Shown here: positions 1 through 64,000 of the stretch, one piece after another
How the letters are laid out: each line of letters begins with the position of its first letter
How positions within the stretch are numbered: position 1 is the first letter of the stretch
IMG/VR virus record: IMGVR_UViG_3300032282_001105
Span: 8,306-72,305 of that record
DNA: 64,000 bases
Strand: one strand, 5' to 3'
From: a virus
Position numbers and translations under genes: made by a program
Notes under the pieces: generated by a model
Database searches by the model: none
What the model was told of the DNA's origin: nothing
What the model saw: only the letters and a program-made list of their open reading frames with translations

Positions 1-581
1 TCTTTACTTTTACGAATCATCTCTTTGATGATTTCGGCTTTCTCAGATAACAATGTAATACCCATTAATTGCTCAATGATATCTTTCTGGTCATTGCTTT
101 TTAATGCCAAGAATGGTTCACTGTAAGTATTCAATACGACAATGTGACGGAACATATCGGCTGACATATTGATAACTTTTTCAATTGCTGCCTGTGTTTC
201 TTTGTTCTCACCTTGTTGATCCTCAGAAGCTTTATCCTGAATATCATTTACATAGAATTTAAGAATGTTTGGCTTACGACCACGCTCAATCTTATAGTTT
301 GTACCATTGACATTGAACGTCAATGTAACCATCATACTTTTACCATTTGTACGATTAACTAAGTTATCTTTACGAATGTTATTAATGGGTGTACCAAACA
401 ATGCATAACTAAGACCCTGAATCAGGGTTGTCTTACCTGTACCATTACGAGCACCGTCACCTCCTAAGTCTAAGTTCTCACCTAGAATTAATGTTAAGTC
501 TTTCTTGTCAAAGTCTACTGCTTGTGTGACTGCACCGATACTTAAAAAATTGCGTAATGTAATGTCTTGTAATGTAATCAT
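1..581 (-). CDS. SbcC/Rad50-like recombination endonuclease ATPase subunit (T4 gp46-like), runs off the left edge
   Basis: Not in the ORF track. Manual translation from ATG at 581 gives MITLQDITLRNFLSIGAVTQAVDFDKKDLTLILGENLDLGGDGARNGTGKTT (NFLS motif plus Walker A). ATGA overlap with the stop of the gp47-like gene. Confidence 0.92.
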   Translation of the reverse strand, partial: MITLQDITLRNFLSIGAVTQAVDFDKKDLTLILGENLDLGGDGARNGTGKTTLIQGLSYALFGTPINNIRKDNLVNRTNGKSMMVTLTFNVNGTNYKIERGRKPNILKFYVNDIQDKASEDQQGENKETQAAIEKVINMSADMFRHIVVLNTYSEPFLALKSNDQKDIIEQLMGITLLSEKAEIIKEMIRKSK

Positions 582-1594
582 AAGTTGTTATAAATGTCCA
601 AAAGAATCTTCTTATCAAAATTATTTGATTCAATTGAGTTAATCTGGTCAATAATAATTTGGTCAACACTTTCGAACTTTAATCCGTCTGCTGTTTGACC
701 GTTCTCATTCATATCTGCCTTCATAGGTATCAATGCCATTTCTCTTAGTTTATGTTCTGGTATCCAAGTCTCACGCAAATAGTTAGCCTCTTCATATGAG
801 ATTTCAACATCAAGATGTACTCTAACATGGCTGTCAATCAATAGCAAGCCCTCAGGGTTTTCTAATATATCACTTAATTTGTGTACACGGAATACAGGCT
901 GTCTTGGCCAAGTATGAAATACAGGCTCACCGCCCCATTCTAATATCATCATACCACGTGCGTCATCACCTGCGTCAGCATAGTTATGTGGGAAAGCATT
1001 ACCAATATACCAAATGTTCTTACGTGCTTGTCGTTTATGAAAATGACCACTGAATACTTTCTCAAAGCCAGTCATATGGTCTTCGTTAATCTCACCGTGA
1101 TCGGGCATCTCAACCATAGCGTTCATATAGAATCTTGGAAGTTCAAAATGACCAAACATATATTTGCCACTCATCTTTTGTAGTTTCTTGTAATCATCTT
1201 GTACAAGCCATGGTGCAATAACTACATCTCCTTGTTGGAAGAAGTCGTTGATGATTTGTACGTTTGGTAGATGTTTAGCCCACTCAACGCTATGAATGTC
1301 CCTGCGGTCACGATAATAAAGATCGTGGTTGCCTGGGATAAAATATACAGTATCAAAGCTAGCATTTAATTTCTCCAGAGCCTGTAGCCCAAATTGTAAT
1401 GTATGAATGTTAATACTTGCACGATGATGATTATAATCGCCCAAAAAGAAACAGGTTTCACAATTCTCTTTCTTTGCTTTGGCTATAAACCAATCAACGA
1501 AATCAGAACAGTCTTGGTTATGTTGTAAGCTGTTTGACTTTAATCCAAAATGAATATCAGTGAACACAGCGGCTTTTTTGAAAAGGTTACTCAT
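578..1594 (-). CDS. SbcD/Mre11-like metallophosphoesterase recombination nuclease (T4 gp47-like)
   Basis: Motifs DIHFG, GDYNH, GNHD, GHF, SGHFH. Start moved to the ATG at 1594 (MSNLFKK) because the longer ORF overlaps the upstream gene and a promoter. Confidence 0.92.
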   Translation of the reverse strand: MSNLFKKAAVFTDIHFGLKSNSLQHNQDCSDFVDWFIAKAKKENCETCFFLGDYNHHRASINIHTLQFGLQALEKLNASFDTVYFIPGNHDLYYRDRRDIHSVEWAKHLPNVQIINDFFQQGDVVIAPWLVQDDYKKLQKMSGKYMFGHFELPRFYMNAMVEMPDHGEINEDHMTGFEKVFSGHFHKRQARKNIWYIGNAFPHNYADAGDDARGMMILEWGGEPVFHTWPRQPVFRVHKLSDILENPEGLLLIDSHVRVHLDVEISYEEANYLRETWIPEHKLREMALIPMKADMNENGQTADGLKFESVDQIIIDQINSIESNNFDKKILLDIYNNL

Positions 1595-1600
1595 TTGTTT

Positions 1601-1629
1601 ATTATATAAGAAAGCCGTCACATTAGCAA
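1601..1629 (-). promoter_or_regulatory. sigma70-type promoter TTGCTA-N17-TATAAT for the gp47-like gene
   Basis: Minus strand TTGCTA (1629-1624), 17 nt spacer, TATAAT (1606-1601). Same -35/-10 hexamers as the promoter at 2575-2603. Confidence 0.75.
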
Positions 1630-1636
1630 CGGCTTT
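1611..1636 (-). terminator. Inverted repeat, probable intrinsic terminator of the gp55-like gene
   Basis: AAAGCCGT-N10-ACGGCTTT directly after the stop at 1644, followed on the minus strand by CTTAT. Confidence 0.55.
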
Positions 1637-1643
1637 GGTTAAA

Positions 1644-2549
1644 TTATTCTTCGTACACAGTAGAACTAGTTCCAATGCCCTGTCGTGACCAACTAGGATT
1701 GAGACCATTGATTTCTAAAATATCATCACGTATGTTTTGATTTCGCTTCTCAGTATTCAATACACGGCAAAAGCTATTAGTTATAGCGGCTGTATAATAA
1801 GCGAATGGGTTAGCTGATTTTGCTTCATTGAAACGTAGACCAACATAGGTTAGTTGTAAGATAGCACTGTTACGCATTTCGTCATTATATGTATACCCAC
1901 GCCAATTATATTTCATTGCGTATTTTTCGCACATCATAATATACATACGGGCAAGTTTGTTTGTGATTTTACCATGATCTTTATTAAAGATACCTGTTTC
2001 CAAATCACCTTCCCAATGACTTTTACCCACACATTTGAATGTATTATTTGAATCTATTTTGTAATGTTGGAATGGGGGAAAGTTAACTTTAACGTGAACC
2101 ATATCGTCTACTTCTGCTTTTGTGGTATTATCTTCTAAGTCAGCAAATATTTCGTCTGGATCTGGTTCTTCAAAATCAAAGATATCCTTTGCTGTTTTCT
2201 TTTTAACTGTTTTACGTGGTTGTTTCGGGGCAACCGGAACGTGATCCCAAGTCATTACACGAAATACTAAATCTGTAATTTCTATGGAATCTGGGCTAAC
2301 TGCATCTTTACTACCTTGTTCTAAACTAAGACGTAGTGCTCGGGTTTCTTTTGCTTGCTGAATTGTTTCTTGTTTGAAAGCATATTCTAAACTGTCTTCC
2401 ATACTAGATTGAGGCATATCTACGATGAAGTCATATCTGTGATAACTTGGGTCTGTGAAGTAGCAATATGCGTTTTTGCTTTCGTGAATCTCTTTTAGAA
2501 TGTCTTTATTGTTTAGATAGTTGACAGGTTTGCGTGAGGGTAGGGACAT
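1644..2549 (-). CDS. Late-transcription sigma factor (T4 gp55-like)
   Basis: VNYLNNKDIL N-terminus and NWRGYTYNDEM...NPFAYYT...NSFCRVLNTEKR match recalled gp55 motifs. Adjacent to gp47/gp46 as in T4-like phages. Confidence 0.85.
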   Translation of the reverse strand: MSLPSRKPVNYLNNKDILKEIHESKNAYCYFTDPSYHRYDFIVDMPQSSMEDSLEYAFKQETIQQAKETRALRLSLEQGSKDAVSPDSIEITDLVFRVMTWDHVPVAPKQPRKTVKKKTAKDIFDFEEPDPDEIFADLEDNTTKAEVDDMVHVKVNFPPFQHYKIDSNNTFKCVGKSHWEGDLETGIFNKDHGKITNKLARMYIMMCEKYAMKYNWRGYTYNDEMRNSAILQLTYVGLRFNEAKSANPFAYYTAAITNSFCRVLNTEKRNQNIRDDILEINGLNPSWSRQGIGTSSTVYEE

Positions 2550-2574
2550 AGTTCTCCGTTATTATGTTGATGTA

Positions 2575-2603
2575 ATTATAGCATTATTGTTGCAGAATAG
2601 CAA
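2575..2603 (-). promoter_or_regulatory. sigma70-type promoter TTGCTA-N17-TATAAT with extended -10 TG
   Basis: Minus strand TTGCTA (2603-2598), 17 nt spacer ending in TGC, TATAAT (2580-2575). GGAG Shine-Dalgarno before the ATG at 2549. Confidence 0.8.
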
Positions 2604-2637
2604 CGATTTTGTGATGAAAAGGGTAAAAATACTAGTT

Positions 2638-2654
2638 TATTTAGTAGATAAATA
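2638..2654. promoter_or_regulatory. Back-to-back late promoter motifs (TATTTA-gtaga-TAAATA)
   Basis: TAAATA on both strands in the divergent intergenic region; resembles the T4 late promoter TATAAATA. Confidence 0.6.
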
Positions 2655-2676
2655 TAAGTAAGGATAACAACATATT

Positions 2677-4305
2677 ATGTCACAATATACGAGTACGCAA
2701 TCCACAGCAGGTGGGTTAGTTATTAATGCAGTATTAAATTCTGTAAATAATACAATAACTTACACAGCATCCGCCCCTAACGGTGCGACTGCAACCTATA
2801 CTGCACCTGCGGCAGAGGCTGGAAATTCTGTTACAATTGTTAATGCTCTACGAACACCTTTACGAAATCAAAATGTACCGGGTACCGTTTACAATGGAAT
2901 AGGCACTGCATTAGAGAGTGTACAAGTATCAACTACCCAGCAAGCAACTCAGGCACAAGTTACTGCTGTTGCTACAGGAAATCCTCCACCCGCAGAATCA
3001 GCGCCCATTCCAGTAGCAACAGCAAATAATCCAAACACAACACCTACTCCGTCTATTCCACCAGTAGAAAACGCAACAGCACCATCTACTGGACAAAATG
3101 CCGACGCAGCCTTCCAAGAAGCTAACGCATCACCACAACAACTTATCGACCCTAATAATGATCCTAATACTAATATTGGTGTAGAGGTACAAAATACAGG
3201 ATTTGAACCATTACAAGAACCTCCTATTACTAATGATGGAGATGAGTTTAGTGGGATAGATGAACAAGTACAAAGGCAAAAAGATTTAGAAGATGGGTCA
3301 CTAGAATTTGCTGGTATAGATGACCAAATAGCCGCAAATGAAAACGCATTGCAAGAACCACCACAGTTGACGGATGAAGAAATAGCACAACAGATACAAC
3401 AAGCAGGGCAGGGATCTGATACAGAAGAAAGTGTATTTGATCCTACCGGTAATGGTGGTGCACCTCAAGGTATATCAACTGCATTAAACAACACCCGTAG
3501 TACGGCAACAAAACAAGATAGTGCTAACTTTCAACAAAAGCCAGATTGGCGTGCAAGATTAAGTCTAGCACCAAACGCAAACTATTTGTACAAAGTACCA
3601 AAAGGACAAGCAGGTATATTAGCACCATTGCAAGCAACAGATGGAGTTATATTCCCGTATACACCTGGCATATCAGTAACATACAGTGCGGGTTATGACC
3701 CAAGTGAATTAATACACAGTAACTACAAAGTTTATCAATATAAAGGTAGTAGTGTAGATACAGTTTCAATAACCGGTGATTTTACTGCCCAAGATACTAA
3801 TGAAGCTAATTATATGTTAGCAGTAATACATTTCTTCCGTAGTGTCACAAAGATGTTTTATGGACAGGATCAGAACCCCAATAATGGTGTACCCCCACCG
3901 TTATGTTATTTAAGTGGGTTTGGAGCATATACTTTTGATGCTCATCCGTTAGTTGTAACTAACTTTACATATACTACACCGACTGATGTAGATTATATAC
4001 GTGCAGGTAGTCAGACTAATCAACCGGGTGTAAATGTAGCACAACAAAATAGTATAGTAAATAGCTTTGTACCAAGTGTACTACGAACTGCTATGAATGG
4101 CTTGGCTCCTAAATTACCAAACTTCTCAACACAGAACTCACTTATTAACTCTGATGCAACCTATGTACCTACAAAATTACAATTACAAATCACTTGTATA
4201 CCTATCGTTACTAGAAACGATATCAGTAACAAGTTCAGTCTCAAAGAATATGCGACTGGTGCATTATTACGAGGAAGTAAACGATCAGGTGGAGGTATTT
4301 GGTAA
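2677..4305 (+). CDS. Baseplate / tail-tube-initiator-like structural protein with low-complexity N-terminal half
   Basis: C-terminal domain GVIFPYTP...HSNY...FFRSVTKMFYG...PPP...DVDYI typical of large-myovirus baseplate tube-cap-like proteins. First gene of the baseplate operon. Confidence 0.65.
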   Translation: MSQYTSTQSTAGGLVINAVLNSVNNTITYTASAPNGATATYTAPAAEAGNSVTIVNALRTPLRNQNVPGTVYNGIGTALESVQVSTTQQATQAQVTAVATGNPPPAESAPIPVATANNPNTTPTPSIPPVENATAPSTGQNADAAFQEANASPQQLIDPNNDPNTNIGVEVQNTGFEPLQEPPITNDGDEFSGIDEQVQRQKDLEDGSLEFAGIDDQIAANENALQEPPQLTDEEIAQQIQQAGQGSDTEESVFDPTGNGGAPQGISTALNNTRSTATKQDSANFQQKPDWRARLSLAPNANYLYKVPKGQAGILAPLQATDGVIFPYTPGISVTYSAGYDPSELIHSNYKVYQYKGSSVDTVSITGDFTAQDTNEANYMLAVIHFFRSVTKMFYGQDQNPNNGVPPPLCYLSGFGAYTFDAHPLVVTNFTYTTPTDVDYIRAGSQTNQPGVNVAQQNSIVNSFVPSVLRTAMNGLAPKLPNFSTQNSLINSDATYVPTKLQLQITCIPIVTRNDISNKFSLKEYATGALLRGSKRSGGGIW

Positions 4306-4616
4306 TGTCTAATAATGCTTTATATCCAGCATCAAGTCCATATTTTGCTACCGGTGTAGTAAATGGTAGATTTTTAGATGTATTAGTAGATAGACCTATT
4401 CCTAAGTTAGGTAGTGATAGATATTGGGAAATCACAAACACATATAACTTACGTCCTGATATGCTAGCATATGACTTGTATAGTAATGCTAAGTTATGGT
4501 GGGTATTTGCAAGTAGGAATCCAAACACATTGAAAGATCCCTTCTTTGATTTTACTGCAGGTACAAGTATCTATTTACCTGAAGCTTCTACATTAAAACA
4601 AATATTAGGTTTATAA
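4305..4616 (+). CDS. LysM-like baseplate wedge protein (gp53-like)
   Basis: RPDMLAYDLYSNAKLWWVFASRN motif. TAATG coupling puts the start at 4305. Confidence 0.8.
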   Translation: MSNNALYPASSPYFATGVVNGRFLDVLVDRPIPKLGSDRYWEITNTYNLRPDMLAYDLYSNAKLWWVFASRNPNTLKDPFFDFTAGTSIYLPEASTLKQILGL

Positions 4617-7268
4617 ATGGCAATTGAAACAGATGAGCTAGGTAATATAATATCTTCTACGCCTGATAAAAATGATTTAGGCGGGACGGATGGTGACGGT
4701 GAATATAGTTATGATAAAGCTTATGCTGCCAACCTAACTACTAAAGAAAACAATGCTACTGCTACTGGTAGCAATGAGATGGAAACTCTCAATGAAAGTT
4801 ATGCTGGTCAAACTCAAACAGGTAAAGCACAGAAGCCTGCAGGCAATAGTGTAGTTGATAAAGGTGTTGGGAAATCAGCAAAGCCCGGATCACGCTTACA
4901 AAACCCATTAGGTAACTTTAGTAGTTATACATATCAATTAAGTTTGTATATGATTACACCTGATGCATATCAAGCATTTAATTTATCAGGCAGAAAAAAC
5001 ATTAACTCATTATCTGCTACAGACGCTAGCGGGCAAGCAACTAATGGTGGTGCATTTTTAGTTGCACAATCAGGTGGTATCAATAATAAAACAAGTCGCA
5101 GAGCACCCGGATTTGAGTTAGATTATTACATAGATGATTTAAAAATAAAATCAGCTATTAATGGTAAAAATACACAATCAACATCTAATGTTACTTCTTT
5201 ATCTTTTAGTATATATGAGCCATACGGCTTTTCATTTATTACTAAACTAAAACGAGCAAAAGAAGCTTTACAAAAAAATAGTAAAATAAAAAATTATGAT
5301 AAAGCAATGAATGCAAGTAAACAGTTTTTTGTTTTAGGTATTAGATTTCAAGGTTATGATAAGAATGGTAATATAGCAAATGCCAGCGAAGTATTTTCAG
5401 ATGATACACTAAACACCAGTCCAGATGCTAGTGGTGTATATGAAAGATTTTATGATATTTTATTTACTGGAATGAAATTCAAAATCAACGGTGGTGCTAC
5501 TACTTATAATATAACAGCTAATGTTATTGCAACTAATGTTGCTTTAGGTACGGCACGAGGAATGATAGATAATAATATTCCAGTTGTTGCTGGAAATGTC
5601 AAAGAAGCATTAGACGGTGATGGTGATGGTATAACTAGTATATTGAAAACAGTAAATGAAACACAAAAAGCACTATTCGATCAAAAAGCAATAGAGATAC
5701 CTAATGTTTATAAAGTTAGATTTTTAGGAGATACAGACCTTATTCAGAATGCAAGTCTTGTAAGTAAAGCTGACCCAGACAAAGCTAAACTGCCTATGAG
5801 TCGGGCAGATAACTTGGGTGAAGTAAATGAAAAAACTAGTGTTAATGCGGTTCCTGATAATACAAAAAGATTGATAACTATAAAAAAAGATACGCCTATA
5901 ACTCAAGCTATCAATAGTATTATAAAACAGAGCACATATATGGAAGATGCTCTCAAAGTAATAGTAGTGGCAAGCACCGAGCCAGATGGTGATACTAATA
6001 GTCCTGAAGTAGTTACTAAAAAAGATGTTCCACCTGTTAAGTGGTATAACTTAAGTACAGAAGTTAAATGTTTAGGATTTGATACTAAAGTAGGTGACTT
6101 TGCATACGAGATAACATATGTTATTCAACCATATGAAACTCCTGCAGCCGCATCACCTTATACAAAATCTAGTAAGTACTATGGTCCGCATAAACGATAT
6201 GAGTATTGGTTTACTGGTAAGAATAGTGAAATACTATCTTACGAACAAACAATGGATAATACTTATTTCAATGTAACGTTGAATAAAGCAGGTGATCCTG
6301 CAAGTCAAGGCGGAGGAACTGATTCTCCTGTATATGCGGGCAAGAAACAAAACCAAGAAAGTACAGGTAGATTGGATACTGGTATGGAAGCGCAAAATGC
6401 GTATATGACTAGTTTGTTTGATCCCGGAGCGTATGCCAAAGCTAAAATTAGTATATTAGGAGATCCTGATTATCTTACACAAGAAACACCAAGTAGTATT
6501 AATGATGTTTACAGACAGTTTTACAAAAGTGACGGGTTCACTATCAATCCAAATGGTGGACACGTGTTTATTGAAATAGATTTTAAAGAGGCAGTAGACT
6601 ATAAAAATAGTGACGGTTTAATGGATATCAACTCATCAATATACTTTTGGAACTATCCACCAGCAGTAGCTAATAAAATCAAAGGTGTAAGTTATATGGT
6701 ATTAGAAATAGAACACACCTTTAAGGGCGGCAAATTTGAACAAACATTGAACTGTACCATCAATACATTCCCAGGAGTATTGGGTACACCAGCAGAAGCA
6801 CTTGGTGGCAGAGCAAATGCAACAAATGCAACAGGTGCAAGAACCGGAGTTGCATTAACGGCAGAAACAGCAAATACTGCACGTTCAGCCTTTGCAGCCA
6901 ATGATCCTAGAAGAATTGACCTATCAAGTTCAGATGTACGCACTAGCACTAGCGAGGGCGGTGATGGCCCAACACCAAGTAGTGGTAGTAGTACATCTTC
7001 ATCCTCTGGTTTTATGCAAGATGATGCAACTGGTGTAGATGCGGCAATAGCGTTACAACAGTTACCGGATAATATGGAACTTTTCTATAGCAGTACACCA
7101 ATACCAACAACAACAGAAAATACAGCACAAGGTGTTGCAAATGATGATAGTGTACAAACTGCAGGACAAACACAAAATGGTGTTGCTAACTCACAAAGCC
7201 CGGACGCAGGCAGAGAAACAGAAAACACTACATTACTTACTGGTTCAAGACCAGGTGAAGGTGCATAA
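4617..7268 (+). CDS. Probable baseplate hub protein
   Basis: NPLGNFSSYTYQLSL N-terminal motif, late ISILGDP and IEHTFKGGKFEQTL motifs (hub/gpD-like). Lies between the LysM and gp5-like genes. Confidence 0.6.
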   Translation: MAIETDELGNIISSTPDKNDLGGTDGDGEYSYDKAYAANLTTKENNATATGSNEMETLNESYAGQTQTGKAQKPAGNSVVDKGVGKSAKPGSRLQNPLGNFSSYTYQLSLYMITPDAYQAFNLSGRKNINSLSATDASGQATNGGAFLVAQSGGINNKTSRRAPGFELDYYIDDLKIKSAINGKNTQSTSNVTSLSFSIYEPYGFSFITKLKRAKEALQKNSKIKNYDKAMNASKQFFVLGIRFQGYDKNGNIANASEVFSDDTLNTSPDASGVYERFYDILFTGMKFKINGGATTYNITANVIATNVALGTARGMIDNNIPVVAGNVKEALDGDGDGITSILKTVNETQKALFDQKAIEIPNVYKVRFLGDTDLIQNASLVSKADPDKAKLPMSRADNLGEVNEKTSVNAVPDNTKRLITIKKDTPITQAINSIIKQSTYMEDALKVIVVASTEPDGDTNSPEVVTKKDVPPVKWYNLSTEVKCLGFDTKVGDFAYEITYVIQPYETPAAASPYTKSSKYYGPHKRYEYWFTGKNSEILSYEQTMDNTYFNVTLNKAGDPASQGGGTDSPVYAGKKQNQESTGRLDTGMEAQNAYMTSLFDPGAYAKAKISILGDPDYLTQETPSSINDVYRQFYKSDGFTINPNGGHVFIEIDFKEAVDYKNSDGLMDINSSIYFWNYPPAVANKIKGVSYMVLEIEHTFKGGKFEQTLNCTINTFPGVLGTPAEALGGRANATNATGARTGVALTAETANTARSAFAANDPRRIDLSSSDVRTSTSEGGDGPTPSSGSSTSSSSGFMQDDATGVDAAIALQQLPDNMELFYSSTPIPTTTENTAQGVANDDSVQTAGQTQNGVANSQSPDAGRETENTTLLTGSRPGEGA

Positions 7269-10200
7269 TGGCAAATAATATCTTTAAACCAAAAGGCGCA
7301 ACAAGCTCAGGTAAATTAGGAGCCGGGGGAGCAGTCGTTAGTCCTGTACCAGTATTCGGCGTAGTAAAAGATAATATCGACCCTATTCGTTCAGGTCGAT
7401 TAAGAGTTTATATCAGTGACATGGGAGGTACAGACCCTGATGACAGTAACAGTTGGGTTACTGTAAGTTATATGACACCTTTCTATGGTCTGACTGAAGG
7501 CACTGGTGATAAGACAGGCTATGGGACATATCTACAAAACCCTGTTAGTTATGGTATGTGGTCAAGCCCACCTGACATTGGTACAACTGTTATTTGTATA
7601 TTCATAAATGGTGATACTAACTATGGATATTGGATTGGATGTGTGCCAGAACCAGAAGCATTGTATATGGTGCCTGCAAACGGGTCAACTGAAACAGCAG
7701 TTCTTAATGCTAGTGAATCAAACAGTTACGGTGGTGCAAAAAAGTTACCAGTAACTAATATCAATACAAATAATAATGAAATCAATGAGAGTGCTACATT
7801 TTTTAATGAACCCAAACCAGTCAACAGTTATCTTGCAGGTGTATTAAATCAGCAGGGATTAATTAGAGATACAATTAGGGGTACGATTGGTACAAGTGCT
7901 CAACGTGAAAGTCCTAGTCGTGTTGGTTGGGGCGTCAATACTCCGGGTAGACCTATCTATGAAGGTGGCTTTACAGATGAAACAATTGCAGATGCCGCAA
8001 CTGGTTCAGGTCAACAGAGCAGTTTAAAAATAACTTCACGCAGGGTTGGTCATAGTATTGTAATGGATGATGGTGACTTACTTGGTAGAGACCAATTAGT
8101 AAGATTGCGTAGTAGTTTAGGACATCAAATATTAATGAGTGATGATGGGCAATGTTTATTCATCATTCACGCTAACGGACAAAGTTGGGTTGAGTTAGGT
8201 AAAGAAGGTACAATTGATATGTACGCTACTAACTCAGTAAATATTAGAACACAGGGTGATTTAAACTTACACGCTGATAACAATATTAATATGCACGCCA
8301 AGAAAGATTTTAATCTTTATGGTGAAAATGTAACAATTAATAGTGATAAGAAAACTGATTTTAGAATAGGTACTGATTACAGCATACAATCATTAGGTAA
8401 GTATACACTAAAAGTTGGCGCAGGTATGAGTCTATCATCTGCAGGAGAAGCAAGTGTTGCTAGTTCTGCGGCTACATTTATTAATGGTAGTAAAGTTAAT
8501 TTGAATACCGGTAGTGCTGGACTTGTACCAGCAGATGTTAAACCATTAACAACCATAGCACATACCGATACACTATATGACCCAACAAAAGGTTGGGCGG
8601 CAGCACCAAGTGCTTTATTAAGTATTACAAGTCGAGCACCTGCACACAGTCCTTGGAATAGTGCAAATCAAGGGGTAGATGTTAAAGTAGATAACAATGC
8701 AAGTGCAAACTTCCCAAGTGCTCCTGCACCAGCAGTAGCTACTGCAAATGCGTCAGTACCCGGAACACCACCTGTACCAGTTACAGCGGCAGCGGCAGCG
8801 ACTGTACCAGTTACTGGTGCGATTAGTAAAGCAGTTCCAGCAATACCGACAGCGGCATTGGTAAGCCAAACTGCGGCAACAGCCGCATCAGGTATAGCTA
8901 AAGATGCAGTAGCTAAAGGTGCAGGAGTAGTACAGACAGCAACCGGAGCTGTAGGCTCGGTAGGCAAGCTAGCACAAAGTCCAGAACAAATGGAGGCAGC
9001 CGGTATATTAAAATCTGGATCAGCAGTATTAATTGCATCACTAATTTCTCAAGGAAAAACTATTGAAGAAGCAATGACTGACAACTTGTTTACAGGTATG
9101 CCAGGAGCAGAGAATTTACAAGCCTATATAGCTAGTACTACTTCTCAAGTTAAAGCACAGGTTGCCAACTTCCAACAAGCACAAACTAAACTTACACAAG
9201 CCGGAGTTATTACCGGTAATGAAGATGCTAGTCAAATTACAGGAGCGATTAATGCAGTAAGTGGTGTAGGGATAGACGCCACTGTTGATTTAATAAAAAC
9301 TGCATCTAATGGAAATGGATTTGGTGTATCAGGTGTTGTGAGTACGGCAGTAGGAGCTACAAATAAAGTATTAGGCGATGTAAAATCATTAGTATCATCT
9401 GGTAACTATGCCGCAAATATGGCTACTAAAATGACCGGAGGGCTTACTTCATTAACAACGTCATTAGATGGATTGAAGAAAACAATAGGCGGAGGTGTAG
9501 CAGGGCTATTAGATAGTGCAAAAGGAATTGCCGCTGGAGCATTTGCCGCAATAACAAAAGGCTTCCCGTCTTTAAAAGCTGGCGTCCCTCAAAACTTAAA
9601 ACAGATTGCTGATAAAGCAACAAATGATATCCAATCAGCTGGAACAAATGCAAGCGATGTGGCAAGTATAGTTAAATCAGCCGCATCAGCTTCAGGAATA
9701 GATGTTGCGGCTATAGCTTCAGGTAAAGCATCGTCAGCTATCAATGGTTTAGATAGTATTAACACAGCAGTGGCTACGGCTGTAGGATCTACTACAAATG
9801 TAGTAACTGCATTGGAAAATGCAGAAAGTGCAGTTAGTGCAACATTACCCGCAAGCGTTGCAAGTGGCTTGAACAATTTGCCAGGCGCACAAAATGCAGT
9901 ATCAACTGTAATTAAGGGTGGAGTTTCCGCAGTTAATTTAGTGCCCGGAGTAACCGGTATTAAGAATTCAATAAAAGATATTACAGCATCAGTCACTACT
10001 GGAAGCGGTGCAGCCAATGCATTAGTTAATCAATTAAAACAACCTGGAATATCACTATTTCAAAAAGCAAGTCTTGGATTGAGTCCAGCCGCACTTACTT
10101 TATTAGAAAACTCTATAGCACAAATAAGCTCAGAGGGCGGAACACAAATTAAACCACCAACAGTTGGAACTAGTACGGATAACACTAGACCTGCTTTAGC

Positions 10201-10510
10201 AAGTCAATTACAGAATCTATTTAATAATGCAAAGATTCAAGTTCCTAATTATGGTGGTAATCCTGCAACGACAGGAGAGACTGCAGGAACAGCCGCACTA
10301 GACAAAGCAACAGAAAGATTAGAAAAAATAAGAGAGGTCGCCGCAGAAAGTAGACAACAACGAGTTGTAGTAAGTCAAGCAAATATTGCTTATGTAAAAG
10401 CAGTAGAAGAATTACCTGCAGGAGATCCGGGTATTGAAGCAGCCGCAGAAAAAGTCAAAACAGAAAGACTAATATTGAGCGAGATAGCTGACAGGCTTTT
10501 AAAGTTATAA
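7268..10510 (+). CDS. Baseplate central spike (gp5/VgrG-like) with long Ala/Gly/Ser-rich C-terminal extension
   Basis: OB-fold motifs DNIDPIRSGRLRVYI and PPDIGTTVICIF, then GHSIVMDD/GHQILMSD and beta-helix-like repeats. Confidence 0.8.
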   Translation: MANNIFKPKGATSSGKLGAGGAVVSPVPVFGVVKDNIDPIRSGRLRVYISDMGGTDPDDSNSWVTVSYMTPFYGLTEGTGDKTGYGTYLQNPVSYGMWSSPPDIGTTVICIFINGDTNYGYWIGCVPEPEALYMVPANGSTETAVLNASESNSYGGAKKLPVTNINTNNNEINESATFFNEPKPVNSYLAGVLNQQGLIRDTIRGTIGTSAQRESPSRVGWGVNTPGRPIYEGGFTDETIADAATGSGQQSSLKITSRRVGHSIVMDDGDLLGRDQLVRLRSSLGHQILMSDDGQCLFIIHANGQSWVELGKEGTIDMYATNSVNIRTQGDLNLHADNNINMHAKKDFNLYGENVTINSDKKTDFRIGTDYSIQSLGKYTLKVGAGMSLSSAGEASVASSAATFINGSKVNLNTGSAGLVPADVKPLTTIAHTDTLYDPTKGWAAAPSALLSITSRAPAHSPWNSANQGVDVKVDNNASANFPSAPAPAVATANASVPGTPPVPVTAAAAATVPVTGAISKAVPAIPTAALVSQTAATAASGIAKDAVAKGAGVVQTATGAVGSVGKLAQSPEQMEAAGILKSGSAVLIASLISQGKTIEEAMTDNLFTGMPGAENLQAYIASTTSQVKAQVANFQQAQTKLTQAGVITGNEDASQITGAINAVSGVGIDATVDLIKTASNGNGFGVSGVVSTAVGATNKVLGDVKSLVSSGNYAANMATKMTGGLTSLTTSLDGLKKTIGGGVAGLLDSAKGIAAGAFAAITKGFPSLKAGVPQNLKQIADKATNDIQSAGTNASDVASIVKSAASASGIDVAAIASGKASSAINGLDSINTAVATAVGSTTNVVTALENAESAVSATLPASVASGLNNLPGAQNAVSTVIKGGVSAVNLVPGVTGIKNSIKDITASVTTGSGAANALVNQLKQPGISLFQKASLGLSPAALTLLENSIAQISSEGGTQIKPPTVGTSTDNTRPALASQLQNLFNNAKIQVPNYGGNPATTGETAGTAALDKATERLEKIREVAAESRQQRVVVSQANIAYVKAVEELPAGDPGIEAAAEKVKTERLILSEIADRLLKL

Positions 10511-10513
10511 ATA
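10506..10513 (+). promoter_or_regulatory. T4-type late promoter TATAAATA
   Basis: Exact T4 late consensus 16 nt upstream of the gp25-like ATG. Confidence 0.65.
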
Positions 10514-10529
10514 TAGTATAGGATAAAAT

Positions 10530-10979
10530 ATGCCAACATACGTAGGATTCTCAACAATTGGTGCTAATGAACCCAAAACAACCAATGCCAGTACTGGCAT
10601 AGACGGTGGTACAGGTGGTGTACTAAAGCCAACTATACCGGGTAAAAAGTATCGTATTGTTGATGAAGCATTAGTTGTTAGAGATTTTGTCAACTCATTA
10701 AACATACAACAAGGTCAAAAAGTTGGTAATCCGGGATATGGTTCTACTATTTGGAGTTATATTTTTGAGCCAAATGATGCTGATACTCAGTTAAAAATTG
10801 AAAATGAAATACGTAGGATCGCTAGCAATGATCCTAGATTGATTGTCAATACTGTAAAGAGTTATACTCAGGATAATGGTATATTACTTGAAGTAGAATT
10901 AGCTATTGCACCCTTCAATAATGCTGAAATATTGAGTGTTTTCTTCAATAATTTAACTAATACTGCTAGCTTACAATAA
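10530..10979 (+). CDS. Baseplate wedge / sheath initiator (gp25-like)
   Basis: GQKVGNPGYGSTIWSYIFEP...DPRL matches the gp25/GPW pattern; size and synteny agree. Confidence 0.85.
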   Translation: MPTYVGFSTIGANEPKTTNASTGIDGGTGGVLKPTIPGKKYRIVDEALVVRDFVNSLNIQQGQKVGNPGYGSTIWSYIFEPNDADTQLKIENEIRRIASNDPRLIVNTVKSYTQDNGILLEVELAIAPFNNAEILSVFFNNLTNTASLQ

Positions 10980-11027
10980 CAAAAACCGTAGTTTTCATTT
11001 AAGATAAATACTTAAAAGAGAATAACT

Positions 11028-14000
11028 ATGGCTACAAGTTCAAGACAATCAGCAATATTTGGTGTTCAGAATTGGCAACAAATCTATCAAACTTTTCGTG
11101 AAGCCGATTTCAAAAGCTACGATTATGAGACCCTGCGTAAGAGTTTCATTGACTATCTACGTACATACTATCCTGAAACATTCAATGATTACATTGAATC
11201 CAGCGAATTTATTGCTCTATTAGACGTTATTGCGTTTATGGGACAAGGTCTTGCCTTTCGCAATGACTTAAATACACGTGAAAACTTTATTGATACGGCT
11301 GAACGTAGAGATAGTGTTGTTAAACTAGCTAACTTAGTAAGCTATAATCCAAAAAGAAACATTGCAGGACAAGGCTATCTTAAAGTAACAAACATTAGTA
11401 CCACCGAAAACATTACAGATATCAATGGTATCAATTTAAGTAACCAAACTATTCTTTGGAATGATCCTGCAAATGCTAGTTGGTTAGAACAATTTAACAC
11501 TATTATTAATGCTACATTGATTAATAGTCAACGTGTTGGTCGTCCTGGAAACAGCCAAGACTTATTGGGCATAAAGACAGACGAGTACAGTATCAATATT
11601 CCTCCTGCTAGTTTGCCCATCGTACCATTCAGTAGTACTGTGGATACTATCAATATGAATTTTGAATTAGTTAGTGCGACTAGTTTGGATCAAGATTATG
11701 TTTATGAAATTCCTCCTGCACCAAGTGGCAAGATGAATATGATGTATCGTAACGACAAATTAGGTTACGGTAGTCCAAATACAGGATTCTTCTTTTATTT
11801 TAAACAGGGCACATTACAGACTTATGATTTTAATTTAGCCCAACAGATTAGTAACCAAGTAGTTGATATTGACATTCAAGGTATTAACAATACTGATACT
11901 TGGTTATATCAAATCAATGCTAGCAATGGTGGTAGAACATTGTGGAGATTAGTAGACAGCGTTTATGCAAATGCAAGTTTACAAACAGAGACTAGTTATA
12001 AAAAGGTATTCTCTGTTGTTTCACGATTCAATGACCAAGTTAGTTACACTTTCGGTGATGGAGTATTTTCCGAAGCTCCAGTTGGAACGTTTAGAGCATA
12101 TGTACGTGGCGGTAATGCATTGACATATACTATCGACCCAACTGAAATGCAGGGGATTCAAGTAACAATACAGTATATTAGTAGAGTAGGACGAACAGAA
12201 GCACTTACAATAGGATTATCATTACAAACACCAGCTTCAACAGCGCAAGCCAGAGAATCATTAGCAAACATTAAACTACGTGCTCCTGCTCGATATTATA
12301 CTCAAAATAGAATGGTTAATGGTGAAGATTATACAAATTTCCCATATACATTATACAGTTCAATTATTAAAAGTGCCGCTATTAATCGCAGTTCTATTGG
12401 CGTGTCTAAAAACTTAGACCTACTTGATCCTACAGGAAAATACTCCAGCACGAATTCATTTGCAGGTGACGGTGGCTTATATCAAAATAGTGATAATGGT
12501 AACTTACCGTTAACTATCAATAACACCGGCGACATTATTCAGTTTTTAACTGATAACCTTGCAGTGGCGTTAGCAGACAATAGAGCAAAGCAATATTACT
12601 TACAAAATTATCCACGCTATAATATTAATACAGCATCTGGTGATGGTACAGTATATTGGAATACAAGTACAGTAGATGCAAATAGTATCACTGGTTACTT
12701 TTATAATATAGATGGTTCATCTAATCTACCAATTGCTACTGGTACATATAATACTCATAATATGAAGTATGTAACTAAAAGTGCATTAATTAAAGTTACT
12801 GCACCAACTGGTGCTTACTTTGACGAGAACAATCGATTGGTATACGGTATTGCAAGCCCAAGTGATACATTATTCTATTGGACAACTGTATTGAATGTTA
12901 TTGGTGATGGTTATAATAATGGTATAGGAAATTTTAGTAATGGTTCAGGACCAGTTACATTGAATGGTTTTGTACCACAAGGTGCGATTATTTCGCAGGT
13001 TATTCCTGCTTTCCAAAACACATTGCCATCTACAGTTATTACTGAAGCTAGAATCAAAATGGAATTGAATCAAAGTTTCAGCTTGATATTTAATAACTCA
13101 TTATTAATTACTCAGGATCGTTGGAGTATTGATGTGTATAATGCCACTGGGTGGTTTATAAACTTTAATAGTGTAGGAAATAACAAATACCAAATTGCAT
13201 ATAGGTCGTTGCGTTATTACTTTGGTAGTGTTGCAGATACACGTTTCTGGTATGAAACTGGTAAGTTAGTATATGATCCATTTACAGGTAAGATACTAGC
13301 TGACTACGTTAAAGTATTGCCATCTAATACACAGCCTGACAGTAATTATCCTTTAGCAAGACCGGTACAGATGAATGTAATTGGTCAGACAGTAGAGAGT
13401 GACGGTTATGTAAATGATTTTGAAGTTGAAGTAGCAAGTATAGATGTAAACAATAAAGAAATTGTAACAGACCCTGACTTCTTCCAAACAGTTACAGGAT
13501 ATACAACTGGTGGAAATAACACAGGTATATATACTTTCTTTGAATTAATTCAAGATGCAATAAACTTATCACGTTATCAATTGATTGCAACAAGTGATGT
13601 TGTATATCAATACCCAACGTTATCAAATGTTGAAGTAGTAAAATATGAATATCCATTAGGACAGATTTTCTATGCTTATAGTGATAATATTTTTTACACT
13701 ACAGTACAAGATACTAGCGTTACCACACCGTATTACATAGTAGTTGAACAACCACAATATAGTATGCAGCCAGGCAGACAAGCATTGGCATACCAATATA
13801 GACACAATAGTAATAATACAACACGTATTGATCCTGCCACAACAAACATTATTGATTTATATTTGGTAACACAATCATATTATACTCAATATCAAAATTG
13901 GATACAAGACACAACTGGCACAGTACCTAAACCAAACGTACCTACTATCAATGAATTACAGCAGGCATATGGTAATTTAGATCAGTATAAAATGCTATCT

Positions 14001-14399
14001 GATAGTGTAATACCTAACAGTGTTCGTTTTGTTCCTTTGTTTGGAACAAAAGCACCTGCTCAGTTACAAGGTACAGTTAAGGTAATCAAATCACAATCAA
14101 CGAATGCAAGTGATAGTGAGATTCGTAGTGCTGTACTATCAGCTATGAATAGTTATTTTAATATTAACAACTGGAGCTTTGGAGACACGTTTTATTTTAG
14201 TGAATTAAGTGCATACTTACACGCACAGTTAGGTGATATAGTAAGCTCAGTCGTATTAGTACCAAACGATCCTACAATGTCATTTGGAGATTTGTATGAA
14301 ATTAAGTCAGCACCATTTGAAATTTTTGTCAATGGTGCAACAGCAAATGATGTGGTTGTGATTGCGGCTTTAACTCCAGTGCAATTACAAATAAGATAA
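11028..14399 (+). CDS. Baseplate wedge subunit (gp6/baseplate J-like)
   Basis: DFKSYDYETLRKS, ENFIDTAERRDSVVKLA, FGDGVF and QNRMVNGEDY motifs. TAAATA at 11005-11010. Confidence 0.85.
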   Translation: MATSSRQSAIFGVQNWQQIYQTFREADFKSYDYETLRKSFIDYLRTYYPETFNDYIESSEFIALLDVIAFMGQGLAFRNDLNTRENFIDTAERRDSVVKLANLVSYNPKRNIAGQGYLKVTNISTTENITDINGINLSNQTILWNDPANASWLEQFNTIINATLINSQRVGRPGNSQDLLGIKTDEYSINIPPASLPIVPFSSTVDTINMNFELVSATSLDQDYVYEIPPAPSGKMNMMYRNDKLGYGSPNTGFFFYFKQGTLQTYDFNLAQQISNQVVDIDIQGINNTDTWLYQINASNGGRTLWRLVDSVYANASLQTETSYKKVFSVVSRFNDQVSYTFGDGVFSEAPVGTFRAYVRGGNALTYTIDPTEMQGIQVTIQYISRVGRTEALTIGLSLQTPASTAQARESLANIKLRAPARYYTQNRMVNGEDYTNFPYTLYSSIIKSAAINRSSIGVSKNLDLLDPTGKYSSTNSFAGDGGLYQNSDNGNLPLTINNTGDIIQFLTDNLAVALADNRAKQYYLQNYPRYNINTASGDGTVYWNTSTVDANSITGYFYNIDGSSNLPIATGTYNTHNMKYVTKSALIKVTAPTGAYFDENNRLVYGIASPSDTLFYWTTVLNVIGDGYNNGIGNFSNGSGPVTLNGFVPQGAIISQVIPAFQNTLPSTVITEARIKMELNQSFSLIFNNSLLITQDRWSIDVYNATGWFINFNSVGNNKYQIAYRSLRYYFGSVADTRFWYETGKLVYDPFTGKILADYVKVLPSNTQPDSNYPLARPVQMNVIGQTVESDGYVNDFEVEVASIDVNNKEIVTDPDFFQTVTGYTTGGNNTGIYTFFELIQDAINLSRYQLIATSDVVYQYPTLSNVEVVKYEYPLGQIFYAYSDNIFYTTVQDTSVTTPYYIVVEQPQYSMQPGRQALAYQYRHNSNNTTRIDPATTNIIDLYLVTQSYYTQYQNWIQDTTGTVPKPNVPTINELQQAYGNLDQYKMLSDSVIPNSVRFVPLFGTKAPAQLQGTVKVIKSQSTNASDSEIRSAVLSAMNSYFNINNWSFGDTFYFSELSAYLHAQLGDIVSSVVLVPNDPTMSFGDLYEIKSAPFEIFVNGATANDVVVIAALTPVQLQIR

Positions 14400-14425
14400 G
14401 TATATATAACAACTAGAGAGTTATA

Positions 14426-17400
14426 ATGGCAGCACGAATTAGAACACTAAATTTTTTACCAGATATATTCCAAACACCTACTAATGCACAATTTTTAGGT
14501 GCAACACTGGATCAAATTGTTGACCAACCCAACACGATGCGAATCGAGGGTTACATTGGTAGTAAATTTGGTTATGGAATTAATGCCAAAGATAATTATG
14601 TAATTGAACCTACAAAAGTACGCACAGACTATCAATTAGATCCGGGTGTAGTTTTTACAAAAACAAATACAAGTACTGCTAAAGATTTCATAAGCTATCC
14701 AGGTATCATTGACGCATTAAAATTAGAAGGTGCAATTACAGATAACAATGATAGATTGTTTAATAGTCAATTCTATTCTTGGGATAGTTTTACTAACTTA
14801 GATAAGATTATTAACTTTAATCAATACTATTGGTTGCCAACAGGTGCACCGGCAGTTAACATATCAACTGACATTGTTTATACCGCAACAGATTATACTG
14901 TTCAAAGTTTGCCTAATGGATATAAAATCTCTAGTGATGTTAATCCAGGTGGAACGACTAACCCAACATTAACATTGATTCGTGGCGGCACATACACGTT
15001 TACAGTAAATCAATCTAGTGAATTTTGGATTCAAGGTAAACCTGGCATTACTGGATATGATCCACAACAACCAAACATACAAACACGTGATGTATTAGGT
15101 GTAGAAAATAACGGCACTTCTACTGGAGTAGTCGTATTCACTGTACCATATAAAGATGCACAAAATGAATATAATTTCCCGGGTAATAATTTAGTAGATG
15201 TTGTATCTACATTACCTTTCGACCAAATCAATGGTCAATTATTAAGTGATGTTGGCAATATAGATGGTGTGACAGGCCTTGAAGGGCTTACTGTTATGTT
15301 CTATAACACTGGCAGCCCTTTTTTAGTTTCAGCAGGATCGTTTGTAGTAGGAACTACTTATACGATTACAGATTTAGGTGATACCACGCAACTTCAATGG
15401 AATACTATTGCCGGAACAAGTAGTGTTACATATGCAGTAGGTGATAGTTTTATTGCAGCCGCAGTTGGTACTGGTACAGGCACAGCAAAAGCATTAACTG
15501 GATATGTTTCTAAATTTTATGATACTACATTGTATGATGAGGATGGTGGAGTAAGTTATACTCCTCCGGGTACAACAGCAGATTTTAATAATTATGAAGG
15601 TGGATACTACACAGATATCTATTCTACTTTCTATACTATAACGTATGAAGGCTCTGCTTCTGATCCAGTGTTACGTTTAGTACCATCAACTGCTATTCCA
15701 ACAAGTCAAAAAATCACAGTTACCTACGGTACACAATGGAAAGCAAGAAACTTCTATCGTACTACAGTTGGTACTATTAATCTTATTCCGTACCTAAGTG
15801 CTATACTTGATACATTATATTATCAGGATAGTGTTAGTGTAAATAAAGTAGGTATTATTAGATTAATTGAAAATAATTCTACTAATCAAATAGATATCAA
15901 TGATATATTAGGTAGGGAACAATATACCAGTCCAAATGGTGTAGTATTTACTAATGGACTAAAAGTTTCTTTTTCTGGCGATATATTCCCTACAAGTTAT
16001 AAAACAGGGGAATATTATGTAGAAGGTGTTGGTACTGCAATAGAATTAATTGATACTTCTACACTTATTGCTCCAGAACCTTTTACTGAAGGTTCGTATA
16101 TTCCATACGATACATTGCCTTATGATGACGGTAATTACGACAGCACCTTGTATGTCCCTGTATATCAGGATTATATAACTATTGCAAGAAATAGTATAGA
16201 CAAAAATGCTTGGTCAAGAAGTAATCGTTGGTTTCACATTGATGTTATCAATGCCACTGCTACATATAACAATAATCCAGATATAGCAACTGTATATGCA
16301 ACACAGTACAATAAAGCAAAACGCCCTATCATTGAGTTCTATCCTAACTTAAGATTATTTGATAACGGTATAATAGGTAAGGCACCTATTGATTTCTTTG
16401 ATGATAGAACAACAGACGCATTTACATATGTAGCTGGTCAAGAAAACTATTGGCCAGATGTTGAAGTATTTACTGCTTATACTGCCGCAATTGCCGGAGT
16501 TACTGGAGATACAACAACTACTATAACTGTTTTAGAAAATGACGTTACCGGAACATTCCAAGTAGGTCAATTTATTAGTGATACAACTAATCAATTACCA
16601 AGCAATACTCAAATCACTGATATAGCATCTGCTACAGTCGATGGAGTAACAACACTAACTCTTACAGTTGAATGGATTACACCTGCTAATGTAGGTACAG
16701 TTACAGATGCATCACTTGTTGCAGATGATGTATCAAACGACAACTATTCATTATATGATGGTGCAAGAATCGTATTCTCAGTTGATACTAATCCAGAAGT
16801 TAAAAACAAAATTTACGTTGTAAGATTATCTGACATTGCAGGTGATGGAACAAAAGTAATAACACTTACCGAAGCAGATGATGGATTGGTGTTACCATTA
16901 GAATGTACATTTGCTTTTAAAGGCTTTAACAATCAAGGTAAAGATTTTTATTTTGATGGTGTTGAATGGTTCTTAGCACAACTAAAAACTACTGTAAATC
17001 AAGCACCGTACTTTGATATATTTGATAATGATGGTATTAGTTTTGGTAACACAGATGTTTATGTAGGTACTTCATTCAAAGGTAATAAATTATTCAGTTA
17101 TGGAATTGGTAGTGGTATAAAAGATATTGTATTGGGTTTCCCACTACGTTATAGTTCTGTAAATAACGTAGGTGACATTAGTTTTGATGTCCCTTTAAAT
17201 AGCGCAACCTTTAATTATGTTAACGGTACAACTCCTAAAACACAGCAAGTTAATACAGGTTATGTATATAATTACACGTCGGGTACAAATGTAGTTAGAC
17301 AATTGGGATGGCAAACTGCTGTTGCAGAAAGTCGTCAATATCAAATATTTTCTTTTAACTATGTTGCATCTGAAGCGACAACAACCTATACTTGTGATAT

Positions 17401-20400
17401 AGCTGCCGAAACAAACACAGTATGGCCTAATATTCAAGTTTATGTTAATAACGTTCTACAGGCAAAAGATACCTACACATATACAATTAATGCAAACTCT
17501 ACCGTTGTTAATTTTACAGTTCCTGATCCCTCAATTGATACAATTGTAGAGATAACGTTATTAAGTGACCAAGTAAGTAAAACTGCATACTATCAAGTAC
17601 CTATTAATTTACAAAATAACCCATTTAATGCAGATGTTACAGTTGTAAATGTTGGTGATATTCGTGGTCAATATCAAAGTATTTTCTATAATAATCCAAA
17701 CACAACTGGAGTTGTATTTGGTGCAAACAACTATCGTGACTTGGGTAATCTTGTGCCGTGGGGCACTAAGATAATTCAAAATAGTGCGTCATTGGTATTA
17801 CCAGGCTCATTGTTAAGATTACAAAATCATAACTTAATTAATTCAATACAATATAGTAGTCAGCAATATATAAATTTTAAATCATTGTTAGTATATACTA
17901 TAGATAAAACAGAATACAATGTTCGTCAATCTCCTGCAACTATATTAGATGATGCATTGGATCAAATCACATCAAATAAAACTAATACAGAACCTTTCTT
18001 CTGGAGTGATATGTTACCAAGTAAGGCGGCATATGTTACTAATACTTATACATTTGCTAACTCATTGGATGTAAGTATCTATCCTTTAACAAGAATTTAT
18101 AATTATAGTACTGCTAATTATTATGGCGTGTTGGTATATTTGACAACAACAGTAGGTAATATTACTACTACTGTACAGCTCATTATTAACCAAGATTATA
18201 CAATAAGTACAGATAGTCCTTCTCTTACTATTACTAAAGATTTAGCACCCGGCGATATTATAACCATTAGAGAATATAATCAAACATTCGGTAGTTATGT
18301 TCCAAACACTCCTACTAAACTAGGACTATATCCTTCATTCATACCTTCAGTAGTACTTGATTCTGATTATTCACAGCCTACATACTTTATTCAAGGACAC
18401 GATGGATCTTACAATAAACTATACGGTGATTATATTGATGGTTATTTAATTGACTTTAGAGATCAGGCTTTATTAGAGTTTGAAAAACGAGTTTATAATA
18501 ATTTAAAACTATCAGATATTGTTCCTGTTACTGAGTATGATGTTATTCCGGGCTTCTTTAGAACGACCAATTATTCATATGATGAAATATTACAGATATA
18601 CAGTCAATATTTCTTAAATTGGGTTGGGCAGAATAGACTTGAATATAAGAAACAATTCTATCAACCTAATGATGAATTCAGTTATAACTATACTCAATCT
18701 GGCAATAAGATTAATGGTCAAGCTTTTGAACAAGGCTTCTGGAGAGGTATATACGAATATTTCTATGACACTAGCACACCAAATTTAACTCCTTGGGAAA
18801 TGATTGGTTTTAGTAATGAACCTACTTGGTGGACAAGTCGTTATGGTGCATCCCCGTATACAAGTGACAACTTAGTATTATGGGGTGATATGGCAGCAGG
18901 TATTAACTGGAACAACGGTGATCCAATCGTATTACCACAGTTTATCAGAGAACAGTTGTTAGAAGTTATTCCTGTTGATAGTGCCGGTAACTTGTTATCA
19001 CCGTTTGATGCGGTGATGGGTAACTACAATCAAAAAACATTCCGTAACAATTGGGTGGTTGGAGATGTAGGCCCAGTTGAGTTCAGTTATCGTAGAAGTA
19101 GTAGTTGGCCTTTCGATTTAATGAAGATTCTTGCCCTTACTAAACCTGCTCAATTCTTTAACTTAGGGTTTGATGTAGATAACTACAAATACAGTAGTGA
19201 GTTTAATCAATTTTTGGTTAACAATCGTAGTCACTTAGTGATTAGTGATGTTGCTATATATGGTAACGGAACAGCAAAAACAAGTTATGTTAACTGGATA
19301 GTTGATTATGAAAAACAAGCTGGTATTACTGCCACAGAAAATATCACTGAGCTATTCGATAACTTAGATGTACGATTAATTTATAGATTAGCTGGATTCA
19401 GTGATAAGAGTTTGCTTGGCTTCTTTGTTGAAAAAGGTACTCCTAACAGTAGAAACGCTTCACTGTTAATACCTGACGAAAGTTATAGTGTAATCTTATA
19501 TGATAATGTACCTATATCTACTATAATTTATAGTGGTGTGGTCGTACAAAGCACAAGTACCGGCTGGAAAGTATTTGGTAATTCACAAGATACTGCGTAT
19601 TTCACAACAGTAACACCAAAAATTAACGGTAATTATAACAAAGTAACAGTGGGTAACCAGTCTGTACAAATTGCCAATGACTACACAGAAACAAAAATTA
19701 ATATAGTACCGTATGGCACTGAGTTTGTTGATATACAATCATTGAGTCAGTTCATTGCAAGTTACGGACAATTCTTGTTAACACAGGGTGTATTGTTTGA
19801 CCAAATTGAATCTGGTATAGATGTTAATTGGCGTCAGATGATTACAGAATTATTATATTGGATACAATCAGGTTGGGAAAATGGTAGCTTAATTAACTTG
19901 AATCCGGCTGCAAATTTAATTACTATTAATAAAGAAAGTCACGTAGTTCAACCTTTGACATTACAAAAACAAAACTTCATATTGAATCAAAACTTCTATC
20001 CAATACAAAGTACCGACTTGTCTGTTAACCGTGATAGCACATTTTTCAGCGCAAGACCGTTAAATGAAGGTGACACTGTTGCATATGGTCAATTCAATAT
20101 TAGCAATTTTGAACATGGTATTGTTTTTGATAATGTAACATTATTCAATGATGTGTTATATAACTTAACAACAGGTTTAAGACAGAATCGTATTCTAACA
20201 AGAGGTACTAAGTCCGCAGATTGGAATGGTACTATTGATGCACAAGGCTTTATTCTTAACCAAGACAACATTGAAGAATGGAGTCCAAATCAGAAATATA
20301 CAAGAGGCAGTATTGTTAAGTATAAAAACAAGTATTGGTTTGCATTAAAAGTATTAAATGCAAAAGATATATTTGAAGAACAATATTGGAAAGAAACAGA

Positions 20401-23400
20401 TTATAATGAAATTCAGAAGGGCTTGTTACCAAATAGTTCAACACGTTCATATGAATCTACGTTGTTTTATGATACAAACAAAGCTAACTTAGACCAAGAT
20501 AGTGATTTACTAAGCTGGTCATTGATTGGCTATCGTCCACGTGATTATCTAGCTTTAGCGGATCTCACAGATATTACTCAAGTTAATGTTTATAAGAACC
20601 TTATCAAAGAAAAAGGTACAAGAGTTGCTACTGATACGTTTAGAGGATTAACGTTACCCCAAGGTGGTATCGATTATGATATCTATGAAAACTGGGCGAT
20701 TAAGACTGGTGAGTTTGGCGGTGTATTAAACAATAACTTTGTTGACTTCCGATTAAATCAAAATGTATTAACAAGTAATCCTAGCATTGTAGGATTAACT
20801 AATGGAACATTCACGACCGGAGTACAACAAGAAGTACCAACATATTCTATATTCAATTATGGAAGACCTGTCAATAGTCCTAATGTATTACCTACACTAC
20901 CTTCTGATACTCCAAACAGATTATTACCAGATGCAGGATATGCAAACTTTAACGATATTAAAATATCATCATATTACTATAATGGATTGAATACTGCGGT
21001 TACTCCTCTGTCACAGTTATATGTAAATGAGTATGTATGGTTAGCTGATTACAATAGTACTTGGCAAGTATATACTCCTACAAGTGCTGGACAAGTTATT
21101 GGCGCAGTAAATAATTTAAACGGCACAGTAACTATTCAGTTTGCAACGCAACATAATTTAACCAAATATCAACCGTTTGCTATTGTTAATTTTAATAGCA
21201 ACATTAATGGATACCGTATTGTTGCAAGTGTAGTAGACGCTTTTAGAATAACAATAGCATTAAACATATCTCCATCTATTACTGGTATTACTGGTAACGG
21301 AGTAGCATTTAAATTCTCATCACAACGTGTTGCTACACCTAGCGATATTAACAATTTACCATTACTAGATAGCGAATTTGTAAAAAATAAAGTTTGGGTT
21401 GATGAAAATAATGATGGATCTTGGGCTGTATATAGTAAGAGTTTAAATTATGTATTCAATGATGAATTACTAAAAACAGGATCATCAACATACGGCAGTG
21501 CTGTAGCACAAACTTCTGCATTGGGATATTTAATTACTGATGCTACTGCAGGTAAAGCATATCGTTATAGTTATAATGTAGTTTTTGATACTTATAGTAT
21601 TGTTCAAACACTCGACCACGATGTATCTTTTGGTACTAGTATTACATATACCGATGATATATTTGTAATCAGTGAACCAACTAGCGGGTCACCTAAAGTT
21701 TATGTTTATCAATTAGAACAAACAACATTAGTTGACCAACTTAACTTGATTCAAACAATTACAGCAGAAGACGGTTCAACAAATTGGGGTAGTGCAATAT
21801 CTGTATCCGGCGATAAGAATTGGTTATATATATCTGCTACTGATTTGAATAGAGTTTATGTTTATCGCAAATCTAACCCAAATACATATTCAGCTGGAAC
21901 ATTCACTGTAGGTAAATCGTACACCATTACCTCATTGGGTACTACTACACAAAATGAGTGGAATATTATTGCTGGAACTAATTTGAATCCAGAGCCGGTA
22001 GTGTATTCTGTTGGTAGCAGTTTTGTTTGTGCAGATCCCGGTACTGGATCCGGCACAGCAACGGATATTACATATGTTCAAGTAACTTACCTGTCAACAA
22101 CACTCTCTCCGGGTGATAATTTTGGTTACGCACTTGCTACAAATTACTATGGTAACACCGTAGTTACAAGTGCACCAGAAAAAGATACAATTGTTGCTGA
22201 TTTAGGTACTGCATACTCCTTTGAAAGAATAGTGCAAAATTTTGAGGCGTCTTATAATAGTTTACCATTTACGCCACAAACGTTTAGTTTGATATTCACT
22301 CCGAATACAACGCCTGTCACGGTTACTGCTACTAATTCAGGTACAGACCGTTTTACTTGTGCTAGTAGTGCAAGTTTAGTAGTCGGAGATCCTATTGTCT
22401 TTACGGGGACAGTATTTGGTGGAGTGTCATTGAATACTGTATATTATGTATTAGCTAAACCAACAGGTACTACATTCACTGTATCTACTGAACTCGGCGG
22501 TTCAATATTACAACTGACTACAGATAGTGGTTCTATGATTGCTGTTCAACAAACTGAACCAATATTTGTTAGCGTTAACGGAACATTGATTGATGATAGC
22601 AATTACGGAGTAACAAACTCGTCTATCAATATCTACTCATCATTAACAGCAGGTGATATCATTACTGTCAGTGGTTCTGAATTTGTCTTAACACAGGAAT
22701 TTGCATCAGTAGATTCTAACCCAGAAGTTGGTACAAACTTTGGTTATAGTTTAGATGTAGATAATTATGCGAATGAAATATTGATTGGTGCACCGTTTGA
22801 AATCAATAGTCAAAATGAAGAAGGTGCTGTTTATCGTTATACTAATAGCGGTGGCAGTTATGGTATAGTAACTGGAACTACTGAATGTAATGTTCTTACA
22901 CCTGTTACTATACTAGTCAACGGTTACTCAGTATTAATTCCTGCAGGAAATGCTTCTACTGTCGCAAGTGCTATTGCTTCAGCCAAAATTACTAATGTTA
23001 CTGCATCCGCTTCTGCTAATAATATTTTAACTATTCAAGTTATAAGTGTTGACTTAGCATATATCAATGCTAAGTTAACCGTATCAGTTTTAGATGCTAC
23101 TGTACTAGATCAATTAGGTATCCAGTTATATACACAAACACAATTAATCAATGATCCACATAGTCAAGGTAGAACTCAGTTTGGTAGCACAATCAAGTTT
23201 AATGAAAGTGGATCGTTTGTAGTAAGTGCTCCGGCATCAGCAAGATATTCTGACACTACATTTGATGCAAGTGATGATGAAAATTATAACAATGACACAT
23301 TGTTTGATAATAATACAACACAGTGGATAGATTCATTTAACAATGCCGGTGCAGTATATATGTATGATTACTTGCCAGTATATAATGAATCTGTAATTAA

Positions 23401-26400
23401 TTCAGGTGCATACGTATATGCACAAAGCGTCAATGCATTAAATGAAAATTATGGTAGTCAACCATATTATGGCACTGCATTAGATTTTAACAATAATTAT
23501 GTAGTTATTGGAACACCTAACTTTAGACCAAGTTATAACAATGGTCAAGTAATTATATACAACAATGCATCTGGTGAAACAGATTGGTCTGTGTATCGTA
23601 ATTCTGCACCAATCGTTAATACTGATGCAATACAAAACGTTCAGTTGTATAGTGTAACTACGAACAATACATTAGATAATTTAGATTATATTGATCCATT
23701 ACAGGGTAAAATACTAGGTGCAGTTAGTGAAAATTTAGATATTACATCTAATGCCGATCCTGCTAATTACAACAGTCCTGATGCAACAAACAAAGGGTCT
23801 ACTATTTGGGGAGCCGAAGAATTAGGAAAATTATGGTTTGATACCTCAACTACAAAATTTGTAAATTATCATCAGAGCGATGATGTTGTTTATAATAGTG
23901 TATGGTGGGGTCGTGTTTTCCCCGGTAGTGATGTAAGAGTTTATAGCTGGATCACAAGTGATGTACTGCCTATATTATATCAAGGCCCTGGTACACCTAG
24001 AAGCCTAGATAATTATGTTATTCAATATAGATTAAACAGTACTGGAACGATTGTACCTATATATTATTATTGGGTAAGAAATACGAATATTGTATTCAAT
24101 CAATTAGGAAAAACTTTATCAGATACTATTTGCGAATCGTACATTGCTACACCAATATCAACTGGCATATCATATATGGCGCCAATACAACCAAATGTAT
24201 TTGGTTTATATAATTGTGGTAGCAACATTAATAACACTGATACTGCATTACATATTGGTTTTGCAACAGGTACAAATGATGATGTTTCACATAGCGTTTA
24301 CAGTTTAATTCGTTCTAATTATGCTGATGATTTCTTGCCAGGATTACCTGGCATAGGTGACACACTAGTTCCTGAATCCTTATATAACAGAATGTTAGAA
24401 AGTTTTAGTGGAGTAGATCAGACCGGTGCAGTTGTACCTGATCCATACTTACCAAAACCAGTACAGTCAGGTATATTAGTTCGACCTCGTCAAAGTTTCT
24501 TCTATAATAGATTTAAAGGTCTAGAAAATTATCTTACATATGCAAATGAAGTATTTGCATTGTATCCTTTAGCTGAAACAAGTAGTTTGAAATTCTTGTT
24601 TACTGAAGGTCAAATCAATAAATCGACTGATCCGGTATATAATACTGACCCGTTAACACCTTATTATAGCACTAGTCCCTGGACAGGCCCGATTGAATTG
24701 TTTTACAATACACAAGATTACTGGGAACTAGTTAACTGGTGGGCTCCTGGCTATGATAACAATACTAGATCCGCAATGTTAGTTGAATCTTATTATGATT
24801 TAGCTCCTATCAATGCTCAGATAGGTTTGATTGTTACTGTTAATAAAAACGGTGAAGGTCTACAAGAAACTTATATATATGACGGTGCAGAATGGGTTCG
24901 TATTGGTTTACAAAGTGGCACCATACAATTTAAGAGTTCTTTATGGGATTATGCTGAAGCACGTTTGGGTTTTGGTGATAATTTCTTTGACACAACACCG
25001 TTTGATACCTTCCCTAGTGAAGAAACACGTTATATCATTCGTGCATTGAACGAAGAATTACCTAGTAACTTATTATTATATAGAAATAAATTGTTAACAT
25101 TGATGTTCCAATATATTGTAAGTGAAACAATTGAAAGTCAAAATTATCTACCTTGGTTGAACAAAACCTCATTCATTGATGTTGCACACACTATACGTGA
25201 ATTATTACCTCTAGAAGTATTCCAAAGTGATAATCAAGAATTCTTATCAGGCTATTTAAATGAAGCCAAGCCATTCCACGTTGTCATCAAAGATTTCTTA
25301 TTCAAATATACAGGAACAGATGTATATGAAGGTGAAATAACTGATTTTGATTTACCTGCTCAATACAATACACAATACCAACAATACATTACTCCTGAAC
25401 TAGTGTATGCTAATCCAAGTGGTATTAATCAATACTTGCCAAATGATCCTATCTGGCAAACTCAACCTTATATTAATTGGTTTAACAATCAAGGTTTAAG
25501 TATTACTGGTGTAAATAATTATCCTATTACAATATTAGCCTCATATATTTCAGAAAATAGTGGCTCGATAGTTGTAGACAACGTATATGGATTTCCAACA
25601 ATAGGCACTATTTTAATAGGTGATGAAGAAATTTCTTATTCAAGTGTTGATAGAGCATATAGCACGTTAAATGGATTGACACGTGGTGTAAACGATACAC
25701 CTATATCAAATCATATTCCGGGTGAGCAAATTATCATTGATTTACCTCCTGTATTATTATTAAATGGCGGAAGAGGGTATGCAAATCCCCCTAAAGTTAC
25801 CGCGTATATTGATACATCTATATACCCAGAACCAAGACGTGCGGCTATATTACAACCAGTAATGAGCTTAGATACAATTTTAAGAATTGATGTAGTAGAT
25901 CCGGGTGATGGTTACCAAGTATTACCTGAAATAGTAATTGAACCAAGTGTAGTCATTACATTTGCTAGTACAGAAGTAGGAGTATTAACAAATACAATTA
26001 CGCTACAAACTCAGTTTGTTCAAACCGGTGACCTAGTTCGATATTATACTGGCATAGATACTACACCAATTGGTGGAGTAGATGATGGTCAATATTATTA
26101 TATTGCTGTATTAGAAACATCTCCGTTTTATGTTATTGCATTATATACTTCATATGCTGATGCATTGCAGGATCGTGACAGAGTGATATTTACAGATGAA
26201 GGATCCGGAAATAATAATAACATTGCAGTAAGTGCAAGAGCAAGTTGTGTGTCAACTTCTGTCCCTATTAGAGAAAATAATATTACTCTACGATTTGATA
26301 GAACGACATATAACTCACCAATTACAGAATGGACACCAAATAATTTTTATGGTAGTTTCTATGCAGGTTTATTTAATAACAGCACTCAGGTTGCAAGTTC

Positions 26401-29400
26401 TAGTATTTTATTAGAAGCCACTCAGCCTCCTATCAATACTATTTTAGCTAGTGGTCAGGGTGCAACATTTGAAATACAAAGCGTAGTTAATGACCAAGTA
26501 GTAACATGGTCATCATTTATTCGTTCAGTAAGTGAAACAACAGCATCGGATGATTCTATCACTTTATCATATAGTAGTACAGAGCCAAATGCATCTGGAT
26601 CAACTATTGGTTTTTATGTTGGAATGCCAGTTATGTTTGCCGGAGCAGTGGGTTTAAGCAACATAGAAAATGATATAACTTATTATGTTAAGTCTATCGT
26701 TGACGAAGCTAATTTTACTATATCTGAAACAGTTGGTGGTCCAACATTTGCATTGAATGATGAAGTAATTAGCATTGCTGGTTTATCTTGTTATGCGGGT
26801 GAAGTAACAAATACTGCGATAGTAACAATAGCATATCCTGGAATATTGAATGTCACTACAACAGAACAAACAACTAACTTTATTACATCACCGTTATTAG
26901 CTAGTGGTTCAGGTGGTACTGCTGGATTCTATGTTGGTTTACCTGTATATTTTGTAGGTGATGTATTTGGTGGAGTCATTGAGAATGATCCATATTACAT
27001 TATAACAATTATTGACGATGAGACATTTACTATATCAAAAGAGAATGATCCGTTAGTTTTAGACGTTACTGCTACATCATCTACTGGAAATGTAGTAACT
27101 GTATCTTCAACTCTACAACTAGCAGTTAATGATCCTATCATCTTCACTGGTGATACGTTTGGTAGTAACATTGTTGCAGGTACTGTATATTATGTTAGAA
27201 GTATAGTATCCGGTGGTATTACTATTGCTAGTGTATTAAACGGTGGTGCAGTTCCATTAACAACTGCTTCAGGTTCTTGCACATTAACTAGTCAAGCAAC
27301 AGCATTGCAGTTAACAACTGTAAATAACGGCTCAATGACAATGAATGTTGGATTACCGGTAAGTCCAGGACAAATTAATGGACAACAGTTTACATTCTAT
27401 CAAACAGAATCATCTATTGCTACAGGTGTAACAGGTACTAATGGTAACTTAATTATACGAAATACTGTTGCTAGTACTGATAACGGCAATGCATTGTTCA
27501 TATCATACTTGGATGGTGGTACAACAAATATGTACACTAACTTACCGTTCCAATTAGATGATACGATAGGTGGATTGTCTGCTAACACAACTTACTATGT
27601 TTTATCATTAGAAAATATATCAGTTAATGTAACTAGTACAAGTTCTTCTGGTACTATAACTTGTGCTTCTACTATTGGTTTTTATGAAGATATGCCGGTA
27701 TATTTTACCGGAGCAGTGTTTGGTGGAATAGACGATTTCAATATTTATTACATCAAAACAATCAATAGTCTAAACACGTTTACAATGTCTACTACTATTG
27801 GTGGAAGCACATTTGTACCAACTACTGATAATGGTTTAATGACGTTAACCGTTGATGATCCTTATATTACTGTTAGTGCTACTCCAAGTGGTAGTGCAAT
27901 AACTCTATCCGAAGAAATAAAAGAAGTAATACTAACTCAATACCCAACAGCAGTTCCATCATTCAATATAGGAACTTCATTGGGTGGTTATACAGTAGAG
28001 ATTGTTGCAGACGGTGAGGGATATACATTTGACAATACGATTACTATTCCAGGAACAAGTTTAGGTGGAACGACCCCGACAAATGACCTCGTACTAACAG
28101 TTAATGGTATTTATGTTATTGTTGCAAATCCTGACTTTATATATTATCCTGATCCAGATTTCTTGTTACCATTAGTATCTGATGGAACTATTACAAGTGT
28201 GATTGGTTCAGGAACTCCTGTCAACATTGTAAATCAATATTACTTGAAAGTTATATCTGCAACACAATGTGAAGTTTATTCTGATCCATTAATGCAACTT
28301 CCAGTAAGTGGTATAGGATTCCCATATAACGCAGAAGATTATGCGTTATTACCTGAGCCGTTCTACTTTGACCAATCGATTGTTAAGTATAATAATCAAG
28401 TATGGCAATGTGTTATTAGTAACAATGATAGTGAATTTATCTTAGGTAAATGGGAACTACTGGTCAGCGGTGATAGGAAACTTAATGAGTTAGACCGTAT
28501 TGTTGGTTATTATCAACCTACTGTAAATATGCCTGGGGTAGACTTAACTCAATTGGTCACTGGAATTACTTATCCTAATGGAACTTACAAAGATAACGCT
28601 TTTGCTCCAGAGGATCAATATACATTAGATACTATTTTAGAAGATAAGCCGTTTGGTGAAATTGGTGAGACTATATACAATGTACAAGGTGATCCATTCC
28701 AAGCAGGTTATGGACCAGAAGAATTAGTACCAGGAGTGGTTACTGATAACCTAGCAATGATTGTTACAACTAGACCGGGAACTAATTGGGATGCAGAAAT
28801 ATATCAAAATGTAGGTTTCAATGTAGTATCAACCGAAGTAACACCTACATCAGGTCAACAGGAATTCTCATTCAGTCTTATTGTAGAGAATCCGGCAAAT
28901 ATGGCATTATTTGATATTAATAATGCTACCAATTTAAGCACTAGAATATATGAGTATTCAGTTGATTGGGTTAATAAAGTTATAACTTTAGATACTGCAT
29001 TAGCATCAAATCATAATTTGCGTATAGATTTATATGAAGTTGGTAATGGAGATCAGTTAGTAAAATCTAATTCACAAGTCATACCGTTTATTGACAATGA
29101 AACAACTGGTTTTGTTGAGATGCCATTAGGTTGTAATTATTCTGCTAACATATACAGTGGTTCTGGAATAATTAGACCAAATACAGATCCTAAACAAGTT
29201 ACTGCAACTGAAACTGATGCATTAGATAACGGTATCGTGTGTGATAGTGTGGACTATTTTGCACTTAATGCACCTATAACATTCCAAGGTGCTGTATTTG
29301 GAAATATAGTTGCTGGAACTCAGTACTACATTAAAACAATTAGTACTATTACTAATAAAATAACTGTTTCAGAAACTATTGTTACTGGTATACCAGGACC

Positions 29401-31579
29401 TACTTTTATTGTTAGCTCTGATACAGGTACAATGTTAGTAAACATTCAATCATCTAATGGACTAGTTTGGTCAGATCCTATTGTAGTACACAACGGAACT
29501 AATCTTGTATTGGGTGAACAGGGTATTGTTACTGAAACAATTAGTGGTACTAATAAGATTGTAGTTAACTCTACAGACCATTATGAAGTAGATGATACCG
29601 TTGTGTTTAGTAATGCTATTGATGACCCTGATGGAACATTTGTTGGTTGTGGTCTAGTATCACAACAAATATATTACATTACTTCTATTACAGGTAATCA
29701 GTTTACAGTATCAAACACAATGGGCGGAGCAAATGTAACATTGAATGATGCAACTGGTATTGCGTTATGTATAACTAATGATTATGCTATTTCTATTGTT
29801 GAACAGGGTATAACTGCTAAATTTGTATTTGCTAATCAATATAATCAGAATGATGATTTTGTTGTACTATCAGTGTTTGGAGAGACAGCACCGTTACAAT
29901 ACGGATATACATTACCAGTATTAGAACAGTTTACTGCAACTGCGGGTCAAACTGTTTTCAACTTATCTAACTATGTAACTGGTGACAATCCAGATAACGC
30001 AATTGTAGAAATAAATGGCCTACGTTTAAATGATACTGCTTATACAATTAGTGATCTAACTGATACATTAACATTAAATAGTGGTGCAACCTTAGGTGAT
30101 ATTGTTGCTGTAACTAGTTATAACTTAACAGATCGTCAATACTTAAATACTCAATATGGTATTACAGGTAAAACAGTATCTACTATTCAAACTATTAACA
30201 ATCAAATTACAAGTCCGTTGGTAACAACAGTTGTAACTGCTACATCATCTATTGGCAACTTCTTAACGTGTGTTGACACTAGTAGCTTTATTGATAACCA
30301 AACTATTATATTCCAAGGCGTAGGTATAGGTAATGTATTAACAAATGGTACTGTGTATTATGTAAAATCTGTGACGTTCCCGTATGACGGCACATTTACT
30401 ATTTCTCAAACCTTAGGTGGCCCGACATTTGATCCAGGTACTGGTTCAGGTAATATGCTAACTACTGTTGGCGGACAACCTGCAGTTCGTGTAACTACTG
30501 CATCTGCACACGGAATAACTGCACCAACTGGATCGGATCAATTATTTAGAATTTCAGGAACACAGGGTTCTGTGCAACTGAATAATAATACATATTATGT
30601 TCACGTAATTAGTCCAACTGAAGTTGATTTATATACTATTCAACCTTATAACTCAGCTATCAATGCAACAAACTATCCAGTGACTCAAATATCAACTTGG
30701 ACAGGTGGCGGGTATATTTTTGAGGATGAATCATTTGTTATTGTTAATGATTGGGATCAAACTAATGTTGATAGATTGTGGGTTACGGTTAACGGAAAAC
30801 GTGTACCATCAAGTTCATTGTATCTAAATGCTAATAACAACCTAACTATTTCAACTCAAATAATATCAAGTGATATTGTTATCATTACAAGTATGATGCC
30901 CACAGCTACTCCAAATCAGTTGGTGTATATTCAAACAGTTAATAAGAACGGAACACAGACTGTGTTCAGAGCAAATTCATTAACTAGAACTTGGTTAACA
31001 TATGGCTTACAAGATGTAGATACTGTGTTATATGTAGAAGATGTGTCTAAGATAACTGAGTCTATTACGCAGAGTGTGACTGCTCCTACTGTAGTAGATG
31101 ATACTATGAGCATAGGACTTGAGGGAGACAAGAATACTATTTCACAGGTTATTGTTTATAATAATAGTACAAATGCTACAATAGATCCTGCAAATTATGG
31201 AATTGTTATTGAAGATGTTGCTCCTATTTTAGTAATAGATATTGACCCATTGTCTCCATCTATTACTGTAGGGGATTCTTTAACTATAACAGTAATTGTG
31301 GGCAATTTAGTTTATATTAACGGTGAGCAGATACGCTTCACTACTGTAGATTTTATTAATAATACATTGTCTGGTTTACAACGTGGTTATAACGGAACTG
31401 GCAAACAGGTATATATTCCTAAATATACAGAAGTTTACAGTGTATTAACTTCTAATATTTTACCGAGTGTTTACATAGATCAAAGTTGGAACTCATTTAA
31501 CTATAATCCTATAGAGGGTGATCCACTACAGATTAGCACGACAGTTCCTGCTATTTTCTTAAATGCTGATGTTCCTTGA
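14426..31579 (+). CDS. Giant (5717 aa) modular virion structural protein, probable baseplate wedge (gp7-position) / adhesin
   Basis: Uninterrupted 17 kb ORF following gp6. Thr/Ser/Asn-rich, with FG-GAP-like blades and repeated beta modules. Confidence 0.75.
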   Translation: MAARIRTLNFLPDIFQTPTNAQFLGATLDQIVDQPNTMRIEGYIGSKFGYGINAKDNYVIEPTKVRTDYQLDPGVVFTKTNTSTAKDFISYPGIIDALKLEGAITDNNDRLFNSQFYSWDSFTNLDKIINFNQYYWLPTGAPAVNISTDIVYTATDYTVQSLPNGYKISSDVNPGGTTNPTLTLIRGGTYTFTVNQSSEFWIQGKPGITGYDPQQPNIQTRDVLGVENNGTSTGVVVFTVPYKDAQNEYNFPGNNLVDVVSTLPFDQINGQLLSDVGNIDGVTGLEGLTVMFYNTGSPFLVSAGSFVVGTTYTITDLGDTTQLQWNTIAGTSSVTYAVGDSFIAAAVGTGTGTAKALTGYVSKFYDTTLYDEDGGVSYTPPGTTADFNNYEGGYYTDIYSTFYTITYEGSASDPVLRLVPSTAIPTSQKITVTYGTQWKARNFYRTTVGTINLIPYLSAILDTLYYQDSVSVNKVGIIRLIENNSTNQIDINDILGREQYTSPNGVVFTNGLKVSFSGDIFPTSYKTGEYYVEGVGTAIELIDTSTLIAPEPFTEGSYIPYDTLPYDDGNYDSTLYVPVYQDYITIARNSIDKNAWSRSNRWFHIDVINATATYNNNPDIATVYATQYNKAKRPIIEFYPNLRLFDNGIIGKAPIDFFDDRTTDAFTYVAGQENYWPDVEVFTAYTAAIAGVTGDTTTTITVLENDVTGTFQVGQFISDTTNQLPSNTQITDIASATVDGVTTLTLTVEWITPANVGTVTDASLVADDVSNDNYSLYDGARIVFSVDTNPEVKNKIYVVRLSDIAGDGTKVITLTEADDGLVLPLECTFAFKGFNNQGKDFYFDGVEWFLAQLKTTVNQAPYFDIFDNDGISFGNTDVYVGTSFKGNKLFSYGIGSGIKDIVLGFPLRYSSVNNVGDISFDVPLNSATFNYVNGTTPKTQQVNTGYVYNYTSGTNVVRQLGWQTAVAESRQYQIFSFNYVASEATTTYTCDIAAETNTVWPNIQVYVNNVLQAKDTYTYTINANSTVVNFTVPDPSIDTIVEITLLSDQVSKTAYYQVPINLQNNPFNADVTVVNVGDIRGQYQSIFYNNPNTTGVVFGANNYRDLGNLVPWGTKIIQNSASLVLPGSLLRLQNHNLINSIQYSSQQYINFKSLLVYTIDKTEYNVRQSPATILDDALDQITSNKTNTEPFFWSDMLPSKAAYVTNTYTFANSLDVSIYPLTRIYNYSTANYYGVLVYLTTTVGNITTTVQLIINQDYTISTDSPSLTITKDLAPGDIITIREYNQTFGSYVPNTPTKLGLYPSFIPSVVLDSDYSQPTYFIQGHDGSYNKLYGDYIDGYLIDFRDQALLEFEKRVYNNLKLSDIVPVTEYDVIPGFFRTTNYSYDEILQIYSQYFLNWVGQNRLEYKKQFYQPNDEFSYNYTQSGNKINGQAFEQGFWRGIYEYFYDTSTPNLTPWEMIGFSNEPTWWTSRYGASPYTSDNLVLWGDMAAGINWNNGDPIVLPQFIREQLLEVIPVDSAGNLLSPFDAVMGNYNQKTFRNNWVVGDVGPVEFSYRRSSSWPFDLMKILALTKPAQFFNLGFDVDNYKYSSEFNQFLVNNRSHLVISDVAIYGNGTAKTSYVNWIVDYEKQAGITATENITELFDNLDVRLIYRLAGFSDKSLLGFFVEKGTPNSRNASLLIPDESYSVILYDNVPISTIIYSGVVVQSTSTGWKVFGNSQDTAYFTTVTPKINGNYNKVTVGNQSVQIANDYTETKINIVPYGTEFVDIQSLSQFIASYGQFLLTQGVLFDQIESGIDVNWRQMITELLYWIQSGWENGSLINLNPAANLITINKESHVVQPLTLQKQNFILNQNFYPIQSTDLSVNRDSTFFSARPLNEGDTVAYGQFNISNFEHGIVFDNVTLFNDVLYNLTTGLRQNRILTRGTKSADWNGTIDAQGFILNQDNIEEWSPNQKYTRGSIVKYKNKYWFALKVLNAKDIFEEQYWKETDYNEIQKGLLPNSSTRSYESTLFYDTNKANLDQDSDLLSWSLIGYRPRDYLALADLTDITQVNVYKNLIKEKGTRVATDTFRGLTLPQGGIDYDIYENWAIKTGEFGGVLNNNFVDFRLNQNVLTSNPSIVGLTNGTFTTGVQQEVPTYSIFNYGRPVNSPNVLPTLPSDTPNRLLPDAGYANFNDIKISSYYYNGLNTAVTPLSQLYVNEYVWLADYNSTWQVYTPTSAGQVIGAVNNLNGTVTIQFATQHNLTKYQPFAIVNFNSNINGYRIVASVVDAFRITIALNISPSITGITGNGVAFKFSSQRVATPSDINNLPLLDSEFVKNKVWVDENNDGSWAVYSKSLNYVFNDELLKTGSSTYGSAVAQTSALGYLITDATAGKAYRYSYNVVFDTYSIVQTLDHDVSFGTSITYTDDIFVISEPTSGSPKVYVYQLEQTTLVDQLNLIQTITAEDGSTNWGSAISVSGDKNWLYISATDLNRVYVYRKSNPNTYSAGTFTVGKSYTITSLGTTTQNEWNIIAGTNLNPEPVVYSVGSSFVCADPGTGSGTATDITYVQVTYLSTTLSPGDNFGYALATNYYGNTVVTSAPEKDTIVADLGTAYSFERIVQNFEASYNSLPFTPQTFSLIFTPNTTPVTVTATNSGTDRFTCASSASLVVGDPIVFTGTVFGGVSLNTVYYVLAKPTGTTFTVSTELGGSILQLTTDSGSMIAVQQTEPIFVSVNGTLIDDSNYGVTNSSINIYSSLTAGDIITVSGSEFVLTQEFASVDSNPEVGTNFGYSLDVDNYANEILIGAPFEINSQNEEGAVYRYTNSGGSYGIVTGTTECNVLTPVTILVNGYSVLIPAGNASTVASAIASAKITNVTASASANNILTIQVISVDLAYINAKLTVSVLDATVLDQLGIQLYTQTQLINDPHSQGRTQFGSTIKFNESGSFVVSAPASARYSDTTFDASDDENYNNDTLFDNNTTQWIDSFNNAGAVYMYDYLPVYNESVINSGAYVYAQSVNALNENYGSQPYYGTALDFNNNYVVIGTPNFRPSYNNGQVIIYNNASGETDWSVYRNSAPIVNTDAIQNVQLYSVTTNNTLDNLDYIDPLQGKILGAVSENLDITSNADPANYNSPDATNKGSTIWGAEELGKLWFDTSTTKFVNYHQSDDVVYNSVWWGRVFPGSDVRVYSWITSDVLPILYQGPGTPRSLDNYVIQYRLNSTGTIVPIYYYWVRNTNIVFNQLGKTLSDTICESYIATPISTGISYMAPIQPNVFGLYNCGSNINNTDTALHIGFATGTNDDVSHSVYSLIRSNYADDFLPGLPGIGDTLVPESLYNRMLESFSGVDQTGAVVPDPYLPKPVQSGILVRPRQSFFYNRFKGLENYLTYANEVFALYPLAETSSLKFLFTEGQINKSTDPVYNTDPLTPYYSTSPWTGPIELFYNTQDYWELVNWWAPGYDNNTRSAMLVESYYDLAPINAQIGLIVTVNKNGEGLQETYIYDGAEWVRIGLQSGTIQFKSSLWDYAEARLGFGDNFFDTTPFDTFPSEETRYIIRALNEELPSNLLLYRNKLLTLMFQYIVSETIESQNYLPWLNKTSFIDVAHTIRELLPLEVFQSDNQEFLSGYLNEAKPFHVVIKDFLFKYTGTDVYEGEITDFDLPAQYNTQYQQYITPELVYANPSGINQYLPNDPIWQTQPYINWFNNQGLSITGVNNYPITILASYISENSGSIVVDNVYGFPTIGTILIGDEEISYSSVDRAYSTLNGLTRGVNDTPISNHIPGEQIIIDLPPVLLLNGGRGYANPPKVTAYIDTSIYPEPRRAAILQPVMSLDTILRIDVVDPGDGYQVLPEIVIEPSVVITFASTEVGVLTNTITLQTQFVQTGDLVRYYTGIDTTPIGGVDDGQYYYIAVLETSPFYVIALYTSYADALQDRDRVIFTDEGSGNNNNIAVSARASCVSTSVPIRENNITLRFDRTTYNSPITEWTPNNFYGSFYAGLFNNSTQVASSSILLEATQPPINTILASGQGATFEIQSVVNDQVVTWSSFIRSVSETTASDDSITLSYSSTEPNASGSTIGFYVGMPVMFAGAVGLSNIENDITYYVKSIVDEANFTISETVGGPTFALNDEVISIAGLSCYAGEVTNTAIVTIAYPGILNVTTTEQTTNFITSPLLASGSGGTAGFYVGLPVYFVGDVFGGVIENDPYYIITIIDDETFTISKENDPLVLDVTATSSTGNVVTVSSTLQLAVNDPIIFTGDTFGSNIVAGTVYYVRSIVSGGITIASVLNGGAVPLTTASGSCTLTSQATALQLTTVNNGSMTMNVGLPVSPGQINGQQFTFYQTESSIATGVTGTNGNLIIRNTVASTDNGNALFISYLDGGTTNMYTNLPFQLDDTIGGLSANTTYYVLSLENISVNVTSTSSSGTITCASTIGFYEDMPVYFTGAVFGGIDDFNIYYIKTINSLNTFTMSTTIGGSTFVPTTDNGLMTLTVDDPYITVSATPSGSAITLSEEIKEVILTQYPTAVPSFNIGTSLGGYTVEIVADGEGYTFDNTITIPGTSLGGTTPTNDLVLTVNGIYVIVANPDFIYYPDPDFLLPLVSDGTITSVIGSGTPVNIVNQYYLKVISATQCEVYSDPLMQLPVSGIGFPYNAEDYALLPEPFYFDQSIVKYNNQVWQCVISNNDSEFILGKWELLVSGDRKLNELDRIVGYYQPTVNMPGVDLTQLVTGITYPNGTYKDNAFAPEDQYTLDTILEDKPFGEIGETIYNVQGDPFQAGYGPEELVPGVVTDNLAMIVTTRPGTNWDAEIYQNVGFNVVSTEVTPTSGQQEFSFSLIVENPANMALFDINNATNLSTRIYEYSVDWVNKVITLDTALASNHNLRIDLYEVGNGDQLVKSNSQVIPFIDNETTGFVEMPLGCNYSANIYSGSGIIRPNTDPKQVTATETDALDNGIVCDSVDYFALNAPITFQGAVFGNIVAGTQYYIKTISTITNKITVSETIVTGIPGPTFIVSSDTGTMLVNIQSSNGLVWSDPIVVHNGTNLVLGEQGIVTETISGTNKIVVNSTDHYEVDDTVVFSNAIDDPDGTFVGCGLVSQQIYYITSITGNQFTVSNTMGGANVTLNDATGIALCITNDYAISIVEQGITAKFVFANQYNQNDDFVVLSVFGETAPLQYGYTLPVLEQFTATAGQTVFNLSNYVTGDNPDNAIVEINGLRLNDTAYTISDLTDTLTLNSGATLGDIVAVTSYNLTDRQYLNTQYGITGKTVSTIQTINNQITSPLVTTVVTATSSIGNFLTCVDTSSFIDNQTIIFQGVGIGNVLTNGTVYYVKSVTFPYDGTFTISQTLGGPTFDPGTGSGNMLTTVGGQPAVRVTTASAHGITAPTGSDQLFRISGTQGSVQLNNNTYYVHVISPTEVDLYTIQPYNSAINATNYPVTQISTWTGGGYIFEDESFVIVNDWDQTNVDRLWVTVNGKRVPSSSLYLNANNNLTISTQIISSDIVIITSMMPTATPNQLVYIQTVNKNGTQTVFRANSLTRTWLTYGLQDVDTVLYVEDVSKITESITQSVTAPTVVDDTMSIGLEGDKNTISQVIVYNNSTNATIDPANYGIVIEDVAPILVIDIDPLSPSITVGDSLTITVIVGNLVYINGEQIRFTTVDFINNTLSGLQRGYNGTGKQVYIPKYTEVYSVLTSNILPSVYIDQSWNSFNYNPIEGDPLQISTTVPAIFLNADVP

Positions 31580-31594
31580 AAGATAAATAAGTAA

Positions 31595-31744
31595 ATGAAT
31601 AATACTACAGAAAATAAACCTGAAACTAAACCGGAAGTTGGACCAAAACCCAACGAATCCGGAGGTTTCTATTTTTCATCTTTTCTAAAAATAACGGATC
31701 CAAACACAAAAGAAGTTTTGGTTCAAACACGGGGCGATAACTAA
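31595..31744 (+). CDS. Small 49-aa protein (MNNTTENKPE...FLKITDPNTKEVLVQTRGDN)
   Basis: Below the ORF-track cutoff. Fills the gap exactly, TAAATA at 31584-31589 upstream, TAATG coupling to the next gene, and shares the FLKIxDPN motif with it. Confidence 0.75.
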   Translation: MNNTTENKPETKPEVGPKPNESGGFYFSSFLKITDPNTKEVLVQTRGDN

Positions 31745-32364
31745 TGTCAGTAATAACACTATCATATAAAGTAGAGGGTTTCTTAAAGATATACGACCCT
31801 AACAACGGCGAAATATTCGTTGATAAGAAAAATGCTATTAATTACGAAAATATGTCAGAAGCAATTGCTGACACATTAAGCAGTCGTGGATACGGTGAAA
31901 TTTATCAGATGGCGTTCGGGAACGGTGGTGCAAGCGTAGATGAAACAGGTGTTATCACATATCTACCCCCGAATACTACTGGCCAAAATGCGGCTCTGTA
32001 CAATCAGACCTATGCTAAAATCGTTGACGATACCAGTGTTTTTAACCTAGATCCAACAAGAAACAAGATGACAGTTAGTCACACTACTGGTAAGGTTTAT
32101 ACTGACATTTTAGTACAATGTTTGCTTGACTACGGTGAGCCTTCTGGCCAAGCGGCATTTGACAACAGCACACAAACTGATTCCAGCTATATTTTTGATG
32201 AATTGGGTCTATTAGCTAACTACGGCACTGATAGTAATGGAAACGTTATAACAAGATTATTAACTCACGTTATTTTCCACCCAGTCCAAAAGAGTTTAAA
32301 TAGACAGATTCAAATAGATTATACCGTTAGAATCCAAGCATTGACAAACTTAGTCACAATTTAA
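31744..32364 (+). CDS. Virion structural protein (baseplate/fibre attachment)
   Basis: FDELGL...LLTHVIFHPVQKSLNRQIQIDYTVRI resembles tail-collar/baseplate proteins; structural operon context. Confidence 0.6.
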   Translation: MSVITLSYKVEGFLKIYDPNNGEIFVDKKNAINYENMSEAIADTLSSRGYGEIYQMAFGNGGASVDETGVITYLPPNTTGQNAALYNQTYAKIVDDTSVFNLDPTRNKMTVSHTTGKVYTDILVQCLLDYGEPSGQAAFDNSTQTDSSYIFDELGLLANYGTDSNGNVITRLLTHVIFHPVQKSLNRQIQIDYTVRIQALTNLVTI

Positions 32365-32396
32365 GATAAATAAAAGAGACCCCGGAGTAATTAAAC

Positions 32397-33953
32397 ATGG
32401 CATATACAATCAAAAAGAGTAATGGTACGACACTGACAACCATTGCTGATGGTACTATTAATACGACTAGTACTTCATTGGGCCTACCAGGCAGAAACTA
32501 TGCAGGTTATGGTAACACATTAGACACAAACTTTGTACATCAATTAGAAAATTTTGCAAACACTGCACCTCCTGCAAACCCATTGACAGGTCAATTATGG
32601 TATAATACTAATTCTAATACATTGTACGTATGCCCAACAGACGGTTTAACAGATGCAAATGCTTGGGTTACATTAGCAACTACTTCAGCAAATTCAACGA
32701 CTACTTTTGGTGCAGTTCAGGTTACAGGTAACGTAACTGCTAATAATATTACTGCAAACAATACAGTTACTGGTGCAACAGGTGCTTTCACTAATATTTC
32801 AGTCACTTCTACCGCTAATATCGCATCAGGTACTGCAAACATCGGTACCGGTAACATCACTTCTTTATTCACAAATTCTATCAGCACAAGTTCACAAGCA
32901 AATAATGGAACATTAACTGGTGTATGGACTGCTAATGGTGCAGGAACAGCTAACAGTGTAGCTGGTACAAGTATGTGGGTTACAGGTGGTAACCTTATGG
33001 TATCCTCTAGTGGTGCTTACAATTTTGGTCTTAAAATTGCAAATGCTAACTGCATCATGGATTTTAGCGGTAATCCTATCACGTTCAGTGGTAGTTATAA
33101 TGATAGTAATGTTGCCGCATACTTACCAGTATTTGGGGGTAATATTCTTGCTAACACTGTTACCGCTACACGTATTTCGGGTAGAGCACAGCCTAGTGTT
33201 ACTGCTGGGTCATTTGTTGTCGGTCAAGTGTATATTATTGCTACCATTGGTACTACTGACTTTACATTAATTGGCGCGGCATCCAACACATCTGGTGTAC
33301 AGTTTACTGCTACGGGTATAGGTACAGGTACAGGTACAGCATACTCATTGTCTGCTGTTGCGGCAACTGCATTAGTTGCCGGTTATTCTTATCAAATTGC
33401 AACCGTTGGCTCTGGCACTAACTGGACAAGTATAGGTGCATCATCTGGCGCGGTTGGGGTACAATTTACAGCTACTAGCGCCGGTACAGGCTCTGGGACA
33501 GCATACCCAATCAACTCGTTCTCGGGTATATGGGCACTGAGTGCAGGATCACGTTTAACTGCAACATACGCTGACTTAGCAGAACGATTTGAAGCTGATG
33601 CCTATTACGATGCTGGTACTGTTGTTGAACTTGGTGGAAATAATGAGATTACCGCAGTTCAATATGAATTAAGTGACGAAGTATTTGGGGTAGTATCTGA
33701 CACAGCAGCCTACTTAATGAATGCTGGAGCAGGTAATGACATAACGCATCCTCCAATTGCAGTTGGTGGTCGTGTAAAAGTTAAAGTTACAGGTAAAGTT
33801 AAAAAAGGCCAGCGTTTAGTAAGCGCCGGTAATGGTATGGCTCGTGCCGCAAATGCAGGTGAAGCCACATCATTCAATGTAATCGGTCGTGCTTTAGAAA
33901 ATAAAACTACAGACGATTTAGGGGCCGTAGAAGCCTTTGTTAAAATAAATTAA
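32397..33953 (+). CDS. Tail fibre with C-terminal intramolecular chaperone (peptidase G2/IMC-like) domain
   Basis: N-terminal GRNYAGYG...LENFA...GQLWY. C-terminal YADLAERF...GTVV...GVVS...GRVKVKVTG...LVS pattern. Confidence 0.75.
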   Translation: MAYTIKKSNGTTLTTIADGTINTTSTSLGLPGRNYAGYGNTLDTNFVHQLENFANTAPPANPLTGQLWYNTNSNTLYVCPTDGLTDANAWVTLATTSANSTTTFGAVQVTGNVTANNITANNTVTGATGAFTNISVTSTANIASGTANIGTGNITSLFTNSISTSSQANNGTLTGVWTANGAGTANSVAGTSMWVTGGNLMVSSSGAYNFGLKIANANCIMDFSGNPITFSGSYNDSNVAAYLPVFGGNILANTVTATRISGRAQPSVTAGSFVVGQVYIIATIGTTDFTLIGAASNTSGVQFTATGIGTGTGTAYSLSAVAATALVAGYSYQIATVGSGTNWTSIGASSGAVGVQFTATSAGTGSGTAYPINSFSGIWALSAGSRLTATYADLAERFEADAYYDAGTVVELGGNNEITAVQYELSDEVFGVVSDTAAYLMNAGAGNDITHPPIAVGGRVKVKVTGKVKKGQRLVSAGNGMARAANAGEATSFNVIGRALENKTTDDLGAVEAFVKIN

Positions 33954-33962
33954 GGAAAAGAA

Positions 33963-34913
33963 ATGAGTTACGCACAATACGGGACAATTCAAGCATCAGA
34001 CTACAACACGCTAGTTTACTCTGCGGGTACTACAGCGAATGCGCTTAACACAGTATGGTCTACTGGCAGTGCCGCATTTGGATATGGTCAAACAGCGGAG
34101 GCAAACGTTGCAATTGGCGATACTATCACAGCTAGTAAATGGTCTAATCTTGTTACTAAAACAGCAAACGCCGCAACACATCAAGGCTCAAGTATTACTG
34201 CTGTCACAGCGCCTGCATCTGGTGGAACAATTACTTATTTGTCTGCTGTTCCTACAAACTTACAAACAATTTATACAAATAAGTTAAATGCTTCAACACA
34301 AAGTAGTACTACATCAAATGCAGTAGTATCAGGTGCTACGTGGTCAAGCCTTGCAACATTCACTCATACAGCAACATTTGCGAATGGTGATGCGGCACGT
34401 TATTTCTTTAACTCAGGCGGTCAATTAGCAATTACAGTAGCAAATGCCAATAATACCGCAGGCATTAATTTGTTATTGAATAACTTATGTACCAACGTTG
34501 GTACTGTTGTATTGAGTTCTGTTACTAGTGGTTCTGCAACTATTGCAGGTACATCATACAATGGTGTTACTAAAGTTGGTGGCGGTGGTAATGCCCCTAC
34601 TGTGTCAACAAACAGCGGTTACTATGCTTGGACAACTAGTAATGCTAACGTGTTTACACAAACAGCAAGTACTGGTCCTGCAAGTTATTTAGGTACATTT
34701 ATCCGAGTTATTGTTAAAACTAATGGCCCGGTTGGTTCAAACGGTGACGTTGGTAACGTTGTTACTATCTATACAGTTTGGGATGAAATTCCAGATGGTT
34801 TAACAGTTGGTACAGGATCTACAACTACATTAACTGTACGTCCACCAGAAGTTACTAATATCGCTAACACTTGGGGAACTATTTCTCTAGCTGGCTCAGT
34901 AACGCAAGCATAA
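33963..34913 (+). CDS. Virion structural protein (fibre-associated)
   Basis: Thr/Ser/Ala/Gly-rich with ARYFFNSGGQ motif; follows the fibre gene; AAGGA RBS. Confidence 0.6.
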   Translation: MSYAQYGTIQASDYNTLVYSAGTTANALNTVWSTGSAAFGYGQTAEANVAIGDTITASKWSNLVTKTANAATHQGSSITAVTAPASGGTITYLSAVPTNLQTIYTNKLNASTQSSTTSNAVVSGATWSSLATFTHTATFANGDAARYFFNSGGQLAITVANANNTAGINLLLNNLCTNVGTVVLSSVTSGSATIAGTSYNGVTKVGGGGNAPTVSTNSGYYAWTTSNANVFTQTASTGPASYLGTFIRVIVKTNGPVGSNGDVGNVVTIYTVWDEIPDGLTVGTGSTTTLTVRPPEVTNIANTWGTISLAGSVTQA

Positions 34914-34937
34914 TTTTTTGACATCTTGGTATCCATC

Positions 34938-34943
34938 TAAATA
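34938..34943 (+). promoter_or_regulatory. Late promoter motif TAAATA at the head of the modification island
   Basis: CTAAATA followed by AGGAG RBS and the ATG at 34961; same motif precedes the structural genes. Confidence 0.55.
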
Positions 34944-34960
34944 CTCTTAGGAGAACATAG

Positions 34961-35266
34961 ATGGATACCAAAACCTTACTTACTGAGGCGAAAGCTAGAT
35001 TCAATCTCAACAGTGCAAAAGCACAATTAAAAGACAAATATGATGGCAAGCTTATTATTGCCAGTCAAGGTGGCTTGTGGAAAGCTGACCAACAAACAAT
35101 TAATTTCTTATCTAGTTTTGATACCGAAACTGTAATTTTAATAGATACTTTTGATAGTCCTGTAACTGTTGATAGAGTTGCATTATTAGATAAATTGAAA
35201 AATTTATATTCCGATGTAATGACAGCTTGGCACGATGAATATAAAGAGATAGAGAATACACGATGA
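34961..35266 (+). CDS. Hypothetical protein
   Basis: 101-aa ORF with AGGAG RBS and ATGA coupling to the next gene. Confidence 0.75.
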   Translation: MDTKTLLTEAKARFNLNSAKAQLKDKYDGKLIIASQGGLWKADQQTINFLSSFDTETVILIDTFDSPVTVDRVALLDKLKNLYSDVMTAWHDEYKEIENTR

Positions 35267-36066
35267 GCAGAGGTGCAATATTATTTGCGTTCAACTCACC
35301 TAAATTTGACTATTATAAAATGGCGGTTGCAACAGCAAAAAGAGTTAATCACTTTTTGGATATACCAGTCACTGTTGTGACTGACAAATCTTCTGTATCT
35401 AATGACCTGTATCAATTTGATAAAACAATATTAGTTGAACCCGATAAAAGCAATAATAGGGATTGGGGAATGTGGATTAATAAAGGGCGATATCAAGCAT
35501 ATGAATTAAGCCCATATGACGAAACACTATTACTTGATACTGACTATATGGTCAATTCAAATAAAACATTAGATATCTTTAATTATTATGATGACTTCTC
35601 CTGTCACAATAAAACAAACTTTTTGATGCAACCGAGCTTACCGCAAGAAGTACTAAGCGTCTATAGCTTTGAAACATTGTGGGCAACCGTTGTTGCATTT
35701 AAAAAATCAAACCGTGCTAAACAGATATTTGATTGTTTGGAAATGATTCAAAAGAATTTCAATCATTATGCAGAGATACACGGTTTTGTGTCTGGTACAT
35801 ATAGAAATGATTATGCACTAACATTAGCATTAAGAATAGTTAACGGTCATTCTTCAATTAAAAGAGATTTCATTCCCTGGAATTTAGTTCATTTGGGACA
35901 ACGAAATGTACATATCTATCGAAATAATGATGACGAATTCAATACAGAATATACCGTTACATATGATAATCATCAGCGTGGCAAAATTCGTAAAGAATAC
36001 ATTACTATTAAAGATTTCGATTTCCACGTAATGAATAAAGATAATTTTCTGGAGTTAATAGAATGA
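35263..36066 (+). CDS. GT-A fold glycosyltransferase-like protein (GT8-like)
   Basis: SPYDETLLLDTD (DxD motif) and RNDYAL. Confidence 0.65.
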   Translation: MSRGAILFAFNSPKFDYYKMAVATAKRVNHFLDIPVTVVTDKSSVSNDLYQFDKTILVEPDKSNNRDWGMWINKGRYQAYELSPYDETLLLDTDYMVNSNKTLDIFNYYDDFSCHNKTNFLMQPSLPQEVLSVYSFETLWATVVAFKKSNRAKQIFDCLEMIQKNFNHYAEIHGFVSGTYRNDYALTLALRIVNGHSSIKRDFIPWNLVHLGQRNVHIYRNNDDEFNTEYTVTYDNHQRGKIRKEYITIKDFDFHVMNKDNFLELIE

Positions 36067-36836
36067 CAAGAGGCTTTGTAATTATGGCACAAAACACAGA
36101 AAAAACAGACTATGTTAAATGTGCTAAAGCTTTAGAACTAAGCATTAAACGTGTTATGCCAAATGCAAATGTAACTATCATAACAACAGATATGTTACCA
36201 CACGGAGATGTTGTCCCTGATAGTGATTGGAAACTAGCTAACGATTGGCAAGTATATGAAGCAAGCCCGTATGATGAAACTATTAAACTAGAAGCAGATA
36301 TGTTCATACCAAGAAATATTGAACATTGGTTTGATATTTTAAGTATACAGGACGTGGTGCTTTGTACAAAAATACGTAATTATAAAAGTGAGATATCAAC
36401 TAATCGGTCTTATAGAAAGTTCATAGATGATAACAATTTACCTGATGTATATAATGCAATTACATATTTTAAAAAATCAGAAACAGCAGAACAGTTTTTT
36501 AATACAGTAAGAAATATATTTGAAAATTGGGAAGACTATAAAACAATATTAAGATGCAAACCACAGGAAGAAGTATCTACTGATTGGGCATACGCTATAG
36601 CTAGTCATTTAATCGGTAGAGAAAAAACGACTCTTCCCAATTTTGATGAATTGTCAATGGTACATATGAAGCAGTATATTAATGGAACTAACACAGAAGA
36701 TTGGACTGATACTTTAATATATGAATGTTTATCGGATGTTATTAGAGTAAACACATATACACAGATGTATCCATTCCACTATCATTCAAAGTCATTTAGT
36801 GATAAAATACTAGAGAGGTACAAATGGAACACATAA
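36063..36836 (+). CDS. Glycosyltransferase-like paralogue
   Basis: SPYDETIKLEAD, paralogous to the upstream gene, with ExD in place of DxD. Confidence 0.6.
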   Translation: MTRGFVIMAQNTEKTDYVKCAKALELSIKRVMPNANVTIITTDMLPHGDVVPDSDWKLANDWQVYEASPYDETIKLEADMFIPRNIEHWFDILSIQDVVLCTKIRNYKSEISTNRSYRKFIDDNNLPDVYNAITYFKKSETAEQFFNTVRNIFENWEDYKTILRCKPQEEVSTDWAYAIASHLIGREKTTLPNFDELSMVHMKQYINGTNTEDWTDTLIYECLSDVIRVNTYTQMYPFHYHSKSFSDKILERYKWNT

Positions 36837-37156
36837 TTATATGGGAACCAAAACCGTTAGAAAAGCCTGAATTTAGATTATATTATGATGATAAAGGTAA
36901 GGCACTTTTTTATAGTTGTGAAAAACCTGAAGGCAATTACATTGTTATTGATGCTACAACGTATGCAATTGGTAAACCCGATGTAAGAGTCATTGATGGA
37001 AAAATCTCAACAGTTACACCCGAAGCAGTTGTTTCAAAATTAATGCCAAGCGATGAAGGTGTTACCTGTACTGAAGAAGATATAAGTATAGTGGTTGATG
37101 ATAACTATACAGAAAAAACTATTAAATGGAAATTAACTACATATGAACTCGGATGA
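36824..37156 (+). CDS. Hypothetical protein
   Basis: 110-aa ORF overlapping both neighbours in the operon. Confidence 0.7.
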   Translation: MEHIIIWEPKPLEKPEFRLYYDDKGKALFYSCEKPEGNYIVIDATTYAIGKPDVRVIDGKISTVTPEAVVSKLMPSDEGVTCTEEDISIVVDDNYTEKTIKWKLTTYELG

Positions 37157-38096
37157 TATTATTGATGTAGCAGATTTAGATTGCATTTATCTAAGCTACG
37201 ATGAACCACAAAAAGAAGAATTCTGGCTTAAGATTAAACATATGGTGCCTTGGGCTAAACGTGTTGACAATGTTAAAGGTAGTGATGCCGCACACAAAGC
37301 CGCAGGTGAAGCTAGTGATACTGAACGCTTCATTCTAATCGATGGCGATAATATGCCAGATGAATCATTCTTTAATATTCAACTTGATTTTACAGATAAA
37401 GATGAGACATTCCGTAAAGCACAGTTTCGTTGGAAAGCAATTAACTCTATCAATGGATTACGCTATGGCAATGGTGGAATGAGTTCTTGGACAAAAACAT
37501 ATGTACGTGAAATGCAAACACACGAACATCAAACTGATGGTGATGAATCACGTATTGCTGATTTTTGCTTAGATAGCAAAGATAATTTGTATTGGGCAAT
37601 GTATAACTGTTATTCAACAACGTATCCCAATCATACACCATTTCAAGCTTGGCGTGCAGGTTTCCGCGAAGGTGTGAAGATGAGTTTGAATCGCGGTCTA
37701 CGTCCATCAGTAGATGAATTTAAAGAAACAGTAGCTACACGCAATCTAAACAATCTTACTGTTTGGCACAACATTGGGGCTGATGTTGAGAATGGTATGT
37801 GGGCTATATATGGTGCAAGACTTGGAACATATATGACTATGCTTACTGAATGGGATGTACATAATGTTCAATGGTTTGATAACTATATCACATTGTGGGA
37901 AGAACACGAACATAGAGATCCTGCAATTGAAGCCGAATTATTAGGCACAGCACTAAGCGATAAATTAGGTTTGCCTATGTGTATTCATAGCCCTGAACAA
38001 AGCAAATTCTTTAAGCGTCATTACAAGGCTGATTTTAAAAATAAAGATCCTCTTGTAACTGAAATGGATGTGATTCGTAGTATTGAGGGCTGGTGA
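37143..38096 (+). CDS. GT-A fold glycosyltransferase-like protein
   Basis: IYLSYDEP, AAHKAAG...FILIDGD (DxD), NGLRYGNGG, AWRAGFRE. Confidence 0.6.
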   Translation: MNSDDIIDVADLDCIYLSYDEPQKEEFWLKIKHMVPWAKRVDNVKGSDAAHKAAGEASDTERFILIDGDNMPDESFFNIQLDFTDKDETFRKAQFRWKAINSINGLRYGNGGMSSWTKTYVREMQTHEHQTDGDESRIADFCLDSKDNLYWAMYNCYSTTYPNHTPFQAWRAGFREGVKMSLNRGLRPSVDEFKETVATRNLNNLTVWHNIGADVENGMWAIYGARLGTYMTMLTEWDVHNVQWFDNYITLWEEHEHRDPAIEAELLGTALSDKLGLPMCIHSPEQSKFFKRHYKADFKNKDPLVTEMDVIRSIEGW

Positions 38097-38704
38097 TGGA
38101 ATGGTATACTCACCACTCGGACAAATATACTGAATGGAATTTATATTTAAATTCGATAGAGAAATATTTTAATGTATGTAAAGATAACACTGTTTTAGAA
38201 ATAGCACCGTTGTTTGGTACACATACTAATTTAATTAAACATCACGGTGCTAAACAAATTACATTTGTTGAAATAAATGACAATGCAGTAAATGCGGCAT
38301 TACCCAACACGCATCCAGATTGTGAACTAATTATAGGTGATATATTTTCATACTTGTCAACTCCTAAAAAATTTGACGTAGTTGTGTGTTGCGGATTACT
38401 TTATCATCTGCACTCTCCGTTATATCTATTAGAATTGATTGCAAATAACATAGCACCTAAATTTATTATGTTAGAAACTTTTCCTTATAATCACGAAAAG
38501 ATGCACCACGCTTTAGTAAAAATTGAAGAAAATGAATCGTTACCTGATTGGAAAACGTGTGGTATTAAACTTGGTTTGGATCAAGAAATTTTTATAATTG
38601 CTATGAAAAATTTAGGGTATAAGTTAATAACAAGTGATACTAATATTACTAAGCCATCAAATCCTGATGCTGATTTGTTTTTAGGAGTGTTTGAAAAAAT
38701 ATGA
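38096..38704 (+). CDS. Class I SAM-dependent methyltransferase
   Basis: VLEIAPLFG motif I, ITFVE, GDI, FDVVVCCGLLYHL. TGATG coupling. Confidence 0.8.
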   Translation: MEWYTHHSDKYTEWNLYLNSIEKYFNVCKDNTVLEIAPLFGTHTNLIKHHGAKQITFVEINDNAVNAALPNTHPDCELIIGDIFSYLSTPKKFDVVVCCGLLYHLHSPLYLLELIANNIAPKFIMLETFPYNHEKMHHALVKIEENESLPDWKTCGIKLGLDQEIFIIAMKNLGYKLITSDTNITKPSNPDADLFLGVFEKI

Positions 38705-40266
38705 GCGGAGAATACGACCAATTTGCTAGAGATATGCGTGACCGCTTGAATGCGGTCAGTCCATCTTTGTGTCTTGCTAAATGGCAACAGGTAAGTTTGC
38801 ATTTACCTAGCGGACTAACACAAAGTTGCTATCATCCACCGACACATAAAATTCCATTAGAATTATTAGAAAGTAAACCCAGTACATTACATAATACTCC
38901 TATTAAAATACAAGAACGTAAGGAGATGCTTGCAGGTAAACGTCCTAGTGGTTGTGCTTATTGTTGGAAAGTAGAAGATGCAAAAAGTGATGACCCAAAC
39001 GGTCATTTAAGTGATAGACATTATCGTAGTAGCGAATGGTGGAATGCCCCAACATTTGAAGAAGTAACACAAAACTCATTTGACTATGACGTAACACCTA
39101 GATATGTAGAAGTTAATTTCAATCAGGCCTGCAACTTCAAGTGTATGTATTGTAGCCCCCATCTTTCTACTAGTTGGGAAGAAGAAATTAAAAAACACGG
39201 TGGTTATCAATTAACCAATATGGTTCATAATAATATAGAAGCACTTGAAAAAAGTGGATTGATGCCACTTAAAGTAGCAAACAAAGACAATCCATATGTT
39301 GACGCTTTCTGGAAATGGTTCCCTGAAATCTATCGCAAACTACGTGTGTTTAGAATGACAGGTGGTGAACCACTTATGGACAAGAACACATTCAAAGTGT
39401 TAGATTACGTGAATGAAAATCCTCACGGTCAGCTTGAGTTATCCATCACAAGCAATATGTGCCCGCCCGATCAGAAGTTATTTGATAAGTTTGTTGAAAA
39501 AGTCAAAGCTATTGAAACATTACGCACATACGAAGATAAAGAAAACTTTAATGAATTCAGCGGCAATCATTGGTATGTAGATAAAGGATTCAAACACTTT
39601 TGGTTGTTTGTATCACTTGACGGATTTGGTGAACAAGCTGAATATATGCGTACTGGTTTAGAGTTTGACCGAATGTTAAACAATGTACGTACTTTCTTAC
39701 GTGAGACAAAATATTCTACTGTGAGCTTTATCAACACATTTAACATAATGTCTATACCAAGCTTACATAAATTTTTAGCTATGGTCTTAGAATTACGTGC
39801 AGAGTTTGGTGGAAGAAGTCAAGTTGAGTTTGAGATTGCACCCGATCAAACTGATACTGAAAAAGAAAATAACATTGTTCACAAAGTTTACAAACAAAAG
39901 AAGTTTCAACGTGTATTTTTTGACATTCCAATCTTACGATATCCGCCGTGGTTCAGTATACAGAACAGTGGACAATATGGCATTGATGAAGTAGAACGTT
40001 GTTTAAAATATATGGAAGACAATGTACAAGATGATGACTATTTGGAAACATTCGAGGGTTTTAAACCATATGAGATATTGAAAATTAAGCGAGACCTTGC
40101 TATAATGAAAGAATCTCTACCCCAAGAACAATTGTTACTAAATAAGAAGAACTTCTATATGTTTATTACTGAATATGATAGACGTAGACAAACGAATTTT
40201 ATGGAAACATTCCCCGAATTAAAAGGATATTGGAGAGAATGTATCAAAGCACATACCAAACATTAA
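38701..40266 (+). CDS. Radical SAM protein 1, N-terminal twitch/SPASM-like domain
   Basis: CNFKCMYC, TGGEP; N-terminal CLAKW..SCYH..CAYCW. Confidence 0.92.
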   Translation: MSGEYDQFARDMRDRLNAVSPSLCLAKWQQVSLHLPSGLTQSCYHPPTHKIPLELLESKPSTLHNTPIKIQERKEMLAGKRPSGCAYCWKVEDAKSDDPNGHLSDRHYRSSEWWNAPTFEEVTQNSFDYDVTPRYVEVNFNQACNFKCMYCSPHLSTSWEEEIKKHGGYQLTNMVHNNIEALEKSGLMPLKVANKDNPYVDAFWKWFPEIYRKLRVFRMTGGEPLMDKNTFKVLDYVNENPHGQLELSITSNMCPPDQKLFDKFVEKVKAIETLRTYEDKENFNEFSGNHWYVDKGFKHFWLFVSLDGFGEQAEYMRTGLEFDRMLNNVRTFLRETKYSTVSFINTFNIMSIPSLHKFLAMVLELRAEFGGRSQVEFEIAPDQTDTEKENNIVHKVYKQKKFQRVFFDIPILRYPPWFSIQNSGQYGIDEVERCLKYMEDNVQDDDYLETFEGFKPYEILKIKRDLAIMKESLPQEQLLLNKKNFYMFITEYDRRRQTNFMETFPELKGYWRECIKAHTKH

Positions 40267-40267
40267 A

Positions 40268-41722
40268 ATGTCATCAAAAAAATATAACGAATCTTTTTCA
40301 GAATACAAAGCAAGATTAATTGACCCAGTAAGTGAAAGCTTTTGTGCCGCTAAATGGCTCAATGCTACTATCTGGTTGGGTAATGGTCAAACAACAAGTT
40401 GTCATCATCCACCTGGCCATCAGATTAATGCAGCCGAATTAGCAACTAATCCTACAGCAATTCACAATACACAACATAAAAAACTTATGCGTGAGATGAT
40501 GCAAATTGGCAAGAGACCAAAAGAATGTGAATACTGTTGGAAAATTGAAGATATGGAACGCGGTGCAATGAGCGACCGTGTTTATAAAACTGCGGTATTT
40601 GATGAAGCTGATATTAACAAAGCGGCACATAGTGATTGGCAAGATAACACAATGTTAAAAACATTGGAGATCAGTTTTGACCGTACGTGCAATTTTGCTT
40701 GTAGTTATTGTAATCCAAGTTTTAGTACAACGTGGGTAAAAGATATTAACAAGTTTGGTCCCTACAAAAACCTCGAGGGTGATGCAAGAGACCATTTTAA
40801 TAATGCCGCCGAGTCTGCTAAGCCTATACCAGATGAACAGAATCCATATACACAGGCTTTTTGGAAGTGGTGGGAAATGCCAAATGGTTTAGCTGATAAC
40901 CTAGAAGAAATACGTATTACAGGTGGTGAGCCATTAATGGCACCAGGCGTATGGAAATTATTCGAATGGTTCAGAGACAATCAACAACGTGTAATGAATA
41001 GACCTGATGGTAAAGTTATGCGTTTTGCTATCAATACTAACTTAGTACCTAGCGATGAGATTATGGATAGACTTATACAACTAAGTCACTATGTGCCCCA
41101 TTTAGAAATCTATACTAGCTGTGAGAGTTTTGGCCAACACGCACAATATATTCGTGACGGATTTGATTGGAACAAATGGATTCACAATTTACAAAGACTT
41201 CATAAAGAAAGTAATGTGAAAAAGACACATATGATGATGACTGTTAACAGTCTATGTCTTGCTAGTATTGTGCCTTTTATGGATCAAATGATTACATTTA
41301 AACAATTATATGATTCAATGTTCCCTATAATGACACTTAACATTTTACGATTTCCTAGTTTTCAGAGTTGTGTAGTGTTACCGGATCACATTAGAGAAAA
41401 ATATAGAAATGAATTACAAATTTGGTTGAACAATCAGATACAAATGAATCTTCATAATAGTAAAGGTGAGCCTTTATTATTACAAATGGAACGTGAACAC
41501 GTGCAAAGATTGATTGATTATTTGGATGTAGTGAAAACACCACATAGATATATGTCAGATATTGAAGTAACACGTAGAGATTTTAAACAATTCTATCATC
41601 AATATGATATTCGTAGAGGTAAGAATTTTAGAGCAACTTTCCCTCCTGAGTTTGTGCAATTTTATGATAGTATAGATGCACAATTGTCCCCACCAGAACA
41701 AATACTATCCGGTATTAATTAA
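40268..41722 (+). CDS. Radical SAM protein 2
   Basis: CNFACSYC, TGGEP; CAAKW..SCHH..CEYCW. Confidence 0.92.
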   Translation: MSSKKYNESFSEYKARLIDPVSESFCAAKWLNATIWLGNGQTTSCHHPPGHQINAAELATNPTAIHNTQHKKLMREMMQIGKRPKECEYCWKIEDMERGAMSDRVYKTAVFDEADINKAAHSDWQDNTMLKTLEISFDRTCNFACSYCNPSFSTTWVKDINKFGPYKNLEGDARDHFNNAAESAKPIPDEQNPYTQAFWKWWEMPNGLADNLEEIRITGGEPLMAPGVWKLFEWFRDNQQRVMNRPDGKVMRFAINTNLVPSDEIMDRLIQLSHYVPHLEIYTSCESFGQHAQYIRDGFDWNKWIHNLQRLHKESNVKKTHMMMTVNSLCLASIVPFMDQMITFKQLYDSMFPIMTLNILRFPSFQSCVVLPDHIREKYRNELQIWLNNQIQMNLHNSKGEPLLLQMEREHVQRLIDYLDVVKTPHRYMSDIEVTRRDFKQFYHQYDIRRGKNFRATFPPEFVQFYDSIDAQLSPPEQILSGIN

Positions 41723-41734
41723 CAAGAGAAAATT

Positions 41735-43255
41735 ATGGCAAGAGATTATAGCAAAAAAGAAACATACAAAGAGTTTAAGATTAGAGTCATCGATGATGTA
41801 TCTAAAACATATTGTGGGGCTAAATGGTATAATGCTACCATATGGTTGGGACATGGGCAAACTACAAGTTGCCATCACCCACCGGCACACAAAATTGATA
41901 TTAAAGAGATTGAAACAAATCCTTCTGCTATTCATAATACCCCTCATAAAAAATTAATGCGTAAGTTAATGCAAGAGGGGGAACGCCCTAATGAGTGTGA
42001 ATACTGCTGGAAAGTAGAAGATATGAACCGAGACGCAGTTTCGGATCGTGTATTTAAAACTCATATCTATTCTGATGAAGATATCTATGCTAGTGCCAAG
42101 ATGCCGTGGAATGCTGATGTTGAATTAAAAACTTTAGAAATCAGTTTTGACCGTACGTGTAATTTTGCTTGCTCATACTGTAACCCTGCATTCAGTACTA
42201 GTTGGGTACGTGATATTAAAAAACACGGTTCTTACAAAAATATCTTGTCTGATGGCCGTGGTCACTTTATTGATACAGCACCTTGGGCGGCTAGTGCAGG
42301 TGAATCAGATGATGACAATCCATACATTCAAGCATTCTGGAAGTGGTGGAATAGTTCATTACAAGATAACTTAGAAGAAATTCGTATTACAGGTGGTGAG
42401 CCATTAATGGCTCCTTCTGTTTGGAAGCTGTTTGAATGGTTTAAAGATAATCCAGAGAAGGCTAAAAAATTACGATTTGCAGTTAATAGTAATTTAGTTC
42501 CTAAGAAAGAAATTTTAGATAAACTAATTGAGATGAGTCATTTTGTACCACACTTAGAGATTTATACGAGTGGTGAAGCAAAAGGCCCACATAGCGAATA
42601 CATACGTGATGGTATGGAATATAAACAATGGTGGGAAAATCTACATAGATTACATACTGAGGGTAATATTCATTCTACACATATGATGATGACTATCAAT
42701 AGTTTGTGTCTTGCTAGTATTACTGAATTTATGGATGACGTATTAGAATTCAAACGTACACATAACACACGTAGTCCAACTATGAGTTTAAATATTTTAC
42801 GTTTCCCTAGTTTCCAAAGTTGTGCTATCTTACCAGATAGTATGAAACAGCATTATAAAGAAAAATTGCAAGCTTGGTATGATGAACAGTTAGCAAAAGA
42901 TGAACGTGTTAACATTGGTTGGATGGCTCCTATTCTTACAGAGGGTGAAAAGAATCAAATTGAACGTTTGATTGAATATCTTGATGTAGTTAAAACACCT
43001 CATCGTAATACAGCAGAACAACCTAAGTTATATAATGACTTCAGGGCATTCTATGAACAGTATGATGAACGTAGAGGTAAAAACTTTAGAGCTACATTCC
43101 CTCAAGATTATGTTGATTTCATTAATAGTTGTGAAATTATTGGCGGTGATAGTATTCGAGGCGAAGATCCTGCAACAACAGAAGCTGGTTATGTGAGTGA
43201 TGAAGTAGCACACGGTTGGGATGTTGATAACGACAGTTTGGGAAAAAATGTTTAA
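41735..43255 (+). CDS. Radical SAM protein 3 (close paralogue of protein 2)
   Basis: CNFACSYC, TGGEP; CGAKW..SCHH..CEYCW. Confidence 0.92.
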   Translation: MARDYSKKETYKEFKIRVIDDVSKTYCGAKWYNATIWLGHGQTTSCHHPPAHKIDIKEIETNPSAIHNTPHKKLMRKLMQEGERPNECEYCWKVEDMNRDAVSDRVFKTHIYSDEDIYASAKMPWNADVELKTLEISFDRTCNFACSYCNPAFSTSWVRDIKKHGSYKNILSDGRGHFIDTAPWAASAGESDDDNPYIQAFWKWWNSSLQDNLEEIRITGGEPLMAPSVWKLFEWFKDNPEKAKKLRFAVNSNLVPKKEILDKLIEMSHFVPHLEIYTSGEAKGPHSEYIRDGMEYKQWWENLHRLHTEGNIHSTHMMMTINSLCLASITEFMDDVLEFKRTHNTRSPTMSLNILRFPSFQSCAILPDSMKQHYKEKLQAWYDEQLAKDERVNIGWMAPILTEGEKNQIERLIEYLDVVKTPHRNTAEQPKLYNDFRAFYEQYDERRGKNFRATFPQDYVDFINSCEIIGGDSIRGEDPATTEAGYVSDEVAHGWDVDNDSLGKNV

Positions 43256-44469
43256 TGGATAGTACTACATATTGTCCTATGCCATGGATGCATTTGCACG
43301 TTTCTGTAACAGGAGGTGTGCAACCTTGCTGTATTGGGAAACAAATAGGAGATATACAAAAAAATAGTTTAGAAGATATTTGGAATAATGATGAGATGAA
43401 AGATATTCGTCTAAAGATGTTAAACAATGAAAAACCTAAACAATGTTCTGAATGCTATAATCGTGAAGATTTAGGCTCTGCGTCACTTAGAATAACCTCA
43501 ATACATAACTACGCAAATTTAGTTGACCCTATCAATGACACACAAGCTGATGGATCATTAACAGAAATGAAATTACGTTATGTTGATTTTAGATTCAATA
43601 ATCTTTGTAATTTTAAATGTAGAATTTGTAACCCAGTGTACAGTTCAAACATAGGCTCAGAAATAGTAAACTTTCACAAAATAGATTTAATAAACGTTGT
43701 CAATAAGAATGGTCCAATCCTATATGAGGAAATGAAAAAGCAATATGATAATGTTAAAAAGATATATTTTGCAGGTGGCGAACCTATTATGCAACGGGAA
43801 CATTTTCAAGTACTAAAAGATTTAATTGAAAGCGATAGAGCAAAAGACATTGAATTGATTTATAGCACTAATGGGAGTAGATTTAAAAATGGTTTGGGCA
43901 ATATGTTTGAATATTGGTCTCATTTTAAAAAAGTAGAAATAGTATTCTCATTAGATGGATATGGTTCTGCCGCAGAATATTGGCGTTCGGGCACAAATTG
44001 GGAAGAAGTAGAAGAAAATATAAAACATACAAAAAACTATCCTAATATTGTAGTAAAAGTCAATAGCGTAATAGGTTGGCCTAATATTTTTAATTGGATT
44101 AATTTTATAAAATATGCGTTAGAGACAGAGTTAATTGACGATCTTTTAAGTGCAATTGAAGTTATCCCTATTAATGATCCATATTGTTATGCACTAAGCG
44201 GTGTTCCTGAATTTAAGAAAAAAGAAATTATCAATGAATTAGAAAAATTTAAATATTACGTATGGGCATTTGCTTCACGTGTAAAATATACAAAACCCGC
44301 AGATTTATTAATGTGCATAGATGTTTTAATTAAAAGTGTAAACATTTCTGATACGCCATTTATAAAAAAACATTTCATAGTAAAAAATACAAAACTAGAT
44401 ACTTGGAGGGGTGAAGATTTCTTTACCGCATTTCCAGAACACGAAGATATGAGACCTTATATAACATGA
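43255..44469 (+). CDS. Radical SAM protein 4
   Basis: CNFKCRIC, AGGEP; CPMPW..PCC..CSEC. Confidence 0.92.
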   Translation: MDSTTYCPMPWMHLHVSVTGGVQPCCIGKQIGDIQKNSLEDIWNNDEMKDIRLKMLNNEKPKQCSECYNREDLGSASLRITSIHNYANLVDPINDTQADGSLTEMKLRYVDFRFNNLCNFKCRICNPVYSSNIGSEIVNFHKIDLINVVNKNGPILYEEMKKQYDNVKKIYFAGGEPIMQREHFQVLKDLIESDRAKDIELIYSTNGSRFKNGLGNMFEYWSHFKKVEIVFSLDGYGSAAEYWRSGTNWEEVEENIKHTKNYPNIVVKVNSVIGWPNIFNWINFIKYALETELIDDLLSAIEVIPINDPYCYALSGVPEFKKKEIINELEKFKYYVWAFASRVKYTKPADLLMCIDVLIKSVNISDTPFIKKHFIVKNTKLDTWRGEDFFTAFPEHEDMRPYIT

Positions 44470-45848
44470 ATAAAATAGTACCTATATGGGAACACGGACG
44501 AATTAGTCCAGATAGTCCTAATAAAGTTTTCTGTATGGCTCCTTGGACACATACTTACATATCACCTCAATCTGAACGTAGAATGTGTTGTGCTTCACGT
44601 GAGGAACATAGCTTTCAAAAGCAATATATTGATAGTAGCAATGATTCAAAGTATGGAGCTGTTACTGAGAGTAAAACAGCATTAGATGATTATAATCCAG
44701 TTTCATTAAAAGAACATTGGAATAGTGATTATATGAAAAATATACGCCGCAAATTAATGGCTGGTGAAGAAATACCACAATGTGATGTATGTAACAAAGA
44801 CTTGTTAAGTCAAAGTTCATATCGTCAGTGGTTTACTGGTAATTTGTTTATGGATAAGATACAAGAGGCATTCGATAAAACAGATGATACTGGACATACA
44901 ACTATGGAAGCAATCAGTTTTGATTATCGTTTCAGTAATCTATGTAATTTTAAATGTCGTATGTGCGGTGAACAATTAAGTTCTACTTGGGAAACTGAGA
45001 AAAAGATTAACAATCTTTGGAGCCCAAAGAATCAATCATTTATGATTCCAGAAATTAAATCTGCTATGCAAACATTCCAAGATGAAGTCGTAGAGCCTGA
45101 ATTCCGTGATGCGATTAGTCGTGGTATAGTAGAAGAATGCTATTGGGTAGGCGGTGAACCGTTAATGTACGATGTTCATTGGTGGGCATTAGAAGAAATG
45201 CTAAAGAACGGGTCAGCAAAAGATTGTTATATGCGTTATAATAGCAATTTAAGTCGTGTACAGTTCGGTCAAAAAAATCTATACGACTATCTACCTCACT
45301 TTAAAGATTGGTTAATGTGTGCAAGTATTGATGGCACGGGTAAGATAGGTGAATATATTCGTACAGGTTTAAAATGGGATCAATGGTTAGAAAATTTTAA
45401 ACAGGGACTTGAGTTACCGGGCGGTCATGATAAAATGATGATTGACTTGACCATCACAGGTCCGGGTATGTTCAGTCTTAAAGATTTGTTTGACTTAAGT
45501 CAGGAACTTGATGTACGTATTGAAACTAAGATTATGTTTGCCTTTCACGCAGATATAATGTTTACTGCAATGGCTTGGCCAAGACATATATTAAATAATA
45601 TAATTGATGATTTGCTAGCGTATATGGAGCCAAAAGCAACACGTAAACAAGAAACATTAATTAACACACTAAAGTCTATGAAAACTAGACAAAATCACGA
45701 AGAAGCGTTTCCAGAAACATATAAAACGGCTGCATTGAATGGTAAAAATTGGCTAAAAAGATTGGAGATCATTCGCAAAGATACATATACTATTGAAGAT
45801 ATATATTCTGAAAATAAAGAACTAATAACATGGTGGAACAACATATGA
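44466..45848 (+). CDS. Radical SAM protein 5
   Basis: CNFKCRMC, VGGEP; CMAPW..MCC..CDVC. Confidence 0.92.
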   Translation: MNKIVPIWEHGRISPDSPNKVFCMAPWTHTYISPQSERRMCCASREEHSFQKQYIDSSNDSKYGAVTESKTALDDYNPVSLKEHWNSDYMKNIRRKLMAGEEIPQCDVCNKDLLSQSSYRQWFTGNLFMDKIQEAFDKTDDTGHTTMEAISFDYRFSNLCNFKCRMCGEQLSSTWETEKKINNLWSPKNQSFMIPEIKSAMQTFQDEVVEPEFRDAISRGIVEECYWVGGEPLMYDVHWWALEEMLKNGSAKDCYMRYNSNLSRVQFGQKNLYDYLPHFKDWLMCASIDGTGKIGEYIRTGLKWDQWLENFKQGLELPGGHDKMMIDLTITGPGMFSLKDLFDLSQELDVRIETKIMFAFHADIMFTAMAWPRHILNNIIDDLLAYMEPKATRKQETLINTLKSMKTRQNHEEAFPETYKTAALNGKNWLKRLEIIRKDTYTIEDIYSENKELITWWNNI

Positions 45849-47107
45849 ACGAAACTAAAAAGGTATTTCCTATTAATACCGCAACTGCTTGTCAATACAA
45901 ATGGACTTGGAGTACAATCTATCTATCGCAGGGACAAACTAATAGTTGTCACCGAGTTGGTGGCGGGCATTTAGACGCTTGGAACTTTAAGAACTTTCAT
46001 AACTTGCCCGAAAAAATACGTGATAGAAAATTGATGTTAGAGGGTAAATGGCCTGATAATGAATGTAACTATTGTAAACGTATTGAAGACGCGGGTGGAC
46101 TAAGTGAACGTAACGGATACATTAATACGTTGGATATGGTTCCACCTGAATTGGATACTGATCCGACAGCAGTTGAAGTTACTCCTCGTATTTTAGAGAT
46201 TTACTTTAGTAACTTGTGTAATCAGTCTTGTGTCTACTGTTCACCTATGTTCAGTTCTGTAATTGAGAATGAGTTACGTAAACACGGCCCGTTAAGCAAA
46301 CGTTATTTCTTAGATGGTACTTGGGAACAAAATCCTTTATATGAACAGTGGAAGCGTGAGTTCTGGGAATGGATGCACGAAAACTCAACACACTTATATG
46401 ATTTCCAAGTACTTGGTGGTGAGCCAATGTTCCAACCAGAGTTTCAAGAGTGTTTAGACTTTTTTGAAGAAACAGAAAATCCTAACTTGAATTGGAAAAT
46501 GTTTAGTAATTTAAAACACGACCATGAACAGTTTAAAGTAAAAATCAACAAGATGGCTTCATTAATTCAACGTAAGAAAATGAAACGTATTGAAATTGTT
46601 GCTAGTATTGATTGCTGGGGAGATGAACAAGAATACGCTAGAAATGGTATGAGTTTAGCTAATTGGGAAAAGAACTTTAACTACTTGTTAGAAGTACCTG
46701 AAATTAGTATATTCATTCAATCTACTATCTCTCCTATTACTGCACCTACTGCATATCAATTAGTAGATAAAGTAATTGAGTGGAATAAGAAAAAACAAAT
46801 TCATCAAGGTTGGAATGTTGTCGCTAACCCTCCATTCTTAGATCCAAGTGTGTTTGGTCATTACTTGACAGACTATATGGACAAGTTAGCAGAATCAGCA
46901 CAGTCATTGAAACGTCCGCATTTCCCTGACATTAGTTATTTGGATGGATTCGTAACTCAAATTAAGAGTGCACCGGTTAACCTTGAAATGATGCGTGAGT
47001 TAAGAGATTACTTAGATGGTCTTGATGCACGTAGAAATCAAAATTGGCGTAGTATCTATCCTTGGATGGATGAGATTATGACTAAAGAATTGGGACCTAA
47101 AGAATGA
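45845..47107 (+). CDS. Radical SAM protein 6
   Basis: CNQSCVYC, LGGEP; CQYKW..SCHR..CNYC. Start placed at the ATGA overlap (45845). Confidence 0.92.
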   Translation: MNETKKVFPINTATACQYKWTWSTIYLSQGQTNSCHRVGGGHLDAWNFKNFHNLPEKIRDRKLMLEGKWPDNECNYCKRIEDAGGLSERNGYINTLDMVPPELDTDPTAVEVTPRILEIYFSNLCNQSCVYCSPMFSSVIENELRKHGPLSKRYFLDGTWEQNPLYEQWKREFWEWMHENSTHLYDFQVLGGEPMFQPEFQECLDFFEETENPNLNWKMFSNLKHDHEQFKVKINKMASLIQRKKMKRIEIVASIDCWGDEQEYARNGMSLANWEKNFNYLLEVPEISIFIQSTISPITAPTAYQLVDKVIEWNKKKQIHQGWNVVANPPFLDPSVFGHYLTDYMDKLAESAQSLKRPHFPDISYLDGFVTQIKSAPVNLEMMRELRDYLDGLDARRNQNWRSIYPWMDEIMTKELGPKE

Positions 47108-48294
47108 GTACATACTGCTCACTTCCTTGGATACACTTAGCAACGCACCCTCACGGGGGTGCGACTCTTTGCTGTGTAAGTGACCATAGAAATGCGGCAA
47201 GTAGTGCAAGAAATTTTGAACCATTACGTTACTTAGATGTAAATTCATCTACGATTGACAACATAATGAATAGTGATTACTTTAAGCAAACCAGATTGGA
47301 AATGCTGAATAATCAAGTTCCGCACGCCTGCCAACGTTGTTTTACTGAAGAATCAAATGGTGTACGCAGTAAGCGAGTAGAAGAAAATGAAAGACTAGGT
47401 TTTACTGAAGATATGGCACGTGCTATTACACGAAGTGATGGTACTATTCCTGTTAATTTTAAATTTGTTGAGTTACGTTTGGGTAACCTGTGTAATCTTA
47501 AATGTAGAACCTGTAACCCAATGAGTAGTACTAATTGGATTCAGCCATATCAAAAACTACAAGAAGAATTAAAGTTTGTTACTCACTATGATAGAAAGAT
47601 TAACAGTTCTTGGACAGAGAGTGATGAATTCTGGGATGACTTATTTCAACATAGCGAAGATTTACAGTTAATATATGTTAACGGTGGTGAACCTACATTG
47701 GTTGAAAAGCATTGGAAATATTTAGAAGAACTTATTAAACGTGGGTTAAACAAGCAAATTACCTTATGGTATAATATCAATATGACTAACTTGCCTGACG
47801 ATCTTATTGAATTGTGGAAACAATTTAAAAAAGTTCAGGTTACTTGTAGTATAGATGATTTGGGTGAACGCAATGATTATATTCGTGCAGGATCTGAATG
47901 GGATACTATAATTAATAACTTAGATAAGATACAGTCTTATCCTTGGATTGAAGCTAGCGTATGTCAAACAGTAAGTTGGATGAATGTTTATTATATCAAT
48001 GATTTTATAAAATATATGCGTTCACGCAACCTGCACGTACATTTAAATTATGTATACGATCCGGAGTTTTTATCACTTAAAGCATTGCCTGTACATTTGA
48101 AACAAATTGTATTAGATAGATGTACTGATTTAAACGAGTGGGAATTGAACAGCTTGCGTAGTCAATTTATTGACCAACCTGATATGACAGTATTTCGTCA
48201 AGGTGTTGAATATAACAATTGGTTAGACAATAACAATCGCACTTCATTTGCTAAAGTGTTTCCAGAATGGTATGAAATACTTAAAGGCGTTTAA
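47104..48294 (+). CDS. Radical SAM protein 7
   Basis: CNLKCRTC, NGGEP; CSLPW..LCC..CQRC. Confidence 0.92.
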   Translation: MSTYCSLPWIHLATHPHGGATLCCVSDHRNAASSARNFEPLRYLDVNSSTIDNIMNSDYFKQTRLEMLNNQVPHACQRCFTEESNGVRSKRVEENERLGFTEDMARAITRSDGTIPVNFKFVELRLGNLCNLKCRTCNPMSSTNWIQPYQKLQEELKFVTHYDRKINSSWTESDEFWDDLFQHSEDLQLIYVNGGEPTLVEKHWKYLEELIKRGLNKQITLWYNINMTNLPDDLIELWKQFKKVQVTCSIDDLGERNDYIRAGSEWDTIINNLDKIQSYPWIEASVCQTVSWMNVYYINDFIKYMRSRNLHVHLNYVYDPEFLSLKALPVHLKQIVLDRCTDLNEWELNSLRSQFIDQPDMTVFRQGVEYNNWLDNNNRTSFAKVFPEWYEILKGV

Positions 48295-49458
48295 ATGGAT
48301 TTAACTAGATTTAAAGAGTGCCCTGCAATAAAAAATTCAGTATATGTAGATAATCAAAGCAAGGTAGCACCTTGCTGTTATTTTAAATCTAAACTACCAA
48401 TTGAAGTGTTAAGTGATTGGAACAACTACCAAACTGAGCTTGCAAAAATTGATATAGAGACAGGTTGTGAGCATTGCATTAAATTAGAAAATTCCGGAGT
48501 AGAAGAATCACATCGCAATCGTTTTGTGCATAGATATAAAAGTGTTCTTAAGAAAGATGAGCTAGAAATATCTATCAGTGTAGATAATGTATGCAATCTT
48601 AAATGCACTACTTGCAATCCTATTAATAGTTCTTTATGGCTGGGTGACGCTATAAAATTAAACAGTTTAAACCCTAATTATAATTTAGATCAATTTTTAT
48701 CAGGGTTTAAAGATGGGAACTTTAAGTTAGATATTTGTAAAAAGATAATTGAGTCATACGAAAAAGATATTACGGTTATTCTATATGGTGGAGAACCCAC
48801 AATCAATAACGCCGTCATTGACTTTTTAGAGTGGTTGACAGAATTACCTAATGCACATTTAATATCAATAACGTTTATAACAAATGGCACTACTGTTCCT
48901 AAAAATATTGAAAATTATATTAATAAATTTAAAATGATTGATATAAATTTAAGTCTTGATTCAATAAACGAAAGAAGCGATTTTTTGCGTTTCCGTAGTC
49001 AATGGAAAGAACTTGAACAGAACGCAATAGTTTATGATTTATTAGCTTTAAAGTATAAAAATTTTGAATATAGGATACATCTTACTTTATCATTGTTAAA
49101 CGTTTATTATTTTTATGAATTTTGTAATTGGGTAAATAATACTTTAAACAACGTTGAAGTTATATTTACAAAGTTAATTGGACCTAGACACCTGTCTTTA
49201 GATTTATTGAATCCAAAACAAAAACAAATAGTGATAAATCATAATTTAAACTTACTTAATAAAATTGAATCTAAGGGTTTACAAAATATCAACCAGACAA
49301 TTAAAAATTATGAACAAATGGTAGAAACTTACATAGCTGATGTATATAAAGATGGATTAACACCAACTTTAGATTTTTTAACTAACTTAGATGATATCCG
49401 ATCTACTGCTTATAAAGTAACATTTCCTGAGATAGTAGAAATTTTAAATAATGAATAA
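48295..49458 (+). CDS. Radical SAM protein 8 (divergent, very AT-rich)
   Basis: CNLKCTTC, YGGEP; CPAI..PCC..CEHC. Confidence 0.9.
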   Translation: MDLTRFKECPAIKNSVYVDNQSKVAPCCYFKSKLPIEVLSDWNNYQTELAKIDIETGCEHCIKLENSGVEESHRNRFVHRYKSVLKKDELEISISVDNVCNLKCTTCNPINSSLWLGDAIKLNSLNPNYNLDQFLSGFKDGNFKLDICKKIIESYEKDITVILYGGEPTINNAVIDFLEWLTELPNAHLISITFITNGTTVPKNIENYINKFKMIDINLSLDSINERSDFLRFRSQWKELEQNAIVYDLLALKYKNFEYRIHLTLSLLNVYYFYEFCNWVNNTLNNVEVIFTKLIGPRHLSLDLLNPKQKQIVINHNLNLLNKIESKGLQNINQTIKNYEQMVETYIADVYKDGLTPTLDFLTNLDDIRSTAYKVTFPEIVEILNNE

Positions 49459-50689
49459 GAAACTGTTACAAGACCTTAGAAATCAAACAAGTCAAACATT
49501 ATGTTTGGCTAAATTCCACGAATCTACTATATGGTTATACGAAAGTAAGATTGCAAGTTGCCATCATACACCTTTTCTGTTAACAGGCAATGATACATTA
49601 ACATTTTATAATCCTGAAGGTAGACGACAGCAACAGTATTCTATGCTTAAGGGTAATAAACCAGATGAATGCAACTATTGCTGGAAACTTGAAGCACAAG
49701 ATGTTGTTAGTGATAGAGAAAAGAAATCCCTAGCATTTAACTCATCATTAACAGCAGAACAATATTTAGATAAGACATATCCATTTAAACCCAAAGCACT
49801 TGAGCTTGCATTCCAGAACACGTGTAATTTAGCTTGTAGTTACTGTAGCCCTAGTTTTAGTACTGAATGGGAGAATGATATACGCTTGAAGGGCAACTAT
49901 GAGAATATCACTACTGATAAAAAGATGCATTACCAGCGCGGTATTGATAATCGCACTCCGGTAGATATGACATTGTTTTGGGAGTGGTTCAATGATATTG
50001 CTCCTGAGTTAGAAAGTATACGTATCACAGGTGGCGAGCCACTATTACACGAAGATACATTTGCTACATTTGCTAAAATGATTGAGGTTAATCCTAATGT
50101 AGAATGTGTTGTGCATACAAATATGTGTCAGAAGCCATTGGTGGTACAACGTTTTATTGATGGTATCTCTAAGTTAAACAACGTAAGACTCAACATAAGT
50201 AATGAAAGTGCAGGAGAGGTCGCAGAGTTTATACGTGATGGTATGGTATATAGTGATTGGCTTAGAAACGTAACTGAAGTAGCTAAAACAAAAGCTACTA
50301 TGAGTATAAGCACTACAATAACACCTATATCATTACTAGCACTAGACCAATTATATTTGGATATTATTGATATACGCAAACAAACAGGTAAGAAAGTAGA
50401 TATCTCAATTAACTTTGCTACATACCCTGAGTTTCAAAGCTTGGCTGCTTTGTCAAGTGAAGAACGTGCTTTCTATTTAAACAAGTATACTAAGTTTTTT
50501 GAATCTATTGATTCATTGTTATTAGATAGTGAACGACATTCTGTTCCTAGATTTTTAACAATGTTAGATCCTAAATTAACACATACAGACAACTTAGCAT
50601 ATAGAAAAGACTCTGACAGTTTTTTTAAACAATATGTAATTAGAAGAAACAAGTCAATCAATTTTGCAGAACAGATTGGAACAAGATGA
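49451..50689 (+). CDS. Radical SAM protein 9
   Basis: CNLACSYC, TGGEP; CLAKF..SCHH..CNYCW. Confidence 0.92.
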   Translation: MNKKLLQDLRNQTSQTLCLAKFHESTIWLYESKIASCHHTPFLLTGNDTLTFYNPEGRRQQQYSMLKGNKPDECNYCWKLEAQDVVSDREKKSLAFNSSLTAEQYLDKTYPFKPKALELAFQNTCNLACSYCSPSFSTEWENDIRLKGNYENITTDKKMHYQRGIDNRTPVDMTLFWEWFNDIAPELESIRITGGEPLLHEDTFATFAKMIEVNPNVECVVHTNMCQKPLVVQRFIDGISKLNNVRLNISNESAGEVAEFIRDGMVYSDWLRNVTEVAKTKATMSISTTITPISLLALDQLYLDIIDIRKQTGKKVDISINFATYPEFQSLAALSSEERAFYLNKYTKFFESIDSLLLDSERHSVPRFLTMLDPKLTHTDNLAYRKDSDSFFKQYVIRRNKSINFAEQIGTR

Positions 50690-51861
50690 AAGACGCACCA
50701 AAGAATTTATGTAGTCTATTATGGACAGGGTTTAGCAATGAACCTGATGGTCGTGTTCAACCTTGTTGTCTATATAAAGGATACATTGAAGAAGATGGAA
50801 AGCCAATGTATGTACAAACACATTCAGTAGATGAAATATTTCATAGTAAATATATGAAAAACTTGCGTACACAGTTTAGAAATAATGAGCGTCCTGCAGG
50901 ATGTAGCACGTGTTGGACTGACGAAGATAACAACTATGACAGTAAACGTGTAATATATAACACCAAGATACATCATAATTTTGGTATTAATTGGACAATT
51001 GAGCCAGTTGAAATAACAGAGTTTCAACTTATCATTAGCAATAGTTGTAATTTAAAGTGTCGCAGTTGCACACCAAGCCATAGTAGTCAATGGCAACAAG
51101 AAATGAAAATGTTAACTGGGTCTACTGGTTACGAAATGCCACACGGACAGTCAGCAGAAGAAGCCGGTAAATTATGGTTAGATAGACATCGTTGGTACAA
51201 GAATCTAAAACGTTTAGAAGTTGTAGGTGGAGAACCATTCTATGTTAAACAATGGCATACTATGTTCAATGAGTTAATTGATTTGGGTTATAGTAAAAAC
51301 ATTGATATTACATTAACAACTAATTGTACACTATTCTTTCCTGAGTTGATAACTAGAATAGCTGAAAATTTTAAATCAGTTTCGATTGGTTTGAGTATAG
51401 ATGGCATAGGATCAACGTATGAATATATGAGACATTTGGGTAAATGGCCAATCGTGTATGATAATATGAAAAAATATCACGAATTGACTGATAGAATTAA
51501 TATTCAGTTAAACCTGACTATTAGTTGGCTGAATGTATTAGAAGTACCGGAGTTACACGAATTGATTAGTAATGAATTCCCTAAATTTAAAATATGGAAC
51601 AATCTTGTACATTATCCTCAGCATCTTTGTGTATGGGCAATACCTGAAGAATTAAAGAAAGCAGTATCGGATAAGTGGGATAAATATCAATGGAAAAACG
51701 AGTATAAAGATACTATGCAAGGTGTATTAAATTATATGAATAGCAAATCAACTACAAATGAAGAATTCAAAAAGAATTTAAAAATAATTTATAAGACCGA
51801 TGAATTTAGAAAAGAAAACATCACACAATCTATACCAGCACTACAGGAATTTTTAAAGTGA
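50686..51861 (+). CDS. Radical SAM protein 10
   Basis: CNLKCRSC, VGGEP; CSLLW..PCC..CSTCW. Confidence 0.92.
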   Translation: MKDAPKNLCSLLWTGFSNEPDGRVQPCCLYKGYIEEDGKPMYVQTHSVDEIFHSKYMKNLRTQFRNNERPAGCSTCWTDEDNNYDSKRVIYNTKIHHNFGINWTIEPVEITEFQLIISNSCNLKCRSCTPSHSSQWQQEMKMLTGSTGYEMPHGQSAEEAGKLWLDRHRWYKNLKRLEVVGGEPFYVKQWHTMFNELIDLGYSKNIDITLTTNCTLFFPELITRIAENFKSVSIGLSIDGIGSTYEYMRHLGKWPIVYDNMKKYHELTDRINIQLNLTISWLNVLEVPELHELISNEFPKFKIWNNLVHYPQHLCVWAIPEELKKAVSDKWDKYQWKNEYKDTMQGVLNYMNSKSTTNEEFKKNLKIIYKTDEFRKENITQSIPALQEFLK

Positions 51862-52580
51862 AGAATATTTTAGTTTTAGGAGATAGTTTTTCATATGGTC
51901 AGGGTTGTTCAGACAGACCCACAACACGTGACGCAATAAGGGAAATAACACCTAGTGAATATTGCTGGCCATCTTTATTACGTAATGAATTGGATCCAAA
52001 AGAATACAGAGTAATTAATTTGAGTAAAACCGGAAACTCATTACCGGGTATATTTTTAGATTTAATTCACTATGATGCCCATCATTCAAGTACAGACCCT
52101 GTAAACTTAATTATATTTTCAGTCACTTCATTTGATAGACTATTAGTGGCAGACTCTGTAAAGCCGGATCTTACTACTAATTGGGTATTGAGTCAGGAAT
52201 TTGAACTGAATGTTATATCAAAAGAATATGAAAACGCTAAACTTAGTTTTTTAAAATATTTATGGAATGATTCGTTATTATCTTTAAATGCAATAGTATA
52301 CATTCACGCATTTTTTAGTTATGCAAAACTAAAAAATATTAAATGTTTATGGAGTACACCTGATAAACCAAATTTATATGGACAGGATAATTGGGTAGAC
52401 TTTGTAAATGATTACTTTTTCGAACACCTATATAATTATGATTTTTCAGGAGAATACAATGATGCGTTTAATAAAACGTGTATTGTAGAAGATGGTCACC
52501 CTAATAATTTAGGACATCAATTGTACTATGAAAAAATAGTAAGACCTAAGATAATAAATTATATAAAGGAAAATCTATGA
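51858..52580 (+). CDS. SGNH/GDSL hydrolase-like protein
   Basis: ILVLGDSFSYG (block I), NLSKTGNS, DGHPN (block V). GTG start overlapping the upstream stop. Confidence 0.75.
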   Translation: MKNILVLGDSFSYGQGCSDRPTTRDAIREITPSEYCWPSLLRNELDPKEYRVINLSKTGNSLPGIFLDLIHYDAHHSSTDPVNLIIFSVTSFDRLLVADSVKPDLTTNWVLSQEFELNVISKEYENAKLSFLKYLWNDSLLSLNAIVYIHAFFSYAKLKNIKCLWSTPDKPNLYGQDNWVDFVNDYFFEHLYNYDFSGEYNDAFNKTCIVEDGHPNNLGHQLYYEKIVRPKIINYIKENL

Positions 52581-52584
52581 TTAA

Positions 52585-53514
52585 TTGGATAAAAAATTTA
52601 TACTACAAAATAAAAATGGAAATTCGTTATCGCAAACGATTAAAAGAAATGAAAAAACGAGATCCATTCATATACAAATGAACGAAAATTTTGCTAAATT
52701 AAATCTATTAAAATCATCTTCTATAGAAGATGTTAAACATTATTCTACAACCAATACTTCTACTGTAGGATTACCGGTAGGAGAAATAACGCAATTTTTA
52801 TATTACAGCCCCGGTGATATACAATATGCACATACTTGGGAATATGAACAATTTGATTATATGATAAATCATTTAGGTTTTAGAAATACTGAAATACCCA
52901 AAGAAACAGATATTGCAGTATTTGGTTGTAGCTTCACGTTTGGTTTAGGTTTACCTATAGAGATGATATGGCATACTATACTAGCAGACAGATTGAATAC
53001 AAAGGTTGCTAATTATGGTGTTCCTGGAGCATCGATTAAGACAATAACTGATTTAGCAATGATAATAAGTAATCATACTAAAATTAATAAAGCTATTTTT
53101 CTTTTACCTACATATAGTAGAATGCAAGTAGCAAAAACTAGCCCGTTTGAAGATGAGGTGAATTATCTTTCAATAATACCTAATCATAAATCAGAGTTAT
53201 GTAAGAAATATGAAATAGAAGCAGAGTTATTAGTAAAATCTACTCCGGATGAAGAGATGTTTAAAGTGTTGAGAGATAGTGTATATTTGGTAGACCATAT
53301 TTTTAAAGAGAGAAACATTAAAACGTATTTCTCATCCTGGGATCCTGATACATATGAATTTTTAACATATATGGATTTGCAGGGTGTTTTGTTACCTGAT
53401 TGGACTAGTAAGGGAATGCAACAAGCAACTACTGATTTGGCCAGAGACAAATTACATCCGGGTCCAGTCCACCAACAACAGTTTGTAGACAAAATCATAG
53501 ATTATATCAAATGA
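52585..53514 (+). CDS. SGNH-like protein
   Basis: VFGCSFTFG, NYGVPGAS, DKLHPG. Start codon uncertain (TTG). Confidence 0.65.
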   Translation: MDKKFILQNKNGNSLSQTIKRNEKTRSIHIQMNENFAKLNLLKSSSIEDVKHYSTTNTSTVGLPVGEITQFLYYSPGDIQYAHTWEYEQFDYMINHLGFRNTEIPKETDIAVFGCSFTFGLGLPIEMIWHTILADRLNTKVANYGVPGASIKTITDLAMIISNHTKINKAIFLLPTYSRMQVAKTSPFEDEVNYLSIIPNHKSELCKKYEIEAELLVKSTPDEEMFKVLRDSVYLVDHIFKERNIKTYFSSWDPDTYEFLTYMDLQGVLLPDWTSKGMQQATTDLARDKLHPGPVHQQQFVDKIIDYIK

Positions 53515-55007
53515 ACTATATAGGAATATCTAGTGGGTTTCACGATGCCGCAATCAGCGTAATAGATGATGCTGGTAACATACTATTTGCCGGACATAGT
53601 GAACGTTACTCAAAACATAAACACGATAAACATTTGTGCTATGATATTGTTGAGGACGCATTAAAAAATTGTAATAGTAGAGATGTTGAAATTCACTACT
53701 ATGAACGTCCTTGGATGAAGTTCTTGCGCCAAGTTCGTTCGGGTGAAAAGCCTGCATTATCTAATTTATCTGTTAAAGAGGTTATAGGTACAGGATTACT
53801 CCATAAATTACAAGATGGTCGTGGTGGAAAAGTATATACTCACAATCATCATCTAAGTCACGCTGCCGCAGGATTTCAAACTAGTCCTTATAAAGATGCC
53901 ACTGTAGTCGTTATTGATGCTATTGGTGAGTTTGATACTATTAGTATTTGGAATGCATATTACGATAAGAACGGTGTAGCAAAGTATAAGAAGTTATGGG
54001 GACAACGTTATCCGGATAGTATTGGCTTATTTTATTCAGCAATGACACAACGTGCAGGATTAAAACCATTAGATGAAGAATATATCTTAATGGGAATGGC
54101 TGCCTATGGTAACACAACTGCACTAGCAGAAATGTCTAACACACTAGTTAAATCCATTAAAGATATTACTTTCAAAGATAATTTACAAATAGGTGTATCT
54201 GAAAATTTCTTAGAAGGTACTAATGAAATGAACATTGCTACTAGTGCTCAATTGATTGCAGAACAGTTAATTACTTCAGTAATTAGTAAAGCACGTATGT
54301 TAGGTGGTAGTAAGAATTTAGTATATGGTGGTGGTGTAGCATTAAACTGTTTAGCAAATAGACTATTAGGAAACTTTTATGACAACATTTGGATTATGCC
54401 TAATCCTGGCGATGCTGGCTCCAGTCTTGGTGCGGCTTGTCTTGGTTATGGTAAGGCTGTTAATTGGACTAGTGCTTTTCTTGGCAATGATATTCGTGGG
54501 GATTACCCTACCAATCGTATACTTGATAGTTTACTTTCCGTTAAAATCGTTGGAGTCGCTAGTGGACGAGCCGAGTTTGGCCCTAGGGCACTCGGGAACA
54601 GAAGCTTATTGGCCGACCCAAGGGGTAAAGAAATAAAGGATAAAGTAAATGAAATTAAACGTAGACAAAAATTCAGACCATTTGCGCCAGTCATTCTGGA
54701 GGAGTATGCTGATACTTACTTTGATATGCCTCATGGTTTCGATAACAGTAGGTATATGCAAGTCATCGCTCGTTGTAGGGTACCTGACTTATTTCCTGCT
54801 ATCATTCATCACGATGGTACTAGTAGGGTACAGACTGTGCCAAAGGATGGCTCCGGGATAAGAGAACTATTAGAGAAGTGGTACGTACTAACAGGTTGCC
54901 CAATGTTACTCAACACAAGTTTAAATATTCGTGGAGAGCCAATGGTAAATGACCGAGATGATGCGGATCGCTTTGAAAAGTTATATAATATAAAGGTGAT
55001 ATCATAA
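53511..55007 (+). CDS. Carbamoyltransferase (NodU/CmcH/TobZ family)
   Basis: HDAA, ERYS.KHD, HHLSHA, GGVALNC, EFGPRALGNRSLLADP, FRPFAP, DGTSRVQTV, LLNTSLN. Confidence 0.95.
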   Translation: MNYIGISSGFHDAAISVIDDAGNILFAGHSERYSKHKHDKHLCYDIVEDALKNCNSRDVEIHYYERPWMKFLRQVRSGEKPALSNLSVKEVIGTGLLHKLQDGRGGKVYTHNHHLSHAAAGFQTSPYKDATVVVIDAIGEFDTISIWNAYYDKNGVAKYKKLWGQRYPDSIGLFYSAMTQRAGLKPLDEEYILMGMAAYGNTTALAEMSNTLVKSIKDITFKDNLQIGVSENFLEGTNEMNIATSAQLIAEQLITSVISKARMLGGSKNLVYGGGVALNCLANRLLGNFYDNIWIMPNPGDAGSSLGAACLGYGKAVNWTSAFLGNDIRGDYPTNRILDSLLSVKIVGVASGRAEFGPRALGNRSLLADPRGKEIKDKVNEIKRRQKFRPFAPVILEEYADTYFDMPHGFDNSRYMQVIARCRVPDLFPAIIHHDGTSRVQTVPKDGSGIRELLEKWYVLTGCPMLLNTSLNIRGEPMVNDRDDADRFEKLYNIKVIS

Positions 55008-55633
55008 TGCAAATTTATCCCATAGATGATAAGAAAAGAATTTTTCAAATTATTGACTTGCTGGACCAAGAAACAGTTGATTGGATGAATACAGTTGATT
55101 GGCTGTCAATAAAAAATTACGAATTTGATTCAGGAGACCCAAAATATATTTTTCCTAGAAAAATACTAGATAGCGCAAATAGTGATGTTATCAAATTAAC
55201 TACGTCAATGCAAAACAAATTGTCAACTATTAATAATTTAATAGAAACTTCATTAAACGATATCAATATAAATTTATGGTTAGATGGTCCGGGATTTAAA
55301 ATGGCGGTTCATACTGATGAAGGAATAGAAAGAGTTGGTGTTATTGCCTCCCTACAATTGTATCTATTTGCTCCTAATGAAGATTATGGTACAGAATTTT
55401 TTACTCCTAAAGAATTTTTTAATCCTAATGAAGATTATGATACGGTATTATTTGATAAATATAAAAGAATTCCGTTCAATTCATACTACAAGTTTAAGTC
55501 AATACCTAATACAGGTTATCTAATGCTTAATCATTTAAATGAAGATGGGTCATTGCCTATGCTATGGCACGGTATGTTAAATCCTGTACCCGAAGGATGT
55601 TATAGATTAAGCGCCTATTGGTATTTTAAATAA
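55007..55633 (+). CDS. 2-oxoglutarate/Fe(II)-dependent oxygenase
   Basis: HTD (HxD), distal WHG and RLS (RxS) motifs. Confidence 0.75.
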   Translation: MQIYPIDDKKRIFQIIDLLDQETVDWMNTVDWLSIKNYEFDSGDPKYIFPRKILDSANSDVIKLTTSMQNKLSTINNLIETSLNDININLWLDGPGFKMAVHTDEGIERVGVIASLQLYLFAPNEDYGTEFFTPKEFFNPNEDYDTVLFDKYKRIPFNSYYKFKSIPNTGYLMLNHLNEDGSLPMLWHGMLNPVPEGCYRLSAYWYFK

Positions 55634-55665
55634 TTACATACTTATAAAAAACGCTAAGTAATTGT

Positions 55666-58600
55666 ATGCTAAGAGATGTATTTTATTTCGGAGAAAAACC
55701 CAACGTTCACCCTAGAGAAAGATATGCAATAGATTTAGCCGACGCTAAACGACAATGCACTACTGAACATTTTTGGGTAATTAACGACCATTGCAATTAT
55801 AAAGATTTTGATTGGGACTGGGATTTTGATTTCCTACCTGATGAAGATGTATGGGCAGAAGACCATAACAATGTATGGCCTAGTCCTTATCAGAAAGATA
55901 GTGGCACTTGGCTTTGTTCAACTAATATAGATGCATTAACTATATATAGGGGAGATGTTGATCCTATTCCACTAAAAGATGAGATTGTATCAAATTGGAA
56001 AATCATCGAATATATTGAAAAAGATAAATTTGATTTCAAATGGCATCCAGACCCAACTGACCCACCTTACATATATGTATTCGGTAATGAATGGTATCCT
56101 GCTACTGTTATGCCAACAGTAGAATATCACGTTCCGGGCGCAACAGAACGTAAATACACAACAGACCAGATAGCGCAGTTATTGCCTATGCCAATGCTGT
56201 TTAATATTATACACGAACCTGAGCATTTTGATTATAGTTGGAGACCTGATCCTACTAGTCCCCCATACATATATGTGTTTGGTAATAATCAATATCCTGC
56301 GAGTGTGATGCCGACTGTTGAATTTCACGTTGAAGGTGCAACAGAGCGTAAGTACATTGAAAATATAGTTCCTAAATTAGCGGCAAAACCAGATTCATTC
56401 GAGTTCTTAGAAGATATTGATCCGTCATCCTTTGATATGTCTTGGGTACCAGATCCAACTAGTCCACCTTATATCTATGTATGGGGTAATCAATGGAATA
56501 AGCCTGAGTTTAAAATTAGTGTGCAACATAAAGTTGAAGGTGCAACTGAATATAAGTATATGGAACCACGTGTGAAGCGTAAATCCTGTATGGACAATTG
56601 GGATATACCTCCTAATATGTTTCAAAATACATTTGACTTTAGTTGGGAACCTGATCTATCTAAATATGACCCTCCATTCATTTATCAATTTGGATCACAG
56701 TGGCAGAAGACAGGCGGCCCTCGATATGTAGTGCCCGGTGCAACAGAAATAAAATATATTGATACATTAAAAGCAAATGTTGTTTGTACAGAATTTCAAA
56801 ATTGGCAAGTGCCCCGCAATATTGACCAAACTAAGTTTGACTTTAGCTGGCATCCAGATAGTACTGAAGAACCTTATATCTATCAGTTCCCGGATCAATG
56901 GACTAGAACAGGCGGCCCTCGATATGTAGTGCCCGATGCAACAGAAATAAAATATATTAATGTACAAATAGCAACAGCAAAACAAGATAAAACTCATTGG
57001 ACAATACCAGAGGGTATTGATACAACTGACTTTGACTTTAGTTGGCACCCCGATATTGAACACGAACCTTTAATATATCAATTTGGTACTCAGTGGCAGA
57101 AGACAGGTGGCCCTAAGTTCTATGCTGTGGGTTGTACAGAATCTAGTGATATTAAATACGTTGATGTTACTAAAGCAAAAGCAATTGCCAATATGAATAA
57201 TTGGGTAATACCTGAAGATTTAGATATTGATACGTTTGATTTTAGTTGGCATCCTGATAGCACTGAAGAACCTTATATCTATCAATTTGCCGATCAATGG
57301 ACACGTACCGGCGGACCTAAATACGTAGTTGATAGTGCTATAGAAATAAAATATATTGACACAGTAAAAGGTATAACTAAAGCAAATAAAAAACACTGGA
57401 CGATACCTAAAGGTATCGATACTACTGACTTTGACTTCAGTTGGCATCCTGATATTGATCATGAACCTTTAATATATCAATTTGGTACACAATGGCAACG
57501 CACCGGCGGCCCGACTTATAATACATTAGGTACTGATGAAAATAGTGATATTGCATACGTAGATATTATTAAAGCTAAAGCATTACCCAATACAACCAAT
57601 TGGCAAACATTAATCCCTGTAACAGGGTTTGATTATAGTTGGCATCCTGACAGTACAGAAGAACCCTTCATTTATGTATTTGGCAATCAATGGAATAGGG
57701 GTGAACTTGAAGCTACTTTGATTTATACAGTGCCCGGAGCGACACAAACAAAATATATTAATGATATTGTTCGTGTTGCACCATATACATCTGGGTGGTC
57801 TACCCTAGTTGACATTGAAGATTTTGACTATAGTTGGAGACCTGACCCAACTAGTCCGCCTTACGTATATGTATTTGGTAATAAACAATATAGCGGTGTA
57901 ATTATGCCTACTGTAAAGTTGACTATACCCGATGCAACTGATAACAAGTATGTAGATGATGTTGTAGCTACTATAGCGCAGAAGCCAGCTCTTTTCACAG
58001 ATACATCATTAATTAAAGATTTTGACTATAGTTGGAGACCTGATCCAACTAGCCCACCTTACATATATCAATTTGGTACACAGTGGGCAAAAACAAATGG
58101 TCCTAAGTTTGTAGTAGAAGGCGCAGAAGAAACTAAGTTTGTTAGTGAACCACTTGCTACTATCTTACCAGATATGACGCATTGGGAAATACCTGAAAAT
58201 GCAGATGTAACTAAGTTTGACTTTAGTTGGCATCCTGATATGACTAGTCCACCATACATATATCAATTTGGTACACTACTTGATGATAAAGATGGCCCTA
58301 GATATATCACACCTGGACACAATGATGTTGTTGTTAACTTAGAACGTAAAGAGATTATACTTGAAGAACTAGTATTTCCTAAGTACCAGTTAAAAACTAC
58401 GTTAGAAGATTTGATTGAAGAACATACAGGTGAAATCTTTTGGGCATTGAATCCAGATTTAGATTACTCTGATTTTGATTTTATGTGGGTACCCGACAAA
58501 CAAAACGTATATCACGTTAATGCGTTCGGTAGTAAAGATAATATAAACTCACAAACTTATTTTGTTAACGGTAAGATGTGGCAAAAAGGTTATAGAGATA

Positions 58601-60369
58601 TCAATTACGTTGAAGATAAAATCGTTGAAGTTCGTACCAAACTTGATATGTTTTTCATAGATAAAGGTAATAGTGAATCACAAGATAGATTCCAAGAACT
58701 GCGTTTGAGATTTCCTAACATTACTAAAACAAGATACCTAAACAGTTGGGTAGATACTATTAATCGTTGTATTACTAAATCAAGTACTAATCTGTGCTGG
58801 ATACTAAACAGTGAATTAGATTATAGTGAATTTGAATTTGACTTCTACCCCAGCCCTTGGCAAATGAGAATGGTACACGTTTTTGGCACTCAATGGAGTC
58901 ACTGGGGAACTACATTTATGGTTAATAAAAATAGTTTCAGCGAGGATACAAAATATGTTAAAATCATTGAACACCTTAGCAATCTAAACTTTGTTAAACG
59001 TAATACTGCCAAAGCTACAAATTGTTTATATGATATCGCTCTTATAGATCACGGCAATACTGAAATTGAAAATGTAAGTGAAATTATTAAAAACAAAACA
59101 GGACGTAATACTACTACTGTTAAGTACAATAGAAGCTATTTACAGACTTTTAAGACGTTGTTAAAAGACATTCAGCCTAAGAAAGAACATTATCTTTGGG
59201 TTTGTTCTAGTATATGTGATTATGAATATTTTGACTTTAGTTACATTTGTGATCCATATGCTAGAGACCAGCTTCACGTTTTTCCTAGCGATAAACAGAA
59301 GTTTGGAGACACGTTTTTAATTGATGTTAACAAATTTAAATTATTAATTGATGATATGATTATGTTAGAAGATTATGAGAAAGTTAACTATAATCAACAT
59401 CAAAGAGTTAAGCGATTACCTGCACCAACTATTATTACGAAAGAAGATACCCATGTCACTAATATTCATACTGATTATAATTGGCCTTATGCTACGTTTA
59501 TCACGGAAAACGACAAAGACATTCAAGTAACTGATGTTGAACCTATGAGTTTATGGACTCCTGATAGTAAGAATATCATTATTACTAGTACGGGAGCAAC
59601 TCGCATCATTGTGCCAAAAGAGGCAAAGTATTATGTTGAACACGAATTATATGATTATCCATACATCAGTCGCTCTAACAAACTTGTACAATCTCAGCCG
59701 CTGGATATAGTCTTCCTAAGCAACGGTGAAACTGGAGCTGACGAGAACTACAAACACTTACTGAAAGTGACTAAGGGATTGAAAAACAGAGTTGTTAGAG
59801 TAGACGGTGTTGACGGTCGTGTTCAAGCATATCACGCAGCCGCTGAAGCAAGTAATACTCCTTGGATGTTTACTGTGTTTGCTAAATTAAGAGTCAATAA
59901 TAAATTTGATTGGAGTTGGCAACCTGATAGATTGCAAATACCTAAACATTATATTTTTAATGCTACTAACCCTGTAAATGGTTTAGTGTATGGTCACCAA
60001 GCTATGATTGCTTATAATAAGACTATAACACTTGCTAATAAAGGTAGAGGTCTTGACTTCACATTGGATGATGAACACGAAGTAGTTGATATGAACAGTG
60101 GTGTAGCAATGTATAACACCGATGAGTGGAGTACATGGCGCACAGCATTTAGAGAAGCATTGAAGTTACGTGCAAGCGATAGCCAAGATAGTAGAGACAG
60201 ATTAGATAATTGGTTAAACGTAGGCGAAGGTGCATTTGCCAACTATAGTACTGATGGTGCTAATCACGCAATCGAATACTATAATGAAGTTAACGGCGAC
60301 CTAGATAAATTACGTTTAAGTTACGATTGGCCTTGGTTAAAAGAATATTACAAGAAAAAATACAAATAA
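55666..60369 (+). CDS. 1567-aa protein with tandem ~65-aa FDxSWxPD repeats and C-terminal GT-A-like domain(s)
   Basis: Repeats are visible in the translation. The C-terminus aligns by eye with the 37143-38096 product. Confidence 0.75.
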   Translation: MLRDVFYFGEKPNVHPRERYAIDLADAKRQCTTEHFWVINDHCNYKDFDWDWDFDFLPDEDVWAEDHNNVWPSPYQKDSGTWLCSTNIDALTIYRGDVDPIPLKDEIVSNWKIIEYIEKDKFDFKWHPDPTDPPYIYVFGNEWYPATVMPTVEYHVPGATERKYTTDQIAQLLPMPMLFNIIHEPEHFDYSWRPDPTSPPYIYVFGNNQYPASVMPTVEFHVEGATERKYIENIVPKLAAKPDSFEFLEDIDPSSFDMSWVPDPTSPPYIYVWGNQWNKPEFKISVQHKVEGATEYKYMEPRVKRKSCMDNWDIPPNMFQNTFDFSWEPDLSKYDPPFIYQFGSQWQKTGGPRYVVPGATEIKYIDTLKANVVCTEFQNWQVPRNIDQTKFDFSWHPDSTEEPYIYQFPDQWTRTGGPRYVVPDATEIKYINVQIATAKQDKTHWTIPEGIDTTDFDFSWHPDIEHEPLIYQFGTQWQKTGGPKFYAVGCTESSDIKYVDVTKAKAIANMNNWVIPEDLDIDTFDFSWHPDSTEEPYIYQFADQWTRTGGPKYVVDSAIEIKYIDTVKGITKANKKHWTIPKGIDTTDFDFSWHPDIDHEPLIYQFGTQWQRTGGPTYNTLGTDENSDIAYVDIIKAKALPNTTNWQTLIPVTGFDYSWHPDSTEEPFIYVFGNQWNRGELEATLIYTVPGATQTKYINDIVRVAPYTSGWSTLVDIEDFDYSWRPDPTSPPYVYVFGNKQYSGVIMPTVKLTIPDATDNKYVDDVVATIAQKPALFTDTSLIKDFDYSWRPDPTSPPYIYQFGTQWAKTNGPKFVVEGAEETKFVSEPLATILPDMTHWEIPENADVTKFDFSWHPDMTSPPYIYQFGTLLDDKDGPRYITPGHNDVVVNLERKEIILEELVFPKYQLKTTLEDLIEEHTGEIFWALNPDLDYSDFDFMWVPDKQNVYHVNAFGSKDNINSQTYFVNGKMWQKGYRDINYVEDKIVEVRTKLDMFFIDKGNSESQDRFQELRLRFPNITKTRYLNSWVDTINRCITKSSTNLCWILNSELDYSEFEFDFYPSPWQMRMVHVFGTQWSHWGTTFMVNKNSFSEDTKYVKIIEHLSNLNFVKRNTAKATNCLYDIALIDHGNTEIENVSEIIKNKTGRNTTTVKYNRSYLQTFKTLLKDIQPKKEHYLWVCSSICDYEYFDFSYICDPYARDQLHVFPSDKQKFGDTFLIDVNKFKLLIDDMIMLEDYEKVNYNQHQRVKRLPAPTIITKEDTHVTNIHTDYNWPYATFITENDKDIQVTDVEPMSLWTPDSKNIIITSTGATRIIVPKEAKYYVEHELYDYPYISRSNKLVQSQPLDIVFLSNGETGADENYKHLLKVTKGLKNRVVRVDGVDGRVQAYHAAAEASNTPWMFTVFAKLRVNNKFDWSWQPDRLQIPKHYIFNATNPVNGLVYGHQAMIAYNKTITLANKGRGLDFTLDDEHEVVDMNSGVAMYNTDEWSTWRTAFREALKLRASDSQDSRDRLDNWLNVGEGAFANYSTDGANHAIEYYNEVNGDLDKLRLSYDWPWLKEYYKKKYK
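56030..58310 (+). repeat. Twelve well-conserved intragenic tandem repeats (~200 bp unit)
   Basis: FD[FY]SW[HR]PD...P[YFL]IY[QV]FG...[GD]ATE.KY recurs 12 times. 56710-56760 and 56908-56958 match at 50 of 51 nt. Confidence 0.85.
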
Positions 60370-61269
60370 ATGAAAAATATTTTAGTAATAGGCGGCAGTG
60401 GCTATATAGGAAATAGATTAGTTAATCACTTAAGTGAAAAATTTAATTGTCACACAGTAGACCTTAATTGGTTTGGTGGTCCTACTAGTACTTTCACACA
60501 AGATTATTCTACACTAACACCAGACCTGTTAGGTATCTATAGTCACGTAATATTGTTAGCTGGTCACAGTAGTATGGCTATGTGTGAATACAATTGGCAA
60601 GGTGCTTGGCAAAACAATATTGTGAATTTAGCAAGTTTAATAGGTAAACTAAACAAAAACCAAGTATTGATTTATGCTAGTAGCGGATCAGTATACGGCA
60701 ACGGTGGGTTGAATCGTACAGAAAATATGAGTCTTGCTTCTGCATTAGTTGAATATGATTTAACTAAACAGATAGGTGAACAAATAGCAACAGGTGCTGT
60801 ATGTAAAACAGTAGGATTAAGATTTGGTACGCTAAGTGGGTTCGCTAATTATGCAAGAAATGATTTAATGTTAAATGCAATGGTAATTAGTGCCAAGACT
60901 AAAAACAAGATTGAATGCTTTAATGGGCATAATCATAGAAGCATATTGGGAATCAATGATTGTGTTCGTGCTATAGAATCAATAATTAGTCAAAGTGAAT
61001 TATTGGAACAACACGATATTTTTAATCTTGCTAGTTTTAACGGAACTGTTGAAAATTTTGTTGACATATCTAGTAAATTGCTTGATGTTCCTGTTATTAA
61101 ACACGAAAAAATAACTAACACCTTTAGTTTTGAGCTAAATTGTAATAAGTTCATTCATAAATTTAACTTTTCTTTTACCGATACCCCAAACTCAATTATT
61201 AACAGTTTGGTTGAAAAATATGAATCTATTGAATGGAGTCCCAGAATTAAGAAAGTTTTATATGTATGA
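60370..61269 (+). CDS. NAD-dependent epimerase/dehydratase/reductase (extended SDR)
   Basis: GGSGYIG, YASSGSVYG, YDLTK (YxxxK), LRFGT. Confidence 0.9.
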   Translation: MKNILVIGGSGYIGNRLVNHLSEKFNCHTVDLNWFGGPTSTFTQDYSTLTPDLLGIYSHVILLAGHSSMAMCEYNWQGAWQNNIVNLASLIGKLNKNQVLIYASSGSVYGNGGLNRTENMSLASALVEYDLTKQIGEQIATGAVCKTVGLRFGTLSGFANYARNDLMLNAMVISAKTKNKIECFNGHNHRSILGINDCVRAIESIISQSELLEQHDIFNLASFNGTVENFVDISSKLLDVPVIKHEKITNTFSFELNCNKFIHKFNFSFTDTPNSIINSLVEKYESIEWSPRIKKVLYV

Positions 61270-62443
61270 GTCTTTAACACGCTGTCTTTGTTGTGATAAT
61301 TCACAACTTTTTACCATATTAGATTTAAATACGCAACCACCCGCTAATAGTTTTCATAACCCAAATGAAAATATACCTGAGTATGAATTAAAATTAATGG
61401 GTTGTGATAACTGCTGGCACACACAGTTAAGTGTAGCAGTTGACCCAGATGAATTATTTAAAAATTATTTATATGTTAGTGGGACCAGTAGCACGTTAAA
61501 ACAATACTTTGACAGATTTGCAGTACGTTATACAGATGTACCTGGTAAGGTTTTAGATATTGCGTGTAATGATGGAACACAGTTAGATAGTTTTGCTGAA
61601 TTAGGGTGGGACACATATGGCGTAGACCCTGCAGAAAATCTATTTAGTAGTAGTACTAGCAAAGAACATCAGGTTAAATGTGATTTTTGGAACATTAATT
61701 CTGCCATCGATATGCCTGTATTTGATTTAATTACGGCACAAAATGTATTTGCTCATACTGCAAAAATATCAGAATTTTTAGAAGCTTGTAAATTAGTAAT
61801 GAATAATAATTCAAAATTAGTTATACAAACTAGTCAGGCATTGATGTTTGATAGGAATGAATTTGATACAATATACCACGAACATATTAGTTTTTTCAGT
61901 ACACTAAGTATGAAAACTATTGCAGAAAGACAAGGGTTGTATTTAAACAATGTGTATACAACTGATATACACGGTACTAGTTATGTATTTGAATTGTCTA
62001 AAGTTTCCAATGAACAACCTTCTGTTGAAAAACAATTAGAACTAGAACAGCATAGATATAAAAGAAGTTTTTATGATAGCTATCAAAAAAATGCAATGAC
62101 TTGTTTAAAGTCTTTGAAAGACTATATTAGTGTGCAACGTTCTTCTGGTAAAAAAGTGATAGGGTACGGAGCTGCCGCAAAAGGAATGACTGTTATTAAT
62201 GCAGGAAATCTATCATTTGATTATATTGTAGATGACAACCCATTAAAACAAGGTTTGTTATGTCCGGGTAGTAATATACCAGTCTATGGCCCTCAACAAT
62301 TAGATACAGAGAATTCTGATATAATTATTATACCATTAGCTTGGAATTTTTTTGATGAAATTAAATCTAAAGTAAAACAATTAAGACCAAATAAAGCTGA
62401 TACTTATGTAAGATATTTTCCTGAATTAAGATTCGACTTTTAA
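61262..62443 (+). CDS. NDP-sugar C-methyltransferase (TcaB9/TylCIII/NovU family)
   Basis: Zn-binding CLCC...CDNC, YLYVSGTS, VLDIACNDG, FDTIYHEH, GYGAAAKG, PLAWNF. Start likely the Met at 61262. Confidence 0.88.
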   Translation: MYESLTRCLCCDNSQLFTILDLNTQPPANSFHNPNENIPEYELKLMGCDNCWHTQLSVAVDPDELFKNYLYVSGTSSTLKQYFDRFAVRYTDVPGKVLDIACNDGTQLDSFAELGWDTYGVDPAENLFSSSTSKEHQVKCDFWNINSAIDMPVFDLITAQNVFAHTAKISEFLEACKLVMNNNSKLVIQTSQALMFDRNEFDTIYHEHISFFSTLSMKTIAERQGLYLNNVYTTDIHGTSYVFELSKVSNEQPSVEKQLELEQHRYKRSFYDSYQKNAMTCLKSLKDYISVQRSSGKKVIGYGAAAKGMTVINAGNLSFDYIVDDNPLKQGLLCPGSNIPVYGPQQLDTENSDIIIIPLAWNFFDEIKSKVKQLRPNKADTYVRYFPELRFDF

Positions 62444-63346
62444 TAGTTCTGGATATTGTGTGAAGAATCTATCAATTTCATACTGAGTAGCGTAAGGTGG
62501 ATATCCAAACTGAGTCCATCTACTAGGATCATATGGTAATCGTTTAATAGTTCCATCAGGGTTAGCTACTTGGTCATAGTACGGTTTATTGAAATCGTAC
62601 CAAGAAGAATGACTATTCATTTTTTTATTTAATGTTGCATCTATGTTTGCACTAGCGTGATGAATTTTTAAATGAAATTTACCATCACTTTTAATATTAA
62701 ACGTTTCTATATTTACACCTATTATTTTATTATACGAATAGAATTGTGATTGTTGTGATTGAATATTTAAAAGATATGGAATATTAATGTGGCTAAATTT
62801 ATTGGTATATTTTAAATATATCATAAATTCAAAATCATCAAAGTGAGTAACAACATAGTTGTCATCAAAGTAACAATCTTTTTCATACATTGCTTGAGGA
62901 TTGAATCCTACTAAATTACCTAAATTATGTAAATCGTGTTTGAACACATCCATTGGTTCAGGTCTATTCCAAAAGTTCCATAGTTGTTGTGGCCAACATC
63001 CGAATGTTGTTGATCCATAATGTTTTGCAAAATCACTAGTTATAATTAACGGTGTAGCATTATCCATTTCAACATCAGCTTGCATTAAAACAGCATGGTC
63101 TAGGCCCATCTTTTGTGCTACTTTAAATATCCAATTATATCCACCAGCAGATCCTATATTATATTCACTGGCATAGTAAATCATATCATTAACCTTACAC
63201 CAATATTTCATTAGAGGTTGGTTACCATTGTCTAACACAACAAATTTAATATTATTGGTTTTGAAATGCTCCTGTACAAATTTTACAGGATAAAATTGCC
63301 ACCATAATAGTTGTTCGTTATAGGTTAATAAAAATACATAAATCAT
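62426..63346 (-). CDS. GT2-like glycosyltransferase
   Basis: VFLLTYN, VVLDNG, NIGSAGGYN, MQADVE, FDDNY...FDDFEF. TAAATA on the minus strand at 63359-63354. Confidence 0.7.
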   Translation of the reverse strand: MIYVFLLTYNEQLLWWQFYPVKFVQEHFKTNNIKFVVLDNGNQPLMKYWCKVNDMIYYASEYNIGSAGGYNWIFKVAQKMGLDHAVLMQADVEMDNATPLIITSDFAKHYGSTTFGCWPQQLWNFWNRPEPMDVFKHDLHNLGNLVGFNPQAMYEKDCYFDDNYVVTHFDDFEFMIYLKYTNKFSHINIPYLLNIQSQQSQFYSYNKIIGVNIETFNIKSDGKFHLKIHHASANIDATLNKKMNSHSSWYDFNKPYYDQVANPDGTIKRLPYDPSRWTQFGYPPYATQYEIDRFFTQYPELLKVES

Positions 63347-63372
63347 ATTAACTTATTTAGACCCAAAAGTAG

Positions 63373-63401
63373 TTGACCTTAACTAAATACTATGCTATAG
63401 T
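63373..63401 (+). promoter_or_regulatory. sigma70 promoter of ssrA: TTGACC-N17-TATAGT with extended TG, and a nested TAAATA
   Basis: TTGACC 63373-78, TG 63393-94, TATAGT 63396-401; TAAATA at 63384-89 within the spacer. Confidence 0.75.
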
Positions 63402-63405
63402 ATAA

Positions 63406-63472
63406 GTTATTGCTGTATGAAGCAAAGAGAAAAGTGTTCTGGACGGGGGTGCGAATCCCCCCAGGTCCACCA
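63406..63472 (+). ncRNA. ssrA: tmRNA acceptor piece (3' half of a circularly permuted two-piece tmRNA)
   Basis: T-arm GGGGG-TGCGAAT-CCCCC followed by CAGGTCC-A-CCA ending at 63472. The 5' end is estimated from the promoter. Confidence 0.9.
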
Positions 63473-63495
63473 TAAGGAGATTGAATAAATACTAG

Positions 63496-63801
63496 ATGCG
63501 AATACAAGAACTAACCGAATCATTTAACCGTTGTTATGACAAAGCCTGCAAGGCTTATGATTTGGCCAAGTCTAAAGGTTTACATCCTAAACTAATACAA
63601 GTTGCTGGTTACAAAGGTGATGGGTCAAACGCAGACGAAAAGTGGCAAAAATTACCACAAAGAGTTTGGCAACACTATGTAACTGTAATCGGTGATACAG
63701 TATTTGATCCAACTGCCAAACAGTTTGGCCCAGATAAAGAAGTAAAGTATAGTTTAGATAAGTTAGATTCTGAATGGGATTACCAGTATTTTATTAGATA
63801 A
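63496..63801 (+). CDS. Small papain/transglutaminase-fold-like protein nested in the tmRNA intervening segment
   Basis: 101 aa; NRCYD (Cys), WQHYVTV (His), VFDPTAKQF (Asp). TAAATA at 63486-91. Confidence 0.65.
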   Translation: MRIQELTESFNRCYDKACKAYDLAKSKGLHPKLIQVAGYKGDGSNADEKWQKLPQRVWQHYVTVIGDTVFDPTAKQFGPDKEVKYSLDKLDSEWDYQYFIR

Positions 63802-63814
63802 GTCTTTTTATGAT

Positions 63815-64000
63815 GGGCCTGATATAGATTCGACAGGGCAACAAGTAAATTAGTGGACAGCTCGGCAAAGCAGAAGCCGTAGGATTGAGGTAACTCGGTC
63901 GTAGAAGCAAAAAAGAGAAATGCAAATGACTCACAATATTTGGTAGCAGTTAACGCTTGACGCCAAACGAGGTAGTTATACCTTGTAACCAAAAATAGCA
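63815..64000 (+). ncRNA. ssrA: tmRNA coding piece (5' half) with tag reading frame ANDSQYLVAVNA*; may extend past the window
   Basis: GGGCCTG at 63815 pairs with CAGGTCC including the G3.U70 alanine determinant. GATTCGAC D-loop-like motif. CAGGGCA pairs with TGTTCTG (helix 2a). Resume codon GCA at 63922, stop TGA at 63958-60. Confidence 0.9.

What the first reader, a model, noticed from the sequence alone, without database searches (positions are those of the whole stretch)
63373..64000. Circularly permuted two-piece tmRNA with a whole protein-coding gene inside its intervening segment
Seen: the tRNA-like 3' end (T-arm, CAGGTCC-A-CCA, ending 63472) lies upstream of the 5' end (GGGCCTG, 63815) and the tag frame. 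The 342 nt between them hold a 101-codon ORF with its own TAAATA. The flanks CATAAGGAGATT (63471-82) and AGTCTTTTTATG (63801-12) pair and extend the acceptor helix, so the ORF sits in the loop. Established: permuted ssrA occurs in alpha-proteobacteria, some beta-proteobacteria and some cyanobacteria, normally with a short non-coding intervening hairpin removed during maturation. Inference: tmRNA processing would excise an end-paired RNA that can serve as an mRNA, tying the protein to ribosome rescue, or the loop is a safe harbour for cargo genes.
Basis: partly seen in the sequence, partly recalled or inferred. Interest (0 to 1): 0.9.

Follow-up and report, generated by a model that had tools for sequence, protein, structure and literature searches.

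The report
Protein gene inside phage tmRNA spacer
A large uncultured freshwater phage carries a two-piece ribosome-rescue RNA (tmRNA) gene whose normally discarded spacer holds a real, selected 101-codon gene for a small cysteine-enzyme-like protein, and related phages use the same stem-closed spacer as an exchangeable slot for many other small genes.

Summary
Rfam's permuted-tmRNA model matches window 63411-63960 over its full length (84.9 bits, cut-off 47), with a roughly 330-nt insertion in the intervening segment (IVS). The 3' acceptor piece ends in CCA at 63472 and the 5' acceptor strand starts at 63815. The 342 nt between them hold a 101-codon ORF (63496-63801). The window ends at the contig end, but two relatives with the same ORF show a terminator and the next gene right after the coding piece, so this is one permuted gene, not two ssrA copies.

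The ORF is a real gene. dN/dS is 0.12-0.21, and its domain recurs in 146 proteins. The confident model (pLDDT 89) gives weak but coherent papain/transglutaminase-like fold matches (Z about 5). Cys13, His60 and Asp71 are invariant.

The flanks form the claimed 12-bp extension of the acceptor stem, which encloses the Shine-Dalgarno sequence.

In a sample of 84 distinct related phage IVSs, lengths run from 25 nt (plain hairpin) to 491 nt, and about 30 are coding-like. Backbones identical to the window's carry other cargo or none. The "cargo slot" reading is therefore supported; a specific link to ribosome rescue is not.

I found no paper describing this. Earlier notes of this scan report the same phenomenon on other DNA.

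The parts
63373..63401 (+). Sigma-70-type promoter of the tmRNA precursor: TTGACC, 17-nt spacer, TATAGT, with TG before the -10 hexamer. The predicted start is about 63408-63411.
   Evidence: 10 of 12 consensus matches, the best of 6 sites found in 63200-64000 (shuffles give a mean of 2.6 sites). It lies just upstream of the start of the Rfam match (63411). This is a consensus match only.
63411..63472 (+). Acceptor (3') piece of the two-piece tmRNA: the 3' strand of P2, the T-arm (stem GGGGG/CCCCC, loop TGCGAAT), the acceptor 3' strand 63462-63468, discriminator A 63469 and encoded CCA 63470-63472.
   Evidence: Rfam RF04321 alignment, model positions 1 to about 63; sequence. The 62 nt are 100% identical in at least 14 other phage loci.
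63473..63814 (+). Intervening segment (IVS) of 342 nt. It is absent from the mature tmRNA and lies in the loop between the two acceptor strands.
   Evidence: about 330 nt of insertion in the model's IVS loop. (same 342-nt length in L003 and L004). (IVS of 25-491 nt in relatives).
63469..63482 (+). 5' strand of the helix that extends the acceptor stem. A63469 pairs with U63814, and C63470 is mismatched with A63813. Bases 63471-63482 pair with 63801-63812. This strand contains the Shine-Dalgarno sequence AAGGAG (63475-63480).
   Evidence: in the MFE and centroid folds. (17 distinct relatives: 94.9% of cells paired against 37-49% when slid, and 3 pairs with compensatory changes). (register shown for 33 loci).
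63484..63491 (+). AATAAATA, a 7-of-8 match to the T4-type late-promoter motif TATAAATA (motif recalled). It lies 4 nt before the ATG and is shared by the five cargo types whose IVS has this leader.
   Evidence: same leader in L003, L004, L012, L025 and L211. Function was not tested. The motif is absent from L212 and L243, where the SD lies 5 nt from the ATG.
63496..63801 (+). Protein-coding gene of 101 aa (stop TAA 63799-63801). It is a small papain/transglutaminase-like domain with invariant Cys13, His60 and Asp71.
   Evidence: ORF. (dN/dS 0.12-0.21). (7 homologues, invariant C/H/D). (146 proteins at E<=1e-3). (pLDDT 89.2). (fold matches).
63801..63814 (+). 3' strand of the extension helix, which is also the leader in front of G1 (AGTCTTTTTATGAT). 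It is non-coding here. In short-IVS relatives it carries the last codons and the TGA stop of the peptide ORF.
63815..64000 (+). Coding (5') piece of the tmRNA, cut off by the contig end. It holds the acceptor 5' strand GGGCCTG (63815-63821, with G3 opposite U70), the D-loop analogue, the 5' strand of P2 and a hairpin. The tag frame runs from resume codon GCA 63922-63924 to TGA 63958-63960 and reads ANDSQYLVAVNA.
   Evidence: alignment to model positions 87-213. (sequence; tag read by hand). (in L003 and L004 this piece ends in a terminator hairpin about 50-70 nt after the tag stop).

Best explanation
This is one functional, circularly permuted (two-piece, betaproteobacterial-type) tmRNA gene of a large uncultured myovirus-like freshwater phage. 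A single promoter transcribes the acceptor piece, the 342-nt intervening segment and the coding piece as one precursor.

The intervening segment is the expanded loop of the hairpin that, in the simplest relatives (25 nt), merely continues the acceptor stem. Here the purine-rich 5' strand of that stem reads as a Shine-Dalgarno sequence. The loop holds a selected 101-codon gene for a minimal papain/transglutaminase-like Cys-His-Asp protein.

The spacer works as an expression slot. It is transcribed with a strongly expressed stable-RNA gene, needs no splicing, and does not harm the tmRNA because maturation removes it. Its conserved stem flanks let cargo be swapped between phages by recombination.

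Shown: the gene layout, coding selection, the helix, cargo diversity, and discordance between cargo and backbone.

Inferred:
- The ORF is translated from the precursor, or from the piece that remains attached to the acceptor piece after RNase P cuts at G1.
- The SD-containing stem restrains translation and protects the RNA end.
- Trimming back to CCA then finishes the tmRNA.
- The protein is an enzyme used in phage-host conflict rather than in ribosome rescue.
For: tmRNA identity:
- RF04321 scores 84.9 bits over the full model.
- Relatives score 101-136 bits.
- Four of four short-IVS relatives tested also pass beta_tmRNA RF01850 at 105-116 bits against a cut-off of 84.
- ARAGORN calls a permuted tmRNA in L003.

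One gene, not two:
- L003 and L004 have a terminator and the next gene directly after the coding piece.
- P2 pairs differ in a compensating way between the window and L003 (alignments).

Coding:
- dN/dS is 0.151, 0.118 and 0.206, with 39 of 67, 45 of 74 and 21 of 30 differences at third codon positions.
- Seven close homologues were found.
- 146 proteins match at E<=1e-3, 38 of them at E<=1e-30.
- The model has pLDDT 89.2.

Fold:
- Best VIA rows are TglA Z 5.4, SseI 5.2 and LapG 5.1, followed by PeiW, NTAQ1, protein-glutaminases, PMT and transglutaminases.
- Foldseek's best match is SseI, E 0.14, probability 0.94.
- The nearest Atlas cluster is viral, with Tox-PL-2 on 11% of members.
- C13, H60 and D71 are invariant in 7 of 7 sequences.

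Helix.

Slot:
- 84 distinct IVSs of 25-491 nt were sampled. 30 or 31 are coding-like, against a shuffle mean of 6.0 and a maximum of 12.
- For IVSs of 130 nt or more, 15 of 21 are coding-like against 0.97 expected.

Exchange: the window's 62-nt acceptor piece is 100% identical in at least 14 loci whose IVSs are 25, 87, 98, 115, 138, 174 or 382 nt. L003 and L004, which share the ORF, are only 82% and 71% identical in that piece.

Transcription: no + strand terminator-like site lies in 63200-64000.
Against: - Nothing here shows transcription, processing, alanylation or translation.
- The SD is 15 nt from the ATG in this cargo type, which is long. Other cargo types have 4-6 nt.
- The SD is buried in a helix.
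- The AATAAATA motif before the ATG could mean the ORF has its own late promoter and does not depend on the tmRNA transcript.
- The fold matches are weak (Z about 5, Foldseek E 0.14), and Pfam hits are below cut-off.
- The distances between the three triad residues in the model were not measured.
- The tag ends in AVNA rather than the usual LAA, so the tmRNA's function could be altered.
- No SmpB gene is on the contig, but the contig is estimated at 17% complete.
- The helix columns 1-18 were fixed by my search pattern, so only the 3' strand and the distal pairs are informative.
- RNA-library contigs are assemblies, mostly from relatives. They cannot show RNA ends.
Confidence: 0.72

Rival explanations
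1. The ORF is a self-contained moron with its own late promoter (AATAAATA at 63484-63491). It merely sits in a tolerant site. It is expressed late, independently of the tmRNA precursor, possibly as a leaderless or near-leaderless mRNA. The SD-like sequence is only a stem strand.
For: The leader GATTGAATAAATAYTAG before the ATG is shared by five cargo types. SD-to-ATG spacing is 15 nt here, against 4-6 nt in other cargo types. Similar ATAAATA motifs lie just upstream of the tmRNA genes of several relatives (up-flanks printed).
Against: Other cargo with the same N-terminus (L212, L243) lacks the motif and has the SD 5 nt from the ATG. A start 6 nt after the motif would fall inside the ATG. The motif's role as a promoter in these phages is recalled from T4 biology and was not tested.
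Confidence: 0.15
2. The insertion has disabled the tmRNA. The locus would then be a decaying ssrA gene that now serves only as promoter and flanks for the protein gene.
For: The tag ends in AVNA rather than LAA. The T-loop has G where U55 is usual. In L004 the T-arm and D-loop analogue have diverged and Rfam gives no hit at the gathering score. ARAGORN finds nothing in the window.
Against: The window scores 84.9 bits over the full model, with G3-U70, the discriminator A and encoded CCA all intact. The acceptor piece is 100% identical to loci with a 25-nt IVS. The TGCGAAT T-loop is common to the whole sample. ARAGORN's miss is explained by the contig end. L003, which has the same insert, is called by both ARAGORN and Rfam at 101 bits.
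Confidence: 0.08
3. The two halves belong to separate ssrA copies: an upstream 3' fragment (for example an attachment-site remnant) and a downstream one-piece gene that continues past base 64000.
For: The window ends 40 nt after the tag stop, so the 3' end of the coding piece cannot be seen here.
Against: In L003 and L004 the homologous coding piece ends in a terminator hairpin followed by an unrelated gene. In 84 distinct relatives the T-arm is followed within 25-491 nt by the matching 5' acceptor strand. The P2 and acceptor pairings join the two halves.
Confidence: 0.03

Closest known systems
Phage-encoded two-piece (permuted) tmRNA genes of aquatic myophages (OM43 phage Melnitz, pelagimyophages; PMC9004378, passages read)
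   Same: A phage-borne, circularly permuted ssrA in an aquatic phage with contractile-tail genes. The precursor is transcribed from one promoter. Such genes are reported as common in marine and aquatic phages (53 two-piece forms among 133 unique phage tmRNAs).
   Different: In the passages I read, that paper describes a glutamine riboswitch in the 3' domain and no protein gene in the intervening segment. The window's gene has no nucleotide match in the GenBank phage collection. Only the roughly 65-nt tRNA-like part of a relative matches cultured phages.
Bacterial permuted tmRNA genes (Alphaproteobacteria, some Betaproteobacteria, Cyanobacteria; Rfam RF01849, RF01850, RF01851 and RF04321; PMC11915505, passages read)
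   Same: The same gene order, tRNA-like domain, G3-U70 pair, encoded CCA and tag frame. The short IVS hairpin that continues the acceptor stem is seen here in relatives with a 25-nt IVS. Short-IVS relatives pass the betaproteobacterial model.
   Different: Here the IVS is 342 nt and carries an SD and a selected protein gene. The 2025 database paper singles out a tRNA-Ala gene and a repetitive element in an IVS as unusual. It mentions no protein gene in the passages I read. Its supplements were not seen.
Group I introns in the T-loop of tmRNA genes, some with homing-endonuclease genes (PMC11915505, passages read)
   Same: A protein gene nested in a part of the tmRNA gene that is absent from the mature RNA.
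   Different: No intron and no splicing are involved here. Removal uses the ordinary end-maturation of the two pieces. The cargo is not a homing endonuclease: Pfam gives no nuclease hit.
Papain-like / transglutaminase-like Cys-His-Asp enzymes (TglA, SseI, LapG, PeiW, NTAQ1, protein-glutaminase, PMT C3 domain; Pfam Tox-PL families)
   Same: The order Cys (on a helix), His (start of a strand), Asp (next strand). These are the best structural rows. Sequence hits to Tox-PLDMTX and YunG are weak.
   Different: At 101 aa this protein is smaller than any listed match. It is below every Pfam cut-off. Z is only about 5. Its activity and substrate are unknown.
Phage morons and the mobile small genes of T4 tRNA regions
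   Same: Small accessory genes of varied function sit in a tolerant, well-expressed spot of a phage genome and are exchanged between relatives.
   Different: The spot here lies inside a stable-RNA gene, between two halves that must pair, and the RBS is built into a processing stem.

Membership tests
Permuted (two-piece) tmRNA, Rfam RF04321 | Covariance-model score at or above the gathering score, over the full model | tested here: met
   84.9 bits against 47, E 8e-15, model positions 1-213 of 213
Permuted (two-piece) tmRNA, Rfam RF04321 | The acceptor (3') piece lies upstream of the coding (5') piece on one strand, and the two are joined by the acceptor and P2 pairings | tested here: met
   P2 pairs change in a compensating way between the window and L003.
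Permuted (two-piece) tmRNA, Rfam RF04321 | tRNA-Ala-like domain: T-arm, 7-bp acceptor stem with G3-U70, discriminator A, CCA | tested here: met
   The T-loop reads TGCGAAT, with G at the usual U55. The whole sample shares this.
Permuted (two-piece) tmRNA, Rfam RF04321 | Tag reading frame with a GCA resume codon and a stop | tested here: met
   63922-63960 reads ANDSQYLVAVNA then stop. The C-terminus is not the usual LAA.
Permuted (two-piece) tmRNA, Rfam RF04321 | No second tRNA-like 3' end after the coding piece | tested here: inconclusive
   The window ends at the contig end. The feature is met in both relatives with the same ORF.
Permuted (two-piece) tmRNA, Rfam RF04321 | Processing into two paired RNAs, charging with alanine, SmpB-dependent tagging | not testable with these tools
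   Needs experiments. RNA-library contigs cannot show RNA ends.
Betaproteobacterial-type two-piece tmRNA, Rfam RF01850 | Score at or above 84 bits | tested here: inconclusive
   It is not listed for the window at gathering, where the gene is cut by the contig end and holds a 342-nt insert. Four of four short-IVS relatives tested score 105-116 bits.
Papain-like / transglutaminase-like cysteine enzymes | Shared fold | tested here: inconclusive
   Best Z values are 5.4, 5.2 and 5.1 (TglA, SseI, LapG; rmsd 2.7-3.4 over 76-82 residues). Foldseek's best is SseI at E 0.14, probability 0.94. The matches are coherent but in the range the tool calls common.
Papain-like / transglutaminase-like cysteine enzymes | Conserved Cys, His, Asp in that order | tested here: met
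   C13, H60 and D71 are invariant in 7 of 7 sequences and 10 of 10 rows. Their spatial proximity in the model was not measured.
Pfam Tox-PLDMTX (PF15645) / YunG (PF24585) | Score at or above the Pfam gathering score | tested here: not met
   13.7 bits against 26.1, and 15.1 bits against 27
Intron- or spacer-borne homing endonuclease genes | A nuclease domain (HNH, LAGLIDADG, GIY-YIG) in the nested ORF | tested here: not met
   No such Pfam, PHROG or NCBIfam hit for the 101-aa protein

The most novel reading that the evidence does not exclude
The pre-tmRNA is a programmed dual-use transcript. The SD and the end of the ORF are locked in the stem that RNase P and the 3'-end trimming enzymes recognise. 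Translation of the cargo and maturation of the tmRNA are therefore mutually exclusive and ordered: the transcript acts first as messenger and then as stable-RNA precursor. The conserved stem flanks make the spacer a recombination cassette site. Aquatic phages would use this site to trade small conflict genes, here a minimal Cys-His-Asp enzyme.
Probability: 0.4. Interest if true: 0.85.

Novelty: new variant of a known kind. Interest (0 to 1): 0.75.

Why it matters
The spacer of a permuted tmRNA gene has been treated as disposable. Here it is a frequent, selected coding site: about 30 of 84 distinct spacers in one phage tmRNA lineage are coding-like.

This matters in three ways:
- A protein gene can be nested in a stable-RNA gene without an intron.
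- Annotation pipelines would probably miss such genes, because they lie inside an RNA gene call.
- The site offers a natural system for studying how RNA processing and translation compete on one transcript.

It also points to a pool of small phage proteins, including membrane-type peptides and minimal enzymes, that are probably expressed whenever the phage tmRNA is made.

Tried and rejected
- ARAGORN on the window gave nothing. The contig end explains this.
- GenBank phage searches found no counterpart. The locus gave no match and neither did the protein. The tmRNA of a short-IVS relative matched only across about 65 nt of the tRNA-like part in Stenotrophomonas, Xanthomonas and other phages. 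No cultured counterpart was found.
- The genome-contig scan with a degenerate T-arm/acceptor pattern (stopped at 120 rows) was too unspecific. Nearly all rows are ordinary tRNA or one-piece tmRNA 3' ends, and it gave no host. Only L067 and L146 look like this tmRNA lineage.
- Pfam, PHROGs and NCBIfam gave no family for the 101-aa protein at their cut-offs.
- No SmpB gene was found on the contig. This is uninformative, because the contig is estimated at 17% complete.
- In one search my "first start codon" rule picked spurious TTG starts for 7 loci: L037, L030, L003, L004, the window, L025 and L012.
- MAFFT misaligned the His/Asp region of the L012 and L025 proteins. I judged their relation to the window's protein by eye only.
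- RNA libraries gave limited information.
  - All four runs are kept as contigs.
  - They cover 63396-63491 and 63804-63947 at summed word depths of up to hundreds. Most of these contigs are relatives' tmRNAs that leave the window's sequence inside the IVS (loose ends at 63474-63476; joints skipping 322-341 nt).
  - The ORF interior has no cover in X1 and X9.
  - One 179-nt contig in X2 (depth 3.2, 2 differences) spans 63658-63822, from the ORF's 3' half into the 5' acceptor strand. It may be DNA carry-over.
- Five literature searches found no paper on a protein gene in a tmRNA intervening segment. I read passages only of PMC11915505, PMC9004378 and PMC4131195. Supplements were closed and could list such cases. 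Subscription journals are not covered.
- I did not use complex prediction, the second structure job, or a covariance model of my own.
Full report
**Where the window lies.** The window is the last 64,000 bases of a 72,305-bp IMG/VR virus record that CheckV estimates at 17% complete. Window base 64000 is therefore a contig end. Other genes in the window match a baseplate wedge subunit (E 4e-257), a baseplate hub/tail lysozyme and virion structural proteins. The record is thus a fragment of a large phage with contractile-tail genes. G+C content is 32-38%.

- a T-arm
- the acceptor 3' strand CAGGTCC (63462-63468)
- discriminator A (63469) and CCA (63470-63472)
- 342 nt of spacer (63473-63814)
- GGGCCTG starting at 63815

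Rfam's merged permuted-tmRNA model RF04321 matches 63411-63960 over all 213 model positions. It scores 84.9 bits against a gathering score of 47, with E 8e-15, and places about 330 nt of insertion in the intervening loop. G3 lies opposite U70. The tag frame runs from GCA at 63922 to TGA at 63958-63960 and reads ANDSQYLVAVNA.

A near-consensus promoter lies at 63373-63401: TTGACC, 17 nt, TATAGT, preceded by TG. This is just upstream of the model start. No + strand terminator-like site lies between it and the window's end. ARAGORN reports nothing in the window, which fits a gene cut by the contig end.

**One gene, not two.** It cannot be checked on this contig, so I searched viral contigs with the ORF protein. 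This found two relatives: L003 on a 115-kb contig (76% aa identity) and L004 on a 332-kb contig (74%). Both have the same layout and a 342-nt spacer.
- In L003, Rfam gives 101 bits and ARAGORN calls a permuted tmRNA.
- In both relatives the coding piece ends in a G+C-rich hairpin followed by a T-run, some 50-70 nt after the tag stop. An unrelated gene follows at once. There is no room for a one-piece 3' half.
- The outer and inner P2 pairings, which join the upstream piece to the downstream piece, differ between the window and L003 in a compensating way (alignments).
- L004's T-arm and D-loop analogue have diverged, and Rfam gives no hit there at the gathering score.

**The ORF is a real gene.** Between the window, L003 and L004, 39 of 67, 45 of 74 and 21 of 30 nucleotide differences fall at third codon positions. 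dN/dS is 0.151, 0.118 and 0.206, and dS is 1.0 or more against the window.

A word-indexed search found 7 homologues. A profile search of 1.84 billion representative proteins found 146 at E<=1e-3, 55 at E<=1e-10 and 38 at E<=1e-30. Most of the strong hits are internal domains of proteins 265-1447 aa long. I scanned ten of these with Pfam. Five had some family call: cytidine deaminase in three, GNAT in one, NUDIX in one, and DUF5661/DUF4116 in one. None of the calls covered the matching domain.

**What the protein looks like.** Cys13, His60 and Asp71 are invariant. AlphaFold2 run on the 7-sequence alignment gives a confident model (pLDDT 89.2, pTM 0.77).
- Foldseek's best PDB rows are SseI (E 0.14, probability 0.94), C39 peptidase domains and cathepsins.
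- The Foldseek-independent search gives TglA (Z 5.4), SseI (5.2) and LapG (5.1). These are followed by PeiW, NTAQ1, protein-glutaminases, the Pasteurella toxin thiol-protease-like domain, arylamine N-acetyltransferases and transglutaminases.
- The scores are modest, and the tool warns that Z below 8 may reflect only a common arrangement. The rows nevertheless name one superfamily.
- That superfamily agrees with the sub-threshold Pfam hits Tox-PLDMTX and YunG. It also agrees with the nearest Atlas cluster, which is viral and has Tox-PL-2 on 11% of its members.

I read the protein as a minimal papain/transglutaminase-like Cys-His-Asp domain of unknown substrate.

**The stem.** Bases 63471-63482 pair with 63801-63812 in 12 of 12 positions, three of them G-U. 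A63469 also pairs with U63814, leaving a C-A mismatch between the two helical segments. This continues the acceptor stem to about 21 pairs. The helix is present in both the minimum-free-energy and the centroid structures of 63411-63880 (z -3.57).

In 17 distinct short-spacer relatives, 94.9% of cells pair, against 37-49% when the partner strand is slid by 1-3 columns. Three distal pairs show changes on both sides. One caveat applies. Columns 1-18 of that alignment were fixed by my search pattern, so only the 3' strand and the distal pairs carry information.

The second sample was not selected on the spacer. It shows the same helix with freely varying sequence, for example AAGCATA...TATGCTT, AAACATA...TATGTTT and AAGAATT...AATTCTT.

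**The spacer as a slot: first sample.** An exact 19-mer spanning the acceptor end and the SD found 34 loci. Three are chance hits without a T-arm (L014, L027, L038), and one is L003's own contig.

In 23 loci (15 distinct sequences) the spacer is 76-94 nt. After the SD comes a start codon 4-6 nt on and an ORF of 20-26 codons. The peptide is strongly hydrophobic (GRAVY 1.47-2.71), and its TGA lies in the conserved TTATGAT, 1 nt before G1.

Other loci in this sample hold different ORFs:
- an ORF of about 32 codons, read by hand (L037, L030)
- an 83-aa ORF (L011)
- 34-36-aa ORFs within spacers of 448-474 nt (L029, L036)
- a 125-aa ORF (L025)
- a 151-aa ORF (L012)

**The spacer as a slot: second sample.** These yield 84 distinct complete spacers of 25-491 nt.
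- The shortest (25-28 nt) are plain hairpins.
- Many of 55-119 nt have no SD and no spanning ORF.
- My rule for "coding-like" was an SD-like word within 16 nt upstream of the start, an ORF covering at least 60% of the spacer, and at least 15 codons. It flags 30 of 84, or 31 of 84 in the variant used for the control.
- Shuffling the spacer interiors gives a mean of 6.0 and a maximum of 12 in 200 shuffles.
- For spacers of 130 nt or more, 15 of 21 are flagged against 0.97 expected.
- The rule misses some clear cases, including the window's own cargo type (SD 15 nt from the ATG). It also flags a few doubtful ones with GTG or TTG starts (L263, L187, L210).

**Cargo and backbone disagree.** The window's 62-nt acceptor piece is 100% identical in at least 14 loci. 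Their spacers are 25, 87, 98, 115, 138, 174 or 382 nt, and their first 110 nt of coding piece are 82-93% identical to the window's. L003 and L004, which share the window's ORF, are only 82% and 71% identical in the acceptor piece and 83% and 75% in the coding piece (129 loci compared). The same cargo therefore sits in different backbones, and the same backbone carries different cargo or none. This is what exchange by recombination at the conserved stem flanks would produce.

**Shared N-terminus.** At least five different cargo proteins begin M-R/Q-I-x-E/D-I/L. They are the 101-aa protein, the 151-aa and 125-aa proteins that also have Cys...His...Asp motifs, and the GNAT-like 111-aa (L237; cut to 86 codons at the contig end in L211) and 122-aa proteins. 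I cannot explain this shared N-terminus.

**tmRNA type and host.** Four of four short-spacer relatives tested pass Rfam's betaproteobacterial two-piece model over its full length (105-116 bits, cut-off 84). The host is unknown. The bacterial-genome scan was uninformative.

**Expression.** Four freshwater metatranscriptome runs, all kept as contigs, hold contigs over both mature parts. Most of them are relatives that diverge inside the spacer. One low-depth contig in X2 runs from the ORF's 3' half into the 5' acceptor strand. This shows neither RNA ends nor translation.

**How it most likely works.**

Shown:
- One promoter-like site, with no + strand terminator, covers both tmRNA pieces and the ORF.
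- The ORF is under protein-level selection.
- The SD lies in the stem.

Inferred:
- The precursor is cut by RNase P at G1 (63815).
- The RNA upstream of that cut carries the acceptor piece and the spacer. Its 3' end is paired to the SD region, and this RNA, or the uncut precursor, is the messenger.
- A ribosome reaching the stop codon at 63799-63801 would open the stem. Exonucleases could then trim back to CCA and complete the acceptor piece.

Alternatively, the AATAAATA motif at 63484-63491 is a late promoter that gives the ORF its own transcript. The motif's role is recalled from T4 biology and was not tested.

The diversity of cargo argues that the slot is a safe, well-expressed site. It argues against a device tied specifically to ribosome rescue.

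**What is known.** Two-piece tmRNA genes in marine and aquatic phages are published (PMC9004378, passages read). The 2025 tmRNA database paper lists 79 phage sequences. It singles out a tRNA-Ala gene in an intervening sequence as a unique feature and notes a repetitive element in the longest one. It describes homing-endonuclease genes only in T-loop introns (PMC11915505, passages read). A 2014 survey lists only one-piece phage examples (PMC4131195, passages read).

Five full-text searches found no paper on a protein gene in a tmRNA intervening segment. Supplements were closed and subscription journals are not covered.

Earlier AI notes of this scan describe the same phenomenon on other genomes, including a 342-letter case and an 89-letter peptide case. 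I reached the same reading from my own calls. I treat those notes as agreement, not as evidence.

**Verdict.**
- I class this as a new variant of a known kind, a permuted tmRNA gene with a coding spacer.

Noticed in passing
window 14426-31579 (+): A single ORF of 5,717 codons lies directly after the baseplate genes. It is a giant phage protein, perhaps a fibre or other structural protein.
   Followed up: no
window 38701-51861 (+): A head-to-tail run of eleven ORFs of 387-521 aa. The first two give weak radical-SAM PHROG hits. A carbamoyltransferase, an epimerase and a C-methyltransferase follow further downstream. This looks like a large sugar or small-molecule modification cluster.
   Followed up: partly
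window 63922-63960: The tag peptide ends in AVNA instead of the ALAA or AIAA seen in relatives such as ANDSQFALAA, ANDEQFALAA and ANDSLYAIAA. It may not be recognised like a standard degradation tag.
   Followed up: no
L008, L024, L006, L013, L028, L035 (coding pieces): In several relatives the tag frame does not stop after about 10 codons. It runs on for 30 or more codons within the 150 nt printed, which suggests unusually long tags.
   Followed up: no
L004 2940-2977 and 3319-3345; L018, L034: These genes have an aberrant T-arm (loop without TTCGA or TGCGA), and at the same time a changed D-loop analogue (ATCGATTGGGTC instead of TTCGACAGGGC). L004 gives no Rfam hit at gathering. The two loops may have co-varied, or the gene may be decaying.
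   Followed up: no
IVS starts of window, L003, L004, L012, L025, L211/L237, L212, L243: At least five different cargo proteins share the N-terminus M-R/Q-I-x-E/D-I/L. In the large homologues the match starts only at residue 5-8 of the 101-aa protein. The cause is unexplained. It could be a recombination junction inside the ORF or a translation signal.
   Followed up: partly
L161, L241, L167, L183, L186 (IVS 98-100 nt): Some spacer ORFs do not stop before G1. They run 13-39 nt into the mature coding piece, so the reading frame overlaps mature tmRNA sequence.
   Followed up: no
L036 (oriented) about 442-470 nt after CCA: Directly after the 5' acceptor strand comes a second acceptor-like CCAGGTCCACCA and then a terminator-like hairpin. 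This looks like a rearranged or degenerate copy.
   Followed up: no
L067 and L146 (genome contigs): Two records in bacterial genome bins carry the same tmRNA lineage. L067 is titled a Crocinitomicaceae MAG and has a 61-nt spacer. L146 has an 84-nt spacer with an SD-like word and an ATG. They are probably phage contigs binned with bacteria, or prophages.
   Followed up: no
window 63725-63753 (+): A weaker sigma-70-like site (TTGGCC, 17 nt, TATAGT; 9 of 12 matches) lies inside the ORF, about 60 nt before the coding piece. It could let the coding piece be transcribed on its own, but it is within chance expectation.
   Followed up: no
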